64,000 bases of DNA from Sphingomonas sp. (GTDB lineage Bacteria > Pseudomonadota > Alphaproteobacteria > Sphingomonadales > Sphingomonadaceae): positions 48,909-112,908 of the forward strand of contig NZ_JBELMJ010000002.1 in the NCBI RefSeq assembly GCF_042095875.1, read 5' to 3'. Made by a program: the position numbers and the translations under genes. The notes below the pieces were generated by a model. The model worked only from the letters and a program-made list of their open reading frames with translations, did not search any database and was not told the origin of the DNA. Of the stretch, positions 1 to 64,000 are shown piece after piece. Numbering within the stretch: the stretch's first letter is position 1; each line of letters begins with the position of its first letter.

Positions 1-1282
1 CCACCGCGAAGCCGAGCACGTCGCCCGGCAATCCGGGGAACAGCCCCTTGTAGAACAGCCCGGCCGACACCTGGTTGTCGGTTACCGACGTCTTCCGGTC
101 GGCCTGCGTGACGTTCAGGAACACGTTCAACCCGGCGAGCGACTTGCCGTCCTTCGACTCGCCGGTGATCTGCTGCTGCACCGCGACGTACACGCCGTAG
201 CGGCTCGACCGGCTGAGCGGCGACACGCCCGTCACGACCGAGGCGCCGCGGTTCCGATCGAGCAGCACGTCGTCGCCGTTCGCGGTCGAGAATCAGCCGC
301 CGACCTTGTACGAGCCGACGCTACCGCCATCGCCGCCGCGCACCCAGCCGACCTCCGCGGGCACCAGCACGCCGGTCGCGCCGCTGAACCGCCACAGGAA
401 GAAATCGTCGTCGAGGTTGCGCGGATTGACCTCGTACACCGCGGTGCCGACGTACAGGTCGTTCGGCAGGTCGACGCGCACGCGCGCGCCCCACTGCCCA
501 ACCGGCCAGTTCTGCCAGTAGTCGCCGACGAGGTTGCCCGGCTGCGCACCGCAGAAGCTCAGGTTCTGGAAGTGGCAGGAGAAGACCGCGAAATCCTCGC
601 CGGGGTTGGTGCGGCCGAGCTTCACCTCCACCGCCTCGCCGATCCGCTGCTCGTACCAGAATTGCGTCAGCCGCACCGTCTGCCCGCGGCCGTACACCTC
701 CTGCACCTGCTGCAACGTGCCGAGCCCGGCGTCGGCGCCCAGGTCGCGCCCGCGCCGCCACGTGACCGTCGCCTGGAACGCGCCGCCCTTAAGTCCGACG
801 ACCTTGTCGAGGTCGAGCAGAACGCCCGCGTCGAGCTGCCCCGTCTCGCGCCACAGCTTCCGCTCGCCGCCCGCGACATTGTACCCGCTCTCCGACGCGT
901 AGCGCGCGGTCAGCCCGATGCCGCGCGCGCCCAATCGCGATCGGATCGCCTGCCAGTCGCCGATCAGGCCCGGCGGCGGGCTGCCCTGCGTGTCGCCGAT
1001 CAGCGCGGACGGCGAGGTATCGCGCACCGGACGCAGCCGGGTGCGCGGTTGCCGCCGCGTGTCGGTGAGCGAGCCGGTCGGCGCCTGCTGCGTCACCGCG
1101 TCGTCGGCCGCCTGGGTGGCGGGCACCTGCGTATCGTTCTCGTCGGGCGCGGGCGCCGGTGCGCCGACGTCGACCTGCTGCGCCGCGACCGGCGGGGAGA
1201 AGGTGATCGCTGCCCCCGCCAGCACCGCGCCCAATCCGGCCCGCGTCAGCCGATCCACCCGCGTCGTCTTCATCTTCCTCAT
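1..1282 (-). pseudogene. OprB-family carbohydrate-selective porin interrupted by an in-frame TGA at 293-295; the C-terminal part runs off the window start
   Basis: ORF 293..1282 has a signal peptide (MRKMKTTRVDRLTRAGLGAVLAGAAITFSPPVAAQQ) and OprB-like barrel sequence (GLTARYASESGYNVAGG, TQFWYEQR, GDYWQNWPVGQWGARV). The same frame stays open beyond the TGA down to position 1 (YKVGG*FSTANGDDVLLDRNRGASVVTG...GLFYKGLFPGLPGDVLGFAV). Confidence 0.7.
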
Positions 1283-1336
1283 CGCCGTACCCGGAACGAC
1301 ATCGCTCCCATCATGCCTCGATCACGACCCCTGCGA

Positions 1337-2164
1337 TCAGTCGCGCAGCAGCTCGTTGATCCCGGTCTTCTCGCGCGTCTGCGCGTCGACGCGCTTCACG
1401 ATCACCGCGCAATACAGATTGGGGCCCTTGCCGGTCGAGGACGGCGCCGATCCTGCCACCACCACCGAGTAGGGCGGCACCTCGCCGTAGAAGGTTTCGC
1501 CGGTTTCGCGGTCGATGATCCGCGTCGACTTGCCCAGGTACACGCCCATCGACAGCACCGCGCCCTCGCCGACGCGCACGCCCTCCGCCACTTCGGACCG
1601 CGCGCCGATGAAGGCGCCGTCGCCGATGATGACCGGATCGGCCTGGAGCGGTTCCAGCACGCCGCCGATCCCGACTCCACCCGACAGATGGACGTTGCGC
1701 CCAATCTGCGCGCAGCTGCCGACCGTCGCCCAGGTGTCGACCATCGTGCCCTCACCGACATAGGCGCCGATGTTGACGAAGCTCGGCATCAGGATTGCGC
1801 CCCTGCCGACATAGGCGCCGCGCCGAACGACGCTGCCCGGCACGGCGCGGAACCCTGCGGCACGGAACTGCGCCTCGCTCCATCCCGAGAATTTCGACGA
1901 CACCTTGTCGAACCAGTGGCCCTGGCCGGGTCCGTTGTCGATCAGGGCATTGTCGTTGAGGCGAAAGCTCAGCAGCACCGCCTTCTTCAACCACTGGTTG
2001 ACGCGCCAGCCGCCCGCCCCGTCCGGCTCCGCCACGCGCGCGGTGCCGACGTCGAGCTGCGCCAGCGCCTCGTTCACCGCGTCGCGCACGTCACCAGAGG
2101 TGGACAGCCCGATCTCGGCGCGGTTCTCCCACGCGGTGTCGATGGTCTGGGCGAGATCGGTCAT
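1337..2164 (-). CDS. dapD: 2,3,4,5-tetrahydropyridine-2,6-dicarboxylate N-succinyltransferase
   Basis: DapD-like over the full length ([14 protein letters not shown], hexapeptide region [43 protein letters not shown]). I chose the ATG at 2164 (MTDLAQT) rather than the track start at 2269. It forms an ATGA overlap with the stop of the upstream gene. Confidence 0.92.
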
Positions 2165-2826
2165 AGGTTCTCCGTGATCTGGTTGAGCCACTGCGTCACG
2201 TCGGTGACGCGAAAGTCGACGAAGCTGCGGTCGGCGTCGTGGTCCTGCTCGCTGCCGTTGTCGATCCACACCGTCGTCATGCCGATCGCCTTGGCGGGTC
2301 TCAGGTTGCGCGCCATATCCTCCACGAACAACGCCCGCCCCGGATCAATCCCGAACGCGCTGCAGATGCCGGCGTAGGCGGCAGGGGCGGGCTTAGGCAC
2401 CAGGTCCATCGCGTGGATGTCGTGGACCGCCTCGAAACTCTCCCCCAGCTCCAGCCGGTCGAGTACCTTAAGCGCGTAGGGCTTGTCGCCGTTGGTGAAC
2501 ACGATCTTGCGCCCCGGCAGCTTCGCGAGCGCCGCCGCCATTGGCGCGTTCGCCTCCAGCACGTCCATCTCGATGTCGTGGACGTAAGCCAGGAACGCCG
2601 CCGGATCGACCTCGTGCTCCGCCATCAGTCCGGCGAGCGTGGTGCCGTGGCCGAGAAAATACGCCTTCTGCACTCGGTGCGCCTCGGCGAGATCAAGCGA
2701 CAACAGGTCCGCGATGAACGCGGTCATCCGCCGGTCGATCAGCGCGAACAGGTTCGCGGACGCGGGATAGAGCGTGTTGTCGAGGTCGAACAACCAGGTG
2801 TCGATATGGGCGAGTTCGGGCAGCAT
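2161..2826 (-). CDS. HAD-superfamily pyrimidine 5'-nucleotidase-like hydrolase
   Basis: HAD motif I is FDLDNTLY and the C-terminal motif is FVEDMARNL. Only the last ~221 codons of track ORF 2161..3624 look coding. The start is ATG 2826 (MLPELAHID), or alternatively 2859. Confidence 0.75.
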
Positions 2827-2943
2827 CGCCGCGCGCTCTACTGCGCTTCGCGCCCGCATTGAAGCCGCCTTGAGAAGCTGCGCTGTACGGCTATCAAGCT
2901 CACCTGTCTGGCGCGAGGCAGGCTCCGCCCCCATCTTCGATCC

Positions 2944-3942
2944 ATGACGCTCTACTCGCTCCTCGATCTCGTCCCCGTCGTCGAAGGCGGCACCGTGTCG
3001 CAGTCGCTGGCGAACGCCGCCGACCTCGCGCGCCACGCCGAAACGCTCGGCTTCAACCGCTACTGGGTGGCCGAGCACCACGGCATGAAGGGGATCGCGT
3101 CGGCCGCGACCGCGGTCGTGATCGCGCACGTCGCCGGCGCGACGACGCACATCCGCGTCGGCGCGGGCGGCATCATGCTGCCCAATTCGGCACCGCTCCA
3201 GATCGCGGAGCAGTTCGGCACGCTCGACGCGCTGTTCCCCGGCCGTATCGACCTGGGGCTCGGCCGCGCGCCCGGCAGCGACCAGCGCGTCGCGCACGCG
3301 CTGCGCCGCACTCTCGCCAGCGACGCCAATCAGTTCCCCAACGACGTGGTCGAGCTGCAGAGCTATTTCGCCGACGACGGCCGCACCGGCATCTCCGCGA
3401 CGCCGGGCGCGGGCGCCAGGCCGGAAATGTGGATCCTCGGCTCCAGCACTTTCGGCGCGCAGCTCGCCGCGATCCTGGGGCTCCCCTACGCGTTCGCGTC
3501 GCACTTCGCCCCCGACGCGCTCGACGCCGCGCTCGCGATCTATCGCCGCGATTTCCGCCCCCCGGCACAGCTCGGGCGGCCCTACGCAATGGCCGGGTTC
3601 AACGTCTTCGCCGCCGACACGCACGACGAGGCCGAGTTCCTCGCCAGCTCGCAGCAGCAGTCGTTTATCGCGCTGCGCACCGGCACACCGGGGTTAATGA
3701 AGCCGCCGGTCGCGAACTACCGCGCCAGCCTGCCGCCCGCGCACGCCGCGATGCTCGACAGCGTGCTGTCCTGCTCCGCGATCGGCACCCGCGACGAGGT
3801 GGCGCGCGGGATCGCCGCGTTTGTCGCACGCACCGGCGTCAACGAGGTGATGGTGACCAGCGCGATCTACGACCACGACGCGCGCAAGCACTCGCTCAGC
3901 CTCACCGCCGATGCGATGGCAGAGCTCCGCCAAGCCGCCTAA
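2944..3942 (+). CDS. LLM-class (luciferase-like) flavin-dependent oxidoreductase
   Basis: [17 protein letters not shown] and [36 protein letters not shown] are typical of the luciferase-like monooxygenase family. Confidence 0.85.
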
Positions 3943-3947
3943 CCCGA

Positions 3948-3970
3948 GCGGGAGGGCATTGCCCTCCCGC
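3948..3970 (+). terminator. Perfect 10-bp stem hairpin downstream of the oxidoreductase gene
   Basis: GCGGGAGGGC-att-GCCCTCCCGC begins 5 nt after the TAA stop. There is no T-tract, so it could be a REP-like or processing hairpin rather than an intrinsic terminator. Confidence 0.4.
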
Positions 3971-3993
3971 GCCCGCGCGGTTACGCCGCCCGC

Positions 3994-4467
<474 letters not shown>

Positions 4468-4490
4468 TTTTACCCCAGACGGAACTCGCC

Positions 4491-5576
4491 ATGCCGCTCG
4501 CCCAGCTTGACCGTCCGCTTGCCCCCGGCGGCACCATCGGCATCCTGGGCGGTGGGCAGCTCGGCCGCATGATCGCGGTCGCCGCGGCGCAGCTCGGCTA
4601 CCGCACCCACGTGCTCGCCCCCGACCGCGAGAGCGTCGCCGCGCAGACCGCCTCGAGCCTGACGCGCGCCGATTACCACAACAAGGTCGTGCTGGCTGAC
4701 TTCGCCGCGCAGTGTGACGTCGTCACCTACGAGTTCGAGAATATCGCGGTCGCCCCGGTCGAGTGGCTCGCCGAGCGCGTCCCCGTCTATCCGCCACCCC
4801 AGAGCCTCGCGGTCGCGCAGGACCGCGTGCGCGAGAAGCGCTTCGTCGAGGAAGTCGGCGGTCGCCCGGCGCGCTGGCAGGCGGTCGGCACCCGCGCCGA
4901 CCTGGACGCCGCACTCGCCGCAATCGGCACGCCCGCGGTGCTCAAGACCACGCGCTTCGGCTATGACGGCAAGGGCCAGATGCGCATCAACGATGCGGCC
5001 GAAGCGGATTCGGCGTGGGAGGCGATCGGCGGCCCCGCGATCCTCGAGGCATTCGTCACCTTTAGCCACGAATTCTCGATCCTGCTGGTGCGCGGCATCG
5101 ATGGCACGATCACCAGCTACCCGCCGCCGTGGAATGAGCACCGCGACGCGATCCTGCACCGCTCGACGCTCCCCGCGCCCGCCGAGATCGCTCAGCAATG
5201 GACCGAGACGGCGGCGCTGACCGGGCGCATCGCCGACGCGCTCGGCCACGTCGGCGTGCTGACGTGCGAGTATTTCGCCGGTTCCGACGGACCCGTGTTC
5301 AACGAGATGGCGCCGCGCGTCCACAATTCGGGGCATTGGACGATCGAGGGCGCGGAAACATCGCAATTCGCCAACCACGTCCGCGCGATCTGCGGCCTGC
5401 CGCTCGGCGACACCGCGCTGAACGCGCACGCGGTCGTGATGGAGAATCTGATCGGCGACGAGTGGCACCGCTGGAACGACCTGGTCGCCGCCCCGCGCAC
5501 CCACCTGCACCTCTACGGCAAGCGCGAGGCGCGCCCCGGCCGCAAGATGGGCCACGTCACGCGGCTGGAGCGCTGA
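4491..5576 (+). CDS. purK: 5-(carboxyamino)imidazole ribonucleotide synthase (ATP-grasp)
   Basis: GILGGGQLGRM, YEFENI and NEMAPRVHNSGHWTIEG. I chose the ATG at 4491, just after the purE stop, rather than the track start at 4425. Confidence 0.92.
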   Translation: MPLAQLDRPLAPGGTIGILGGGQLGRMIAVAAAQLGYRTHVLAPDRESVAAQTASSLTRADYHNKVVLADFAAQCDVVTYEFENIAVAPVEWLAERVPVYPPPQSLAVAQDRVREKRFVEEVGGRPARWQAVGTRADLDAALAAIGTPAVLKTTRFGYDGKGQMRINDAAEADSAWEAIGGPAILEAFVTFSHEFSILLVRGIDGTITSYPPPWNEHRDAILHRSTLPAPAEIAQQWTETAALTGRIADALGHVGVLTCEYFAGSDGPVFNEMAPRVHNSGHWTIEGAETSQFANHVRAICGLPLGDTALNAHAVVMENLIGDEWHRWNDLVAAPRTHLHLYGKREARPGRKMGHVTRLER

Positions 5577-5626
5577 GGCCGCGAGCGTCCGACATGAAGC
5601 CAACTCACACCTTTCCCTATCACCCG

Positions 5627-5660
5627 CCGTCACCCCGGACTTGATCCGGGGTCCCGCTTC
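5627..5660 (+). repeat. REP-like palindromic element (one copy of a family also present at 18887-18972)
   Basis: In CCGTCACCCCGGACTTGATCCGGGGTCCCGCTTC the core CCCCGGA-cttga-TCCGGGG is a 7-bp hairpin. It is near-identical to the reverse complement of 18944-18972. Confidence 0.6.
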
Positions 5661-5762
5661 TATCTGCAAGCCGGATGCGAGGCCGCATCGAGCGGCGCAG
5701 CATAGCTCCCTGCCACGCCGCTGCCTTGCTGCTGCCCAGCTTCGCCGCCAAAGGCGCGCAGG

Positions 5763-6437
5763 ATGACTCGCTACGCGTTCTACGATCTGGACCGCACGAT
5801 CACGCGCCTGCCGACCTGGTCCGCGTTCCTGCTGTTCGCCGCGCGGCGCCGCGCGCCGTGGCGGCTGGCGCTCGTCCCGGCCGCCGCACTCGCCGCGGTC
5901 GCGCACAAGGGCGGGCTGCTCAATCGCGATCGCCTGAAGGAAGTCATGCACCGCCTGCTGATCGGCGGCGCGGTGTCCGCCGATGACCTTGCCCGCGTCG
6001 CCGATGCCTTCGCCGAGCGTCAGGTCGCGGGCAACGTCCGCGCCGGCGCCGCGCAGCGCATCGCCGCGGACAAGGCCGCCGGCTACCGCGTCGTGCTCGC
6101 CACCGCCGCGCACCGCTTCTACGCCGAGAGGATCGCGCGCCGGCTCGGCATCGCCGACGTGATCGCGACCGAGGCGACGACCGCGTCCGATGGCCGCGTG
6201 CGGCACCACCTGTCGGGCGCCAACGTCTACGGCGCCGCCAAGCTCGCCGCCGTTACTGCCTGGCTTGGCCGTCGGGGCGAGCCGCGGGACTCGCAGCACG
6301 TCCGCTTCTACAGCGACCACCCTACCGACGCGCCCTGCCTCGCCTTCGCCGACGAGGGGTTCGCGGTCCACCCCGACGCACGCCTTCGCGCACTGGCCGG
6401 CGCGAACGGCTGGCCGATCCTCGACTGGACCCGCTGA
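5763..6437 (+). CDS. HAD-IB family hydrolase/phosphatase (SerB-like subfamily)
   Basis: N-terminal motif FYDLDRTIT, and HAD-IB-like length and cap region. The stop overlaps the next start (TGATG). Confidence 0.7.
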   Translation: MTRYAFYDLDRTITRLPTWSAFLLFAARRRAPWRLALVPAAALAAVAHKGGLLNRDRLKEVMHRLLIGGAVSADDLARVADAFAERQVAGNVRAGAAQRIAADKAAGYRVVLATAAHRFYAERIARRLGIADVIATEATTASDGRVRHHLSGANVYGAAKLAAVTAWLGRRGEPRDSQHVRFYSDHPTDAPCLAFADEGFAVHPDARLRALAGANGWPILDWTR

Positions 6438-7159
6438 TGCGCGCGATTATCCTCAGCGCCGGGCGCGGCTCGCGGCTGCTCCCGCTGACCGATCTGATGC
6501 CCAAATGCCTCGTGCCGGTCGGCGGACGCGCGATCCTCGACCATCAGTTGCACGCGCTGGCCGAGGCCGGCGTAGGCGAGGCAATCGTCGTCGCGGGCTA
6601 TCGCCACGATCAGGTCGGCGCGCACCTCGCCACGCATCGCCCGCCGCTTGGCGTCACGCTGCGCTTCAATCCCTTCTGGGCGGTGTCGAGCAGCATCGGC
6701 AGCGTCTGGGCGGCGCGCGACGTGCTCGACCACGCCTTCTGCCTGCTGAACGGCGACACGACGCTGACCGGCCCCATTCTCGCGCGCGCGCTGGCGCACG
6801 ACGGCGAGTACGACCGCGCGGGAGTCGGCTTGGTGGTGGAGCCGATCGCGCGCGCCGACAGCGACGACATGCTGGTCCAGGTCGACGGCGAGCGCGTCGC
6901 CGCGGTGTCGAAGGCGCTGCCGGCCGAACGCGCGACGCACCGCTCGCTCGGCGTCGTCGTCGCGGGCGCGCAGAGCGGCTACCTTCCCGTCCTCGACCGC
7001 GTGATCGCGGGGGCGGACGGGATCAACGCTTACCACCACGACGTCGTCGCCGCGCTCGCCACGCAGGGCGCGGTCCACGCGATCGTCGAGGAGAGCGGCG
7101 GCTGGGTCGAGATCGACCGGCCCGAGGATGTCGAGCGCTGGAACGCGCAGCCGCGATGA
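6437..7159 (+). CDS. Nucleotidyltransferase (LicC-like or sugar/alcohol-phosphate cytidylyltransferase-like)
   Basis: Nucleotide-binding loop MRAIILSAGRGSRLLPLTDLMPKCLVPVGG. ATGA overlap with the following gene. Confidence 0.7.
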   Translation: MRAIILSAGRGSRLLPLTDLMPKCLVPVGGRAILDHQLHALAEAGVGEAIVVAGYRHDQVGAHLATHRPPLGVTLRFNPFWAVSSSIGSVWAARDVLDHAFCLLNGDTTLTGPILARALAHDGEYDRAGVGLVVEPIARADSDDMLVQVDGERVAAVSKALPAERATHRSLGVVVAGAQSGYLPVLDRVIAGADGINAYHHDVVAALATQGAVHAIVEESGGWVEIDRPEDVERWNAQPR

Positions 7160-8286
7160 CCGCGGCTCCGGTCGCCTTCCTGTTCCTCGGCGAAACGCTG
7201 CTGATCCCGCACCTCTTCCCGATCGTGGAGGCGCTCGCCGACGCGCGCCCCGACCTGCCGCTCGACCTCTGGGTCAGCACCTCGACGCACGAGCGATTGC
7301 TCGCCGGCTGGACCGCGCATCTGCCGCACGTCCGCGTCCGCCGCGCCCCCGGCTTTCGCCACCTCGCCGCCGCCACGCCCGGCGAGCGCCCGGTGCTGCC
7401 GCTCAAGCTGCCGATGCTGCTCCGCCTCGCGCCTGCCCTCGCCCGCACCCGCGTCGTCGTCTGCGCCGAACAGACCAGCCTGTGGCTGCCGCGACTGTTC
7501 CCGTGGGCGCGCACGCGCTTCGTCAAGACCTCGCATGGCGTGGGTTCGATGAGCGCGCGCGACGACCGCCGCCGGTTGGCGGCGTCCTACACGCTGGTGC
7601 CGAGCGAGCAGGAGCGCGCCACCTATCTCGCGCGCGGCATGGCGCCCGACCGGATCGAGGCGACCGGCTACGTCAAGGCCGCCTTTCGCCAGCGCACGCC
7701 AGCGCGCACGCTGTTCGCGGACGATCGCCCGGTGCTGCTCTACACCCCGCACTGGCAGGCGCATCGCTCGTCCTGGCCGGCCTGGGGCGCGCAGGTGGTC
7801 GAACAGCTCAGCCAGCAGCGCGACTGGAACGTCATCCTCGCGCCGCACCAGCGCCTGATCGAGCGCGCGCCCGAGGTCCGCGACGTGCTCGCCCGCGTCG
7901 CGCACCTGCCGCACGTCCATGCCGACCTCGACAGTTTCGCGACCGTCGACGGCAGCTACACCGCGGCGGCCGACATCTACCTCGGCGATACGTCGAGTCA
8001 GCTGATCGAGTTCCTGGCCCGCCCACGCTCCGCGGTCTTCCTCGACGCGCACGCGCGCGCCTGGGCGGATGACCCCGCCTACGCGATGTGGCGCGCGGGC
8101 GAGGTCGTCGACGAGCTCGCCGACCTGCTTCCCGCGCTCGCCCGCGCCACCGCGCGCCATGCCGACTTCGCCGCGACCCAGCACGCGATCGCCACCGCCG
8201 CGCTCGGCGACGCGAGCGGTGCCGGCGCTCACCGCGCGGCCGAGGCCGTGCTGCGCGTCCTCGCCAACACCCCACCCCGCCGTTAA
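7156..8286 (+). CDS. Putative TagB/TagF-like (CDP-glycerol glycerophosphotransferase-like) transferase; function uncertain
   Basis: This is the last 376 codons of track ORF 6190..8286, starting MTAAPVAFLF. PVLLYTPHWQAHR, NVILAPHQRL and ADIYLGDTSSQLIEFL resemble the xLYAPTxR / HP / SDxLITDYSS blocks of the teichoic-acid glycerophosphotransferase family. Confidence 0.45.
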   Translation: MTAAPVAFLFLGETLLIPHLFPIVEALADARPDLPLDLWVSTSTHERLLAGWTAHLPHVRVRRAPGFRHLAAATPGERPVLPLKLPMLLRLAPALARTRVVVCAEQTSLWLPRLFPWARTRFVKTSHGVGSMSARDDRRRLAASYTLVPSEQERATYLARGMAPDRIEATGYVKAAFRQRTPARTLFADDRPVLLYTPHWQAHRSSWPAWGAQVVEQLSQQRDWNVILAPHQRLIERAPEVRDVLARVAHLPHVHADLDSFATVDGSYTAAADIYLGDTSSQLIEFLARPRSAVFLDAHARAWADDPAYAMWRAGEVVDELADLLPALARATARHADFAATQHAIATAALGDASGAGAHRAAEAVLRVLANTPPRR

Positions 8287-8296
8287 AGCGCCGCCG

Positions 8297-9421
8297 ATGC
8301 AGCCGACCGAGTCTCTTCAGCCCGCGGTGGTGCCGCTGGGCGACAATCCCGTGCTCCTGTGGGGCATGACCGCGTGCGAGCGGCTGCGCCGCATTGCCGC
8401 CGCGCGGAAACTGGCGTTCGACGACCCGGGGGCGGCGAGCGAGACCGTTATTCTATCCGACCTCGCCTACGTGTTCGATCCCGCCTGGATCGTCTGGCTC
8501 CAGCCGCGCCCCGGTACCGTGCTGACGCGCGAGGGTCGGGTCGTGCTCGCGCACGTCGCCGCCGCCGATCGTGCCGCGTGCGAGCGCGCGATCGTCGAAG
8601 GCGTCGCCATCCCTGCGCACCTCGAACAGGTCGCAGCCGAGCGCGACGAAGGCGTCTTCAACGAAGCGCTGCGCAAGCGTGAGCGCCCCTTCGCTGAGGC
8701 ATTGGTGCCCGCCGCCGTGCCGGCGATCGAGCGCGCCAGCTACGTCGGCGCGTACAAGGGGGTGACCGACCTCCTGACCAAATATCTCTGGCCCGAATGG
8801 GCGTTCGCGCTGACCAGGCTCGCGGCGCGCGTCGGCATCTCACCCAACGGTGTCACCGCGATCGGCTCGGTCTTGTGCATCGTCGCGACGATCGCCTTCT
8901 GGTACGGCTGGTTCTGGACCGGGCTCCTGACCGGGCTCGTCTTCATGGTGCTCGACACCGTCGACGGGAAGCTCGCGCGCTGCACCATCACCTCGTCCAG
9001 GCTCGGCAACGCATGGGACCACGGCGTCGACCTCGTCCACCCGCCGATCTGGTGGTGGGCCTGGGCGGCGGGCTGCGCGCCCTATGGCCGACCGCTGACG
9101 GACGCGACCTTCTGGGCGGTGATCGCGGCGATGCTGTTCGGCTACGTCGTGCAGCGATTGATCGAGGGCGCGTTCATTGTCCGCTTCGGCATGCATATCC
9201 ACGTGTGGGAACGCTTCGACAGCCGCTTCCGATTGGTCACCGCCAGGCGCAATCCCAACATGGTGATCCTGTTCGCCGCGCTGCTGGTCGCGCGGCCCGA
9301 CTGGGGGATCGTCGCGGTGGCGGTGTGGACGATGCTGTCGCTCGTCGTTCACGGCGTGCGGCTGCTGCAGGCGATGGTGCGCGCGCGCCGCGGCGAGCGA
9401 CTGACGAGCTGGCTGGCCTGA
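8297..9421 (+). CDS. CDP-alcohol phosphatidyltransferase family protein with a ~165-aa N-terminal soluble extension
   Basis: Complete signature DTVDGKLARCTITSSRLGNAWDHGVD (D-x2-DG-x2-AR-x8-G-x3-D-x3-D) at nt 8954-9031, followed by multiple TM segments. The start is the ATG at 8297 (MQPTESL), inside track ORF 8069..9421. Confidence 0.85.
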   Translation: MQPTESLQPAVVPLGDNPVLLWGMTACERLRRIAAARKLAFDDPGAASETVILSDLAYVFDPAWIVWLQPRPGTVLTREGRVVLAHVAAADRAACERAIVEGVAIPAHLEQVAAERDEGVFNEALRKRERPFAEALVPAAVPAIERASYVGAYKGVTDLLTKYLWPEWAFALTRLAARVGISPNGVTAIGSVLCIVATIAFWYGWFWTGLLTGLVFMVLDTVDGKLARCTITSSRLGNAWDHGVDLVHPPIWWWAWAAGCAPYGRPLTDATFWAVIAAMLFGYVVQRLIEGAFIVRFGMHIHVWERFDSRFRLVTARRNPNMVILFAALLVARPDWGIVAVAVWTMLSLVVHGVRLLQAMVRARRGERLTSWLA

Positions 9422-9464
9422 GCCGCCGGGTTGTGACCCGCGCGTCGGCGCCCATATCGCATTG

Positions 9465-9944
9465 ATGACACGACGTTTCTTCTACATCGCTGCCGCCGCC
9501 GCAGTGCTGGGCGGCTCTGCGTTCGCGCCCGAGACGGCGGCCGCGCAATCCTGCGTCGGCACGCCGGGCGCGGGCAAGGTGCGACTGGTGGTGAGCGCGA
9601 CCGAAATCCGCAACGCGCACGGCGAAATGGTCTTCACGCTCTACCCCGACGATTCGCGCCGCTTCCTCGCCAAGGGCGGCAAGCTCGCGCGCGTGCGCAC
9701 TCCCGCGCAGGCGCCCGTCACCGTCGCGTGCTTCTGGGTCGCCCCCGGTTCCTACGCGGTGGCAACCTACCACGACGAGAACGGCGATCACGATTTCAAC
9801 CGCACGTTGTTCACGATAAAGGAAGGCTTCGGCTTCTCCAACGACGCCCCCACAACGCTAGGCCTGCCCAGCCTGTCGCGCGTGCGATTCCCGGTCGGTA
9901 ACAGCGGCGCCGCGATCCGCGTGCGCACGCGCTACTCGCGCTAA
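9465..9944 (+). CDS. Secreted DUF2141-family protein
   Basis: Signal peptide MTRRFFYIAAAAAVLGGSAFAPETAAAQ. The pattern YHDENGDHDFNRTLFTIKEGFGFSND is typical of DUF2141. The ATG at 9465 directly follows the TTG at 9462. Confidence 0.7.
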   Translation: MTRRFFYIAAAAAVLGGSAFAPETAAAQSCVGTPGAGKVRLVVSATEIRNAHGEMVFTLYPDDSRRFLAKGGKLARVRTPAQAPVTVACFWVAPGSYAVATYHDENGDHDFNRTLFTIKEGFGFSNDAPTTLGLPSLSRVRFPVGNSGAAIRVRTRYSR

Positions 9945-10002
9945 GCGCCGTGGCGCGTAGCGCGATGCTGCACCATAGGGACACAATTTCGCCGGATCGC
10001 GC

Positions 10003-11109
10003 ATGCAAGAGCGATGTTACAATCCCGTGTGGAGCGGCGACCAAGTGACTTCTTTTTTCAAATCCGTCGCGCTCGCGCGCACTGACGGCGCCGCGCTGGT
10101 ACGTGCGCCGCTCGCCTTCGCGCGCGGCGATGGGCGTGATGCGCTGGTTGTTCCCTTCCCCCTACCCCCGCTGCGCGGGATCAACCCGTCGCGAGTCGGC
10201 GTCATCAGCAACCCGCGCAGCCGCCGCAACCGGCAGGGTAATCCGGTCCACCGCCGCGCCGGCGCGACGTCCGAGATGCTGGTCGCCGAACCCGCGACCA
10301 AGGACGCGCTGGCATTGGCACTCGCCGACTTCGCCGCGCGTGGGGTGGAGTTGATCGTGGTCGACGGCGGCGACGGCACGGTGCGCGACGTGCTGAGCGC
10401 CGCCCCGCTCGCCTTCGGCGCTGCCATGCCGCCGGTTGCGGTGATCCCCTCGGGCAAGACCAACGCGCTGGCGCTCGATCTCGGCATCCCGTGGGACTGG
10501 TCGGCGGGCGACGCGCAGGCGGCACTCACCGCCGGGCGGCTGGACACGCGCCAGCCGGTCGAGATCACGGGTGAGGACAGCGTAACGCTGCGCGGTTTCC
10601 TGTTCGGTGCCAGCGCCTTCACGCGCGCGACCGACCTGGCGCAGCGCACGCACGACATCGGCGCGTTCGGCGGCGTCGCGGTCGGACTGTCGGTGCTGGG
10701 CGCGGTGTTGCAGACGATGTTCGCAGGCAGCGGCAACGCGTGGCGCGCGGGCGAGCGCGTGCGCATCGCCGGTGTGGCCGACGGCACCGCGCGCGAGCAC
10801 GATTTGTACCTATTGCTCGGCTCCACGCTGCGCCGTTTGCCGATCGGGCTGAAGCCGCTCGGCCAGGGAGGCGAGGGCTTGAACATCCTGGCGGTGGAGG
10901 CCCCGCCGCGGCTGCTCCCGCTCGCCGTGCCCGCGATCCTTGCCGGACGCGAGGGCGGGTGGCTCGCACGCGCGGGCTATCATCACCGCCACGACGCGCC
11001 GCACAGTCGCCTGACGCTGCCCGGCGGCTTCGTGCTCGACGGCGAGAGCTATCCCGGCGGCAGCTACGACGTACGCGCGGGCGAGCCGATCACCTTCGTC
11101 ACCCCGTGA
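10003..11109 (+). CDS. Diacylglycerol-kinase-family lipid kinase (DAGK catalytic domain)
   Basis: RVGVISNPRSRRN, VVDGGDGTVRDVL and AVIPSGKTNALALDLG. The start is uncertain: ATG 10003 or in-frame GTG 10045. An extended -10-like TGTTACAAT at 10015-10023 favours the later start. Confidence 0.7.
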   Translation: MQERCYNPVWSGDQVTSFFKSVALARTDGAALVRAPLAFARGDGRDALVVPFPLPPLRGINPSRVGVISNPRSRRNRQGNPVHRRAGATSEMLVAEPATKDALALALADFAARGVELIVVDGGDGTVRDVLSAAPLAFGAAMPPVAVIPSGKTNALALDLGIPWDWSAGDAQAALTAGRLDTRQPVEITGEDSVTLRGFLFGASAFTRATDLAQRTHDIGAFGGVAVGLSVLGAVLQTMFAGSGNAWRAGERVRIAGVADGTAREHDLYLLLGSTLRRLPIGLKPLGQGGEGLNILAVEAPPRLLPLAVPAILAGREGGWLARAGYHHRHDAPHSRLTLPGGFVLDGESYPGGSYDVRAGEPITFVTP

Positions 11110-12005
11110 CGCTGCGCGCGTTCGTCGCGGCCGAGCTCGAGCGCGCGGTACCGCCGATGGTCGCCGAGGCCGCTGGTTCGATCGCTGCGGCGCTGAACGG
11201 TGACGCGGTGCTGTTCTACGGATCGGTGCTGCGCACCGCCGACCTGGACGGTGTGCTCGATTTCTACGTACTCCGCCGCTCCGGCACGGCGACGGGCGTG
11301 AGCCGCCACGTCTGGCCCGACGTCAGCTACCACGAGGTCGCGGTCGGTGACCGGGTGATCCGCGCCAAGGTCGCGACCATGGACCTAGACACGTTTGAGC
11401 GCGCCACCGCCGGCCGCTCGCGCGACACGACGATCTGGGCGCGATTCGTGCAGCCGGTGGCGCTGATCCAGGTCGCCGACGCCGCGACGCGCGATCGCAT
11501 CGTCGCCGCGGTCACCGACGCTGGGGTCACCGCCGCGCGCTTCGCCGCGCTGCACGGGCCGGCCCGTGGGGCCGCCGGCGATTACTGGCGCAGCCTGTTC
11601 CGCGCCACCTACGCGACCGAGCTGCGCGTCGAGGCGCCGGGTCGCGAGGACCAGATCCTGTCCTACGATCGCGCGCGCTACGACGCGCTGCTGCCGCTCG
11701 CCTGGGACGCGGCCGGGGTAGCGTTCGCGCGCGACATGGACACGCTTGCCCCCGACCTGCCCACGTCTCAGCGACAGGCGCTCGCCCGCCGCTGGTCGCG
11801 CGCGTGCCGCTGGGGCAAGAAGCTCAACGCGCTTCGGCTGGTCAAGGCCGCCTTTACCTTCGACGGCGCGACCCGCTACGCGCTGTGGAAGATCGAGCGC
11901 CACACCGGACTGTCGCTGCCGCTGACGCCGTTTCGCGAGCGCCATCCCCTGATCGCCGCGCCGGGTGTGCTGTGGCGCTTGTGGCAGCATCAGGCGGCGC
12001 GCTGA
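11106..12005 (+). CDS. Conserved hypothetical protein (299 aa), possibly a nucleotidyltransferase fold
   Basis: Strong GC3 bias. The GTG start overlaps the kinase stop (GTGA) and its stop overlaps the next start (TGATG). The motif LFYGSVLRTADLDGVLDFYVL is reminiscent of NTase-fold enzymes, but this is a weak assignment. Confidence 0.55.
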   Translation: MTLRAFVAAELERAVPPMVAEAAGSIAAALNGDAVLFYGSVLRTADLDGVLDFYVLRRSGTATGVSRHVWPDVSYHEVAVGDRVIRAKVATMDLDTFERATAGRSRDTTIWARFVQPVALIQVADAATRDRIVAAVTDAGVTAARFAALHGPARGAAGDYWRSLFRATYATELRVEAPGREDQILSYDRARYDALLPLAWDAAGVAFARDMDTLAPDLPTSQRQALARRWSRACRWGKKLNALRLVKAAFTFDGATRYALWKIERHTGLSLPLTPFRERHPLIAAPGVLWRLWQHQAAR

Positions 12006-12778
12006 TGTCGGACTCGCCTGCCGCGCTGATCCTCGCGGGTTCGCGCGGGACGGACGATCCGCTGGCCGGTTACGCCGGCGTGTCGGACAAGGCGCTGATC
12101 GTGCTGGGCGACACGACGATCCTCGCACGCGTCGTCGCCGCTGTGCGCGCCGCCGGCATCTCGCGGATCGGCGTGTCGGCGAACAGCGCGCCCGTGCGGG
12201 CCGAGGCCGAGCGCTGCGGCGCCGAACCGCTCGTCGCCGCGGCAGGACCTAGCGCCAGCGCCGCCACCGCGCTGGACGTGCTCGGCACACCGCTGCTCGT
12301 CACGACCGGCGACCACGCGCTGCTGCGGCCGGAGTGGATGCGCGATTTCGTCGCGCGCGTACCCGCCGCCGCGGACGTCGCGGTGCTGCTCGCGCGGCGC
12401 GACGCGATCGAGGCCGCGGCGCCCGGGTCAAGGCGGACCTACCTGCACTTCGCCGACGGCGACTGGTCGGGGTGCAACCTGTTCTATCTTGCCACCCCGC
12501 GCGCCGCCCGCGTGATCGCGTTGTGGCAGGAGGTGGAGCGCGACCGCAAGCGGCCATGGCGGATCGTGCGCCGGCTGGGGCCGGGGCTGCTGCTGCGCTA
12601 TCTGCTCGGGCGATTACCGCTGGCCGAGGCGATCGCGCACCTGGGCGCGCGCGCCGGCGTGAGGGCGGTGGCGATCGCCGCGCCGGACGGACTGGCCGCG
12701 GTCGATGTCGACAAGCCCGCCGACCTAGACTTCGTGCGCGCGCATCTGGATCAGCTACGGCCCGCGACGCGCACGTAG
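12005..12778 (+). CDS. MobA-like NTP-transferase family protein
   Basis: N-terminus ALILAGSRGTDDPLAGYAGVSDKALIVLGDTTILARVV is followed by LLVTTGDHALL, the typical GT-A/MobA-like nucleotidyltransferase layout. Confidence 0.6.
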   Translation: MSDSPAALILAGSRGTDDPLAGYAGVSDKALIVLGDTTILARVVAAVRAAGISRIGVSANSAPVRAEAERCGAEPLVAAAGPSASAATALDVLGTPLLVTTGDHALLRPEWMRDFVARVPAAADVAVLLARRDAIEAAAPGSRRTYLHFADGDWSGCNLFYLATPRAARVIALWQEVERDRKRPWRIVRRLGPGLLLRYLLGRLPLAEAIAHLGARAGVRAVAIAAPDGLAAVDVDKPADLDFVRAHLDQLRPATRT

Positions 12779-14094
12779 CGCCACACCATCACGCCCAGCA
12801 GCAGCGCGCCGACCAGAGACGCACCGAACACGCCGATGCTCGCCCCCGCCGCGCCGATCCGCGGCAGCAGCACCAGCATCAGCACGAACTGCGCCGCCAC
12901 CCCGATCGCGCGCGCGGTCATCGCCGAGGCGGAGCGGTCGCCCGCCAGCAACACCGGCTCGAACCCGACAACCGCCAGGTCGATCGACCCCGCCGCGGCC
13001 AGCCACAGCAGCAGCGGATAGGCACCGGCGTAGGCGGCATCGCCGCCGACCGCGACCAGCACGGGCTTGCCAATCAGGGCGACCAGCAACAGGATGACCA
13101 GTGCCGCGCCCGCGCTCGCGCCGAACATGCGGCGCAGCGCGCGACCCAGCTCCCGCGGCGCGACGTCGCGCAGGGTGCGGACCACCTCGGGAAATGCCGC
13201 GCGCGAGATCAGCTGCGACAGCTTGGTCAGCGCCTGCGCCAGCTGCAGCGCGAGCCGGAACGCGCCCGCGGCCGCCGGGCCGCCGAACGCGCCGACGAAC
13301 ATCAGCGGCAATTGCTTGGTCGCGAGCCCCAGGCTCGACACCGCGTTGCTGCTGATCACGAAGCGCGGCAGCCGCGGGTTCTCCGCGCGCAACTGCGCCA
13401 CGTCGACGCGCGCGCGCCGGATCAGCGCGAGGTCGCCGCTGCGCGCCAGGGTAATCCAGTACATTGCCGCGGTGGCGAGCTCGGCCGCGGTCCACGCCCA
13501 CAGGAACGCGTGCAGCGTCGGCGAGAGGAACGCCGCCGCAACCGCGCCGACGAAGCGCACTGCCGGGGTCACGCTGTCCGCCGCCGCCGCCGCGCGAAAG
13601 CGGTCGGTAAGCCGCAGCACGCCGAGCGCAGCCGAGCGGATCGACAGCAGCTGCGCCGCGGTGAAGATCGCGGTGTCGCGCAGCAGCGACGGGCGTATCC
13701 CCAGCCGGTCGCTCCACACCGCCAGGATCGCGGCGGCGAGGCCCAGGCCGACCACCGCGCTTCCCGCGTCGAGCAGCATGCACGCGCGGTACAATCGCCC
13801 CAGCGCCGCCTCGTCGCCGCGGGTGCGATGGTCGATGCCGAAGCGCACCACCACCTGCCACGTCTGAAACCCGACCAGCAGCGCCAGCCCCTGCGCCGCG
13901 CCGGTGACGAGCGCGAACCGGCCGAAGTCAGCGAGGCCGAGCGTGCGCGTCGCGATGCCGAGATACAGCAGCGATAGCACCGCCAGGACGCCGCGGCTGG
14001 CGAGCAGCCAGCCGAGGTTGGCGAGCACCGCACGCACGCCGGAGGCGGGCGCGGCGGAACGCGGGGACGCTGCGGGGGATGACCGGTCCGTCAT
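12751..14094 (-). CDS. MOP-superfamily polysaccharide/oligosaccharide flippase (Wzx-like)
   Basis: 447 aa and highly hydrophobic, with about 12 predicted TM segments. The N-terminus VLANLGWLLASRGVLAVLSLLYLGIATRTLGLADFGRFAL is typical of polysaccharide-biosynthesis flippases. Its 3' end overlaps the convergent gene by 28 nt. Confidence 0.65.
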   Translation of the reverse strand: MTDRSSPAASPRSAAPASGVRAVLANLGWLLASRGVLAVLSLLYLGIATRTLGLADFGRFALVTGAAQGLALLVGFQTWQVVVRFGIDHRTRGDEAALGRLYRACMLLDAGSAVVGLGLAAAILAVWSDRLGIRPSLLRDTAIFTAAQLLSIRSAALGVLRLTDRFRAAAAADSVTPAVRFVGAVAAAFLSPTLHAFLWAWTAAELATAAMYWITLARSGDLALIRRARVDVAQLRAENPRLPRFVISSNAVSSLGLATKQLPLMFVGAFGGPAAAGAFRLALQLAQALTKLSQLISRAAFPEVVRTLRDVAPRELGRALRRMFGASAGAALVILLLVALIGKPVLVAVGGDAAYAGAYPLLLWLAAAGSIDLAVVGFEPVLLAGDRSASAMTARAIGVAAQFVLMLVLLPRIGAAGASIGVFGASLVGALLLGVMVWRYVRVAGRS

Positions 14095-14266
14095 GCCGCC
14101 CGCCTAGATAGCCCGGACGCGAGCGGCAAGACCGTGACTTGCCTGCAAACGCGCGACAGAGCACGCCATCGCGATAGCAGCCGCCTCATGCTGCCGATCT
14201 GCCCGATGGCGATATCCGCTTCTCCGTTCGATCGCAGATCATCTCGCCCGCTCGCCAATCGGGGCG

Positions 14267-14292
14267 AGAACCAAGGGCACCAGCGGCACGTT
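14267..14292 (+). promoter_or_regulatory. Candidate EcfG-type (general stress ECF sigma) promoter
   Basis: AGAAC-N17-CGTT (gaGAACcaagggcaccagcggcaCGTT) lies ~47 nt upstream of the SDR start codon. The alphaproteobacterial EcfG consensus is GGAAC-N16/17-CGTT. Confidence 0.4.
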
Positions 14293-14338
14293 CGACGCGT
14301 CCGGCCGTTGTTGGACGATCCGTTCAACAGGAGCCTTT

Positions 14339-15211
14339 ATGACTGATCCGCGCTTCAGCCAGCCGACCAGCTTCCCCGACGAGCCGCAGCAGCCCCGGCC
14401 GGGCACGACGACAGCGATGCGGACCAAGCCCGATCACGGCGAGGAGAGTTACGTTGGGAAGGGGTTGTTGGTGGACAAGGTGGCGCTCGTCACCGGCGGT
14501 GATTCGGGGATCGGGCGGGCGGTCGCGATCGCCTACGCGCGCGAAGGGGCCGATGTCGCGATCTCCTACCTGGCCGAGGAACAGGCGGACGCGGAGGAAA
14601 CGCGTGCCTGGGTCGAGCGGGCGGGACGCCGTTGCCTGCTGCTGCCGGGCGACCTGCGTGACCGCGACCATTGCGCGGCGCTGGTGACGCGCACGGTAGA
14701 TGAGCTCGGGCGGATCGACATTCTGGTCAACAATGCCGCGGCGCAGACGATGAACGAGGGGCTGGAGACGGTCGACGACGACGAGATGCAGGGCGCGTTC
14801 TCCGCCAACGTGTTCGCGATGATCCGCCTCGCCAAGGCCGCGGTGCCGCACATGCCGCCCGAATCCGCGATCGTGAACACCACCAGCGAGCAGGCGAAGG
14901 TCGCGGGCAAGAACATGATCGTCTACGCCGCGACCAAGGGCGCGATCTCCAGCCTGACCGTCGGGCTGTCGAACCTGCTGGTGGAACAGGGTATTCGCGT
15001 CAACGCGGTGGCGCCGGGGCCGGTGTGGACGCCGATCCAGCCGATCGCCAAGTCGCCCGAGGAACTGGAGACGCTGGGCCAGAACACGCCGCTGGGCCGC
15101 GCTGGGCAGCCCGCCGAGCTCGCCCCCGCCTTCGTGCTGCTCGCCTCCGCCGAGGGTAGCTACATGTCGGGCGCGATCGTGGCGGTCACCGGCGGCGTGC
15201 CGATCGGCTGA
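14339..15211 (+). CDS. SDR-family oxidoreductase (YghA / general-stress-protein-39-like)
   Basis: VALVTGGDSGIGRAVAIAYAREGADV (TGxxxGxG) and catalytic YAATKGAI (YxxxK). RBS acAGGAG precedes the ATG. Confidence 0.85.
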   Translation: MTDPRFSQPTSFPDEPQQPRPGTTTAMRTKPDHGEESYVGKGLLVDKVALVTGGDSGIGRAVAIAYAREGADVAISYLAEEQADAEETRAWVERAGRRCLLLPGDLRDRDHCAALVTRTVDELGRIDILVNNAAAQTMNEGLETVDDDEMQGAFSANVFAMIRLAKAAVPHMPPESAIVNTTSEQAKVAGKNMIVYAATKGAISSLTVGLSNLLVEQGIRVNAVAPGPVWTPIQPIAKSPEELETLGQNTPLGRAGQPAELAPAFVLLASAEGSYMSGAIVAVTGGVPIG

Positions 15212-15257
15212 CGGCGGGGAGCGGGAACCCGCCGCGTCGTCGAAGCGTCGGGGCGCC

Positions 15258-15881
15258 ATGGACGACGCCGCCGAACTGCAATTGCCCGCACGCGCCTTCG
15301 ACAAGCAGGACGATGGGTCCGACCTCGCCTTCTACGCGCCGGCGCGGCTGGTCACGCACATCGACGACGGCGCGATCGCGGCGCTGAGCGACTATTACGA
15401 GTCGCTGCTCACGCCGGGTCAGCGCGTGCTCGACCTGATGTCGAGCTGGGTCAGCCACCTGCCCGACGATCTCGATCTGGAGGTCGTCGGGCACGGGATG
15501 AACGCGGAGGAGCTCGCCGCCAATCCCCGGCTCGGCCGCTGGTTCGTGCAGGACCTGAACCAGGACACGCAACTGCCCGAGCGCGACGCGGCGTTCGACG
15601 CCGTCCTGATCTGCGTCGGCGTGCAATATCTGCAACGCCCGCTCGCGGTGCTGCGCGAGGTGCGGCGCGTGCTCCAACCCGGCGGCATCGTGGTCGCGAG
15701 CTATTCCAATCGCTGTTTCCCGACCAAGGCGGTCGCGGTGTGGCGCGCGCTCGACATGGAAGGACAGGCCGCGCTGATCCGGCGCTACCTCGACGCCGCC
15801 GGCTTCCACGACATCGAAGCGACGGTGCTGGCGGATGGCCGGTCGAGCGACCCGTTGATCGCGGTCGTCGCGCGCGCCTGA
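15258..15881 (+). CDS. Class I SAM-dependent methyltransferase-like protein
   Basis: RVLDLMSSWVSHLP and VLICVGVQYLQRPLAVLREVRRVLQPGGIVV match the Methyltransf_11-like layout. Confidence 0.6.
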   Translation: MDDAAELQLPARAFDKQDDGSDLAFYAPARLVTHIDDGAIAALSDYYESLLTPGQRVLDLMSSWVSHLPDDLDLEVVGHGMNAEELAANPRLGRWFVQDLNQDTQLPERDAAFDAVLICVGVQYLQRPLAVLREVRRVLQPGGIVVASYSNRCFPTKAVAVWRALDMEGQAALIRRYLDAAGFHDIEATVLADGRSSDPLIAVVARA

Positions 15882-16002
15882 ACCGCGAAACATCGGCGAC
15901 ACGGCAGGAACGCCTCGCTCGGGCAGGCGATCGGGGTGCGAACGGCACGCTTGCCGTCGCCGCGGCGGCGTTCTAGCGCGGGGACGTCGCAACGAGAAGG
16001 AT

Positions 16003-18660
16003 GTGGTGGTGCGCAAGGGGATGATGCTGGCGGTCGCCGCGATGCTGTCGAGCGCGGCTTTCGGACAATCGACGCCCCCCGCGATCGTCGCCGACGCGGC
16101 GGCGCCCAAGGGCCGATTGCCCGACACGGCGGTACCCAAGGCCTACCGGCTCGATTTCACCATCCTGCCCGAGGCGGAGCGGTTCAGCGGCCACGGCGAG
16201 ATCGACGTGACGCTGAAGCGGTCGACCAGCCGGCTCTACCTGCACGGCCGCGACCTGGCCGTGTCGAAGGTCGTAGCGCGCGTCGGAAACACGAGCGTGC
16301 CTGCCACCTTCACCCAGGTCGACGCGACCGGCACCGCGCGGCTGGACTTCGCGCGCGCCATCCCCGCGGGCGCGGCGACGTTGGTGTTCGACTATACCGG
16401 TCGGTTCGGCAACGACGCCGCCGGCCTCTACCACGTCAAGGTCGCGGACCGCTGGTACAGCTGGACCCAATTCGAGAGCATCGACGCGCGCGCCGCCTTC
16501 CCCTCGTTCGACGAGCCCGGCTTCAAGCAGCCGTTCACGATCACCGTCACCACCCACCCCGGCATGACCGTGGTGAGCAACAGCCCGGAAACCGGCGTGA
16601 CCAAGGTGGCGGGTGGCATGGAGAAGCACGGCTTCGCCCCCACCAAGCCGCTGCCCACCTACCTGGTCGCGATCGACACCGGACCGTTCGTGCGCCGCAC
16701 CGGGACGATCGCGCCGACGCCGGAGCGCAACTGGCCGATGCCGTACGGCGGGGTGGCGACGCGGCCGCAGGCGGACAAGATGGATTATGTGATGGCGGAA
16801 ACGCCGCGCATCGTCGGGCTGCTCGAACGCTATTTCGGTGAAGCCTTCCCCTTCCCCAAGCTCGACCAGATCGGGTCGCCGATCATGCCCGGCGCGATGG
16901 AGAATGCGGGCGCCGACACCTACGGCGACGGCATCATCTTCCTCGATCGCAACGCCACGACGGGCGACAAGAAGGAATTCGGCATGGTGGTCAGCCACGA
17001 GCTGGCGCACCAATGGTTCGGCGACCTCGTTTCTCCGGAATGGTGGAGCGACCTGTGGCTGAACGAGAGCTTCGCCAATTGGATGGGCTATCGCATCGCC
17101 AACGAGTGGCGGCCCGAGCTCGGCATCGGCGTCGGCGCGCTCGCCGAAGGGTTCGCGGCGATGAACACCGACGCGCTGGAGGTCGGTCGTCCGATCCACC
17201 AGCCGATCACCGAGAACAGCCAGATCGACGCTGCGTTCGACAGCATCACCTACGGCAAGGGCGGGCAGGTCGTCGCCATGATCGCGGCGTACCTGGGCGA
17301 CGACAAGTTCAAGGAAGGCGTGCGGCTGCACCTGCGTCGCCACGCCTACGGCAACGCCTCGTCCGAGCAGTTCTTCCGGTCGATCGCCGATGCCGCGCAC
17401 GACCCCAAGATCCTGGCGTCGCTGACCAGCTTCGTCGACCAGCAGGGGGTGCCGGTGGTCGACGTTCGGCGCAGCGGCGGGACGATCACCGCGACGCAGT
17501 CGCGCTACGCCTTCATCGGCTCGACCCCCAAGCCACTCACCTGGACGATCCCGTTCTGCGTGCGCGTCGACGCGGCCAAGCAGTGCGAACTGCTGGACAG
17601 CAAGACGACGACGCTGACCGCGCCCGCCGGGCGGGTGGTGATGTCCAACGTCGGCGGCACCGGCTATTACCGCTTCGACCTCGCCCCCGGAGACTGGCAG
17701 GCGCTGATCGCCAGCTCGGCGACGCTGTCCGGCGGCGAGGCGGTGGCGAGCATCGACAGCCTATGGGCGTCGTTCCGCGCCGGCCGAGCGCCCGCGGCGT
17801 GGCTGATCGCGCAGGCGCGCGCGATGGCGGCCAACCCCGACCCGGCGGCGAGCGTCAACCCGGGCGTGCGGATCGCCGGGCTGCGCGCGCGCGGGCTGAT
17901 CGCGCCCGCGTCGCTGCCCGCCTATCGCGCACTGATGGCGTCGATCTACACGCCGCGACTGACCGAGCTGGGGTTCGATCCGGCGGTCGGCGCGTACCGC
18001 AGCGAGGACCCGCAACGGCAGGAACTGCGCCACCGCCTGGTCGAACTCGTCGCAAACGAGGCGGGTGACGCCGCCACGCGCGCCACGCTGAAGGCGGCGG
18101 CGACGCGCTATCTCGGCGGTGACGCGGCGGCACTCGATCCCGGCTTCCTGTCCAGCGCGCTGACGGTGCTCGCGCAGGACGGCGGCCTGCCGGTCGCGCG
18201 GACGCTGATCGATCGCGGCCTGGCGAGCGAGGACGCGACGGTGCGGTCGAGCATGCTCGCCGCCGCCGGATCGAGCGGACGCGCCGATGTCGCCAACTAT
18301 CTGCTGGCGCTCGACGATCCGCGGATGCGCGGTTTCGATCGGTTGCGGTTGATCTTCGGCGTCGTCGGCACGGTCGAGACGCGGGACCTGGGGACCGAGT
18401 GGGTGCTGGCCAACTACGATCGGCTGATCGCGGGCGCGAACGGCGTGTTCATCACCACGCGACTGCCGTCCGCCTTCGCGACGCAATGCGGTGCCGACCG
18501 CGCCGCGAGTATCGACGCGAAGGTCGGCCCGGCGATCCGCAAGGCGGACATCGGATTGCTCGCCTATCAGCGCACGCTGGAGACGATCCGGCTGTGCGGC
18601 GCGCTGCGGGACGCGAAGGCGGGTGAGATCGCGGCGGCGGTCACGGCCGCGGGCCGGTAG
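16003..18660 (+). CDS. pepN: M1-family zinc aminopeptidase (aminopeptidase N-like), secreted or periplasmic
   Basis: GAMENAGADTY exopeptidase motif and HELAHQWFGDLVSPEWWSDLWLNESFANW (HExxH-x18-E). Signal peptide MMLAVAAMLSSAAFGQ. The start is ambiguous: three GTG codons at 16003-16011 or the ATG at 16021. Confidence 0.9.
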   Translation: MVVRKGMMLAVAAMLSSAAFGQSTPPAIVADAAAPKGRLPDTAVPKAYRLDFTILPEAERFSGHGEIDVTLKRSTSRLYLHGRDLAVSKVVARVGNTSVPATFTQVDATGTARLDFARAIPAGAATLVFDYTGRFGNDAAGLYHVKVADRWYSWTQFESIDARAAFPSFDEPGFKQPFTITVTTHPGMTVVSNSPETGVTKVAGGMEKHGFAPTKPLPTYLVAIDTGPFVRRTGTIAPTPERNWPMPYGGVATRPQADKMDYVMAETPRIVGLLERYFGEAFPFPKLDQIGSPIMPGAMENAGADTYGDGIIFLDRNATTGDKKEFGMVVSHELAHQWFGDLVSPEWWSDLWLNESFANWMGYRIANEWRPELGIGVGALAEGFAAMNTDALEVGRPIHQPITENSQIDAAFDSITYGKGGQVVAMIAAYLGDDKFKEGVRLHLRRHAYGNASSEQFFRSIADAAHDPKILASLTSFVDQQGVPVVDVRRSGGTITATQSRYAFIGSTPKPLTWTIPFCVRVDAAKQCELLDSKTTTLTAPAGRVVMSNVGGTGYYRFDLAPGDWQALIASSATLSGGEAVASIDSLWASFRAGRAPAAWLIAQARAMAANPDPAASVNPGVRIAGLRARGLIAPASLPAYRALMASIYTPRLTELGFDPAVGAYRSEDPQRQELRHRLVELVANEAGDAATRATLKAAATRYLGGDAAALDPGFLSSALTVLAQDGGLPVARTLIDRGLASEDATVRSSMLAAAGSSGRADVANYLLALDDPRMRGFDRLRLIFGVVGTVETRDLGTEWVLANYDRLIAGANGVFITTRLPSAFATQCGADRAASIDAKVGPAIRKADIGLLAYQRTLETIRLCGALRDAKAGEIAAAVTAAGR

Positions 18661-18886
18661 CGCGGCGCGCCCCTCGTCGCGTCCGGGCAGCGCGGGCATC
18701 GGTGATCGGCCATGAGATGATCGGCGGACGTGGGCGACACCCTGCTTGGGTCGTGCAGCGGCAGTAGCGACGCGCCACCTGAATGGCTCGCTACTGCGAC
18801 GACGCGGTGAGCGGCCAGGCGCGTCGGGTGAGCGGATGTTTGGGAAGTTGTGCGATCTGCCTGACGCACCGCCCTTCGTCCCCCCA

Positions 18887-18972
18887 GACCTGATCCGGGG
18901 TCCCGCTTTCTCGAAAAGGCAGCAAAAGGCAGCAAAAGGCAGCGGGATCCCGGATCAAGTCCGGGATGACGG
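18887..18972. repeat. Composite palindromic REP-like element with a tandem repeat in its loop
   Basis: The arms GACCTGATCCGGGGTCCCGC (18887-18906) and GCGGGATCCCGGATCAAGTC (18942-18961) match at 18 of 20 positions as an inverted repeat. Each arm is itself a small hairpin of the same family as 5627-5660. Confidence 0.65.
18914..18943. repeat. Perfect 3 x 10-bp tandem repeat AAAAGGCAGC
   Basis: aaaaggcagc aaaaggcagc aaaaggcagc is read directly in the loop of the palindromic element. Confidence 0.9.
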
Positions 18973-18998
18973 AACGCAAAAATTTGTCGAAAACCGCC

Positions 18999-19850
18999 CT
19001 AGTTCGTCGGCAGCGCGATCTCGAACAACGTCGGCCACAGCTTGCCCGTGACGAACAGGCGGCGCTTGGCGGCGTCCCAGGCGATGCCGTTCGCGACCGC
19101 TTCGGGGTTGGTCGCCGCGACTTCGGCGACGATCGGGCGCAGGTCGACGATCGCGGACACGATGCCGGTCGCGGGATCGATCCGCAGCAGGAACGGCGTG
19201 TGCCACACGTTGGCCAGCAGCTGCCCGTCGACCCATTCGAGCTCGTTCAGCTGCGTCACCGCGCGGCCGCGCAGGGTGACGGTCACGCGGCGCTGCTCGG
19301 CGAGGGTCGCGGGATCGTGGAAGAACAGCGTCGCGGAGCCGTCCGAGCGGATCAGCGTGCGACCGTCGCTCGTCAGGCCCCAGCCCTCGCCGTCGTAGCG
19401 CGCGGTGCCGAGCGACTTGAGCGTGCGCGCCGACCAGAGGTGCGCGACCCCGTCGTGCCACGTCAGGCTGACCAGCCGGTCCTTGTAGGCCGCCAGCCCT
19501 TCACCGAACTGCGCGGGCGGGATCACGGCGCGCTGCGCGACCTTGCCGGTGGCGAGATCGACGCGGCGCACGTCGGAGCGCCCCTCCAGACCGACGCTCT
19601 CGTACAGCGCGCCGTCGTGCCACACGAGCCCCTCGGTGAACGCCTGCGCGTCGTGCGGGAAGCGCGCGACGATGCGCGCGGCGAGCAGCGGCGGGTCGGT
19701 GACCGCCGACGGCGGGGTGGTCGGCGCGGCGGCGGTAGCGGGTGCGGGCGCGGCCTGAACGCGTGCGGGTGTCTCGGGCGCGCGCAGCGTCAGCGCGGCG
19801 CCGGTGGCAGCGAGCGCGACCGTGGGGATGACCAACCAGCGCAATCTCAT
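18999..19850 (-). CDS. Glutaminyl-peptide cyclotransferase (beta-propeller glutamine cyclotransferase family)
   Basis: FTEGLVWHDGALYESVG, FGEGLAAYKDRLVSLTW, GEGWGLTSDG and NELEWVDGQLLANVW. I chose the ATG at 19850 (MRLRWLV), which is preceded by GAGGGAG. Confidence 0.8.
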   Translation of the reverse strand: MRLRWLVIPTVALAATGAALTLRAPETPARVQAAPAPATAAAPTTPPSAVTDPPLLAARIVARFPHDAQAFTEGLVWHDGALYESVGLEGRSDVRRVDLATGKVAQRAVIPPAQFGEGLAAYKDRLVSLTWHDGVAHLWSARTLKSLGTARYDGEGWGLTSDGRTLIRSDGSATLFFHDPATLAEQRRVTVTLRGRAVTQLNELEWVDGQLLANVWHTPFLLRIDPATGIVSAIVDLRPIVAEVAATNPEAVANGIAWDAAKRRLFVTGKLWPTLFEIALPTN

Positions 19851-19949
19851 GCCTCGAACTCCCTCACGCCTCACATTACTCCCCGCTCATGCTTGCGCGC
19901 GCTCGGCGTTTTCATTGCATCACGTCACCGGATGAGCCCGGCCCGTTGC

Positions 19950-19988
19950 AACGAGAACGGCCCGCCCGACATGACGCCGGGCGGGCCG
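19950..19988 (-). terminator. Rho-independent terminator downstream of the cold-shock gene
   Basis: On the minus strand: GGCCCGCCCG-gcgtcatgt-CGGGCGGGCC followed by GTTCTCGTT. Confidence 0.5.
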
Positions 19989-20027
19989 CTACTCAACCGC
20001 TCATTTCAGGCGATCGGCTGAAGCCGA

Positions 20028-20855
20028 TCAGCTGCCCGAGGCGAGGTTCACTGCCGCATACTTGCCGCGACGATCGACCTCGATCTCGAAGCTGAGACGG
20101 TCGCCCTCGTTGAGCGTCGGCATGCCGGCGCGCTCGACCGCCGAGATGTGGACGAACGCGTCGGGCTGCCCGTCGTCGCGCTGAATAAAGCCGAAGCCCT
20201 TCATCGCGTTGAAGAACTTGACCGTGCCGGTCGCCTTCTCACCGGTCAGCGAACGCTGCGGTGCGCCACCGGCGCCGCCGCGCGGACCCTGGCCACCGAA
20301 ACCGCCGTCGCGCGGGGGTGCGCGATCGGTGACGGGCATCGGCTCGCCGTCGATCTTGAGGTCGGTCGCCGAGATGCGGCCACCGCGGTCGACCAGGGTG
20401 AAGCCGAGCGGCTGACCCTCTGCGAGACCGGAGAGGCCGGCCTGCTCGACCGCCGAGATGTGCACGAACACGTCCTCGCCGCCGTCGTCGCGCACGACGA
20501 AGCCGAAGCCCTTCTGCGCGTTGAAGAACTTGACCACGCCGGTACCCTCGCCGACGACCTGCGGGGGCATGCCGCGGCCACCGCCGCCGCCACCACCGAA
20601 GCCGCCACCGCCGCCGCGAAAACCACCGCCGCCGCCGCCGCCGCCGAAGCCACCGCCGCCGAAGCCGCCGCGGTTGCCGCCGCCGAAGCCGCCGCTACCG
20701 CCGCCAAAGCCGCCGCCGCCGAAGCCGCCGCGGTCGCTGTCGAACCCGCCGCCGCCGAAGCCGCCGCCGAAATCACCGCCACCGCCACCGAAATCGTCGC
20801 GCTTGTCGCGCCCACGCCCACCGCGTGCACCGCGGCCGCCCTTGTCGTAACCCAT
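20028..20855 (-). CDS. Tandem cold-shock-domain protein with a Gly/Arg/Phe-rich N-terminal low-complexity region
   Basis: There are two CSDs, GVVKFFNAQKGFGFVVRDDGGEDVFVHISAV and GTVKFFNAMKGFGFIQRDDGQPDAFVHISAV. The start is the ATG at 20855 (MGYDKGGRGARGGRG...), inside track ORF 20028..21098. Confidence 0.85.
   Translation of the reverse strand: MGYDKGGRGARGGRGRDKRDDFGGGGGDFGGGFGGGGFDSDRGGFGGGGFGGGSGGFGGGNRGGFGGGGFGGGGGGGGFRGGGGGFGGGGGGGRGMPPQVVGEGTGVVKFFNAQKGFGFVVRDDGGEDVFVHISAVEQAGLSGLAEGQPLGFTLVDRGGRISATDLKIDGEPMPVTDRAPPRDGGFGGQGPRGGAGGAPQRSLTGEKATGTVKFFNAMKGFGFIQRDDGQPDAFVHISAVERAGMPTLNEGDRLSFEIEVDRRGKYAAVNLASGS
20571..20855 (-). repeat. Low-complexity GGN-rich coding repeat (encodes a ~95-aa GGF/RGG tract)
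   Basis: Long runs of gccgcc/accgcc triplets on the plus strand. Mirror ORFs encode poly-Pro (20458..20850) and poly-Ala (20246..20830) artefacts. Confidence 0.8.
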
Positions 20856-21120
20856 AACCCTGTTCAACTTCCCGGTCCGCCCGTCGCATCCGTTACGAGA
20901 ACCACGCACAGGACGGCGAGCGCGGCTATCGGGGCGCGATCGAATAGGCGCCTTGCCCCTTGCATATCCTATTACGAAGCGCTCCGCGAATCGTTTCGTG
21001 CGCCTTTGGGCAGCAAGAAGGCAGTTTCTTCTAAATCTGTCGCAAGTGAAGCACAGCGTATCGCAGGCGCAAGCTTCGGTCGGTACAGTCGAGACCACTC
21101 TCGGTGCACGCTGCGTCCAA

Positions 21121-22026
21121 TTAGGAGCCGAATACGCCCGGGCGATACAGCAAGGTGATCGCGACGCGGCGGTTGCGGGGGTCGCCCGGCGCTTGAACGA
21201 TCATGGGTTCACGATCCGCCACGCCCTCGATCCGGTTGAAGCGCGATTCGGGGATGCCGCCCAGCGCCAGCCGCCGCCTGGTCGCCTCGGCGCGTCCCGA
21301 GGAGAGCATCCAATTGTTCATCGCGCGCGGGTCGCCGTAGGGCAGGCTGTCGGTGTGGCCGCGGATCATGATCGGGTTGCCGGTCTCGGCGATGGCCTTG
21401 GCCACGGTGCCGATCAGCTCGGACGCGCGCGGGTCGAGCGCGGTGGTGCCGAGCGCGAACATCGAATAATCGGCGTCGTCGACCAGGTCGATCCGCATGC
21501 CGTCGGGCGTCATGACGAAGCGGATGTGCTTGGCGAGGCGGGCAAGTTCCGCCTTGCTGGCCATCTGCTTCATGACCTCGCGCTTCAACTTGGCGAAGTT
21601 CTTCCGGTCCTCCGCCATCGTTTGGCGCGGACTGCTGCGCATCGAACCTTTGGGGCCGTAACCGTTCTGCGGACCGCCGGTCGATTCGGTCACGGTGGCG
21701 AGCGCCTGCATCGCCGACTGGCCCGACTTCGGCCCCAGCCGTTCCTGCGACATCAACGATTCGCCGCCGAACGGACCGACCCCGCCGATCCCCTTCGACT
21801 TGGTGTCGATCAGCGTCGGCGCGAAGTAATCGGCGATCCCCTTGCGCTGCTTCTCGGTCGTCGCGCCGAGCAGCCACAAGAGCAGGAAGAACGCCATCAT
21901 TGCGGTAACGAAATCGGCGTAGGCGACCTTCCACGCGCCGCCATGGTGGCCGCCGTGGCCTTCGATGTAGATTTTCTTGACGATGATCTTGGGCGGCACG
22001 TTGGCGCCGTGGGGTGCGCGCGCCAT
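21121..22026 (-). CDS. motB: Flagellar motor stator protein MotB
   Basis: AWKVAYADFVTAMMAFFLLLWLL carries the channel Asp. The C-terminal OmpA-like peptidoglycan-binding region is IRGHTDSLPYG...NNWMLSSGRAEATRRRL. Confidence 0.92.
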   Translation of the reverse strand: MARAPHGANVPPKIIVKKIYIEGHGGHHGGAWKVAYADFVTAMMAFFLLLWLLGATTEKQRKGIADYFAPTLIDTKSKGIGGVGPFGGESLMSQERLGPKSGQSAMQALATVTESTGGPQNGYGPKGSMRSSPRQTMAEDRKNFAKLKREVMKQMASKAELARLAKHIRFVMTPDGMRIDLVDDADYSMFALGTTALDPRASELIGTVAKAIAETGNPIMIRGHTDSLPYGDPRAMNNWMLSSGRAEATRRRLALGGIPESRFNRIEGVADREPMIVQAPGDPRNRRVAITLLYRPGVFGS

Positions 22027-22027
22027 C

Positions 22028-22891
22028 TTACTTGCCGCGCAGGCCGTCGAACACCTCGGCGAAGCCGGGCTGGTTCTTGTGCTGGATGCCCGAGCGCGCC
22101 GCCTCGATCACCAGCGGCTGCGGGTGGCCGTGGAGCGAGGCGATGATGATCTGCTTGACCACGTGGTAAATCGCGGCGTCGGCGTCGATGATCTGCTTCA
22201 ACCGCCCGGCGAGCGGCGAGACGATGCCGTAGGCGAGCAGCACGCCCATGAAGGTGCCGACCAGCGCCGAGCCGATCATCCCACCCAATATGGACGGCGG
22301 CTTGTCGATCGAGCCCATCGTCTTCACGATGCCGAGCACCGCCGCGACAATGCCGAGCGCGGGCAGCGCGTCGGCGAGGCTGGAGAGCGTGGTGTGCGGC
22401 CCCTCGACCTCGTGGTGGTGCGTCTTGATCGCATTGTCCATCACGTCCTCGACCGCGTGGACGTCGAGCGTGCCCGAGGAGACGACGACGAGGCGCAGCG
22501 TGTCGGCGATCAGGTTGACCAGCGTGTGGTCCTTCAGCAGCCGCGGATATTCGGCGAAGACGGCGGAGGAGGACGGGTCCTCGACGTGCGGTTCGAGGGC
22601 GATGGGGCCCTCCATGCGCAACATCTTCATCAACTTCGACACCAGGAAGATGACGTCGAGATAGTCCTGCTTCTTGTACTTCGGGCCCTTGAACACCTTG
22701 GCGAGCCCGCCGCCCATCGCCTTCAGTTCCTTGCCGGAATTGCCGATGATGAGCGCGCCCGCCGCGGCGCCGCCGATGATGAGCATCTCGTGCGGGATCG
22801 CCTCCATGACGGGGCCGAGCGCACCGCCGGTGATCGCGAAGCCACCGAACACCATGACGAGGAGGACAACGAGGCCGATGCCGGCGAACAT
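22028..22891 (-). CDS. motA: Flagellar motor stator protein MotA
   Basis: 287 aa with a 4-TM MotA layout, and ALPALGIVAAVLGIVKTMG matches the MotA/ExbB channel motif. It lies immediately upstream of motB. Confidence 0.92.
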   Translation of the reverse strand: MFAGIGLVVLLVMVFGGFAITGGALGPVMEAIPHEMLIIGGAAAGALIIGNSGKELKAMGGGLAKVFKGPKYKKQDYLDVIFLVSKLMKMLRMEGPIALEPHVEDPSSSAVFAEYPRLLKDHTLVNLIADTLRLVVVSSGTLDVHAVEDVMDNAIKTHHHEVEGPHTTLSSLADALPALGIVAAVLGIVKTMGSIDKPPSILGGMIGSALVGTFMGVLLAYGIVSPLAGRLKQIIDADAAIYHVVKQIIIASLHGHPQPLVIEAARSGIQHKNQPGFAEVFDGLRGK

Positions 22892-22957
22892 GCGCGAATT
22901 CCTGAGCTATTCGCCTGCATGGTTAACCGCGGGGTGGTAGCGAAGTGGTTAAGCGCG

Positions 22958-22990
22958 CGAGAGAAAAGGGCGCGTCACTCGCCGCGCCGA
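22958..22990 (-). terminator. Rho-independent terminator after flgL
   Basis: On the minus strand: GGCGCG-gcgagtga-CGCGCC followed by CTTTTCTCT. Confidence 0.55.
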
Positions 22991-22995
22991 CGCGA

Positions 22996-23925
22996 TCAGC
23001 GGATATAATCGAACAGCGACAGCGAGGATAGCTTGGAGAAGCTCGCCTGCGTCGCCGACAGGATCGTCATCGTCTTCTGCAATTCAGTGATCGCGGTGGT
23101 GACGTCGACGTCCTCCATGTCGGAGCGCGCGGTCTCGCGGTCAGTCGAGACTTGCGTGAAATAGGCGGCTTGCAAATCGACCCGGACCGCGCGCGCGCCG
23201 ACCGACGCCTGCGCCTGCGTGTTCTGCGCGGCGATGGCGGACAGATCGGCGACGTCGTCGGTCGACGGCGCACCGCCGGCTTCCAGCGTCGCGACCATCG
23301 CGGTCAGCACTTCGCCAAGGTCGCGCCCGGCCTTGCCGTCCGCACCCTTGAGCTTGAGCACGTCGCCAGCGGCGACGCTCGGCTGGACGGTCTGCCCGTC
23401 GCCGATCGGGATCGCGGTCGGTTGCCCCGCCGCGAAGGCGAGCGCGCCCGAGGCGACCTGCGTCACCGCGGGCGTCTCCGCCTGCCCCGCTGCCAGCACC
23501 TCCGACCCGCCGAACAAGGGGGCGCCGCGCGCGTCCCTGGCGTTGGCGAGCCCGACGATGCTGGAGAGTACGTCCTTCAGCTGCGTCGCGATCGCCTTCT
23601 TCGCGTCGGCAGACAGCGTACCGTTGCCGGCCTGGACCACGAGCTCGTTCGCCTTCTGCAACTGCTCGCCGATCGAGCCGAGCGTCGAATCGGCCTGCGC
23701 GAGCACGGACTGCGCGATCTTGACGTTGGCGCCGAAGGCGACGTCGTTGGCACCCGCGGTGCGCAGGGACTGCAACCGCTGATATGCGACCGGGTCGTCG
23801 GAAGGCGCCTGAAGCTTCCTGCCGGTCGACACCTGCGTCTGGAGCACCTCGGCACGCTGCGTCAGCGCGTTCATCGACGCGGCGGAGCGGCCGTAGAAGC
23901 CGCCGGCGGATAGACTGACAGACAT
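22996..23925 (-). CDS. flgL: Flagellar hook-filament junction protein FlgL
   Basis: Flagellin-like N-terminus (LQTQVSTGRKLQAPSDDPVAYQRL) and C-terminus (TELQKTMTILSATQASFSKLSSLSLFDYI). It follows flgK. Confidence 0.85.
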   Translation of the reverse strand: MSVSLSAGGFYGRSAASMNALTQRAEVLQTQVSTGRKLQAPSDDPVAYQRLQSLRTAGANDVAFGANVKIAQSVLAQADSTLGSIGEQLQKANELVVQAGNGTLSADAKKAIATQLKDVLSSIVGLANARDARGAPLFGGSEVLAAGQAETPAVTQVASGALAFAAGQPTAIPIGDGQTVQPSVAAGDVLKLKGADGKAGRDLGEVLTAMVATLEAGGAPSTDDVADLSAIAAQNTQAQASVGARAVRVDLQAAYFTQVSTDRETARSDMEDVDVTTAITELQKTMTILSATQASFSKLSSLSLFDYIR

Positions 23926-25259
23926 CAGCGAATCTCCATCAACGACTGGAATACGTCCTTGGCGACCGAGATCACGCGGCTCGACGCCTGGTACGCCTGC
24001 TGGAAGCGGAGCAGCTGCACTGCCTCGTCGTCGAGGTTGACCGCGCTGGCGGAGTCGCGCGCGGCGGTGGTGCCGTTCAAGATCGCGCTCTGCGCGTCGC
24101 CGACGACCTTGCGGCTGCTGATCGCCGCGGCGTTTCCGGCGACGAGGCCGGTAATGCCGCCCTCGAACCCGCCGCTGGCGCGCGCCGACTGGAGCTTGGC
24201 GAGATTACTGCCGTCGCGCGTGCCGCCACCGACCGAGGCCGCGGCGATCTTCGCCGGATCGGTCAGCGCGACGCTCAGCCTGGTCGGGTCGGCCGCGTCA
24301 TAGGTGAAGAAGTCGGTGCCCGCGTCGTTGGACAGGTCGCGTCCCTCGGCCTGGACCGCGTTGACGCTGTCGGCGAAGTCGCGCGCGGTGTCGGCGACGA
24401 GCCCGCGCGTGTCGACGATCCGCTGCGCCGCGTCCGCGATGCCGGCGAGCGAACCGCCGCTCGGCTGGAAGGTCTGCGACTCCTTGCCGCGCGAGAGCGT
24501 GAAGGTGACGTTGCCCTGCGCGCTGCGCGCGTAGGAAATGCTGCCCGCGCTGCTGCCCGACACGAGCGTCGGGCCGGCGTCGCCGCCCAGCCTGACGGTC
24601 GCGCGGCCCGCGGCGTCGAACGACGCGGAAACGTCGGACAGGCCGCTCATCTGTTCGAGGATCAGGTCGCGCTGATCGGCGAGGCTCGCCGCGCCCGCGC
24701 TGCCCGCGCCCGCTCGGCCGAGCCCGTCGTTGACCCGGGCGAGCGACTGCGCGAGCGTGGACAGGCTGGCGGCATCGCCGTCGGCCGTCTGGTCGAGGTC
24801 GGCCATCACCTGCGTCAGCGCGCTGCCGGTAGCGGCGAAGCCGGCGGCGACGCTGCCGGCATTCTCCAGCATGACGCTGCGCTGCGCGAGCGAGGCCGGG
24901 TCGGCGGCGAGCGCGGTCGCGGCGGTGTAGAAACTGGTGAGGCGCCCCGACACGTCGGCGCCGGTCAGCGCGGTCTGGATGCGGTCGAGCCAGGCGGAGC
25001 CCGCCTGCGTGCGCGACAGATCGGCGCCGGCGCTGCGCACCGCCGCCGACCGGATCGCGTCGCCCGCGCGCTGCGTGCCCGATACGGTCACGCCGTAGCC
25101 GTTGATCCCCTTGATGCCGGCACCCGACACTTCGGACATCGCCGCGGTGCGACGCGAGTAACCCGCGACGCCCGAGTTGGCGATATTCTCCGACGTGGTC
25201 GTCAGCGCGGTCTGGAACGCGCGAACGCCGCTGGCACCGATGGAAAGGAGATCGCTCAT
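23925..25259 (-). CDS. flgK: Flagellar hook-associated protein FlgK
   Basis: MSDLLSIGASGVRAFQTALTTTSENIANSGVAGYSRR at the N-terminus and VNLDDEAVQLLRFQQAYQASSRVISV at the C-terminus. Confidence 0.9.
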   Translation of the reverse strand: MSDLLSIGASGVRAFQTALTTTSENIANSGVAGYSRRTAAMSEVSGAGIKGINGYGVTVSGTQRAGDAIRSAAVRSAGADLSRTQAGSAWLDRIQTALTGADVSGRLTSFYTAATALAADPASLAQRSVMLENAGSVAAGFAATGSALTQVMADLDQTADGDAASLSTLAQSLARVNDGLGRAGAGSAGAASLADQRDLILEQMSGLSDVSASFDAAGRATVRLGGDAGPTLVSGSSAGSISYARSAQGNVTFTLSRGKESQTFQPSGGSLAGIADAAQRIVDTRGLVADTARDFADSVNAVQAEGRDLSNDAGTDFFTYDAADPTRLSVALTDPAKIAAASVGGGTRDGSNLAKLQSARASGGFEGGITGLVAGNAAAISSRKVVGDAQSAILNGTTAARDSASAVNLDDEAVQLLRFQQAYQASSRVISVAKDVFQSLMEIR

Positions 25260-25609
25260 TCGGGCAGTGTGCCACCACCCCCGTTAAGATTCGGTTGCGC
25301 GCGGCCCAGGAACTCGGTCATCGCGCGACCGATGCCGAGCGGGGTGTGTTCCGCCATCGCCTGCACCGTTTTCTGGTCCTGCATGTCGCGGAACGTGTCG
25401 AGCGCCTTGCTGTCGAACAGTGGGTCGGCGAGCTTCGCCTGCCGCATCGATTTGAGCATCATGCCCGTGAACACCGACTCGAACTGCTGGCCCGCCTTGG
25501 CGAGGTTCTCCTTGGTGTTCGCGCGCGCGAACGTGCCGGTCGCGGCCGCGGGAGTGAGCGAGGCGGTCGCGCCAGCGCTGTTCGGGGCGATGTTGGGGGT
25601 GTCGGTCAC
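25256..25609 (-). CDS. flgJ: Rod-binding protein (FlgJ N-terminal-domain type, no muramidase domain)
   Basis: 117 aa. AGQQFESVFTGMMLKSMRQA is the Rod_binding motif. The GTG start overlaps the flgI stop. Confidence 0.8.
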   Translation of the reverse strand: MTDTPNIAPNSAGATASLTPAAATGTFARANTKENLAKAGQQFESVFTGMMLKSMRQAKLADPLFDSKALDTFRDMQDQKTVQAMAEHTPLGIGRAMTEFLGRAQPNLNGGGGTLPE

Positions 25610-26754
25610 AGGACGATCAGCTCCGCCTTGAGTGCGCCCGCTTCCTTCAGCGCTTCCAGGATCGCGACGAGGTCGGCCGGGCTCGCCCCGATCGCGTTCA
25701 CCGCCTTGACCACGTCCGCCAGCTTGGGGCCGGGGTTGAGGAGGAACATCGGCTTGCGCTCCTCGTCCACCGCGACGCCCGACTTGCGCTCGAGCGCGGT
25801 CTGGCCCTGGCTGAACGGTGCGGGCTGGCTGATCCGCTGGTTCTCGTCGATGCGGACGGTCAGCTTGCCGTGGGTCACGGCGGCGGCGCCGACGCGCACC
25901 GCGGAGTTGATGACGACGGTGCCGGTGCGCGCGTTGACGATCACCTTGGCGGGCGGTTCGGCCGAGGCGACGTCGAGATTCTCGATCTGGCTCATCAGCC
26001 CGGCGCGGATGTCGGCGCCGACCGGCGCGCGCACCGCGACCGAAACGGCGTCGATCGCCTGCGCGGTGCCGAAGCCCAGCCGGCGGTTGATCGCGGCGGC
26101 GACATTCTGCGCGGTGGTGAAATCGGCGCGCGCGAGATTGTAGGTGATGAACGGCGTGTCGGCGAACCCGGTCGCGACCGCGCGCTCGACGGTGGCGCCC
26201 TCCGGGATACGGCCGGTGGAAGGCACGTTGACGACGATGGTCGATCCGTCGCGTCCTTCCGCGCCGAGCCCGCCGACCGCGAGATTGCCCTGCGCCATCG
26301 CGTAGATCTGCCCGTCGGCGCCGAGCAGCGGCGCGAGCACCAGGCTGCCGCCGCGCAGGCTCTTGGCCTTGCCCATCGAGGCGACGGTGATGTCGATCCG
26401 CTGTCCGGGCTTGGCGAAGGCGGGCAGGTCGGCGGTGATCATCACCACCGCGGCGTTCTTCAACCCCGGATTGACGCCCGCAGGGAGTTGTAGCCCGAAA
26501 CGCGACGCGACCGCCTTCACCGACTGCACGGTATATTCGAGGTTGTCGTCGCCCGTGCCGGGCAGGCCGACGACGATGCCGTAGCCGGTCAGCTGGTTCG
26601 AGCGGATGCCCTGGAACCCGCCCAGGTCCTTGATGCGATCGGCGTGCGCGGGCGCGGCGAGCGCGACCAGCGCCAGCGCGGCCGCGAGGACGTGGCGAGC
26701 GAGCGAGCGGACGGGGGTGAAGGCTGTCATGATGGGTGAACCTAGACGGGTCAT
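25606..26754 (-). CDS. flgI: Flagellar P-ring protein FlgI
   Basis: Signal peptide, then ADRIKDLGGFQGIRSNQLTGYGIVVGLPGTGD, and LVAILEALKEAGALKAELIVL at the C-terminus. Confidence 0.93.
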   Translation of the reverse strand: MTRLGSPIMTAFTPVRSLARHVLAAALALVALAAPAHADRIKDLGGFQGIRSNQLTGYGIVVGLPGTGDDNLEYTVQSVKAVASRFGLQLPAGVNPGLKNAAVVMITADLPAFAKPGQRIDITVASMGKAKSLRGGSLVLAPLLGADGQIYAMAQGNLAVGGLGAEGRDGSTIVVNVPSTGRIPEGATVERAVATGFADTPFITYNLARADFTTAQNVAAAINRRLGFGTAQAIDAVSVAVRAPVGADIRAGLMSQIENLDVASAEPPAKVIVNARTGTVVINSAVRVGAAAVTHGKLTVRIDENQRISQPAPFSQGQTALERKSGVAVDEERKPMFLLNPGPKLADVVKAVNAIGASPADLVAILEALKEAGALKAELIVL

Positions 26755-26781
26755 GGTTACCGGCGCGTCAACGCGAGCGAG

Positions 26782-27507
26782 TCAGAACGGCGAGATCACG
26801 CTGAAGAAGCGCGACAGCCAGCCCTGCCGGCTGGCGCGGGCGACGTCGCCCTTGCCGGTATAGGCGATCTGCGCGTCGGCGACTCGGGTGGAGGGGACGC
26901 GGTTGTTGACGTCGACGTCCGCCATGCGCACCAGACCCTTGATCTGGAGGTATTCGTCGCCGCGGTTGAGCGTCACGCGCTTCTGTCCCTGCACCAGCAT
27001 CGTGCCGTTGGGATAGACCTGCGCGACGGTGACCGAGACCTCGCCCGAGAGCGAGTTGGCCTGGTCGGCGCTGCCCTGCCCGTTGAAGTTGCGATTGCCG
27101 CTGGCGCGGATCGAGTTCGGGTCGATGAACGACAGCGGCCCGGTGGCGGGCGGGGTCAGTCCCCCTGCCCCGTTAGAGTCGAGCTTGGACGAGGCGGTCT
27201 TCGACGCGGCGGTGCGCTCCACCAGCACGATGGTCAGCGGGTCGCCGACGCGGCGCGCGCGCCAGCCCTCGGTCAGCGCGCCGTAGCCGTCGGCGACGCG
27301 AAAGATCGCGCCGTCGGCGGGCGGCGGTGCGGCGGGCACGATCGGCGCGCGCATCGCGGTGAAATCCTCCGGCGGCTTCTTCGCGCCGAACAGCTTCGCG
27401 TCGGCCGCCAACGGCACCACCGCGGCGGCGACGAGCGCCGCGGCGGTCGCGCCGAGCGCGAGTTCGATCCAGTGCGCGGCGACGGCATGGTGCATGCGGC
27501 TGGCCAT
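26782..27507 (-). CDS. flgH: Flagellar L-ring protein FlgH
   Basis: GDPLTIVLVERTAASK, NSLSGEVSVTVAQVYPNGTMLVQGQKRVTLNRGDEYLQIKGLVR and WLSRFFSVISPF. Confidence 0.9.
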   Translation of the reverse strand: MASRMHHAVAAHWIELALGATAAALVAAAVVPLAADAKLFGAKKPPEDFTAMRAPIVPAAPPPADGAIFRVADGYGALTEGWRARRVGDPLTIVLVERTAASKTASSKLDSNGAGGLTPPATGPLSFIDPNSIRASGNRNFNGQGSADQANSLSGEVSVTVAQVYPNGTMLVQGQKRVTLNRGDEYLQIKGLVRMADVDVNNRVPSTRVADAQIAYTGKGDVARASRQGWLSRFFSVISPF

Positions 27508-28295
27508 CAGATGTTCTGGTTCACGTACTTGAGCATCTCGTCGGTCGCCGAGATCATCTTGGAATTGACCTCGTACGCGCGCTGCGTCTCGATCATGTCG
27601 ACCAGCTCCTCGACGACGTTGACGTTGGATGCCTCCAGCGCGCCCTGGCGCACCTTGCCGCGGCCGTCCTCGCCCGCGATGCCGAGGTTGGCGGCACCCG
27701 AGGAGGCGGTCTCGCGCAGGTAATTGTCGCCGGTGCTCTGCAGGCCCGCGGCGTTGGGGAAGCTGGCGACCTGGATCTGGCCGAGGTTCTGCGCCTCGGT
27801 CTGCCCCGGCACGGTCGCCGACACGGTGCCGTCGAGCCCGATCGTCACCTGCGTCGCGTTGGGCGGGATGTTGATGCCAGGCATCACCTGATAGCCCTCG
27901 CTGGTGATCAGCTGACCCTCCGGCGAGCGCGAGAAATTGCCCGCGCGGGTGTAGCCGAGCTCGCCGCCGGGCAGCTGCACCTGGAAATAGCCGTCGCCGT
28001 CGAGCATCATGTCGAGCGAGTTGCCGGTCTGCTGCGTAGCACCCTGCGTGTCCATCCGCGCGGTGCCCTGCACGCGCACGCCGGTGCCCAGGTTCAGGCC
28101 CGTCGCGTACTTGCTCTCCGCGCTCGACGCCGCACCCGCGGCGGTCACGACCTGGTACGACAACGTTTCGAACGCCGCGCGGTCGCGCTTGTAGCCCGTC
28201 GTGTTCACGTTCGCGAGGTTGTTCGAGATGACGCGCATTCGCATGTCCTGGGCGTCGAGCCCGGTGCGCGCGATGTGCATGGCGGCGGTGGTCAT
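27507..28295 (-). CDS. flgG: Flagellar distal rod protein FlgG
   Basis: MHIARTGLDAQDMRMRVISNNLANVNTTGYKR and GALEASNVNVVEELVDMIETQRAYEVNSKMI. Confidence 0.95.
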   Translation of the reverse strand: MTTAAMHIARTGLDAQDMRMRVISNNLANVNTTGYKRDRAAFETLSYQVVTAAGAASSAESKYATGLNLGTGVRVQGTARMDTQGATQQTGNSLDMMLDGDGYFQVQLPGGELGYTRAGNFSRSPEGQLITSEGYQVMPGINIPPNATQVTIGLDGTVSATVPGQTEAQNLGQIQVASFPNAAGLQSTGDNYLRETASSGAANLGIAGEDGRGKVRQGALEASNVNVVEELVDMIETQRAYEVNSKMISATDEMLKYVNQNI

Positions 28296-28352
28296 GGGCG
28301 GGTTCCTGTTCGTTCGGTTCTAGCGGGGGGCAGGTGGGTCAGCGCGGCGGTG

Positions 28353-29105
28353 CTAACTGGGGAGCCGCATCAGCGACGCGCTCGATTCGTCCATCGACTT
28401 GGCTTCCTTCAGCAGGTTGGCCTGCACTTCGTAGCTGCGCTGGTTCTCGATCATGTCGACCAGCGCCTTGGTCATGTCGACGTTGGAGCCCTCGAGCGCG
28501 CCGGAGGCGAGCTTTGCATCCAGGTTCTCGGGCAGGTTGCCGCCGCCCTTGACGTGGAGGAGGTTGTCGAGCCCCTTCACCGTGGTCGAGCCCTTGTCGG
28601 AGACGAGCTTGATCTTGTCGATGATCGTGGTCTCGGTCGCCGCGGCGCCGAGCGGGACGATCGAGATCGAGCCGTCGCCCGCGATCGACAGCGACTGATA
28701 CGGTGGTATCGTGATCGGTCCCGACTGCCCCATCACCAGATAGCCGTCGCCGGTCTGGAGCGTGCCCGACTGTGTCACCGACAGGTCGCCGCGCCGCGTG
28801 TATGCTTCCGATCCGTCGGCGGCCTGCACCGCGAGCCACGTGTCGTTGCCGGTCATCGCGACATCGAGGTTGCGCCCGGTCTGCTGGATCGCGCCGGGCG
28901 TGCGGTCCGCGTCGGTCACCTCCTCCGCGGTCGGTTGCCGCGCCGAGATCGCCTGCGTGCCGTCCGACAGCGTGATGCGGTCGAACACGACGCGGTCGGC
29001 GCGAAAGCCGGTGGTGGACGCGTTCGCCATGTTGTTGGCGATCGCCGCCTGCGCCGCCATCTGCGCGCGCAGGCCGGTCGCCGCGGTGTAGACGAGCTTG
29101 TCCAC
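28353..29105 (-). CDS. flgF: Flagellar proximal rod protein FlgF
   Basis: DKLVYTAATGLRAQMAAQAAIANNMANASTTGFR and GALEGSNVDMTKALVDMIENQRSYEVQ. GTG start. Confidence 0.9.
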   Translation of the reverse strand: MDKLVYTAATGLRAQMAAQAAIANNMANASTTGFRADRVVFDRITLSDGTQAISARQPTAEEVTDADRTPGAIQQTGRNLDVAMTGNDTWLAVQAADGSEAYTRRGDLSVTQSGTLQTGDGYLVMGQSGPITIPPYQSLSIAGDGSISIVPLGAAATETTIIDKIKLVSDKGSTTVKGLDNLLHVKGGGNLPENLDAKLASGALEGSNVDMTKALVDMIENQRSYEVQANLLKEAKSMDESSASLMRLPS

Positions 29106-29131
29106 CTATCCTGCTCCCTGCCCCGGCTCGA

Positions 29132-30385
29132 TTACGCGCGGATGTTGAAGATGGTCTGCGAGATCTGGCTCGCGGTATCGAGCGCCTTCGAGTTCGCCTG
29201 GAAGTTGCGCTGCGCGGAGATCAGGTTGACCAGCTCTTCGGTGATGTCGACGTTCGAGCCCTCGATCGTGCCCGACATCAGCTTGCCGAAACCGTTCTCG
29301 TTCGCGCTGCCGATCGTCGCCGAGCCCGACAAACCAGTCGAGGTCCAGTAATTGCCGCCGTTCTGCTTCAATCCGGTCGGGTTGACGAAGTTCGCCAGCG
29401 CGACCTTGCCCAGCTTGACGCTGTCGCCGTTCGAGTAGCTGGCGGTGATGATCCCGGTCTCGTCGACCGCGACGCCGGAGAACTCGCCCTTCGCGCGGCC
29501 GTCCTGGCTGCGCGAGACGACCGAGAACGGCTGTTTGGCAGCGGTGCTGCCGGCCAGGTCGAGCGTGATCGTGCGCTGCGCCGCACTGCCCGCGCCGGTT
29601 GCAGGGGCAGTCGCGAGCGCGATCGCCCCGTTCGGCGACGTCATGTTGCCGTCGCCGTCGAAGGTCACCTTGGTGCCCTGCCCGGTGTTGAGCGGCGCAC
29701 CGGCGGCGTAGCTGTACATCGTCCACGAGGTCGCGCCCGACGCGTCGTTCGGCGCGTCCTTGACGAAATAGTTGGTCAGCGTGGTCGTGTTGCCCTTGTC
29801 GTCGACGATCGAGGTGCTGGTCGACGTATTGTAGGTCGACGGATCCTCGGGCTTGAACGGAGCCGAGATGCCCGTCGCCGCGGCGTTCAGCTTCATCTTG
29901 AGCGTCACCGCACCGGTCGCGACCGGTTCACCGCTGTTGAGCGGGATGCGCACGTCGCCGACCTTGCTGTTCGCGGGCACGGTGCCGTCACTCTCTACCG
30001 CATAGGCCTGCAACCGGCTGCCCTGCGAGTCGGTGATGAAGCGATTGGGATCGACCGAAAAGGCGCCGTTGCGCGTGTACGCCTGCGTGCCGACCGCGTT
30101 GGGCATCTTGACCGCGAAGAAACCGTCGCCCGCGACCGTCAGGTCGAGGCTGTTTCCCGTCGTCTGCAGGCTGCCCTCGCTGAACTGCTGGCGATTTTCC
30201 TGCAACACCGCGCCCGAGCCGACCATGCGGCGCGGGTCGGAGGTGAAGTTCGACGCCATCACGTCGGCGAACTCGCTGCGCGACTTTTTGAAGCCGTTGG
30301 TCGACACGTTGGCGAGGTTGTGGCTGATCGTGGAAAGGTCGGTCTGCGCGGCCTGGAGGCCCGATAGCGAGGTGTAGAAGGACAT
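29132..30385 (-). CDS. flgE: Flagellar hook protein FlgE
   Basis: MSFYTSLSGLQAAQTDLSTISHNLANVSTNGFK and GTIEGSNVDITEELVNLISAQRNFQANSKAL. Confidence 0.95.
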   Translation of the reverse strand: MSFYTSLSGLQAAQTDLSTISHNLANVSTNGFKKSRSEFADVMASNFTSDPRRMVGSGAVLQENRQQFSEGSLQTTGNSLDLTVAGDGFFAVKMPNAVGTQAYTRNGAFSVDPNRFITDSQGSRLQAYAVESDGTVPANSKVGDVRIPLNSGEPVATGAVTLKMKLNAAATGISAPFKPEDPSTYNTSTSTSIVDDKGNTTTLTNYFVKDAPNDASGATSWTMYSYAAGAPLNTGQGTKVTFDGDGNMTSPNGAIALATAPATGAGSAAQRTITLDLAGSTAAKQPFSVVSRSQDGRAKGEFSGVAVDETGIITASYSNGDSVKLGKVALANFVNPTGLKQNGGNYWTSTGLSGSATIGSANENGFGKLMSGTIEGSNVDITEELVNLISAQRNFQANSKALDTASQISQTIFNIRA

Positions 30386-30433
30386 AAGGGTTACTCCGAG
30401 GAAGGGGTGAAAACGGGAGAAGATGGTGGAAAA

Positions 30434-31099
30434 TCAGCCGATCTGGCGAACGGCGCTGGCGGGAATCTCCCCCAGTCCGGGTGCGGTGAGCATCGTCTGA
30501 CCGGTGGCGGTGGAGACGGACTGGACCGGCGCCCAGACGAGGTTGGTCGCGGACACGAACTTACCCTCGTTCGACGCCGCCACGCTGACGGTGAACGGCC
30601 CCGCGCCCGCGTCCTCGCCTGCGTCGGTGCGGCCGTCCCAGTCGTAGCTGACGGTGCCGCCCGCCTGCGCGCCCAGCGACAGGTTTTTCAGCACCATGCC
30701 GTTCGCGTCGGTGATCGTGACGCCGACGTCGCTCGCCGCGCCACCCAGCTCGATCGCGCCCGCGATCCCGCCCGAGGTGCGCGCGTAAGCGGTGGTGCCC
30801 GGCGTCAGCACGGTCTTGCCGATGTAGCTGACCGCGTCGGCGGTGGTCGTCGCGCCGAGCTTGTCCGAGATCGCCTGCAGCGTCGTCGACATCTGCGTGA
30901 TGCCGGCGAGCGAGGAGAATTGCGCCATCTGCGCGACCATCTGCGTGTTGTCGACCGGGTTGAACGGATCCTGATTCTTCATCTGCGCGGTCATCAGCTT
31001 CAGGAAGTCGCCCTGGTCGAGCGTCGTCTTGGCGCCCGTCAGCGCCTTGGTGGCGTTGGTCGCGGCGCTGGTGCCGGTGGTGTTGGTGATCACTGGCAT
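30434..31099 (-). CDS. flgD: Flagellar hook capping/assembly protein FlgD
   Basis: LDQGDFLKLMTAQMKNQDPFNPVDNTQMVAQMAQFS, followed by a FlgD Ig-like C-terminal part. Confidence 0.9.
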   Translation of the reverse strand: MPVITNTTGTSAATNATKALTGAKTTLDQGDFLKLMTAQMKNQDPFNPVDNTQMVAQMAQFSSLAGITQMSTTLQAISDKLGATTTADAVSYIGKTVLTPGTTAYARTSGGIAGAIELGGAASDVGVTITDANGMVLKNLSLGAQAGGTVSYDWDGRTDAGEDAGAGPFTVSVAASNEGKFVSATNLVWAPVQSVSTATGQTMLTAPGLGEIPASAVRQIG

Positions 31100-31101
31100 G
31101 T

Positions 31102-31509
31102 TCAGCGGCCCAGCTTGAGGGTGTCGATGATCAGCGACTTGGCGGTCTGCATCACCTCGACGTTGTTCTGGTAGGTGCGCGCCGATTCCATCATGTCGAC
31201 CAGCTCGCGGGTCTCGTCGACCGCGGCCTCGAATACGTTGCCGTCGCGGTCGGCCATCGGATTGGCAGGGTCGTAGCGCTTGGTCGGGGTCTCGCCCGCC
31301 GTCACGATCCGCTCGACGTCGACCGTCGAGAGGCCGGAGGCGGCATCGTAGCTGGTGCGGAACACAGGCTTGATCGTTTTGTACGCGGCCTCGACCGACC
31401 CGGCGATTCCGCCCGCGTTGGCGAGGTTCGACGCGCTGGTGTTCATCCGCGTCAGCTGCGCGGACATCGCGCGGCCGGCGGTCTGGAAGATGGTGACGGG
31501 CGTGCTCAT
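31102..31509 (-). CDS. flgC: Flagellar proximal rod protein FlgC
   Basis: MSAQLTRMNTSASNLANA and VDETRELVDMMESARTYQNNVEVM. Confidence 0.93.
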   Translation of the reverse strand: MSTPVTIFQTAGRAMSAQLTRMNTSASNLANAGGIAGSVEAAYKTIKPVFRTSYDAASGLSTVDVERIVTAGETPTKRYDPANPMADRDGNVFEAAVDETRELVDMMESARTYQNNVEVMQTAKSLIIDTLKLGR

Positions 31510-31513
31510 TCGC

Positions 31514-31864
31514 TTATTCCCCCTTCAGCGCGCGGGTGATCTGGCCGATGCGCCCGTTCAGGAACGACAGCGTCGTCTGATACTGGACCGCATTCTCGGC
31601 GAAGGCGGTCTGCTCGCCGGCGAGTTCGACGGTGTTGCCGTCCATGCTCGGCTGGCTCGGCACGCGGTACTTGGTCTGCGCGGTGATGCCGGCGTCGACG
31701 TTGCCGGTCGCGGTCGCGCTCGCCAGCGCCGACTTCCAGTCGATGTCGCGCGCCTTGAAGCCGGGCGTGGACGCGTTGGCGATGTTGGACGCGAGCACGC
31801 CCATGCGCTGCGCGCGCACCTCCAACGCGTTTCCGTGTACCCCGAACAGACTGTCGCCAGCCAT
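31514..31864 (-). CDS. flgB: Flagellar proximal rod protein FlgB
   Basis: LEVRAQRMGVLASNIANASTPGFKARD. The start is the ATG at 31864, preceded by the strong RBS GCAGGAGGCA. This is the last 116 codons of track ORF 31514..32473. Confidence 0.9.
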   Translation of the reverse strand: MAGDSLFGVHGNALEVRAQRMGVLASNIANASTPGFKARDIDWKSALASATATGNVDAGITAQTKYRVPSQPSMDGNTVELAGEQTAFAENAVQYQTTLSFLNGRIGQITRALKGE

Positions 31865-31911
31865 GTGATCTGCCTCCTGCGATGCGCCGACAAGGCGCTC
31901 GCGAGATGTTG

Positions 31912-31927
31912 AGCAAGGGGCGTGCCA
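31912..31927 (-). promoter_or_regulatory. Sigma54 (-24/-12) promoter of the flgB operon
   Basis: The minus strand reads TGGCACGCCCCTTGCT, which matches TGGCAC-N5-TTGCW exactly. It lies ~48 nt upstream of the flgB ATG. Confidence 0.75.
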
Positions 31928-31970
31928 GTTTCGATCGCAGGCGTGGCACGGCAGCGGCGACCGATCGGGC

Positions 31971-32016
31971 GGCAAGCGCTTGCCGGTTGCCGGCAATCGG
32001 CGTTGCCGGGCGGCAG
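31971..32016. promoter_or_regulatory. Cluster of GGCAA/TTGCC dyads; candidate enhancer (activator binding sites) shared by divergent promoters
   Basis: GGCAAGCGCTTGCC (perfect 14-bp palindrome, 31971-31984), TTGCCGGCAA (31987-31996) and TTGCCGGGCGGCAG (32003-32016). The cluster starts 44 bp upstream of the flgB sigma54 promoter. Confidence 0.4.
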
Positions 32017-32060
32017 CGAACCGGCCGTCGTGCCGATGGAGACGATAGCGCTGCCGGAAC

Positions 32061-32076
32061 TGGCCCGCGGCTTGCA
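32061..32076 (+). promoter_or_regulatory. Candidate sigma54 promoter for the stator-like/flgA operon
   Basis: TGGCCCGCGGCTTGCA has the GG-N10-GC spacing and a TTGCA -12 box. It sits only 13 nt before the ATG at 32089, so the leader would be very short. A weaker alternative is TGGCACGGCAGCGGC at 31944-31958. Confidence 0.4.
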
Positions 32077-32088
32077 CGGGCGAGCGCG

Positions 32089-32751
32089 ATGACACCAGGC
32101 ACTTTCCTCGACCCGCTCGCGCTCGCCATCGTCGGCGGGGGCACGTTGCTGGCGACCATGCTGCGCACGCCGACGCGCGACCTCGCGCGCGCGATCGCCG
32201 CGTTGACGGTGCTCGCGCGCCGACCTTTCTCGGCCGACGCGTTGCTCGAGCAGATCGCAGCGCAGGACCGGATCGCGCGGCGCCACGGCGCGATGGCGCT
32301 CGACCGCAGCGTGATCGCCGACGCCGACGTCGCGGCCGGCATCGCGGGCATCGTCGACGGCATGGCGCCCGAGGCGATCGCCGCCGAGCTCGACCGCGGT
32401 CGCCGCGCGCGGATCGAGCGGCATCTGGCGGCGGCGGACTGCTGGGCGGGCGCCGCCGAGGCCGCACCCGCAATGGGCATGGTCGGCACGCTGATCGGGC
32501 TGGTGGTGATGTTCACGCGGATGAGCGACCCCGCCGCGATCGGCAGCGCGATGGCGGTGGCGCTGCTCGCCACGCTGTACGGCGCGCTGCTCGCCAATCT
32601 CGTCGCGCTGCCGGTCGCGGCGCGGCTGCGCGCGGCGGCGCGGGTCGAGGCGAGCGAGCGGCAGCGGCTGGTCGCGCCGCTGATCGCGCTGGCGACGCGC
32701 GAGGCGCCGCGCCCGATGAACGTGGCGACGATCCGGGCTAGCGCGGCGTGA
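32089..32751 (+). CDS. Short MotA/TolQ/ExbB-family proton-channel protein (second stator-like A subunit)
   Basis: 220 aa. AAPAMGMVGTLIGLVVMF and AVALLATLYGALLANLVALPVA are the conserved channel helices. The start is the ATG at 32089, inside track ORF 31882..32751. Confidence 0.7.
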   Translation: MTPGTFLDPLALAIVGGGTLLATMLRTPTRDLARAIAALTVLARRPFSADALLEQIAAQDRIARRHGAMALDRSVIADADVAAGIAGIVDGMAPEAIAAELDRGRRARIERHLAAADCWAGAAEAAPAMGMVGTLIGLVVMFTRMSDPAAIGSAMAVALLATLYGALLANLVALPVAARLRAAARVEASERQRLVAPLIALATREAPRPMNVATIRASAA

Positions 32752-33287
32752 TGGCGCACGCGACAGCGGTGTCCAACGACGACTTCCCCGCCTTCGCATC
32801 GGCGCGGCCGTCGTGGCTGATCACGCTCGCCGATCTGGCGCTACTGCTGGTCGGCTTCTTCGTGCTGCTCGAATCGAACCGGCAGCTCGACGCGCGCGCG
32901 ATCACGCGCGCGGTCGCGGTCGGATTGGGCGTGACGCCGCCGCCGATGGCGGTCGCGGCCGAGGTGGTGGGCGGCTTCGCGCAAGGGTCGGCGTCGATCC
33001 CGGCAAGCCCCGACGCGATCGCCGCCTGGGCGCGCGGCGAGCTGCGCGACCCGCGCGTAGCCCTGCGCATCACCGGCGCGACCGACGGCAGCGTCGCCGA
33101 CGCCGATCGGGCCACCGGCAGCGCCGCCTTGCTCGCCACCGACCGCGCGCGCGCCGTCGCGGCGGCATTGGCGGTGCGAGGCGTGCCGATCGAGCGCACG
33201 CAGATTTCCAACGCCGAGGTCGGCACGCGCCCCGCGCGCCACGTCCTCATCACGCTCGCCTTTATCGGCGAGGAAGGAACACGATGA
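32748..33287 (+). CDS. Short MotB/OmpA-like protein (second stator-like B subunit)
   Basis: 179 aa. SWLITLADLALLLVGFFVLL mirrors the MotB TM segment with the conserved Asp. The OmpA-like C-terminus is LRITGATDGS...LLATDRARAVAAALAVRGVPIERT. The start overlaps the upstream stop (GTG 32748 or ATG 32751). Confidence 0.65.
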   Translation: MMAHATAVSNDDFPAFASARPSWLITLADLALLLVGFFVLLESNRQLDARAITRAVAVGLGVTPPPMAVAAEVVGGFAQGSASIPASPDAIAAWARGELRDPRVALRITGATDGSVADADRATGSAALLATDRARAVAAALAVRGVPIERTQISNAEVGTRPARHVLITLAFIGEEGTR

Positions 33288-33793
33288 TCATTCTCTCGCT
33301 GCTCGCCGCCGCCGGCTTTCAGGACACCGCCTCGCTCGACCGTGCGGTCGCCGCCTTCACCGCGCGCCCGATCGGCAGCGAGGGCGGCGCGCGCGCATCG
33401 GTCGATCCGCGTCTGCGGCTCGCGCAATGCCCGACGGTCGCTTTGTCGTGGCGCAGCGAAGCGCACGACGCGGTGGTGGTATCGTGCGCCGGGCCGGATT
33501 GGCGCATCTTCGTGCCGGTACTCGCACCGCCCCGCGCGGCGGCGGCGACGCCGGCCGCGGTGAGTGCCGGAGCTGCGATGACGCCCAAGGCCGCGCCACC
33601 GGTGATCCGCCGCGGCGATCCGGTCACGATCGAGGCGGGCTCGGACGGCTTCTCGATCACGCGCGAGGGCGTGGCGGTCGGCGATGCCGCGCCGGGTGCG
33701 CGCTTCATGGTGCGCGTCGACGGCACGCCGCGCCCGGTGCAGGCGGTCGCGGTCGACAGCGGTCGCGCGACGCTGCCCGGCTGGAGCGAGTGA
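33284..33793 (+). CDS. flgA: Flagellar P-ring assembly chaperone FlgA
   Basis: C-terminal SAF/FlgA domain VIRRGDPVTIEAGSDGFSITREGVAVGDAAPGARFMVRV. ATGA overlap with the upstream gene. Confidence 0.8.
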   Translation: MIILSLLAAAGFQDTASLDRAVAAFTARPIGSEGGARASVDPRLRLAQCPTVALSWRSEAHDAVVVSCAGPDWRIFVPVLAPPRAAAATPAAVSAGAAMTPKAAPPVIRRGDPVTIEAGSDGFSITREGVAVGDAAPGARFMVRVDGTPRPVQAVAVDSGRATLPGWSE

Positions 33794-33802
33794 AAAAAGT
33801 CC

Positions 33803-33830
33803 TAAATCGGTTCGCCGAACGGTCGTTTCT
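33803..33830 (+). promoter_or_regulatory. Sigma28 (FliA)-type promoter of flgM-flgN
   Basis: TAAA-N15-GTCGTTTCT lies 32 nt before the flgM ATG. The same GTCGTTT -10 core occurs upstream of all three flagellin genes and fliD. Confidence 0.65.
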
Positions 33831-33862
33831 TCGCGTGTCAGCGACGACCAACAGGTGCGGAC

Positions 33863-34150
33863 ATGGTGGATGCGGTAAACCCGACGACGATCAAGGCGAA
33901 CGATCTGCGCATCGGCGCAGTTACGCGGGTGGCGATGGCCGCGCCGGCGGTGGCGGGTACGCCCGTCCAGGCGGCGGTGCCGACGCCGACGCTCGCCAAT
34001 ACGATGGCCGCCGCCGCGCCGATCGAGGCGAGCCGCGTCGCGCTCATCAAGGAAGCGGTGGAGAGCGGTCGCTATCCCCTGTCTCCCGCCAGCGTCGCCG
34101 ACGCGCTGATCGCCGCCAAGTACGAGTGGATGTCGCATGACGCGTCGTGA
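33863..34150 (+). CDS. flgM: Anti-sigma-28 factor FlgM
   Basis: 95 aa. The C-terminal IEASRVALIKEAVESGRYPLSPASVADALI matches the FlgM sigma28-binding region. Confidence 0.8.
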   Translation: MVDAVNPTTIKANDLRIGAVTRVAMAAPAVAGTPVQAAVPTPTLANTMAAAAPIEASRVALIKEAVESGRYPLSPASVADALIAAKYEWMSHDAS

Positions 34151-34448
34151 TGCTTTGGTGCGCGTGATCGACGCGCTGCACGCGGAGATCACCGCGCTCA
34201 AGACCAACGACGTCGGTGGCCTGGAACGCGCCACCGCGGCGAAGCTGAAGGGGATCGAGACGTTGCAGGCGCTGGGCGACGGTCCCGCCACGCCCGAATT
34301 GCGCGGGCTGGCCGAGGAAGCCGACCGGTTGAACGACACCTGCCGCATCTACGTCAACCTGATGGCGGCAAATGTTCGCCGCCGCCTGCAAGTCCTGTCC
34401 GGCGACGCTGCCGGTGCCTACGGCCGCGGCAAGCTCGCCTACGCCTGA
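34137..34448 (+). CDS. flgN: FlgN-like flagellar export chaperone
   Basis: 103 aa, helical, overlaps the flgM 3' end by 14 nt, and sits in the canonical position after flgM. Confidence 0.55.
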   Translation: MTRRDALVRVIDALHAEITALKTNDVGGLERATAAKLKGIETLQALGDGPATPELRGLAEEADRLNDTCRIYVNLMAANVRRRLQVLSGDAAGAYGRGKLAYA

Positions 34449-34456
34449 CGCGCGCT

Positions 34457-34472
34457 TGGCACGACCCTTGCT
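34457..34472 (+). promoter_or_regulatory. Sigma54 promoter upstream of the lytic transglycosylase-flhA-fliA unit
   Basis: TGGCACGACCCTTGCT is a perfect TGGCAC-N5-TTGCW match, 39 nt before the ATG at 34511. Confidence 0.75.
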
Positions 34473-34510
34473 GATCGACCGGCTCTTAACAGGGCCTTTA
34501 ACAGATCAGC

Positions 34511-35377
34511 ATGACCGTTTCCGCGATCAACTCGGCGAGCCAACGCGTCACCTCCGCGATCCAACGGGCGGCGGCGCGTACCGGCATCGACTTCGATTAC
34601 CTGATGGGCCAGGCGAAGCTGGAAAGCGGCTTCAACGCCAACGCGCGTGCCGGCACCTCCTCGGCGACTGGGCTCTACCAGTTCATTGAGCAGAGCTGGC
34701 TGGGCGTGATGAAGCAGCACGGCAGCGAGCACGGGCTCGGCTGGGCGGCGGACAGCATCCAGCGGGTCGGCGGGCGCTACGTGGTGGCGGGCGGCAACCG
34801 CGAGGCGGTGCTGGGCCTGCGCAACGATCCCGAGGTCGCCAGCCTGATGGCGGCCGAGCACGCCAGCGACAACAAGGCCGCGATCGAGGGTGCGACTGGC
34901 CGCACCGCGACGGGCACCGACCTCTACATGGCGCATTTCCTGGGGCTGGGCGGCGCGAAGCAGTTCCTGTCGGCGATGGCGGGCAATCCGGGGCGCGACG
35001 CCGCCAGCCTGTTTCCCGCCGCCGCGCGCGCCAATCGCAACGTCTTCTACGCGAGCGACGGCAGCGCGCGCTCGCTGTCGCAGGTGTACCAGCGGTTCGC
35101 GGACAAGCTGGGCGACGGCGCGGACGCCTCGGGCAGCGGCGTCGCCTCGACCGGCAATCTGTCGACGATGCAGTTCGCCGCGCAGGCGCTCGGCATGGGC
35201 GATGACGCAACGGTCGTGACCGGTGCCGGCGAGAGCGCGAGCGACGCGCTGTCGTGGGCGCGCTCGACGCTCGGTCAGATCAAGGGTCAGGCGGCGAGCC
35301 AGGCGTCGCTGCTGCGGCCGAGCCCCGACAACGCCCGCCTCGCCTACCTGATGCTCGCGTCGATGGGGGGTCGCTAA
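34511..35377 (+). CDS. Flagellum-associated lytic transglycosylase (SLT domain)
   Basis: YLMGQAKLESGFNANARAGTSSATGLYQFIEQSW carries the catalytic E-S and the GLxQ motif. It sits inside the flagellar cluster just before flhA. Confidence 0.75.
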   Translation: MTVSAINSASQRVTSAIQRAAARTGIDFDYLMGQAKLESGFNANARAGTSSATGLYQFIEQSWLGVMKQHGSEHGLGWAADSIQRVGGRYVVAGGNREAVLGLRNDPEVASLMAAEHASDNKAAIEGATGRTATGTDLYMAHFLGLGGAKQFLSAMAGNPGRDAASLFPAAARANRNVFYASDGSARSLSQVYQRFADKLGDGADASGSGVASTGNLSTMQFAAQALGMGDDATVVTGAGESASDALSWARSTLGQIKGQAASQASLLRPSPDNARLAYLMLASMGGR

Positions 35378-35380
35378 GCG

Positions 35381-37471
35381 ATGAAGCTGCTCGCCAACGC
35401 GCGCCAGGCAGCACTGCCCGCCGCGATCCTGCTGCTCGTCGTGCTGATGGTGGTGCCGATCCCGGCCGCCATGCTCGACGTGTTCTTCATCATGAACATC
35501 ACGATCAGCCTCGCGGTGCTGATGGTGGCGCTGAACGCGGAGAAGCCGCTCGATTTCTCCGCCTTCCCGACCGTGCTGCTGTTCGCGACGCTGTTCCGGC
35601 TCGGGCTGAACGTCGCCTCGACCCGCGTCGTGCTGGTCCACGGTCACGAGGGCGAGTCGGCCGCGGGGCACGTAATCGAGGCGTTCGGCACCTTCGTGAT
35701 CGGCGGCGACTACGTCGTCGGGCTGTTCGTGTTCGCGATCATCGTCATCATCAACTTGATCGTCGTGACCAAGGGCGCGGGGCGTGTGTCCGAGGTGTCG
35801 GCGCGCTTCACGCTCGACGCGTTGCCGGGCAAGCAGATGGCGATCGACGCCGACCTGAACGCCGGGCTCATTACGCCAGACGAGGCGAAGAAGCGCCGCA
35901 TCGACGTCGCGACCGAGGCCGAATTCTACGGATCGATGGATGGTTCGTCGAAGTTCGTGAAGGGCGACGCGGTCGCCGGACTGCTGATCCTCGCCGCCAA
36001 CGTGATCGGCGGGCTGATCCTGGGTCCGGTAAGCCACGGCCTCGGCATCGCCAAAGCGGCGCAGACCTACACCATGCTCGCGATCGGCGACGCGCTGGTC
36101 GCGCAGGTGCCGGCATTGCTCTTGTCGATCGCCGCCGCGTCGATCGTGACCCGCGTCAAGTCGGAGAAGGACCTGGCGGGACAGATCGGCAGCCAGTTCG
36201 GCTCGGCGCGCACTTGGACGCCGGTCGCCGCGATCCTGACGCTGCTCGGCGTGCTGCCGGGCATGCCGCACCTCGTCATCCTGCCGATCGCCGCGATCGC
36301 CGGGTTCGCCGCGTGGAAGCTCAACCAGATCGCGAAGCGCCCCGCCCCCGCCGAGCCCGTGGCCGTAGCCGAGGCGCCCGACCTGTCGAAAATCGGCTGG
36401 GACGAGGTGACCGAGGGCATGATGGTCAACCTCGACATCGGCTACGGGCTGGTGCCGCTGGTCGACGAGCGCCGCGGTGCGCCGCTGATGGCGCGGATTA
36501 CCGGGGTGCGCCGGCAATTGTCGAAGGAGCTGGGCTTCGTCGTCCCGCAGGTGCGCGTGCGCGACGACATCAACCTCGCGCCCTATACCTATCGCCTGAT
36601 GCTGGGCGGCGTGTGCGTCGGCGAGGATCAGGTCTCGCCCGACGAGATGCTGGCGCTCGACACCGGACAGGGTTTCGGCGAACTGCTCGGCAAGAAGGCG
36701 AAGGATCCGACCTTCGGCCTGGAGGCGACCTGGATCGCGCCGGGCGACACGGACGCCGCGACCGGTCAGGGTTACCTGGTGGTCGACGCCGGCACCGTGA
36801 TCGCGACGCATCTCAACCACGCGCTCGGCGCCCATGCGTCGGACCTGCTCGGCGCCGACGAGGTGCAGGCGCTGCTCGATGGCCTCAAGGAACGCTCGCC
36901 GCAGCTGGTCGCGTCGCTGTGCCCGCAGCCGCTGCCGCTCACCACGCTGACCGCGGTGCTCCGCGCGCTGCTGGCCGAGGGCATCCCGCTCAAGGAATTC
37001 CGCCGCATCGCCGCCGCGATCTCGGCCTCGGCGCAGCACAGCGCCAGCGCGGAGGAGATCGTCGAGCTGGCGCGGCCGCTGCTGGGCGGGCTCATCATCC
37101 AGAAGCTGGCGGGCGTGCGCGAGCCGCTGCGCGTCATGACGCTGGAGGGCGGGCTGGAGCAATTGCTCGGCCAGGCGATGCGCGCCGACCCGTCGCGCCG
37201 CCACGTCATCGAGCCCGACCTCGGCCGCCGCATCGTCGACGCGCTGCAGGCCGCCGCCCAGCCGATGATCGCCGAGGCCAAGCCCTTCGCGCTCGTCGTC
37301 CAGCCCGCGATCCGCGTGGCTGTCCGCAAACTCGTTCGAACCGTTCTGCCGGATACCCCTGTCATGAGCTTCTTCGAAGTACCCGAGGACAAGGCCGTCG
37401 AGGTCGTCGCCGTGATCGGCGGCGCAGGCCAGCCCGCGCACGTCGCGCACCAGCAGGCGCTGGCAGCATGA
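35381..37471 (+). CDS. flhA: Flagellar type III export gate protein FlhA
   Basis: 696 aa with FVIGGDYVVGLFVFAIIVIINLIVVTKGAGRVSEVSARFTLDALPGKQMAIDADL. Confidence 0.97.
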   Translation: MKLLANARQAALPAAILLLVVLMVVPIPAAMLDVFFIMNITISLAVLMVALNAEKPLDFSAFPTVLLFATLFRLGLNVASTRVVLVHGHEGESAAGHVIEAFGTFVIGGDYVVGLFVFAIIVIINLIVVTKGAGRVSEVSARFTLDALPGKQMAIDADLNAGLITPDEAKKRRIDVATEAEFYGSMDGSSKFVKGDAVAGLLILAANVIGGLILGPVSHGLGIAKAAQTYTMLAIGDALVAQVPALLLSIAAASIVTRVKSEKDLAGQIGSQFGSARTWTPVAAILTLLGVLPGMPHLVILPIAAIAGFAAWKLNQIAKRPAPAEPVAVAEAPDLSKIGWDEVTEGMMVNLDIGYGLVPLVDERRGAPLMARITGVRRQLSKELGFVVPQVRVRDDINLAPYTYRLMLGGVCVGEDQVSPDEMLALDTGQGFGELLGKKAKDPTFGLEATWIAPGDTDAATGQGYLVVDAGTVIATHLNHALGAHASDLLGADEVQALLDGLKERSPQLVASLCPQPLPLTTLTAVLRALLAEGIPLKEFRRIAAAISASAQHSASAEEIVELARPLLGGLIIQKLAGVREPLRVMTLEGGLEQLLGQAMRADPSRRHVIEPDLGRRIVDALQAAAQPMIAEAKPFALVVQPAIRVAVRKLVRTVLPDTPVMSFFEVPEDKAVEVVAVIGGAGQPAHVAHQQALAA

Positions 37472-38244
37472 GCGCCGAGCCGATGCGCGGCACGTTCGCC
37501 GACGCGCAGCCCGTGGCGAGTCCTTCCCTCACCGGCGCGCCGCTCACTTATAGTCCGCGCGTACGCGCGCGAAACGACGCGGCGCTGGTGCAGGCGCACC
37601 TGCCGCTCGTCCGCCGGATCGCGTGGCACGTCCACGGCTCGGTCTCGACCGCGGTCGAGGTCGAGGACCTGATCCAGGTCGGGCTGGTCGCGCTGGTTGA
37701 GGCGGCGGCGGCGTTCGAGGACCGCGGGCAGGTGACGTTCAAGCAGTACCTGACCACCCGCCTGCGCGGCAGCATGATCGACGAGCTGCGCCGACACGCC
37801 GCGATGACGCGCGGCGCGATCCGCCGCCGCCGCGAGTTCGCGCGCGCGACCAGCGCGCTGTCGGGCGAGCTCGGCCGCGCGCCGGTCGAGCGTGAGCTGG
37901 CCGATCGGCTGGGCGTGTCGGTCGAGAAGCTGCGCGGCGATTATGCCAGCGCCGACGCGGTCAAGTACGAGTCGATCGACGAGGTCTACGCCGACGACCA
38001 GCCGTGGTTCGCGAGCGACGAGCCCGACGCCTTCACGCAACTGGCCGAGGCCGAGCAGCGCGATTGCCTGATCGCCGCGATCGCGAGCCTGCCCGAGCGC
38101 GAGCAGCTGGTGATCCAGCTCTACCACGTCGAAGAGCTGAACCTGGACGAGATCGGCCAGGTGCTGGGCGTCGGCGCGGCGCGGGTTTGCCAGATCAAGG
38201 CGGCGGCGCACGCCAGGCTGAAGAAGGCGATGCTGCGCCGCTGA
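37468..38244 (+). CDS. fliA: Flagellar sigma factor FliA (sigma28)
   Basis: Region 2 is LIQVGLVALVEAAAAFEDRG...FKQYLTTRLRGSMIDELR. Region 4 is LPEREQLVIQLYHVEELNLDEIGQVLGVGAARVCQIKAAA. ATGA overlap with flhA. Confidence 0.9.
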   Translation: MSAEPMRGTFADAQPVASPSLTGAPLTYSPRVRARNDAALVQAHLPLVRRIAWHVHGSVSTAVEVEDLIQVGLVALVEAAAAFEDRGQVTFKQYLTTRLRGSMIDELRRHAAMTRGAIRRRREFARATSALSGELGRAPVERELADRLGVSVEKLRGDYASADAVKYESIDEVYADDQPWFASDEPDAFTQLAEAEQRDCLIAAIASLPEREQLVIQLYHVEELNLDEIGQVLGVGAARVCQIKAAAHARLKKAMLRR

Positions 38245-38272
38245 TATCAACTGCCGACAGCCTCTCTCCCCT

Positions 38273-38311
38273 GCCCCGCTCGCGCCACCCGCGCCGGCGG
38301 GGTTTCTTTTG
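38273..38311 (+). terminator. Candidate intrinsic terminator after fliA
   Basis: CCCCGC...GCGGGG stem followed by TTTCTTTT. Confidence 0.45.
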
Positions 38312-38347
38312 CGCCCGCGAAGCGTTGGCGGCGGTGAAGGAGAGCGA

Positions 38348-38521
38348 TGATGACCGACCAGCGTAAGCCCGAGCCCGAACTGCCGATCGGCGACGTGGAC
38401 GCGAGCGGCGTGCCGCTCGGCCACGAGGCGGAGCGTCGCCCGGCCGAGGACGACACGGCCGCGCACGACGACGGCACCGACGCGAATACCGACGACCTAA
38501 CCGTGCAGGGCGGCGAGTAGC
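38348..38521 (+). CDS. Unannotated small acidic protein (57 aa), hypothetical
   Basis: It is below the 60-aa cut-off of the ORF track. The protein reads MMTDQRKPEPELPIGDVDASGVPLGHEAERRPAEDDTAAHDDGTDANTDDLTVQGGE. Nearly every codon ends in G/C, and the RBS GAAGGAG lies 4-7 nt upstream. Confidence 0.4.
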
Positions 38522-38698
38522 CAAGGTCCTGCGCGTGCCAAGCAGGTGCGGAGGCGCGGAAGGTCACGCTAAGGTCACGCCAACGCGTACGCGCGCGCTC
38601 GCGAGTCTATATACATGGTGCTGTTAAAGCGCCGCGCCGTGCCTGCCATCGCCCCCGGCATGTAGGACAGCGCGAAACCGCGCGGGCGGCGGACGAGC

Positions 38699-38734
38699 GA
38701 AAGCCCCGGCAGTCGGGTGACCGCCGGGGCTTCG
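38699..38734 (-). terminator. Rho-independent terminator of flagellin gene 1
   Basis: On the minus strand: GCCCCGGC-ggtcacccgact-GCCGGGGC followed by TTTCGCTCG. Confidence 0.6.
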
Positions 38735-38757
38735 TTCTCGCCGAGAATTGTTCGGGC

Positions 38758-39654
38758 TTAGCCGAGCAGCTTGAGCACGCCCTGCGCCGACTGGTTCGCC
38801 TGGCTGAGCATCGCGGTCGACGCCTGGCTGAGGATCTGCGCCTTGGCGAGCGACGTCGTCTCGGTCGAGAAGTCCGCGTCCTCGATCCGGCTGCGCGCGT
38901 CCGACAGGTTGGTCGCGTTCGAGGTCATGTTGTTGACCGCCGATTCGAGCCGGTTCTGTGCGGCGCCGAGGCCGGCGCGGGTGGTGGAAATCTGCTTCAG
39001 CGCGTCGTCGAAAGCTTGAAGTGTCGGCACGGCCGGCGGCGTGGTTGTTCCGTTCGCAGTAACGGGAACCGAGCTGCCGGTCATGCCGCCGTTCGCCGCA
39101 GTGAAATCGACGATGTCGGCGAGCTTGCTCTTGGTGTTGTCCGAGCTGTCGAGATCGGCGACCGAGATCTGCAACGTGTCGTTGGCGTTCGCGCCGGTCT
39201 GAATGTCGAACGTCTTCGCTGCGCCATCGGTCGCACCGCCGGTGAACAGCGTCTTGCCGTTAAATTGCGTGTTCTTGACCACCGAGTAGATCTGGTTGGC
39301 GAGCGCGTCCTGCTCCTTGTAGATGTTCTGCTTGTCGTCGTCCGAATAGGTGCCGTTCTGCGACTGCACGGTCAGCTCGCGCATGCGCTGGAGCATGTTG
39401 GTGACCTCGTCGAGCGCGCCCTCGGCGGTCTGCGCCAGGCTGATGCCGTCGTTGGCGTTGCGAACGCCCTGGTTCATGCCCTTGATCTGCGCGGTCATCG
39501 AGCTGGCGATGGCGAGGCCGGCGGCGTCATCCTTGGCCGAGTTGATGCGCTTGCCGGTCGACAGGCGCTCCATCGACGTGGCGAGCGACTTGCTCGCCAT
39601 CGTCGAGGCGTTGGCGGCGCGGAGCGAGGAAATGTTGCTGTTGATCACGGTCAT
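38758..39654 (-). CDS. fliC: Flagellin (paralogue 1, 298 aa)
   Basis: [49 protein letters not shown] at the N-terminus and [30 protein letters not shown] at the C-terminus. I chose the ATG at 39654. Confidence 0.95.
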
Positions 39655-39716
39655 GGCAGGGTCTCCATCATCGGCACCGCTGCTGCCCCCACGGCGCGCA
39701 CGATGCGTTCGCACCA

Positions 39717-39744
39717 TCAAACGACCGGTCGGCGCGTCCTTTAA
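39717..39744 (-). promoter_or_regulatory. Sigma28-type promoter of flagellin 1
   Basis: The minus strand reads TTAA-N15-GTCGTTTGA, 62 nt upstream of the ATG. Confidence 0.65.
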
Positions 39745-39785
39745 GGACTTTTCGCGCGATCGATGCTCTGTTTGCCGAAAACGAG

Positions 39786-39814
39786 AAAGGCTCCGGCGCA
39801 GTGCCGGAGCCTTT
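39786..39814 (-). terminator. Rho-independent terminator of flagellin gene 2
   Basis: On the minus strand: GGCTCCGGC-actgc-GCCGGAGCC followed by TTTCTCGTTTTCGG. Confidence 0.7.
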
Positions 39815-39876
39815 CGTATCGCGCGAGGCGTGACGCCCGAGTGGGGGCGACGCCGCGCCCCGCCTAGCCGACGGGA

Positions 39877-40749
39877 TCAGCCCAGCAGCTTGAGCACGCC
39901 CTGCGCCGACTGGTTGGCCTGGCTGAGCATCGCGGTCGACGCCTGGCTGAGGATCTGCGCCTTGGCGAGCGCGGTCGTCTCGGTCGAGAAGTCCGCGTCC
40001 TCGATCCGGCTGCGCGCGTCGGACAGGTTGGTGGCGTTGTTGGTCATGTTGTTGACCGCCGACTCGAGCCGGTTCTGCGATGCGCCCAAGGAAGCGCGCT
40101 GCGTCGCCACCGCTGACAATGCACCGTCATAATCTTCGAGCGTCGCGGCGGCGCGCAGCGACGCATCGGTCGTGACCGCACCATTCGCGTCGCGCACCGC
40201 GAACGTCACGACTTGCGAAATCGACTTGGTGTTGGCGACATAGCCGGTGGCCATGTTCGAGAAGCTGAGCGACACGGTGTCGCTGGTATTGGCGCCCGTC
40301 TGGATCGAAACCACACCGGCCGTGCCGGCAGTGCCGTCGAACAGGTTCTTGCCGTTGAACGTGGTGGTCTTGATCACCGAATCGATCTGCTTGGCGAGCG
40401 CGGTCTGCTCGGTGGTGATGTTGGTCTTGTCGGTGTCCGAATAGGTGCCGTTCTTCGACTGGACCTGCAGCTCGCGCATGCGCTGGAGCATGTTGCTGAC
40501 CTCGTCGAGCGCGCCTTCGGCGGTCTGCGCCATCGAGATGCCGTCGTTGGCGTTCCGAATGCCCTGGTTCATGCCCTTGATCTGCGCGGTCATGCTGGAC
40601 GCGATCGCGAGGCCGGCGGCATCGTCCTTCGCCGAGTTGATGCGCTTGCCGGTCGACAGGCGCTCCATCGAGGTCGACAGCATGTCCTGTGCCTTGATCC
40701 CCGCGTTCGAGGCGCGCAGCGATGAGATGTTGCTTCCGATAACGGTCAT
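39877..40749 (-). CDS. fliC: Flagellin (paralogue 2, 290 aa)
   Basis: [49 protein letters not shown], and a C-terminus identical in type to paralogue 1. Confidence 0.95.
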
Positions 40750-40812
40750 GGGTGCTCCGATAAGCCAGGCTCCGACCGCCGCCCCCGTGGCGAAGGAGAA
40801 GGTGCCGCCCTT

Positions 40813-40840
40813 CCAAACGACCGGCGCGGCCCACGATTAA
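40813..40840 (-). promoter_or_regulatory. Sigma28-type promoter of flagellin 2
   Basis: The minus strand reads TTAA-N15-GTCGTTTGG, 63 nt upstream of the ATG. Confidence 0.6.
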
Positions 40841-40881
40841 GTCGAAAATCTGCCATGCCCGCCCCTGTGCGCCCGAACGCA

Positions 40882-40914
40882 ACGAACCCCGATGGCCTCG
40901 CCATCGGGGTTCGT
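40882..40914 (-). terminator. Hairpin terminator of flagellin gene 3
   Basis: 15-bp stem ACGAACCCCGATGGC/GCCATCGGGGTTCGT with a 3-nt loop. The T-tail is weak (TGCGTTCGG). Confidence 0.5.
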
Positions 40915-40983
40915 CGTGTGGCGCCTGGCGCCGCGGGATCGGAGCCGACACCCGAGCGGGGGACGGCGCCGGCTCCGAGCAGG

Positions 40984-41802
40984 TCAGCCGAGCAGCTTCA
41001 GCACGCTCTGCGTCGACTGGTTCGCCTGGCTGAGCATCGCGGTCGACGCCTGGCTGAGGATCTGCGCCTTGGCGAGTGCGGTCGTCTCGCTCGAGAAGTC
41101 GGTGTCCTCGATTCGGCTGCGCGCGTCGGACAGGTTGGTCATGTTCGAGGTCGTGTTGTTGACCGCCGATTCGAGCCGGTTCTGCGTCGCACCCAGGCTC
41201 GCCCGCGCCGTCGACACTGCCTTCAGCGCATTGTCGTAGATCGTCAACGAACCGCTTGTCGTGTCGCTAGCGAACGTCAGGGCAGTCACCGCCGCCACGT
41301 CGCCGGTACCCAGGTTGGCCGACTGCAACGTAATGGTGTCGGTGCTGTTCGCGCCGGTTTGGATGGTGAAGCCAGTCGCGGCACCCGCATCGAACAGCTT
41401 CTTGCTGTTGAACTCGGTGTTGGTCACCACCGCGGAGATCTGATCCTTCAGCGCCTTCTGCTCGGCACGGATGTTGGTCTTGTCGCTATCGGCGTAGGTG
41501 CCGTTCAGCGACTGGACGCTCAGCTCGCGCATGCGCTGGAGCATGTTGCTGACCTCGTCGAGCGCGCCCTCGGCGGTCTGCGCCATCGAGATGCCGTCGT
41601 TGGCGTTGCGGATGCCCTGGCTCATGCCCTTGATCTGCGCGGTCATCGACGAGCTGATCGCGAGGCCGGCGGCGTCGTCCTTCGCCGAGTTGATGCGCTT
41701 GCCGGTCGACAGGCGCTCCATCGAGGTCGCGAGCGACTTGCTCGCCATCGTCGACGCGTTGGTGGCGCGCAGCGCCGAGGTGTTGGATGCGATAACGGTC
41801 AC
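40984..41802 (-). CDS. fliC: Flagellin (paralogue 3, 272 aa, GTG start)
   Basis: (V/M)[56 protein letters not shown] precedes the GTG at 41802. The C-terminus is [16 protein letters not shown]. Confidence 0.93.
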
Positions 41803-41873
41803 GTCTGTTCTCCTGTGCCCAACCCGTCCGCCGCCCCCCGTTCATCGAGGCAGGATGCCGAGCCGTCGAAGCA

Positions 41874-41901
41874 TCAAACGACCGCCCGGCGGCATGATTT
41901 A
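41874..41901 (-). promoter_or_regulatory. Sigma28-type promoter of flagellin 3
   Basis: The minus strand reads TAAA-N15-GTCGTTTGA, 71 nt upstream of the GTG start. Confidence 0.65.
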
Positions 41902-42107
41902 GCCGTTTGTTGCCGCCAGCCGGCAGCGTGGTGCCGCGGCCCTTGCCGCTGGCCGCCGCCTCGTGCGGGCACGCGTACACGGAAGGAAAACACCTCGCGC
42001 GCACCCACGCGAACGCGCCCGGAAAATATCTGCCGCCGCCCGGCAAGGATACGCGGCGTTAACCAATTGGGCGGCAAAAGAGGGCAGCAACACAGGGAAT
42101 CGATTTC

Positions 42108-43408
<1,301 letters not shown>

Positions 43409-43412
<4 letters not shown>

Positions 43413-43768
43413 GCGCGATCGGAGGCGTCGGCGGCGTCGACCGCGTGATGGCGCTGAGGGCGCAGATCCTGGAGCGCAACAGCGCGTTGCAGCGCGCGAA
43501 CACCGCCGCGGGGGCTGGGGCGCCCGAGAGCGCGACCGCCGCCGCGCCGACCAGCTTCGCCGACACGATGCAGAACGCGCTCGCGAAGGTGAACGACGGT
43601 CAGCAGCGCGCCAGCGCTTTGTCGGAGCAGTACGAGCGCGGCGAGACGATCGACATCGCCAAGGTGATGCTCGCCCGGCAAGAGGCATCGGTCGGTTTCG
43701 AGGCGACGATGCAGGTCCGCAACAAGATCCTGTCCGCGTACAAGGACATCATGAGCATGCCGGTCTGA
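43409..43768 (+). CDS. fliE: Flagellar hook-basal body complex protein FliE
   Basis: FADTMQNALAKVNDGQQRASALSEQYERGETIDIAKVMLARQEASVGFEATMQVRNKILSAYKDIMSMPV. ATGA overlap with the activator gene. Confidence 0.9.
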
Positions 43769-43769
43769 C

Positions 43770-45467
43770 ATGAGCAACGCACTCGCCCCCGCGAATAATC
43801 TCGTGCCCGAGAAGTTCGCCAACCCGCTGCGCCAGATCCAGGGCGCGCTGGCCCAGCCCGCGGTGCGCCGCGCGGGGCCTATGGCGCTGATGGTTGGGTT
43901 GATCGGCGCGGCCGGGCTCGCCTGGTCGGCGCTGTCCGCCGCGCCGCAGAAGACGCTGTTCGCAGGGCTCCCCGACGCCGACAAGGCGGCGGTGACGAGC
44001 GCGCTGACCGCCGCCAACATCCCGAGCCAGATCGACGACGGCGCGGGTACGCTGACCGTCAACGAGGAGGATTATTCCAAGGCGCGGCTGCTGCTCGCCG
44101 GGCAAGGCCTGCCCAAGGCGGCGCCGGGCGGCTACGCGATCCTCGACCAATTGCCGATGGGCGTTTCCCGCGCGGTCGAGGGCGAGCGGTTGCGCCAGGC
44201 GCGCGAGACCGAGATCGCGCGCTCGATCCAGGAGATCGACGCGGTCGCGGAGGCGCGCGTCCACCTGGCGGTGCCCGAATCGACCGTGTTCGTGCGCGAC
44301 AATGCCGCGCCGTCGGCGTCGGTGGTCATCAAGTTGCAGGCCGGACGCTCGCTGTCGGACGCGCAGGTGGCGTCGATCATCAATCTCGTCGCCTCGTCGG
44401 TGCCGGGGATGAAGCCCGACAGCGTCACCGTGGTCGATCAGCTCGGCGCGTTGTTGAGCAAGTCGGGCGACGGCGGCAGCGACAGCGGCGACGCACGGTT
44501 GCGCGTGCAGCGGCAGGTCGAGGACAAGGTACGCCAGCAGCTGAACGCGCTGCTGACGCCGCTGGTCGGCGCGGGCAATTTCACCGCCGAGGTGCAGGCC
44601 GACGTCAACATGGACGAGACCAGCGCCACGCGCGAGAGCTACGACAAGAACGGTATCCTGCGCGCCGAGACGGGCAATTGGACCGGCAACCAGGCGAACG
44701 CGCAGGCGCCGGGCGGTATACCCGGCGCGCTGAGCAACACGCCGCCGCCCGCCTCACAGCTGTCGACGCCGCAGCCCGCCACGGGCAACCCCGGCACGCC
44801 CGCGAGCGCACCGGTCGCGGGCGGCCCGGCGCCCGATGCCAACAAGCAGTCGGACTCGTTCCAGCGCGCCTATGACCTGGGCAAGGAAGTGTCGGTGACG
44901 CGCGCGGCACCCGGCAGCATCAAGCGCCTCTCTGTCGCGGTGCTGCTGCGCGACCCCGAGAAGGGTCGCCGCACCGCGATGGAGATCAACCAGATCGACA
45001 GTTTGGTGAAGTCCGCGGTCGGCTTCGACGGCAATCGGCAGGACCAGGTGACCGTCATTAGCCGCAAGTTCGCGGGCGCCGACGATGCGGCCAAGGACGG
45101 CCCGGCGTGGTACGACAACAATTGGCTGCCGGTGCTGGCGCGCAACCTGACCGCGATCGTCATCGCGCTGCTGGTCCTGCTGCTGGGCGTGCGGCCGATC
45201 GCCAAGGCGTTGATGAAGAAGCGCGAAGAGGCGACCCCTGCCCTGGCCGCGCCCGCCGGGGTCGACGCGGACGGCAATCCGCTGCCCGCGGTGGACGCCG
45301 ACGGCAACCCCGCGATCACGGTCGCGCCCCCGGTCAGCCTGGAGCAGATCGCGGCGAGCCGCAGCTACGACGAGAAGATCGGCGCGGTGCGCGGCTTCAC
45401 CCGCGATAATCCGGCGCGCGCGGCGCTGGCGGTGCGTGACATGATCATGGCGGACGCGAAATCGTGA
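43770..45467 (+). CDS. fliF: Flagellar MS-ring protein FliF
   Basis: 565 aa with LFAGLPDADKAAVTSALTAANIPSQI, ELARSIQ-like EIARSIQEIDAVAEARVHLAVPE, and a C-terminal FliG-binding tail. Confidence 0.93.
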   Translation: MSNALAPANNLVPEKFANPLRQIQGALAQPAVRRAGPMALMVGLIGAAGLAWSALSAAPQKTLFAGLPDADKAAVTSALTAANIPSQIDDGAGTLTVNEEDYSKARLLLAGQGLPKAAPGGYAILDQLPMGVSRAVEGERLRQARETEIARSIQEIDAVAEARVHLAVPESTVFVRDNAAPSASVVIKLQAGRSLSDAQVASIINLVASSVPGMKPDSVTVVDQLGALLSKSGDGGSDSGDARLRVQRQVEDKVRQQLNALLTPLVGAGNFTAEVQADVNMDETSATRESYDKNGILRAETGNWTGNQANAQAPGGIPGALSNTPPPASQLSTPQPATGNPGTPASAPVAGGPAPDANKQSDSFQRAYDLGKEVSVTRAAPGSIKRLSVAVLLRDPEKGRRTAMEINQIDSLVKSAVGFDGNRQDQVTVISRKFAGADDAAKDGPAWYDNNWLPVLARNLTAIVIALLVLLLGVRPIAKALMKKREEATPALAAPAGVDADGNPLPAVDADGNPAITVAPPVSLEQIAASRSYDEKIGAVRGFTRDNPARAALAVRDMIMADAKS

Positions 45468-46486
45468 GCGAGCAATTGCCGATGCGGCACTTCACCGGCG
45501 TGGAGCGCGCCGCGGTGCTGATGATGCTGGTGGGCGAGGAGGAAGCCGCCGCGATCCTGCAGAAGCTGGAGCCGGAAGAGGTCCGCCGACTGGGCAGCGC
45601 GATGTTCGCGGTCGCGGACGTGAGCGAGGAGGACGTCGAGCTGGTGCTCGACGATTTCGTCGGCCGCGCGCGCGAGCGCAACGGGATCGCGTTCGATCCG
45701 CGCCCGCACGTCGCGGCGGTGATGAACCGCGCGCTGGGTCCGGAGAAGGCCGAGAGCGTGCTGGCGCGCATCACGCCGGCGGAGGCCGCGTGCGAGATCG
45801 AGCTGCTCGACTGGCTGGACGCGCCCGAGATCGCACAGATGCTGGAAAAGGAGCATCCGCAGATCGCCGCGGTGCTGATCGCCAACCTCGATCCCGCGGT
45901 CGGCAGCCAGGTGCTCGAACTGCTCCCCGACGCGGCACAGCCCGACATCCTGCACCGCATCGCGAAGCTGGGGCCGATCACGCCCGAGGCGGTCGAGACG
46001 CTGCGCCAGATGATCGCCAACCGGTCGGCGAAGAGCGCGGGGCGCGGACCGAGCCAGGGGCTGCAACTGGGCGGCACGCGCGAGGCGGCGAAGCTGCTGC
46101 AGGGCGCGCGCAAGGCGACCGAGCAGCGCGTCATGCCGAAGCTGTTCAAGCTCGACCGCGACGTCGCCAAGCAGATCGAGGAAGCGATGTTCGTCTTCGA
46201 CAATCTGCTGGAGATGGACGACAAGAACCTCGGCACGCTGATCCGCAACGTCGACGGCGACACGCTGACGCGCGCGCTGAAGGGCGTGGACGAGGCGGCG
46301 CGGGCGCGGCTGCTCGGCTGCATGTCGGCGCGCGCCGCCGACGGCATCCGCGACGAGATGGAAGCGCGCGGGCCGATGAAGCTCTCCGAGGTGCTCGACG
46401 CGCAGAAGGCAATGATCCAGGTCGCGCGCAATCTCGCCAAGGACGGCACGATCCAGATGGGCGCGGGCGACGACGATTATGTCTGA
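45464..46486 (+). CDS. fliG: Flagellar motor switch protein FliG
   Basis: GVERAAVLMMLVGEEEAAAILQKLEPEEV and MFVFDNLLEMDDKNLGTLIRNVDGDTLTRALKG. The GTG start overlaps the fliF stop. Confidence 0.95.
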   Translation: MSEQLPMRHFTGVERAAVLMMLVGEEEAAAILQKLEPEEVRRLGSAMFAVADVSEEDVELVLDDFVGRARERNGIAFDPRPHVAAVMNRALGPEKAESVLARITPAEAACEIELLDWLDAPEIAQMLEKEHPQIAAVLIANLDPAVGSQVLELLPDAAQPDILHRIAKLGPITPEAVETLRQMIANRSAKSAGRGPSQGLQLGGTREAAKLLQGARKATEQRVMPKLFKLDRDVAKQIEEAMFVFDNLLEMDDKNLGTLIRNVDGDTLTRALKGVDEAARARLLGCMSARAADGIRDEMEARGPMKLSEVLDAQKAMIQVARNLAKDGTIQMGAGDDDYV

Positions 46487-47225
46487 GGCGAGTTTCTCCG
46501 CGGGAGCAGCAGAAACGGGTGGGTTCGTGGTCGGTTTCCCGGCGCGCCGCGATGCCGCGGCCAGCGCGCTCGCCGACACGCACGCGACGCGGCCGTCGGG
46601 CTTCACGCCCGCGGAACTGATCGCGCGGATCGAGGAAGCGTTCGGCGGCGGGCCGAAGCATTTCTCGCCCGCCGCGCCGGACACTGACCCGACCGCGGGC
46701 TGGGACCCGATGGACGCGGACGCGGAGCCGACGCCGTTCATCGATCCGGTCGAGACCGCGCGCGAGGCGGGTTACGCCGAGGGCGTCGCGGCGGCGCGCG
46801 CCGAGATGGCGGCGACCGCGGCACGCGACGGTGCGATGCTGACCGGGCTCGCCGCCGCACTGGCGCAGGCGAGCGGATTCGACCGCGACCTGCTCGCCGG
46901 GCGGCTGCGCGCGACCGTGATGACGCTGGTCAGCCGCGTGATCGGCGAGGCGGGCGTTTCCGCCGACCTGCTCGCGCGGCGGGTCGAGGCGGCGACCGAC
47001 CTGCTGGCGGACGCGAGCGAATCGGCGATGCTGCGCGTCCATCCGGGCGACGTGGCGCTGCTCGACGGGCATTTGCCCGCGACCGTGTTCGCGGTCGGCG
47101 ACGAGAGCGTGACGCGCGGCAGCTTCGTGCTGGAGGCCGCGTCGACGATCGTCGAGGACGGGCCCGAGATGTGGCTCGACCAGCTCACCGCCGCGATCGA
47201 CCGGGTGGCATTGCCCACATGTTGA
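46479..47225 (+). CDS. fliH: Flagellar export apparatus protein FliH
   Basis: 248 aa, positioned between fliG and fliI. REAGYAEGVAAARAEMAATA and the C-terminal domain are FliH-like. Confidence 0.7.
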   Translation: MSEASFSAGAAETGGFVVGFPARRDAAASALADTHATRPSGFTPAELIARIEEAFGGGPKHFSPAAPDTDPTAGWDPMDADAEPTPFIDPVETAREAGYAEGVAAARAEMAATAARDGAMLTGLAAALAQASGFDRDLLAGRLRATVMTLVSRVIGEAGVSADLLARRVEAATDLLADASESAMLRVHPGDVALLDGHLPATVFAVGDESVTRGSFVLEAASTIVEDGPEMWLDQLTAAIDRVALPTC

Positions 47226-48538
47226 ACGTCTTCTCGGGCGATTACCTCGACACGATCGCCAACGCCGACTTCGCGCCGCGCGCGCGCGTGTCGGGTCGGC
47301 TGTCATCCTATGATGGGTTGCTGATGGAAGCGGTCGGCCTGTCGCTGCCGGTCGGCACCGTGTGCCGCGTCGGCGACCACGTCGAGGCGGAGGTGATCGG
47401 GTTTCGCGGCGGTCGCACGCTGATGATGAACCTGGGTGGACCCGCGCCGCTCCTCCCGCAGGCGCCGGTGCGCCCGAGCGGGCCGGCAGGCGAGGCGGAG
47501 GTGGGTGCCGCGATGCTCGGCCGCGTGGTCGACGGCGCGGGCAAGCCGATCGACGGGCTTGGCCCGATCCGCGGTGCCGGGCGCTGGCCGCTGGCGGGCA
47601 AGCTGCAATCACCGCTCGACCGCGGGCGCGTGCTGGAACCGCTCGACGTCGGCGTGCGCGCGATCAACGGGCTGCTGACGATCGGTCAGGGGCAGCGCGT
47701 CGGCATCATGGCGGGATCGGGCGTCGGCAAGTCGGTGCTGCTCGGCATGATGGTGCGCGCGGCGCAGGCCGACGTGATCGTCATCGGGCTCATCGGCGAG
47801 CGCAGCCGCGAGGTCGCCGATTTCCTGGAGACCAAGGTGGCGGGCGAGGCGCGCGCGCGATCGGTCGTGGTCGCGGTGCCGGCCAACCACTCGCCGGTGC
47901 TGCGCATCCGCGGCGCGCTGCGCGCCACCGCCATCGCCGAGGCGTTCCGCGCCGAGGGCAAGAACGTGCTGCTGATCATCGATTCGCTCACCCGCGTCGC
48001 GCACGCCGGGCGTGAGATCGGGCTGGCGCTGGGCGAGCCGGCGTCGGCGCGCGGCTACCCGCCGTCCGCGATCGCGATGCTGCCCAACCTGATCGAGCGC
48101 GCGGGGTCGGACGTCCACACCGGCGGCGCGATCACCGCGATCTACACCGTGCTGGCCGACGGCGACGACGGCAACGATCCCGTGGTCGACTCGGCGCGCT
48201 CGATCCTCGACGGGCACATCGTGCTGACGCGCGCGCTGGCGGAAGCCGGCGTCTACCCCGCGATCGACGTGTCCAAGTCGGTCAGCCGCGTGATGACCGA
48301 CATCTCCGAGCGCCCGCACCTGGCGGCAGCGCGCGCGCTCAGGCGACACCTGGCGACCTATGAGCAGAACCGCGACCTCGTGCTGATGGGCGCGTACCGG
48401 GCGGGGAGCGACCCCGCGATCGACGCCGCGATTGCCTATCATCCCGCGGTGATGGAGTTCGTGCGGCAGGATACCGATCAGTCGGTCAGCCTCGCTGACG
48501 CGGTGACCGAGCTCACCGGCGTGTTCGGCGACGCCTGA
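47219..48538 (+). CDS. fliI: Flagellum-specific ATPase FliI
   Basis: Walker A is GSGVGKSVLLGMM and Walker B is VLLIIDSLTRVAHAGREI. The start is the ATG at 47219 (MLNVFSG), inside track ORF 47171..48538. Confidence 0.95.
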   Translation: MLNVFSGDYLDTIANADFAPRARVSGRLSSYDGLLMEAVGLSLPVGTVCRVGDHVEAEVIGFRGGRTLMMNLGGPAPLLPQAPVRPSGPAGEAEVGAAMLGRVVDGAGKPIDGLGPIRGAGRWPLAGKLQSPLDRGRVLEPLDVGVRAINGLLTIGQGQRVGIMAGSGVGKSVLLGMMVRAAQADVIVIGLIGERSREVADFLETKVAGEARARSVVVAVPANHSPVLRIRGALRATAIAEAFRAEGKNVLLIIDSLTRVAHAGREIGLALGEPASARGYPPSAIAMLPNLIERAGSDVHTGGAITAIYTVLADGDDGNDPVVDSARSILDGHIVLTRALAEAGVYPAIDVSKSVSRVMTDISERPHLAAARALRRHLATYEQNRDLVLMGAYRAGSDPAIDAAIAYHPAVMEFVRQDTDQSVSLADAVTELTGVFGDA

Positions 48539-48540
48539 AC

Positions 48541-48966
48541 GTGGCGCTCGACTCGAAACGCCTCGCACGCGTCCACCGCGTCCGCACGCTCCAACTCGGG
48601 TTGGCGCAGGCCGACGAGGCGCGCGCGCGCGAGCAGGTGGCGAGCGAGCAGGCGCTGGCCGGACGTATCGCGCAGCTCGCCGCCGCCGTCGCGCCGAGCC
48701 AGGCGCAGGCGGGTGCGACGACGCTCGCCGCCGCCGCGCATTACCGCGAGCGGTTGCAGCGATCGTCGGAAGCCGCGACCAACCGTGTGCGCACCGCCGA
48801 GCAGGCGGCCGAGCGCACCGTCGCGGCGACGCAGGCCGCCAAGCGAGACCAGAGCGCGATCGAGAAGCTGATCAAGCGCGGGCAGCAGGCGCTGGTCGAG
48901 GCGGAGCTGCGCGCGTTGCAGGACCTGCCCGGCACCCCGCGGAAGAACCGGCACGATCCTTGCTGA
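48541..48966 (+). CDS. fliJ: Flagellar export protein FliJ-like
   Basis: 141-aa coiled-coil protein directly after fliI. GTG start. Confidence 0.6.
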   Translation: MALDSKRLARVHRVRTLQLGLAQADEARAREQVASEQALAGRIAQLAAAVAPSQAQAGATTLAAAAHYRERLQRSSEAATNRVRTAEQAAERTVAATQAAKRDQSAIEKLIKRGQQALVEAELRALQDLPGTPRKNRHDPC

Positions 48967-49008
48967 TCCACTCTCCGGTGCCCCTTGCCGGTGAGTTTCC
49001 GTTTGCCC

Positions 49009-51339
49009 ATGACCGCGATCTCCAGCCTGTTGTCGTCCACCGCCGCGCTGCCGCCGCCCGTGAGCGCGGGCGCTGCGACGCCAACGCTCGCCTCCTTCCT
49101 CGACCTGCTCGCGCCCGTCATGCTCGACCTGGTGCCGGGGGAGCGGCAAAGCGACGCCGGGTCCGGCAAGTCGCTGCCGCTCCAGGACGACGCACTGGGT
49201 AGCGACGCGGACGCGCTGGCCTGGCTCGGCGTGACGGCTTCGCCAGTGGTGGCGATGGTCGCGCCGACCGAGGGTCCGGCGCCGGGCGCGGATGGCAGCG
49301 GTGTGCCGGCGTTGAGGTTGGTCGTGCCGACAGTGGGCACGGCGAGTGTCGGCACGATGCGGCCGTCGCCTGTTGCGCCGCTCATGGCTCCGCTTGCTGC
49401 GCCGCTGCCGGGAAGCGACGGAGTGGCGTCGATGGCGTCGGGCACGCGCATATTGCCCGCGTCCGCCGCGAACGCGGTCGAAGATCTGCCCTCGATGGTC
49501 GGGTTCATGGTCTCGCGTGCGCCGCTCGCATCACCGATCGGTACGTCGGCAGGCGGGGTCCATGCGTTGACGCCATCACTGCCGGCAAGCGATGGTGTCG
49601 CCTCCGTCGTGTCGGGCACGCGCACGTCGCCAGCAGCCCACTCGGCCGAGTTGCGCGCCTCCTTGACCTCGCCGGTGGCGTTCGCCGTGCAGCACGCGCC
49701 CGTATCGGTGACGCTCGGCGCGTCAGATGACGTCGCCGTGCCCGAGCAGCGCTTCAGTCGCTACGCCATTCCGGCGCCGGGTGCGCCGACCAGCATGTTC
49801 GTCAACGGCGATCGCGCGGGTGCGACGTTCGGCGTCACGGGAGCGACGAGTTGGACTGCCACCCAGCCATTCTCGCGTGAGCCGCTTGCTGCACCGATCG
49901 GCACGTCGGCAGCTCAGAGAGACGCAATAACGACACGGCTGCCGGGGAGCGACGAAGACGCGTCGCTGGCATCGGGTACGCGCGCATCGCCCGCATTAGC
50001 GTCGGGCGGAGTGGACGTCTCCCTGCCCTCGGCTTCTGAGTTCGCCGTGCCGCACGCACCTGCGTCGGTCGGGCGCGGCGTGCCGGATAATGCCGCGAGT
50101 TCCGAGCAGATCGTGGGTCTTGCCGACCTCCCGACGTCGGGTGCGCCCGCTGCCATGTTCGCGCAGGACGAACGCGCGGGTGCGCCGCTCGGCAATACGG
50201 GACCGGCAGTTCGGACCGGCGCCCAACCGTTCTTGCCTGAGCCGCTCGCCACTCCGATCGTCGCGTCGGCGATCGGGGTAGAGGCGGCGGCGACACCGGT
50301 GCCCGCCAGATGGGTTCGATCGAATGGGGGCAGTGTGTCGCTCGTCGCTGGCGCGCCTGCGCCGAGCATCGCGTCCGTGGCGCCTACGTCTCGGGCACCG
50401 ATTGGGCAGCAGCGGTTCACCCAGATGATCGGCGAGCCAGCACGGGTCCGCATCGATCTGCCGAATATGTCTCTCGCGGTGCCGCTACCCGCCGTAGCCG
50501 AGCCGGCGGTTGCGGCGTCCTTGCCCGCAATACCGACCAGTGAGGCCATCACGTTCGCGTCAGCGCAGATGAGCGTCACCGGATCGCGCGCACCGTTCGC
50601 GGGTGCTGCGATTGTCTCGGACGCGGGCGCAGGGGCACTTAGCGGAGCGCCGGTGTCGGTGGGCGCGCGGTCGACCGCCTCGGCTCCCATCGTGCTGCCC
50701 GGCGGGGGGGCCGCTCCTGGCGTTCCGCTCGCAGGCGTTGGTACGACCGGCACGCCGGTCGGAGCGCCGGTGCCCGGTGCGGCGGCGCCGGCGGCGCGCG
50801 TGTTCGCCGAGGCGATCCACCACGCGCTCGGCGAACAGGTCTCGCGCCAGCCGAGCGACCTTGTCGCGACGCTCGCGCCCATAGCACCCGCGCTCCACGG
50901 TGTTCCGACGACCGGCACGGCGCAGGGCGCTCCGCTCGACCTGCGGCACGAACACTGGCCCGCGGCGATGATCGAGCGGATCGTCTCCCTGCGCGACATG
51001 GCGGCGGAGAACGACACCCGCCTGCGACTGTCGCCCGACATGCTGGGCACGATCGACGTGTCGCTGCGCCGCGACGGCGATCAGGTGCAGGTCCAGATCA
51101 GCGCCGAGCAGGCGCAGACGCGGCAGCTGCTCGCCGAGGCGCAGCCGCGCCTGGCCGAGCTGGCCGACGCGCGCGGGGTGAAGCTGCACCTGACCGGCGG
51201 ACACGCGGGCGGTCAGGCGGGCGGCGGCGACCGCCCCGGTGGCGACGCGCCGCGCCACCATCCATCCACGCCCGTATCGACGAGCCGCCAGACGGCCTCG
51301 CACGACGACGCGGGCTCGACCGATCAACGCATTGCTTAA
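49009..51339 (+). CDS. fliK: Flagellar hook-length control protein FliK (unusually long, internally repetitive)
   Basis: The C-terminal Flg_hook domain is RLRLSPDMLGTIDVSLRRDGDQVQVQISAEQAQTRQLLAEAQPRLAELADARGVKL. The start is ATG 49009, or alternatively TTG 48985. Confidence 0.8.
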   Translation: MTAISSLLSSTAALPPPVSAGAATPTLASFLDLLAPVMLDLVPGERQSDAGSGKSLPLQDDALGSDADALAWLGVTASPVVAMVAPTEGPAPGADGSGVPALRLVVPTVGTASVGTMRPSPVAPLMAPLAAPLPGSDGVASMASGTRILPASAANAVEDLPSMVGFMVSRAPLASPIGTSAGGVHALTPSLPASDGVASVVSGTRTSPAAHSAELRASLTSPVAFAVQHAPVSVTLGASDDVAVPEQRFSRYAIPAPGAPTSMFVNGDRAGATFGVTGATSWTATQPFSREPLAAPIGTSAAQRDAITTRLPGSDEDASLASGTRASPALASGGVDVSLPSASEFAVPHAPASVGRGVPDNAASSEQIVGLADLPTSGAPAAMFAQDERAGAPLGNTGPAVRTGAQPFLPEPLATPIVASAIGVEAAATPVPARWVRSNGGSVSLVAGAPAPSIASVAPTSRAPIGQQRFTQMIGEPARVRIDLPNMSLAVPLPAVAEPAVAASLPAIPTSEAITFASAQMSVTGSRAPFAGAAIVSDAGAGALSGAPVSVGARSTASAPIVLPGGGAAPGVPLAGVGTTGTPVGAPVPGAAAPAARVFAEAIHHALGEQVSRQPSDLVATLAPIAPALHGVPTTGTAQGAPLDLRHEHWPAAMIERIVSLRDMAAENDTRLRLSPDMLGTIDVSLRRDGDQVQVQISAEQAQTRQLLAEAQPRLAELADARGVKLHLTGGHAGGQAGGGDRPGGDAPRHHPSTPVSTSRQTASHDDAGSTDQRIA
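49405..50292 (+). repeat. Direct in-frame repeats inside fliK (one ~57-aa partial unit plus two ~119-aa units)
   Basis: The units begin LPGSDGVASMASGTR (49405), LPASDGVASVVSGTR (49579) and LPGSDEDASLASGTR (49939). Units 2 and 3 share FAVxHAPxSV...GAPxxMF...RAGA...QPFxxEPLAxPI. Confidence 0.8.
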
Positions 51340-51354
51340 CGGGGATAATCGAAC

Positions 51355-51987
51355 ATGAGCGACAAGGAAGCGGCGCCCGCTCCGAAGAAGAAGGGCAAGC
51401 TGGTCAAGATAGTGGGATTGGTGCTGGGGCTGGGCGTGCTGGTCGGCGGCGGCGTCGGCGCGGGTCTGTACGCCGCGAACAGCGGGATGGTCGGCGGCGG
51501 CCATGCCGAGGCCAAGGAGGACCCGAACAAGCCGCACCTGGTGCCCAAGTCCGAGCAGAAGCGCGCGGGCGAAGGTGGCGAGGGCGGCGGCCACGGCGGC
51601 GGCGGCGAGGAAGCGGCGTCCGAGAGCCACGGCGGCCTGCCCACGCCGGAGAGCATGGCCGGAGACAAGTTCGCGTCCAATTACTACCCGATGGAGAAGG
51701 AGTTCACCTCCAACCTCCAGGATTCGACGCATTTCGTCCAGGTCGGGGTCGCGATCTCGACGCCGTACGACGACAAGGTAATCGAGCACCTGAAGACCAA
51801 CGACATCGCGATCCGATCGGCGGTGCTGATGACGCTGGGCGACACCACCGAGGAGCAGGTGTTCACCAGCCAGGGCAAGCAGCAACTGGCCCGCAAGCTG
51901 GTCGCCGCGATCAACGGCGTGCTCGAACAAAAGGAAGGATTCGGCGGGGTCAGTAACGTCTACTTTACCAATTTCGTTGTTCAGTGA
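51355..51987 (+). CDS. fliL: Flagellar basal-body-associated protein FliL
   Basis: N-terminal TM segment (KLVKIVGLVLGLGVLVGGGVGAGLYAA) and FliL domain (FTSNLQDSTHFVQVGVAISTPYDDKVIEHLKTNDIAIRSAVLMTLG). Confidence 0.85.
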   Translation: MSDKEAAPAPKKKGKLVKIVGLVLGLGVLVGGGVGAGLYAANSGMVGGGHAEAKEDPNKPHLVPKSEQKRAGEGGEGGGHGGGGEEAASESHGGLPTPESMAGDKFASNYYPMEKEFTSNLQDSTHFVQVGVAISTPYDDKVIEHLKTNDIAIRSAVLMTLGDTTEEQVFTSQGKQQLARKLVAAINGVLEQKEGFGGVSNVYFTNFVVQ

Positions 51988-51993
51988 ACGGGC

Positions 51994-52968
51994 ATGGTTA
52001 ACAGGCCCGCAACCCCCGAATCGACGCCGGCGCGCAAGTCCGCCGCGCCACGTCCCGCGTCCGAGCGACGCGAGCGCACGCGCGGCCACGTCGGCGCGGA
52101 CGCGGGGCTGCTGGGGCAGAGTAAGCTGCATCCCTTCGGCGACCTCCACACGCTGCAGCACCTGTCGGCACGGCTCGCGCGCAATCTGCGCCCCGTGTTC
52201 GAGGGCTATATGCGCCGCGAGGCACGCTGCTGGGCCGAGCCGCTCGAGGTCGTCCGCTTCTCCGACTATCGCGCCGAGCGCGGCGACGCGCTGACCGCGT
52301 GGTTGCCGATGGGGATGGACGGGCGCGCGATGCTGTGCGCGGTCGACGGCGCGTTCGTCGTCGGGCTGCTCGACATCTTCTTCGGCGGCACCGGCACTGG
52401 CACCGGTCCGGTCGCCGCGACCGACCTGTCGCCCGCCGCCGAGGCGCTGGTGACGCGGCTGGGCGCGGGCGTCGCCGACCAGCTGGAGCTGACGTGGGAA
52501 CCGGTGGCGCGCGCCGCCTTCTCGGTCGGGATCTGCGAATCCAACGCCGCGCACCTTCAGGGTATTGAAACGGACGAGGTCATGGTCGTCACGCGCTTCG
52601 GCGTGGCGAGCGAGGGCGCCAAGCCGGTGTTCGTCGACCTGCTCTACCCGGTCGGCACGCTCAAGCCCTTCACGCAGGTGCTGACCGGCAAGGTCGTCGC
52701 CAAGGCGGTCGAGGTCGACGCCGGGTGGCAGATGGCACTGACCCGCGCCGCGATGACGGTGCGGATGCCCGTTCGCTCCGTGCTCGCCGAGCCGGTGCTG
52801 CCGCTGCACCGGTTGATGGACCTGAAACCCGGCGACGTGATCCCGATCGCGTTCAACAACGACGTGCCGATCGTGATCGGCGACACCTGCGTCGGCACCG
52901 GCACTGTCGGCACCTCCAACGGTCGCGCCGCGATCCGCATCTCCACGCTCAAAGGACCTATCGTATGA
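51994..52968 (+). CDS. fliM: Flagellar motor switch protein FliM
   Basis: Middle domain with [12 protein letters not shown], and a C-terminal SpoA/FliN-like domain [43 protein letters not shown]. Confidence 0.85.
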
Positions 52969-53255
52969 ACGACATGACCGCCGATTTCGCGGTCGACTCC
53001 GCTGTGGCCGCGAACCTGCGGCTGTTGCAGGACGTCGACGTCAAGCTGACGGTCGAGATTGGATCGACGACGCTGGCGCTGCGCGAACTGCTGGCGCTGG
53101 GCGAAGGCAGCGTGATCGAGCTCGACCGCCAGGCGGGCGAATTGCTCGACGTGTTCGTCAACGGCACGCTGATCGGCCGCGGCGAGGTGGTGACGGTGGG
53201 CGAGCGCTTCGGCGTCAAGCTGCTCGAGCTCGTCTCGCCCGAGAAGCGCGGCTGA
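52965..53255 (+). CDS. fliN: Flagellar motor switch protein FliN
   Basis: [71 protein letters not shown] overlap with fliM. Confidence 0.93.
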
Positions 53256-53267
53256 GGCGCAAGTCCG

Positions 53268-53615
53268 ATGATGTGGACCTACGTGCTCAAGCTGATCGTG
53301 CTCTTGCCGCTGGTGTGCGGGCTGATGATCGGTTCGCTGTACCTGTGGCGCAAGCTGGAGACGCGGATGCCGGGCGCGGCCGCGACGCGGGGGATCGCGG
53401 TGCGCGAGACGATGATGATCTCGCCCGGCGTCAAGCTGGCGGTGGTCGAGTTCGAGGGGCGTCGCCTGCTCGTCTCGGTCGCGCGCACCGGCGTGACGCT
53501 GGTCGACAAGGGTGGCGCGGTGTCGGCGTCGGACGAGCTCGTGCCCGCCGCTGCCGCTCCGACGCCGTCGTTCCGCGACGCGCTCGCCAGCCTCACCAAG
53601 GGATCGCGCGCGTGA
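53268..53615 (+). CDS. fliO: Flagellar biosynthesis protein FliO
   Basis: 115 aa with a single N-terminal TM segment ([23 protein letters not shown]). It is positioned between fliN and fliP. Confidence 0.65.
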
Positions 53616-54508
53616 GCATCACCGTGACCCGTACCGGGCGCGGCCCCGCGCTGATCGTACCGGTCGCGGCGCGTCCGCAGAACAATCATAGCTGGACCCG
53701 CGTCGTGCTGGCGCTCGCCGCGATTCTCATCATGCTGTGCATCGCGGTCCCCGCCTTCGCGCAGGTCGCGCCGCCCGCCGGCGCACCCGCCGCGCCTGCA
53801 CCGGGCGTCGGCGACGCGATCGACCGTGCGCTCGGCCAGCTCTCGCGCGGGGACGCGAGCGCGACGCCGGGCGGCGGCTCGCTATCGCTGTCGCTCCAGG
53901 TCCTCATCATCATGGGGCTGCTCACGGTGCTGCCCGGCATCGTGCTGATGATGACCAGTTTCACGCGGATCATCATCGTGCTGTCGATCCTGCGCCAGGC
54001 GATGGGGTTGCAGCAAACGCCGCCCAACCAGGTGCTGATCGGCCTGTCGCTGTTCCTCAGCTTCTTCGTGATGGCGCCGGTAGTGAACCAGATCAACGTG
54101 AACGCGATCCAGCCCTATGCCGCCGGCCGGTTGAACGGCACGCAGCTGATCTCCACCGCGGGCGCGCCGCTGCACGATTTCATGACCAAGCAGACGCGGG
54201 TCAAGGACGTGACGATGTTCGCCGAGATGGCGAAGTCGGGACCGTACGCGTCGCCGCGCGACATCCCCTATTCGGTGCTGCTGCCCGCGTTCGTGACCAG
54301 CGAACTCAAGACCGCGTTCCAGATCGGCTTCCTCGTGTTCCTGCCCTTCATCGTCATCGACCTGGTGGTGGCCACCGTCCTGATGGCGCTGGGCATGATG
54401 ATGCTGTCGCCGACGATCATCTCGCTGCCGTTCAAGCTGCTGTTGTTCGTGTTGGTCGACGGCTGGGCGCTGACGATGGGCAGCCTCGCCAACTCGTTCG
54501 CGACCTGA
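53612..54508 (+). CDS. fliP: Flagellar export gate protein FliP
   Basis: [65 protein letters not shown]. The GTG start at 53612 overlaps the fliO stop. Confidence 0.93.
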
Positions 54509-54550
54509 CGCACCCGCCCTACCCGACCGACCTCTCGCGGATTTGAACTC

Positions 54551-54832
54551 ATGCAGCCCCTCGCCGACGCCGATTACTTCCTGACGGTCGCCAACCAGAC
54601 GATGTGGGTGCTGGCACTCGCCGCCGCGCCGATCCTGATCCCGGCGCTGCTGTCGGGCCTGATCCTCGGCATGGTGCAGGCAGCGACCTCGATCCAGGAA
54701 CAGACGCTGTCGTTCGTGCCCAAGCTGATCGTGGTCGCGGTGTCGATCATGATCTTCGGCGCGATGATCCTGGGGCTGCTGAGCGATTTCACGGTCGAGA
54801 TCTTCGCGCGCATCCCGGATTTGGTGCGGTGA
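54551..54832 (+). CDS. fliQ: Flagellar export gate protein FliQ
   Basis: 93 aa. LAAAPILIPALLSGLILGMVQAATSIQEQTLSFVPKLIVV. Confidence 0.93.
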   Translation: MQPLADADYFLTVANQTMWVLALAAAPILIPALLSGLILGMVQAATSIQEQTLSFVPKLIVVAVSIMIFGAMILGLLSDFTVEIFARIPDLVR

Positions 54833-54906
54833 GGCGCAGCCTGCGAGAGCGCGCACGCTGCGCGCCACGCAGGCAAGCCCGGCCGGCGCGCGCCCTGCGC
54901 CCGTTC

Positions 54907-54972
54907 GACGACGCGGCTTCGCCGCGGCGCTTGCCACGAGATCCCGCCACGCCGCGGCAAAGCCGCGTCGTC
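54907..54972. repeat. Long hairpin in the fliQ-fliR spacer (23-bp arms, 20-nt loop)
   Basis: GACGACGCGGCTTCGCCGCGGCG (54907-54929) pairs with CGCCGCGGCAAAGCCGCGTCGTC (54950-54972) with a single mismatch. A second hairpin CCTCGGC-agg-GCCGAGG lies at 54976-54992. Confidence 0.75.
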
Positions 54973-55010
54973 AGTCCTCGGCAGGGCCGAGGCTGGCCGC
55001 GCTTGCGCGC

Positions 55011-55820
55011 GTGGGCCGCGACACGCAGCCTCTCGCGAGCTGCGCGGTGTTAGGCTTCGGTCTCGCCATCGAGCCGCAGCTCTGGGCGCTGCTGTTCGTG
55101 ATGGTTCGCGTCGGCGCGGCGCTGATCGCGGCGCCGGTGTTCGGCAACGTGTCCGTGCCGCTGCCGGTGCGCGTCGCTTTGTCGGGCGCGATCGCGGTGC
55201 TGGTGCTCGGCACCAACACGATCCAGGCGCCGGCCGAAATCTTCACGCTCACCACCATCCTGTCGGTCGTGGCGGAGGCTTTGGTCGGGCTGGCGCTCGG
55301 CTTCGTGCTCCAGATCGCGTTCGCCGCGCCGCTGGTGGCCGGCGAGATCATCGGCGGCGCGATGGGGATCGGATTCGCCAACATGATCGACCCCAATTCG
55401 GGGCGGTCGAGCCCCGCGATCGGCCAGTTCCTGTCGATCATGCTGACGCTGCTGTTCCTGTCGCTCGACGGGCACCTCGTGCTGGTCGACATGATCGTGC
55501 GCAGCTACCAGGCGCTGCCGCCGGGCGCGGCGTGGCTGGACGGCGCGCAGTTCCGCGACATCGCGCTGTTCGGCGGTTACGCGTTCCTCGCGGGGCTCCT
55601 GCTCGCGCTACCGGTCGGGTTCCTGCTCTTGTGCCTCAACCTCGTCATGGGGATGCTGTCGCGCTCCGCGCCCGCGCTCAACCTGTTCGCGATTGGCCTG
55701 CCCGCCAGCCTCGCGGTCGGCGTCGTCTCGATCGCGATCGCTTTCCCGGCGATGGGCGATTACCTGCAGGTCATCGTGCGTGAAGCGCTCGCCGCCGCGC
55801 AGAGCCTGGTGCTCGCCTGA
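55011..55820 (+). CDS. fliR: Flagellar export gate protein FliR
   Basis: LWALLFVMVRVGAALIAAPVFG and polytopic FliR-like sequence. The start is uncertain (GTG 55011 or GTG 55047). The stop overlaps the flhB start. Confidence 0.88.
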   Translation: MGRDTQPLASCAVLGFGLAIEPQLWALLFVMVRVGAALIAAPVFGNVSVPLPVRVALSGAIAVLVLGTNTIQAPAEIFTLTTILSVVAEALVGLALGFVLQIAFAAPLVAGEIIGGAMGIGFANMIDPNSGRSSPAIGQFLSIMLTLLFLSLDGHLVLVDMIVRSYQALPPGAAWLDGAQFRDIALFGGYAFLAGLLLALPVGFLLLCLNLVMGMLSRSAPALNLFAIGLPASLAVGVVSIAIAFPAMGDYLQVIVREALAAAQSLVLA

Positions 55821-56944
55821 TGTCGGAGGGTGGCGACAAGACAGAAGCCCCAACCCAGAAACGCCGCAAGGACGCGCGCGAGAAGGGCGACATCCTCAAG
55901 TCCAAGGACCTCGCGACCGCTTTGGTCGTGCTGGCGGGCGTGGCGTGGATGATCTTCTTCGGGCCGCAACTAATCGCGGCGTGCAAGGCGGTGATGGCGG
56001 CGAGCTTCACGTTCGATCGCGGCGACGTGGAGGATTTCCAGCCGTGGCGGCCGCTGGTGCAGGCGGGATGGAAGCTCGCGCCCGCGCTGGCTACCCTGTT
56101 CGCGATCACGATGGCGGCGGCGGTGGTCAGCCAGGCGGCGCTCGGCAGCCTGTCGTTCAACGCCTCGGTGCTCGCACCCAAGGGCGGGCGGCTCAACCCT
56201 GCGTCGGGGCTGAAGCGCATCTTCGGGACCAACGGCTGGACCGAGCTGGGCAAGTCGCTGCTCAAGGTGATCCTGCTCGGCGCGATCGGCGCCTACATGC
56301 TGTGGGGGGTGGCGCAGTCGAGCTTCGGGCTCGCTTACTCGAACATTAACCAAGCGATCTCGTCGCTAGGGTCAACGCTGACCGGCGTACTGCTGGTGAT
56401 GGCGATGGGGCTGGTCGGAATCGCGATGCTCGACGTGCCGCTGCAGATCATCCAGCTGCTCGGCAAGCTGCGCATGACCAAGCAGGAGGTCAAGGACGAG
56501 CACAAGGAGAGCGAGGGTAACGCGGAGATGAAGGGGCATCAGCGCGCGCAGGCGCGCGCGATGCTGTCGGGCGGGGTGCGCAAGGCGGTGGGCGAGGCGC
56601 ACGTCGTGCTGACCAACCCGACGCATTTCGCGGTCGCGCTGCGCTACGATCGCGGGCGCGACCAGGTGCCGGTGGTGGTCGCCAAGGGCCGGGGTGCTAC
56701 CGCGCTGGCGATCCGCGAGCTGGCGGGGGAGCGGGGCTTGCAGGTGCTCGAATATCCCGCCCTCGCCCGCGCGGTCTATTACACCAGCCGCGAGGGGCAG
56801 GAGGTGCGCGACGATTTGTACCTCGCGATCGCGACGGTGCTCGCGTTCGTGTTCGGCGTCAACGCGGCGGCGGGCGGCACGCAGCCGCCGGTCGAGGTGC
56901 CGGCGGGCGCGCGCTTCGACGAGAACGGCATCCAGCAGGGGTGA
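55820..56944 (+). CDS. flhB: Flagellar export switch protein FlhB
   Basis: MSEGGDKTEAPTQKRRKDAREKGDILKSKDL, and the autocleavage site VVLTNPTHFAVALRY. Confidence 0.96.
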   Translation: MSEGGDKTEAPTQKRRKDAREKGDILKSKDLATALVVLAGVAWMIFFGPQLIAACKAVMAASFTFDRGDVEDFQPWRPLVQAGWKLAPALATLFAITMAAAVVSQAALGSLSFNASVLAPKGGRLNPASGLKRIFGTNGWTELGKSLLKVILLGAIGAYMLWGVAQSSFGLAYSNINQAISSLGSTLTGVLLVMAMGLVGIAMLDVPLQIIQLLGKLRMTKQEVKDEHKESEGNAEMKGHQRAQARAMLSGGVRKAVGEAHVVLTNPTHFAVALRYDRGRDQVPVVVAKGRGATALAIRELAGERGLQVLEYPALARAVYYTSREGQEVRDDLYLAIATVLAFVFGVNAAAGGTQPPVEVPAGARFDENGIQQG

Positions 56945-56961
56945 AAAGCTGGCAGCAGGCG

Positions 56962-56989
56962 TAAAGGTTCGGACCAGCCGGTCGTTTAA
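56962..56989 (+). promoter_or_regulatory. Sigma28-type promoter upstream of fliD-fliS
   Basis: TAAAGGTT-N11-GTCGTTTAA. It ends only 12 nt before the ATG at 57002, so either the leader is very short or fliD starts at the in-frame ATG at 57044. Confidence 0.55.
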
Positions 56990-57001
56990 CGGATCACAGC
57001 C

Positions 57002-58510
57002 ATGACCACGACCAGCGCCACCAGCGGCACGACGCCGACGCCCATGCCGACCAAGTCGACCGCGAGCGTCACCACCTCCGCGACCAACTCGCTGCTGACC
57101 TCGCTCGGCACCGGATCGGGGGTGGACACCTCCAGCCTGGTCACCTCGCTGGTCGACGCGCAGTTCGCGGCGAAGAAGAACGCGCTGTCGAGCAAGCTCG
57201 ACACGATCTCGTCTCAGATTTCCGCGGTCGCGACGCTCAAGAGCAACATCACCGATTTCACCAAGGCGCTGGAGAATCTGGTCAAGAGCGGGACGCTCGC
57301 CTCGCAGCCGGTGGTGTCGAACACGGGCGTGCTGTCTGCGACCGCGCTGACCGGCGGCAAGCTGTCGGGGCTGAACAGCACGATCAGGGTGACGCAGCTC
57401 GCCACCGCGCAGACCGCGGTGAGCGCGAAGGTGGCGACGCCCAAGGCGACGACGTTCGGTTCGGGCACGCTGACGCTGAAGATCGGGACGGTCACGACCG
57501 GCACGGACGGCAAGCCGGTGCTCAAGGGCAGCGACGCCGACGGGGACGGCGCAGAGGACACGATCGCGATCGCGATCGACGGGACCAACAACACGCTGTC
57601 GGGCATTGCCGCGGCGATCAACGCGAAGAAGTCGGGCGTCACCGCCTCGATCGTGACCGACGCCGACGGCGGTGCGTATCTGTCGCTCAAAGGTGCGACC
57701 GGCGCGGCGCAGGCGTTCTCGCTGTCCGCGGACTCGGCCGACCTCGCGCCGTTCGCGGTCGATCCGCTGTCGTCCGGTTCGGCGATGAAGGTGTCGAGCC
57801 AGTCGCAGAACGCCAAGCTGACGATGGATGGCGTCGACGTCGAGCGCGCGTTCAACGAGGTCAGCGACCTGATCGCGGGCGCGAAGCTCAACCTGACCGC
57901 GGTCGGGACGACGACGCTGACCTCGAGCCGGCCGACGACCGCGATCACCAACGCGGTGAGCGACTTCGTCGACACCTACAACGGCATCGTCGCGACCATC
58001 AAGGAACAGACCGACCCGATCACCGGCGTGCTGCGCGCCGACCCGGCGGCGAAGAACCTGCTGCGCGCGCTCCAGGGCCTGACGAGCAGGGTGTTGAACG
58101 GCCAGGCGAGCGCGGGCGTACCCAATACGCTGGCCGCGATCGGCATCCGCACGACGCGGCAGGGCATGCTGGAGGTCGACGACAAGGCGCTGACCGCGGC
58201 GATGACGACCAACGCCGACGCGGTGGAGGCGATGTTCTCCTACGGCACGTCCGACGGCATCTACTCGGCGATGCAGTCGCTGCAGCTGAACGCGACCAGC
58301 TCAATCTACGGCCTCGGCGCGTCGACGAGCAATTACCTGAAGACGCGCAGCGACACGACCGAGAAGCAGGACAAGTTGACCGATCAGGCGGCGTCGATGA
58401 CCGCGCGGCTGACGCAGCAATTCTCGAGCATGAACGCCAAGGTGTCGGCGTACAAGTCGACGCAGTCGTTCATGCAGCAGCAGATCGACCAATGGTCGAA
58501 GTCGAACTGA
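57002..58510 (+). CDS. fliD: Flagellar filament capping protein FliD
   Basis: LLTSLGTGSGVDTSSLVTSLVDAQFAAKKNALSSKLDTISSQISAVATLKSNITDF, and a C-terminal coiled coil (SMNAKVSAYKSTQSFMQQQIDQW). Confidence 0.9.
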   Translation: MTTTSATSGTTPTPMPTKSTASVTTSATNSLLTSLGTGSGVDTSSLVTSLVDAQFAAKKNALSSKLDTISSQISAVATLKSNITDFTKALENLVKSGTLASQPVVSNTGVLSATALTGGKLSGLNSTIRVTQLATAQTAVSAKVATPKATTFGSGTLTLKIGTVTTGTDGKPVLKGSDADGDGAEDTIAIAIDGTNNTLSGIAAAINAKKSGVTASIVTDADGGAYLSLKGATGAAQAFSLSADSADLAPFAVDPLSSGSAMKVSSQSQNAKLTMDGVDVERAFNEVSDLIAGAKLNLTAVGTTTLTSSRPTTAITNAVSDFVDTYNGIVATIKEQTDPITGVLRADPAAKNLLRALQGLTSRVLNGQASAGVPNTLAAIGIRTTRQGMLEVDDKALTAAMTTNADAVEAMFSYGTSDGIYSAMQSLQLNATSSIYGLGASTSNYLKTRSDTTEKQDKLTDQAASMTARLTQQFSSMNAKVSAYKSTQSFMQQQIDQWSKSN

Positions 58511-58511
58511 G

Positions 58512-58910
58512 ATGGCCTATGCTTCGGCCCTGCTGCGCGATCCGGCGCGCACGTATCGCGAGATCGACCTCGCCGGCCGCACCGCGGTGGCGGACGGCCC
58601 GGCGCTGGTGCAGTTGCTCTACGAGGAACTGATCGCGGCGCTGCGCACCTCGGCCTGGGCGGCGGAGAACGGGCGCTACGCGGTCAAGAGCGAGCGCGTG
58701 ACGCGCGCCACCGCGATCCTGTTCGCGCTGGAAGCCAACCTCGATTTCGAGCGCGGCGGCGAAGTGTCGACCGTGCTCGCGCGGCTGTACGCCGGCGCGC
58801 GCCGCCGCGTAGTGGAGGCGAGCATCGGCCACTCGGGCGCGCCGTTCCGCCATGTCGCCGACGAGTTGGATGAGATCGCGCAGGCGTGGAAGCAGGCGCG
58901 CGCGGCCTGA
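58512..58910 (+). CDS. fliS: Flagellin-specific export chaperone FliS
   Basis: ALVQLLYEELIAALRTS and RATAILFALEANLDFERGGEVSTVLARLYAGARRRV. It follows fliD directly. Confidence 0.85.
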   Translation: MAYASALLRDPARTYREIDLAGRTAVADGPALVQLLYEELIAALRTSAWAAENGRYAVKSERVTRATAILFALEANLDFERGGEVSTVLARLYAGARRRVVEASIGHSGAPFRHVADELDEIAQAWKQARAA

Positions 58911-59082
58911 GAGCCGCATCGTCGTCACGCCCGCGGAACAACCCCGCTCTGTCGCGCACTTGATTGCGCGAGCGATGAGTGGACAAGCGTTGAACAGCGA
59001 ACAACGGTGCTTACCCGATGGCGGGACGGACGCGTTCGCGGGACGACCCACGCTGCGCCGGATAGCGCACCATGGCGCGGCG

Positions 59083-59928
59083 ATGCGGGCGGTCACGCGC
59101 TGGGTCGTGCTGCTCGCGCGCACCGTGCGCGGCGCGGTGCACGACGATTTCGGCATCGCGGCGAGCTCGATCGCGTTCGCGGCCTTTCTCGCGATCGTGC
59201 CGCTGATCGGCCTCGTCGCCGCTGCTTACGGATTGCTCGTGCCGGACGCGACCGTTGCCGCCAATCTCGCCCAGCTGACCACGATCCTGCCCGGCGACGC
59301 GCAACGGATCGTGGTGCGCAGCCTGCACCTCGCGCCCGCGCTCGACCGTCGCGGCATCGTCACCCTGGTTGCGTCGCTGGGCGTCGCCTTGTTCAGCGCG
59401 CGGCGCGCGGGACGGTCGATGCTGCATGGCATCAACCTCGCCTACGGCATCGAGCGCGAGCGGCGCGGGATCAGGCGGCACGTCGTGTCCACGCTGCTGG
59501 TGCTCGGTTGCGCCGCGCTGGTGCTGACCGCGCTCATCTCGCTGTCGGTGCTCGCCATCCTGCAGAGCTACGTGCCCGACGGGTTGCCGGGTGCGCGGCT
59601 CGCCTCGACCGCGATCCTGTTCGGGTCGTTGACGCTGGGCGCGGGCGGCGGGTTGATCCTGATCTATCGCTACGCGGTCGCGGGCGAGCCGGTGCCGTGG
59701 AAACAGGCGCTGCCCGGCACGATCGCGGGCGTCGCGATGTGGCTGTCCGCGACGCTGCTGTTCCGCGGCTACGTGTCGCATCTCGCGCGTTTCGACAACA
59801 CCTACGGATCGCTGTCGGCGGTGGTCGTGCTGATGCTGTGGTTGACGGTGTCGGCCTGGGCGCTGCTGCTGGGTGCCCGCTTGAACGCGGAAGCGATGAA
59901 CCAGCCGGAAGGAGGCAAGCAGGCATGA
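59083..59928 (+). CDS. YihY/BrkB (virulence factor BrkB / former RNase BN) family membrane protein
   Basis: AASSIAFAAFLAIVPLIGLV, YGSLSAVVVLMLWLTVSAWALLLGARLNAE. The start is uncertain (ATG 59083 or ATG 58975). Confidence 0.75.
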   Translation: MRAVTRWVVLLARTVRGAVHDDFGIAASSIAFAAFLAIVPLIGLVAAAYGLLVPDATVAANLAQLTTILPGDAQRIVVRSLHLAPALDRRGIVTLVASLGVALFSARRAGRSMLHGINLAYGIERERRGIRRHVVSTLLVLGCAALVLTALISLSVLAILQSYVPDGLPGARLASTAILFGSLTLGAGGGLILIYRYAVAGEPVPWKQALPGTIAGVAMWLSATLLFRGYVSHLARFDNTYGSLSAVVVLMLWLTVSAWALLLGARLNAEAMNQPEGGKQA

Positions 59929-60950
59929 GCGCGGACACGACCGACACGGCCACGCAGAACCGGTACCGCAACCGGCTGCTCAGCATCATCACCGCGATCC
60001 TGCTGATCGCGGCGCTGCGCGGGGCATTCGCGGTGGTGATGCCGGTCGCGTTCGCGGCAATCATCGTCGCGGCGCTGTGGCCGCTCAAGCACTGGCTGGC
60101 GCGGTTCGTCCCTTCGTGGCTCGCCTACACGCTGACAATGCTGGCGCTGGTCGGCATCCTGGGCGCGTTCGCGGCGGCGGTGTACCTGTCGATCGGGCAG
60201 GTGTTCGACGCGCTGTCGTCGCAGTGGACCACGCTGGAGCGCGCCTATGTACGACTGGCGCGCGCGGCGAGCGAGCACGCCGTACCGCTGGGCGGGACCA
60301 TCGACCGGCAGCGCATCACGGGCGTGCTGCAGATGCTGGCGAGCGGCGTGTACGCGTTCGTCACCTACGTGGGGTTCATCGGCATCGTGGTGGTGCTGGG
60401 CCTGCCCGAGGTGCCGCGGCTGCGGCGCAAGCTGTACGAGATGTTCGAGGGCGGCGCGCGGCGCGACATGCTGGAGGTCGGCGAGGACATCTCGCACCAG
60501 ATCCGGCGCTACCTGGGTACCACGCTGGCGACCAGCATCCTGACCGGCGTCGCGTCCGCCGCATGGTCGTGGATCACCGGGCTGGAGCTGGCGCTGGTTT
60601 GGGGAATCCTGAACTTCCTGCTGAACTTCGTGCCGGTGATCGGCAACATCGTCGGCATCGTGCCACCGGTGATCTTCGCGTTCATCCAGTTCGGCGGATG
60701 GCAGATGCCGCTGCTGGTGTTCGCCGGGTTCGCGGTCCTGCAACTGACGATCAGCAACTTCGTCTACCCGATCATGCAGGGCAAGCAGCTGTCGCTCTCC
60801 CCGCTGGCGATCATCGTCGCGATGACGTTCTGGAGCTGGGTATGGGGGATCGCCGGCGCACTGATCGCGGTGCCGCTGACCGCCGGCATCGCGATCGTGT
60901 GCAGCCAGTTCGAGCGCAGCCGCTGGATCGCGCGGCTGTTGTCGTCGTGA
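59925..60950 (+). CDS. AI-2E family transporter (PerM-like permease)
   Basis: LNFVPVIGNIVGIVPPVIFAF and LSPLAIIVAMTFWSWVWGIAGALIAVPLTAGI. ATGA overlap with the upstream gene. Confidence 0.8.
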   Translation: MSADTTDTATQNRYRNRLLSIITAILLIAALRGAFAVVMPVAFAAIIVAALWPLKHWLARFVPSWLAYTLTMLALVGILGAFAAAVYLSIGQVFDALSSQWTTLERAYVRLARAASEHAVPLGGTIDRQRITGVLQMLASGVYAFVTYVGFIGIVVVLGLPEVPRLRRKLYEMFEGGARRDMLEVGEDISHQIRRYLGTTLATSILTGVASAAWSWITGLELALVWGILNFLLNFVPVIGNIVGIVPPVIFAFIQFGGWQMPLLVFAGFAVLQLTISNFVYPIMQGKQLSLSPLAIIVAMTFWSWVWGIAGALIAVPLTAGIAIVCSQFERSRWIARLLSS

Positions 60951-60965
60951 ACGCCGCGGGGTGCG

Positions 60966-61943
60966 CTACATGCCCGTGCCGCGCCCGATCCAGCGGTGGC
61001 GCACGAAGAACAAGGTCGTGCCCGCGGCGATGACGACGCACAACGCGACGATCGCGTCGAACGCCCAGGGCTCGTGCGCCAGCCACAGCCCGTCGACGTT
61101 CATGCCGTACAATCCGGTCAGGAAGGTGAGCGGCAGGAACACCATGGCCGCGATCGCGATCACCAGGCTGCGCGAATCGAGCTGTTCCGCGCGGAGGTCG
61201 GTCAGCGCCTCGTGCACCACGCCCGCGCGCTCGCGGATCGCCTCCACCTCCTCCGCCATGCGCGCGGCGCGGTCGGCCGCCGCCGACAGATGCGCGCGGT
61301 CGTCGTCGCCGAGCCAGTCGCCCGGCAACGTCGCGAGGCGTTCTAGCGCGATGCGCTGCGGATTGAGGAAGCGCCGGTAGTTGATCGCCTCCGACCGCAC
61401 GCGCGTGACGCCGCGGCGCAGCTCGAAGATGCGCTTGGTATCGAGCTCTTGCTCGCAATCGTCCAACCAGTCGCCCAGGTCGGCGACGACGGGGTCGAGG
61501 TCCTCGGTGATCTCGGTCGCGAAGGCGGTCAGCAGGTCGCCGGGGTCGCGGATCGCGCCCGACTTCACCTCGGCCACCACGGCGTCGAGCGCGACGAGCT
61601 TCTTGCGCGTGACCGACACGACGCGGCCCTTCGCGGCCCAGATGCGGATCGAGGCGAGCATGTCTGACGATTCGATCTGCTCGTCGGTGCGGCCGCGCAG
61701 GTTGAGGAAGGCCCCCTCGCCTTTGTCGCCGCCCATTTTCTCGCAGCGCGGGCGCGTCTCGGCGGCGGTCAGCGCGTCGACCGTGAACGCCTCCAACTTC
61801 GCGCGGTCGCGCAGCCACGCCTGCGCGTGCTCGGCAGTGGTGGCGAGGTGGACCCAGACGAACGGCGCGCCGCAGCCAAGCGCGTGGTCGATCTCGACCG
61901 GCTCGGCGCGGCCGTCGGCGATGCGGTAGGCGAAGCCGCTCAC
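60966..61943 (-). CDS. CorA-superfamily divalent-metal transporter (ZntB-like)
   Basis: AAMVFLPLTFLTGLYGMNVDGL (GMN motif) and a ZntB-like soluble domain (FVWVHL, TRKKLVALDAVVAEV, INYRRFLNPQR). The GTG start at 61943 overlaps the upstream stop. Confidence 0.8.
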   Translation of the reverse strand: MSGFAYRIADGRAEPVEIDHALGCGAPFVWVHLATTAEHAQAWLRDRAKLEAFTVDALTAAETRPRCEKMGGDKGEGAFLNLRGRTDEQIESSDMLASIRIWAAKGRVVSVTRKKLVALDAVVAEVKSGAIRDPGDLLTAFATEITEDLDPVVADLGDWLDDCEQELDTKRIFELRRGVTRVRSEAINYRRFLNPQRIALERLATLPGDWLGDDDRAHLSAAADRAARMAEEVEAIRERAGVVHEALTDLRAEQLDSRSLVIAIAAMVFLPLTFLTGLYGMNVDGLWLAHEPWAFDAIVALCVVIAAGTTLFFVRHRWIGRGTGM

Positions 61944-62710
61944 GCGCCCTGCCCCGCGAAGGCCACGTCGACGGTGAGCCCTTCGGCGCTGGTTGCAGGC
62001 GCGGCGTCGGTCGCCGCGCGCACCGCGTCGGCGCGCGCGCGGTCGAGCACGGCATGGGGCACGTCTGCGCGGTGGGTGACGCGGTCGGCCTGCGCGAGCC
62101 AGCGTGCCTCGCGCAGCGTGAGGTCGTCGGGATCGGTCGAGCGCAGGCGGACGTGCGCGACGCGCGGCGCGGCGCCGGCGGCGATCCGTGCCGCCACATC
62201 GACGTTGCCGTGATCGTCGAGCGGGTCGAGCGCGCCGCCCGAGGCGAGCGCCGCGCCGATCGCGCGGCGGCGCTCGGGCGTTTCGGGAAAGCGCGCGCGC
62301 AGCGCGTCGCGCGCGGCGTGGAGCGCCTCGGCGAGGCGGCCGAGGTCGGCGGGCAGGATCGCCTCTAGCCGCTGACGCACCGCCGCCGCGAGCCCGGCGG
62401 AGACGCCGCCGGTGCCGATCGCGACCAGCAGCGGCGCGCGATCGACGATCGCAGGCAGCGTGAAGTCGCACAATTCGGGCCGGTCGACGACGTTGACGAG
62501 CAGGCCCCGCGCCTTGAGCCGATGCGCCGCGGCCTCGTCGTCGGCGACCACCGCCAGCCGCGCCTCGCCCACCCGCTGCTCGCCGACGATCGTCGCGCCG
62601 GCGCGCTCGAGCAGGCGGCGCTTGGCGTCGGCGGCCTCACCCTCCCCCACCAGCACCACCGCGCGGCCCGAGAGCCGCACGAAGATCGGCAGCGCGGGCC
62701 AGTCGCTCAC
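61940..62710 (-). CDS. Precorrin-2 dehydrogenase / sirohydrochlorin ferrochelatase-like protein (CysG N-terminal type) with a degenerate methyltransferase remnant
   Basis: LPIFVRLSGRAVVLVGEGEAADAKRRLL (Rossmann) and NVVDRPELCDFTLPAIVDRAPLLVAIGTGGVSAGLA. The tail VAHVRLRSTDPDDLTLREARWLAQADRV resembles the start of a SUMT domain but lacks the GAGPGD loop. GTG start at 62710. Confidence 0.7.
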   Translation of the reverse strand: MSDWPALPIFVRLSGRAVVLVGEGEAADAKRRLLERAGATIVGEQRVGEARLAVVADDEAAAHRLKARGLLVNVVDRPELCDFTLPAIVDRAPLLVAIGTGGVSAGLAAAVRQRLEAILPADLGRLAEALHAARDALRARFPETPERRRAIGAALASGGALDPLDDHGNVDVAARIAAGAAPRVAHVRLRSTDPDDLTLREARWLAQADRVTHRADVPHAVLDRARADAVRAATDAAPATSAEGLTVDVAFAGQGA

Positions 62711-62726
62711 CGTGTCGTCCCCTCAC

Positions 62727-63983
62727 CTACAACCATTCGGGCACGCGCTCGGCGGCCAGGATCGTCTCGGCGGCGATGCGGTCGGCGACCACGGCGTAGC
62801 GGTCGCCGTCGACCAGCACCTCGGGCACCAAGGCGCGGCTGTTGTACGTCGAGGCCATCGTCGCGCCGTAGGCGCCCGCGCTGTGGAACACGGCGAGGTC
62901 ACCGCTCGCGACCGCGTCGATCTCGCGTGCCATCGCGAAGGTATCGCCGGTCTCGCACACCGGACCCGCGATGTTGCCGGTCATCCGCTCGCCGCTGGGC
63001 CGAACGGCGGCGAAATCGTGCCACGCGTCGTAGAGCGCGGGGCGCGCGAGGTCGTTCATCGCCGCGTCGACGATGACGTAGGGGTTCACGACGCCCGGCT
63101 TGACCCAGATCACGCGGGTCAGCAGCACGCCCGCGTTGGCGGCGATGACGCGGCCGGGCTCGAACATCAGCTCCACGCCCCAGCCGCGCGTCACGCGCTC
63201 GACCATCGCGCCGTAGTCGGCGGGGGGCGCCGGGCGATCGTCGGCCTTGTAGGCGACGCCCAGCCCGCCGCCGAGGTCGACGCGCGTGACACGGTGACCG
63301 GCGGCGCGCAGTTCGTCGACCAGCGCCTTCACGCGCGTGTACGCCGCCTCGAGTGGGGCGAGGTCGAACAGCTGGCTGCCGATGTGGATCGCGACGCCTT
63401 GCAGGTCGAGGCCCGGCAGCGCGGACAGCCGCGCGAACATCGCGGCGGCCTGATCCACGGCCACGCCGAACTTGTTCTCCTTGCGCCCGGTCGAGATTTT
63501 GGCGTGGGTGCCGGCATCGACGTCGGGGTTGACGCGCAGCACCGCGCGCGCGGTCATGCCCCGCTCGGCGGCTAGCGCCGCGAGCACGACGCCCTCCTCC
63601 TCCAGCTCGATGTTGAACTGCCCGATCCCGGCGTCGAGGCCGCGCAGCAGCTCGGCCGGGGTCTTGCCGACGCCCGAGAAGACGATGTCAGCGGCGGGCA
63701 TGCCGGCGGCGAGCGCGCGCGCCATCTCGCCGCCCGAGACGACGTCGGCGCCGTAGCTCTCGGCGGCGAGCAGGCGCAGCACCGCGATATTGGGGTTGGC
63801 CTTGATCGCGTAGGCGAGGTGCTTGTCGCTTACGCCCGACAGCGCGTCGCGGAAGGTGCGGGCGTGGTCGCGAAAGGCGGCGGCGGAGTAGACGTAGACG
63901 GGAGTGCCGACCTCGTCCGCGATGCGCGACAAGGGCACGCCCTCGCACCACAAGGCGCCGTCGTGATGATGGAAATGGGTCAT
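62727..63983 (-). CDS. lysA: Diaminopimelate decarboxylase
   Basis: GTPVYVYSAAAFRDH, YAIKANPNIAVLRLL, HIGSQ and CETGDTFA. It is 418 aa and complete in the window. Confidence 0.93.
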   Translation of the reverse strand: MTHFHHHDGALWCEGVPLSRIADEVGTPVYVYSAAAFRDHARTFRDALSGVSDKHLAYAIKANPNIAVLRLLAAESYGADVVSGGEMARALAAGMPAADIVFSGVGKTPAELLRGLDAGIGQFNIELEEEGVVLAALAAERGMTARAVLRVNPDVDAGTHAKISTGRKENKFGVAVDQAAAMFARLSALPGLDLQGVAIHIGSQLFDLAPLEAAYTRVKALVDELRAAGHRVTRVDLGGGLGVAYKADDRPAPPADYGAMVERVTRGWGVELMFEPGRVIAANAGVLLTRVIWVKPGVVNPYVIVDAAMNDLARPALYDAWHDFAAVRPSGERMTGNIAGPVCETGDTFAMAREIDAVASGDLAVFHSAGAYGATMASTYNSRALVPEVLVDGDRYAVVADRIAAETILAAERVPEWL

Positions 63984-64000
63984 TGCGGGGGGAGGTCAAA

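Follow-up and report, generated by a model that had tools for sequence, protein, structure and literature searches.

A compact Sphingomonas gene cluster as the probable counterpart of the Caulobacter cpg phosphosphingolipid pathway

The pathway of Caulobacter crescentus to the anionic sphingolipids ceramide phosphoglycerate (CPG) and ceramide diphosphoglycerate (CPG2) has been described in several studies (Zik 2022, PMC9393093; Dhakephalkar 2023, PMC10331486; Olea-Ozuna 2024, PMC11324152; Dhakephalkar 2025, PMC12275187), with a further source on the roles of its enzymes (PMC13228409). The cpgA-D genes carry the locus tags CC_1159, CC_1160, CC_1161 and CC_1152; CpgB acts in vitro as a ceramide kinase (PMC10331486), CC_1153 is genetically required for CPG2, and CC_1167 has been rated as 'probably unrelated' to the pathway. 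Olea-Ozuna 2024 (PMC11324152) had already tabulated orthologues from Sphingomonas wittichii and Zymomonas. For Sphingomonas sensu stricto, a literature search turned up no account of CPG. Here, we analysed a nine-gene cluster within a 64-kb stretch of Sphingomonas DNA (hereafter the window). The cluster probably corresponds to the cpg pathway of Caulobacter; its products would turn ceramide into an anionic phosphosphingolipid of the phosphoglycerate type (CPG/CPG2 or a near variant) and flip it over the inner membrane. Three observations go beyond the published work: the mutual exclusion of HAD-IB and CC_1158-type phosphatase genes, the frequent presence of DUF2141 genes in such clusters, and a co-diverged g2/g3 pair in Sphingomonas.

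Layout of the cluster and homology to Caulobacter

The nine genes are tightly packed between positions 5763 and 14094 (Table 1), and a check of all nine open reading frames and their junctions bore out the packing and overlaps described in the earlier note. Stop and start codons share 1 nt in TGATG at the g1/g2 junction (6435-6439) and overlap likewise in TGATG at g7/g8 (12003-12007), in ATGA at g2/g3 (7156-7159) and in GTGA at g6/g7 (11106-11109, where g7 starts with GTG), while the convergent g8 and g9 overlap by 28 nt. Four start/stop overlaps in seven same-strand junctions are ordinary for an operon and nothing unusual in themselves. The reading frames are backed by GC3 values of 0.82-0.93 in DNA of 72% GC. 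Because the flanking genes (purE/purK upstream; SDR, methyltransferase and aminopeptidase N genes downstream) are unrelated, the cluster boundaries hold.

Table 1 Genes of the cluster, with positions in the window
Gene	Product	Length (aa)	Position	Strand	Basis
g1	HAD-IB family phosphatase	224	5763..6437	+	PF12710, TIGR01490
g2	CpgD-like CTP:phospho-acid cytidylyltransferase (putative)	240	6437..7159	+	homology to CpgD
g3	GT-B-fold TagF-like transferase (putative)	376	7156..8286	+	CC_1167 homologue
g4	CpgA-like CDP-alcohol phosphotransferase	374	8297..9421	+	homology to CpgA
g5	DUF2141 protein, predicted secreted	160	9462..9944	+	PF09912
g6	CpgB-type ceramide kinase (putative)	368	10003..11109	+	homology to CpgB, DAGK_cat
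g7	CpgC orthologue, Tam41-type nucleotidyltransferase (putative)	299	11106..12005	+	homology, AF2 model
g8	MobA/CofC-like nucleotidyltransferase	257	12005..12778	+	CC_1153 orthologue, PF12804
g9	MOP/Wzx-type flippase	447	12751..14094	-	CC_1166 homologue, PF01943 + PF13440

Pfam and NCBIfam searches of the nine proteins confirmed most of the domain types that had been named before. These include the HAD-IB phosphatase g1 (PF12710, E=4.7e-30; TIGR01490, 108.6 bits, above the cut-off of 98.3; residues 8-12 form the DxDxT motif), NTP_transferase/NTP_transf_3 in g2, CDP-OH_P_transf in g4, DUF2141 in g5 (PF09912, E=9.8e-21), DAGK_cat in g6 (E=6.3e-13; GGDG at residue 122), NTP_transf_3 in g8 (PF12804, E=1.4e-13; its nearest solved relative is the uncharacterised TTHA0179) and Polysacc_synt in g9, in which a simple Kyte-Doolittle scan found several hydrophobic segments. 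The N-terminus of g5, MMTRRFFYIAAAAAVLGGSAFAPETAAAQ, resembles a signal peptide. In the Pfam search no match was obtained for g3 or g7. Both have 100% identical counterparts among NCBI proteins, which mark the organism as a Sphingomonas sp.

For sequence comparison, the 21-kb locus L057 of Caulobacter sp. BE264 was used as a stand-in for C. crescentus; primers published for C. crescentus fit it with 1-2 mismatches for most genes, the primer at the CC_1159 start has 4, and three primers have no match in L057. In a comparison of the window with this locus, seven of the nine proteins pair up as reciprocal best matches (E 1e-29 to 1e-90), and the reverse search from the Caulobacter proteins lands on the same seven genes, which are homologous over full or near-full length at 28-56% identity: g4 to CpgA (42.5% over 372 aa, E=3.9e-90), g6 to CpgB (44% over 314 aa, E=1.5e-70), g7 to CpgC (48% over 298 aa, E=1.7e-84), g2 to the CpgD orthologue (34%, full length, E=1.4e-38), g8 to CC_1153 (56% over 246 aa, E=2.1e-78), g9 to CC_1166 (28% over 424 aa, E=4.3e-29) and g3 to CC_1167 (34%, E=1.3e-42). 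Each system encodes a ceramide kinase-type protein, a Tam41-like protein, a TagF-like protein and a MOP flippase, together with two soluble nucleotidyltransferases and a CDP-alcohol phosphotransferase that carries an N-terminal domain. This gene-for-gene match overturns the earlier description of the cluster as a candidate undescribed pathway unlike any known one: the genes fall into a known phospholipid pathway, a placement that comes from homology and the literature rather than from a Pfam name. The accompanying guess that the cluster of this LPS-less sphingomonad could make a phosphosphingolipid head group, on the other hand, gains support from the homology to the Caulobacter cpg genes.

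The two loci also differ. Unlike in Caulobacter, the Sphingomonas genes form one compact operon apart from LptC2F2G2, the ACP gene, spt and bCerS, all of which are absent from the window; the cluster has no HIT (CC_1157) gene, a HAD-IB phosphatase gene takes the place of the metallophosphoesterase gene CC_1158, and the TagF-like gene lies within the operon instead of at the cluster's far end. Since no spt, bCerS, LptF2/G2 or HIT gene was found in the 64-kb window, the cluster is linked to ceramide by homology only. S. wittichii (Rhizorhabdus; Swit_1306-1309, Swit_3902/3903; PMC11324152) is a member of the same taxonomic order and shares the gene families; like the window it has no CC_1158 orthologue, and its genes are scattered away from parts of the ceramide cluster. 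There, however, CpgB/CpgC lie beside spt, and a second site combines CpgA/CpgD/CC_1153 with a HIT gene.

Considering the nucleotidyltransferases, the CDP-alcohol phosphotransferase, the TagF-like gene and the Wzx flippase, together with weak NCBIfam matches to IPCT/DIPPS, the cluster could also be read as the source of a polyol-phosphate polymer of the wall or capsule type, or of a solute similar to di-myo-inositol-phosphate, by TagD/TagF or IPCT-DIPPS logic and with no tie to membrane lipids. This is extremely improbable: those matches reach 25-41 bits against a cut-off of 580, the cluster contains no inositol-phosphate synthase, glycerol-/ribitol-phosphate genes or priming glycosyltransferase, and its genes have their orthologues in a sphingolipid pathway that is proven by genetics. 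The core members of the cluster further include a lipid kinase and a lipid nucleotidyltransferase of the Tam41-like type, both of which are found fused to the CpgA-like enzyme.

The predicted lipid-modifying enzymes

The g7 product, formerly listed as an unknown 299-aa protein, can now be named a CpgC orthologue. Its AF2 model (pLDDT 90.7) has as best PDB matches the Tam41 CDP-DAG synthases 6ig4, 6ig2 and 7ecd (E 2e-8 to 5e-7, TM about 0.5). The predicted fold matches the mitochondrial and Firmicutes Tam41/Mmp37 enzymes over about 280 residues, in agreement with the Tam41/Mmp37 InterPro domain given for CC_1161 in the Caulobacter literature, and suggests nucleotidyl transfer onto a lipid phosphate. 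However, g7 shares just 10-16% identity with these enzymes and has no match to the Pfam Tam41 model; it is a putative nucleotidyltransferase whose presumed substrate is ceramide-1-phosphate.

In g4, the CDP-OH_P_transf domain (residues 182-286) with its intact signature D220-x2-DG-x2-AR-x8-G-x3-D-x3-D is preceded by a cytoplasmic N-terminal domain of about 170 aa and of the AF2299 type, and the profile covers both domains of AF2299 (4o6m). Among solved structures and NCBIfam families, the bacterial and archaeal PIP synthases come closest to the catalytic domain (profile match to 6wm5, 1.2e-14). As with PIP synthase and PIP phosphatase, or PgsA and PGP phosphatase, a CDP-alcohol phosphotransferase with a CDP-activated partner would be followed by a dedicated phosphatase. 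However, unlike PIP synthase and PgsA, g4 carries the extra N-terminal domain and scores far below the family cut-offs (37.6 bits against 170 for the NCBIfam PIP synthase), the presumed lipid is ceramide-based with a phosphoglycerate head group, and inositol genes are absent.

These relationships bear on whether diacylglycerol rather than ceramide could be the substrate, with the kinase giving phosphatidic acid, the Tam41-like protein CDP-DAG, and the CpgA-like enzyme and phosphatase an unusual anionic glycerophospholipid, similar to PGP or PIP logic. CpgB phosphorylates DAG besides ceramide in vitro, Tam41 synthesises CDP-DAG, g4 is matched best by PIP synthases, and the window is without ceramide genes. 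On the contrary, deletion of cpgB in Caulobacter left PA unchanged and abolished CPG, sphingolipid genes occur in nearly all genera with cpgB, Spt and bCerS are encoded at the same locus in 38 of 51 loci (see below), and the g4 score is low, so that we regard a diacylglycerol route as very unlikely.

Gene neighbourhoods and accessory genes

Conservation was examined in 51 loci from many phyla, each of at least 19 kb, around CpgA homologues. The results showed that CpgD-like and MobA-like genes are each present in 47 of these loci, Tam41-like genes in 45, the kinase gene in 36, LptF2/G2 in 41, and Spt and bCerS in 38 each. One recurring order, D-1153-CerS-LptG2-LptF2-HIT-MPE-A-B-C-Spt, is shared by loci of Terriglobia, Verrucomicrobiia and alpha-, beta- and gammaproteobacteria. 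Natural fusions join CpgA with kinase, Tam41-like, MobA-like and flippase (Wzx) modules; a g8-type (MobA-like) domain is fused to a CpgA-like domain in P0241, and a g9-type (flippase) domain in P0360. The synteny g2-g3-g4-(g5)-g6-g7-g8-g9 is conserved in Hephaestia and Pacificimonas, and other Sphingomonas have the same gene blocks with g9 and g5 relocated and an asnB-like gene inserted.

In loci of Hyphomonadaceae, Ca. Nitrotoga, Sphingomonadales and Rhodospirillales, a homologue of g1 (37-48% identity) is flanked immediately by the genes for CpgA and CpgD. Among the 51 loci, 13 have only the HAD-IB gene, 32 only a CC_1158-type gene, 6 neither and none both (Fisher P=5.7e-8), and from this mutual exclusion we propose that g1 is a functional stand-in for the Caulobacter metallophosphoesterase CC_1158. 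Furthermore, DUF2141 homologues occur within 10 kb of CpgA in 21 of the 51 loci, including Caulobacter, Phenylobacterium, Hyphomonadaceae, Stagnimonas and Kiloniellaceae; g5 is a recurrent accessory gene of cpg clusters, present here and in some other Caulobacter species but absent from the C. crescentus-like L057.

The divergent g2/g3 pair and the predicted route

Here, the CpgD-like and TagF-like proteins represent a divergent, Sphingomonas-specific subtype, different from those of Caulobacter. The g2 protein scores 125 bits against the CpgD orthologue and at most 58 bits against any solved NTP-transferase, but its identity to all canonical CpgD proteins is 30-37%, compared with 44-63% among the latter; the CpgD of S. 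wittichii is canonical, with 54% identity to Caulobacter CpgD according to the published listing against 34% here. Similarly, g3 has 28-36% identity to CC_1167-type proteins. Ten of 12 published CpgD contact residues are conserved in g2, and the substitutions N90S and W201Y are found in 5/5 Sphingomonas-type sequences and 0/52 others. The pair has co-diverged in Sphingomonas, with two active-site changes in g2, and because both proteins are outliers and N90S affects a glycerate-H-bonding residue, the donor, and thus the head group, may differ from that of CPG2.

The TagB/TagF-like label earlier given to g3 has weak support. With the g3 family profile, E was 0.0056 for the TagF-like polymerase Cps3D (8qoy) and 0.16 for TarL. 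PF04464 is found in 1 of 120 g3 homologues, and the label CDP-glycerol glycerophosphotransferase is given in some sources. The AF2 model of g3 (pLDDT 90.3) has a GT-B fold, with UDP-GlcNAc 2-epimerases and GT-B transferases as best matches. Like TagF/TarL and Cps3D, g3 has this fold and weak profile similarity in the C-terminal donor-binding half, including YxPxW and DxSS-type motifs; unlike them, it is a short single-module protein with no PF04464 match. In contrast to wall teichoic acid systems, there is no TagD/TarI-type CDP-glycerol/CDP-ribitol synthase, and the partner cytidylyltransferase of g3 is of the CpgD/LicC type.

A variant of the same ancestry would have g2 and g3 synthesise and polymerise a donor that differs from CDP-2-glycerate or goes beyond it, yielding a longer poly(phospho-acid or polyol) chain on ceramide, that is, a sphingolipid-anchored teichoic-acid-like polymer. 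In line with this, g2 and g3 are translationally coupled and both stand out by their long branches, whereas the g6, g7 and g8 proteins lie no further from Caulobacter than those of Phenylobacterium do, the two g2 substitutions are fixed, the g3 family resembles a TagF-like polymerase, TagF-like genes adjoin CpgD or CpgA in several other lineages, and higher-order phosphoglycerate polymers were left possible by Zik et al. (PMC9393093). We nevertheless consider a polymer unlikely: the glycerate-pocket residues of CpgD (Met147, Lys161, Asn110 and Ser170) are all conserved in g2, divergence by itself is no proof of a new substrate, the TagF similarity of g3 is weak and its structure search indicates a GT-B fold only, and no polymer has been reported.

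Under the preferred reading, a cpg-type pathway, ceramide made elsewhere in the genome would enter at step 1 through the ceramide kinase g6, on a basis shown in vitro for the Caulobacter orthologue. In step 2, g7 (CpgC, Tam41 fold) would act on ceramide-1-phosphate, most probably to give CDP-ceramide in the way that Tam41 gives CDP-DAG, with the first phosphoglycerate unit as the outcome; the need for CpgC comes from Caulobacter genetics, and the chemistry is our deduction. In step 3, g2 would produce a CDP-activated phospho-acid donor, shown to be CDP-2-D-glycerate in Caulobacter and presumably similar here, from which g4 (CpgA) would move the second phosphoglycerate in step 4, as Caulobacter genetics indicates. 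In step 5, g8, whose CC_1153 counterpart is required genetically, may supply or activate a further donor. In step 6, g1 would remove phosphate from a phosphorylated intermediate in place of CC_1158, as the mutual exclusion suggests, and in step 7 the finished lipid would be flipped by g9. The TagF-like g3 and the predicted periplasmic DUF2141 protein g5 would be accessory.

Gene layout and the match to the Caulobacter cpg genes

Listing the ORFs and reading the junctions directly bore out the nine genes at 5763-14094 and the overlaps that the earlier note had described, namely TGATG at 6435-6439, ATGA at 7156-7159, GTGA at 11106-11109 and TGATG at 12003-12007, with g8 and g9 convergent and overlapping by 28 nt. 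The GC content of the window is 72%. Pfam and NCBIfam searches also confirmed its domain types HAD-IB, CDP-OH_P_transf with an N-terminal domain, DUF2141, DAGK_cat and flippase, while g3 and g7 had no match in either collection; 100%-identical deposited proteins of these two are named 'hypothetical protein [Sphingomonas sp.]'. Promoter/terminator, Rfam and tRNA scans of the cluster region gave nothing informative, and PDB searches with g1, g5 and g8 returned uncharacterised proteins or nothing useful. The flanks are unrelated, with purE and purK upstream and an SDR, a methyltransferase and aminopeptidase N downstream, followed by a large flagellar regulon. This regulon (window 21000-59000) includes FlgK, FlgE, FliM, FlhA (35381-37471), FliF (43770-45467) and FliD (57002-58510), as well as three tandem flagellin genes (38758-39720, 39877-40749, 40984-41802, minus strand), whose high GC3 gives rise to long spurious antisense ORFs.

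Genes of the cluster (ORF listing and direct junction reading), their Pfam/NCBIfam domains, their Caulobacter counterparts by domain (PMC11324152) and BLASTP comparison with the proteins of Caulobacter sp. BE264 (locus L057)
Gene	Position	Strand	Domain	Counterpart by domain	Identity	Aligned length	E-value
g1	5763-6437	+	HAD-IB				
g2	6437-7159	+	NTP_transferase	CC_1152 (CpgD), nucleotidyltransferase	34%	251 aa	1.4e-38
g3	7156-8286	+		CC_1167, CDP-glycerol glycerophosphotransferase-like	34%	292 aa	1.3e-42
g4	8297-9421	+	~170-aa N-terminal domain, then CDP-OH_P_transf	CC_1159 (CpgA), CDP-alcohol phosphotransferase with cytoplasmic N-terminal domain	42.5%	372 aa (of 374)	3.9e-90
g5	9462-9944	+	DUF2141				
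g6	10003-11109	+	DAGK_cat	CC_1160 (CpgB), ceramide kinase	44%	314 aa	1.5e-70
g7	11106-12005 (GTG start)	+		CC_1161 (CpgC), Tam41-like domain	48%	298 aa	1.7e-84
g8	12005-12778	+	NTP_transf_3	CC_1153, MobA/CofC-like	56%	246 aa	2.1e-78
g9	12751-14094	-	Polysacc_synt	CC_1166, flippase	28%	424 aa	4.3e-29

A literature search for a ceramide kinase together with phosphoglycerate led us to the pathway for ceramide phosphoglycerate (CPG) and ceramide diphosphoglycerate (CPG2) in Caulobacter. Judged by the gene descriptions that Olea-Ozuna et al. 2024 (PMC11324152) give in their supplement, seven window genes out of nine pair, domain by domain, with Caulobacter cpg genes; CC_1158, a calcineurin-type phosphoesterase, has no window counterpart by domain. 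An exact search of genome contigs with the published CC_1159 forward primer (27-mer) gave no match, as the representative genome differs there. Of the C. crescentus primers published for cloning and deletion, most match locus L057 of Caulobacter sp. BE264 with 1-2 mismatches; the CC_1159-start primer has 4 there, and no site was found for three others (CC_1153-end and the two for CC_1161). Because the primer matches lie at the expected relative positions, L057 was taken as the reference for CC_1152 to CC_1167, and identities to C. crescentus are thus inferred through this very close relative.

A reverse tblastn of the L057 ORFs against the whole 64-kb window matched exactly the same seven genes. 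The ceramide genes (spt, acpR, cerR, bCerS), LptC2/F2/G2, HIT and CC_1158 had no homologue in the window (tblastn, E<=1e-5). The predicted kinase g6 is the reciprocal match to CpgB within window and locus and carries GGDG at residue 122; the start of g7 overlaps the stop of g6 (GTGA), and cpgB is followed by cpgC in Caulobacter too. In g4, the catalytic signature is intact and both domains align to AF2299. In L057, cpgB, with its start as annotated or defined by primer, overlaps the 3' end of cpgA by about 80 nt (9986-11113; 11032-12024); in the window the DUF2141 gene separates g4 from g6. As judged by homology, the cluster is a rearranged Sphingomonas member of the Caulobacter cpg pathway known since 2022. 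The homology of g2-g4 and g6-g9 to the cpg genes contradicts the view in the earlier note that the combination matches no known pathway; what it proposed as a candidate undescribed pathway has been in print since that year, with sphingomonad orthologues already tabulated. Its guess of a phosphosphingolipid head group was, by the same homology, a good one.

In Caulobacter, CpgB phosphorylates ceramide (PMC10331486), and genetics showed that CPG needs cpgB and cpgC and that CPG2 needs cpgA, cpgD and CC_1153, with a contribution from CC_1158 (PMC9393093, PMC11324152). The orthologous window genes would do the same jobs, with g6 as the ceramide kinase. In addition, g7 probably makes a CDP-activated ceramide phosphate, g1 would remove phosphate from an intermediate, and g9 would flip the lipid. 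The CDP-ceramide idea, raised by Olea-Ozuna et al., is supported by the Tam41 fold of g7. Its AlphaFold2 model (pLDDT 90.7) had Tam41 CDP-DAG synthases as the top five PDB matches (6ig4, 6ig2, 7ecd; E 2e-8 to 5e-7, TM about 0.5, about 280 columns), in agreement with the Tam41 InterPro domain reported for CC_1161 (PMC11324152).

Other known chemistries were rejected. PIP synthesis (NCBIfam NF045883) scored 37.6 bits against a cut-off of 170, and for IPCT/DIPPS (NF041135) g2 and g4 scored 41 and 25 bits against a cut-off of 580; the cluster contains no MIPS-like (inositol-phosphate synthase) gene. Classical teichoic acid, PIP and di-inositol-phosphate synthesis fail curated cut-offs and have partner genes missing.

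Conservation, gene order and fusions

To scan genome contigs, 40 diverse CpgA-like proteins were aligned, with a Pikeienuella protein as the first sequence so that abundant Sphingomonas genomes would not fill the list; the scan yielded 80 named loci around CpgA homologues. Every locus was searched with the nine proteins of the window plus seven more from Caulobacter, and homologues within the locus were counted in the 51 loci that span at least 19 kb. CpgD-like and MobA-like proteins were each present in 47/51 loci, Tam41-like in 45, LptF2/G2 in 41, HIT in 39, Spt and bCerS in 38 each, the kinase in 36, the CC_1158-type metallophosphoesterase (MPE) in 32, the flippase in 24, DUF2141 in 21, and TagF-like and HAD-IB proteins in 13 each.

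The order D-1153-CerS-LptG2-LptF2-HIT-MPE-A-B-C-Spt-...-Aas-Wzx-(TagF) recurs widely: in Caulobacter and Phenylobacterium, in the gammaproteobacteria Nevskia, Stagnimonas and Hydrocarboniphaga, in a Lysobacteraceae MAG, and in one Terriglobia and one Verrucomicrobiia MAG. Variovorax and Steroidobacteraceae have the same block, with the kinase missed by the search, and Hyphomonadaceae have a permuted order with [CpgA][HAD][CpgD]. Within Sphingomonadaceae, Hephaestia keeps the order g2-g3-g4-g5-g6-g7-g8-g9 and Pacificimonas the same order without g5; in other Sphingomonas (L081, L082), an asnB-like gene and g9 separate the block g2-g3-g4 from the block g5-g6-g7-g8. The HAD and DUF2141 genes vary across Sphingomonadaceae loci. 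Short same-strain Logan contigs from a g3 look-up match the window.

The linkage to ceramide and Lpt genes, found in 38/51 loci of other taxa, is also lost in the Sphingomonas-type loci L081-L083, and in S. wittichii and Z. mobilis it is lost for parts of the pathway (PMC11324152); it is thus typical of the family and not obligatory. A DAG-based phospholipid as the product is unlikely: deletion of cpgB leaves PA unaffected, and the gene family travels with spt and bCerS.

Independently of gene order, natural fusions place g4, g6, g7, g8 and g9 in one process. A search of 1.84 billion representative proteins gave 1211 g4-related families, in which CpgA-like proteins are fused to MobA-like (P0241), Wzx (P0360), Tam41-like (P0281, P0356) or kinase (P0305, P0344, P0354) proteins. 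In three other CpgA-like proteins of about 750-790 aa (P0278, P0283, P0307), a hydrophobic Ala-rich linker leads into some 350 additional residues at the C-terminus; this extension resembles no window gene and may form a domain in the periplasm.

Outside the Proteobacteria, the cpg block was seen on MAG contigs from Terriglobia (L034, with Spt) and Verrucomicrobiia (L029); on the latter, shorter contig bCerS and LptF2/G2 are present and Spt had no match. Two CpgA-like proteins (P0252, P0414) bear names from MAGs of Eremiobacterota and Methylomirabilota. The cluster members of 20 representative CpgA-like proteins, looked up for a Caulobacter sequence, carried only the names Pikeienuella, Ca. 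Cybelea and Methylomirabilota. In the study of Zik et al. 2022, CpgC homologues were reported only in Caulobacterales and Sphingomonadales (PMC9393093).

An AsnB-like amidotransferase gene (GATase_7 + Asn_synthase) lies in or beside the cpg operon of other Sphingomonas and Pacificimonas (L081 and L082, 11339-13126, minus strand; L083, 15631-17448, plus strand), with copies mutually 66% identical. Its product could amidate a head-group carboxyl, or the gene could be a passenger; as a tenth core gene it was rejected, being absent from the window and about 80 other loci.

The phosphatase genes and the DUF2141 gene

HAD-IB and MPE genes were never found together in the 51 loci: 13 had HAD only, 32 MPE only and 6 neither (Fisher P=5.7e-8, without phylogenetic correction). 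The HAD state occurs in at least 8 separate lineages, and the HAD gene nearly always adjoins the CpgD-like gene. The replacement of CC_1158 by HAD-IB looks like a non-orthologous displacement, which points to a dephosphorylation step and fits the finding that a CC_1158 mutant is partially defective in going from CPG to CPG2. The absence of CC_1158 from H. neptunium and S. wittichii has been reported, with the HAD gene unmentioned there (PMC11324152); by gene numbering, that of H. neptunium would be HNE_1580. Our hypothesis that the HAD-IB phosphatase and the CC_1158 MPE do the same job implies a phosphorylated intermediate. In Hephaestia caeni (L086), a gene of the endonuclease/exonuclease/phosphatase family (PF03372; 7373-8086, minus strand), divergent from the CpgD-like gene, occupies the position where the window has the HAD-IB phosphatase. 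PF03372 is the fold of sphingomyelinases and inositol phosphatases, and this gene may encode a third alternative phosphoesterase of the pathway.

Among the loci with DUF2141 are those of several Caulobacter species, where the gene lies beside CC_1158. Examples of direct adjacency in Caulobacter/Phenylobacterium are L053 (8503-9000), L043 (about 8557) and L039 (about 6900); no DUF2141 gene was found in L057, the close relative of C. crescentus. We found no discussion of this gene in the CPG papers that we read, and DUF2141 has previously been seen beside crtG in Sphingomonadales. Our guess is a role in periplasmic handling of envelope lipids, and the idea that the protein assists the cpg pathway as an accessory factor in the periplasm is cheap to test.

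The g2/g3 pair and the head group

The Sphingomonas-type g2 proteins share 50-62% identity with one another and 30-37% with every canonical (Caulobacter-type) CpgD, and g2 falls outside the canonical CpgD clade, in which proteins from alpha-, beta- and gammaproteobacteria and Terriglobia have mutual identities of 44-63%. Likewise, identities among g3-type proteins of the lineage are 60-68%, and those to the CC_1167 type 28-36%. The products of g6, g7 and g8 resemble those of Caulobacter as closely as their Phenylobacterium counterparts do. By these identities, g2 and g3 appear as a co-diverged pair in the Sphingomonas lineage.

A 2026 structure preprint lists as CpgD contacts G12, R16, T88, N90, T93, N110, G111, M147, K161, S170 and W201, and reports that Asn90 hydrogen-bonds ribose and glycerate. 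We scored these 11 residues and the neighbouring D112 in g2, which keeps 10/12 positions (G12, R16, N110, G111, D112, M147, K161 and S170, plus T88S and T93S, two substitutions that other CpgD homologues commonly have). The remaining two, N90S and W201Y, were present in 5/5 Sphingomonas-type sequences and 0/52 others. As far as sequence allows, g2 appears closest to CpgD; its substrate specificity is not readable at this level.

The g3 model (pLDDT 90.3) has a GT-B fold with UDP-GlcNAc 2-epimerases as top structural neighbours, followed by GT-B glycosyltransferases, so the fold alone does not tell TagF from other GT-B proteins. A profile of the g3 family matched Cps3D, a TagF-like polymerase, at E=0.0056 and TarL at E=0.16; PF04464 was found in 1/120 g3 homologues, some sources name homologues CDP-glycerol glycerophosphotransferase, and CC_1167 has been reported with IPR007554 (PMC11324152). 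The TagB/TagF label proposed earlier has no Pfam or NCBIfam match behind it; 'TagF-like' seems plausible, if weakly supported. A further hypothesis that is cheap to test places the TagF-like protein in the pathway; in Caulobacter it had been set aside as unrelated.

CPG2 is the anionic sphingolipid that enables Caulobacter to live without lipid A, and it is also the polymyxin target there. The complete cpg operon suggests that the naturally LPS-free Sphingomonas possess phosphoglycerate sphingolipids in addition to the glycosphingolipids already known from them. Our comparisons refine and do not overturn the pathway described in 2022-2026; new beyond the published description are the HAD/MPE exclusion, the frequent DUF2141 gene and the co-diverged g2/g3 pair.

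All the data would also fit a variant or polymeric head group, which we rate as improbable. Equally doubtful is the broader reading of a cpg pathway rebuilt into one operon, in which the co-diverged g2 and g3 extend the head group beyond CPG2 in LPS-less Sphingomonas. Under this broader reading, the ceramide would bear a poly(phosphoglycerate) or a mixed phospho-acid/polyol chain; if true, this would be a sphingolipid-anchored, teichoic-acid-like polyanion that contributes to the replacement of LPS. The interchangeability of the HAD-IB and metallophosphoesterase genes would point to a hidden dephosphorylation step in all cpg systems, and the g2 substitutions N90S and W201Y would lie in the substrate and metal pocket.
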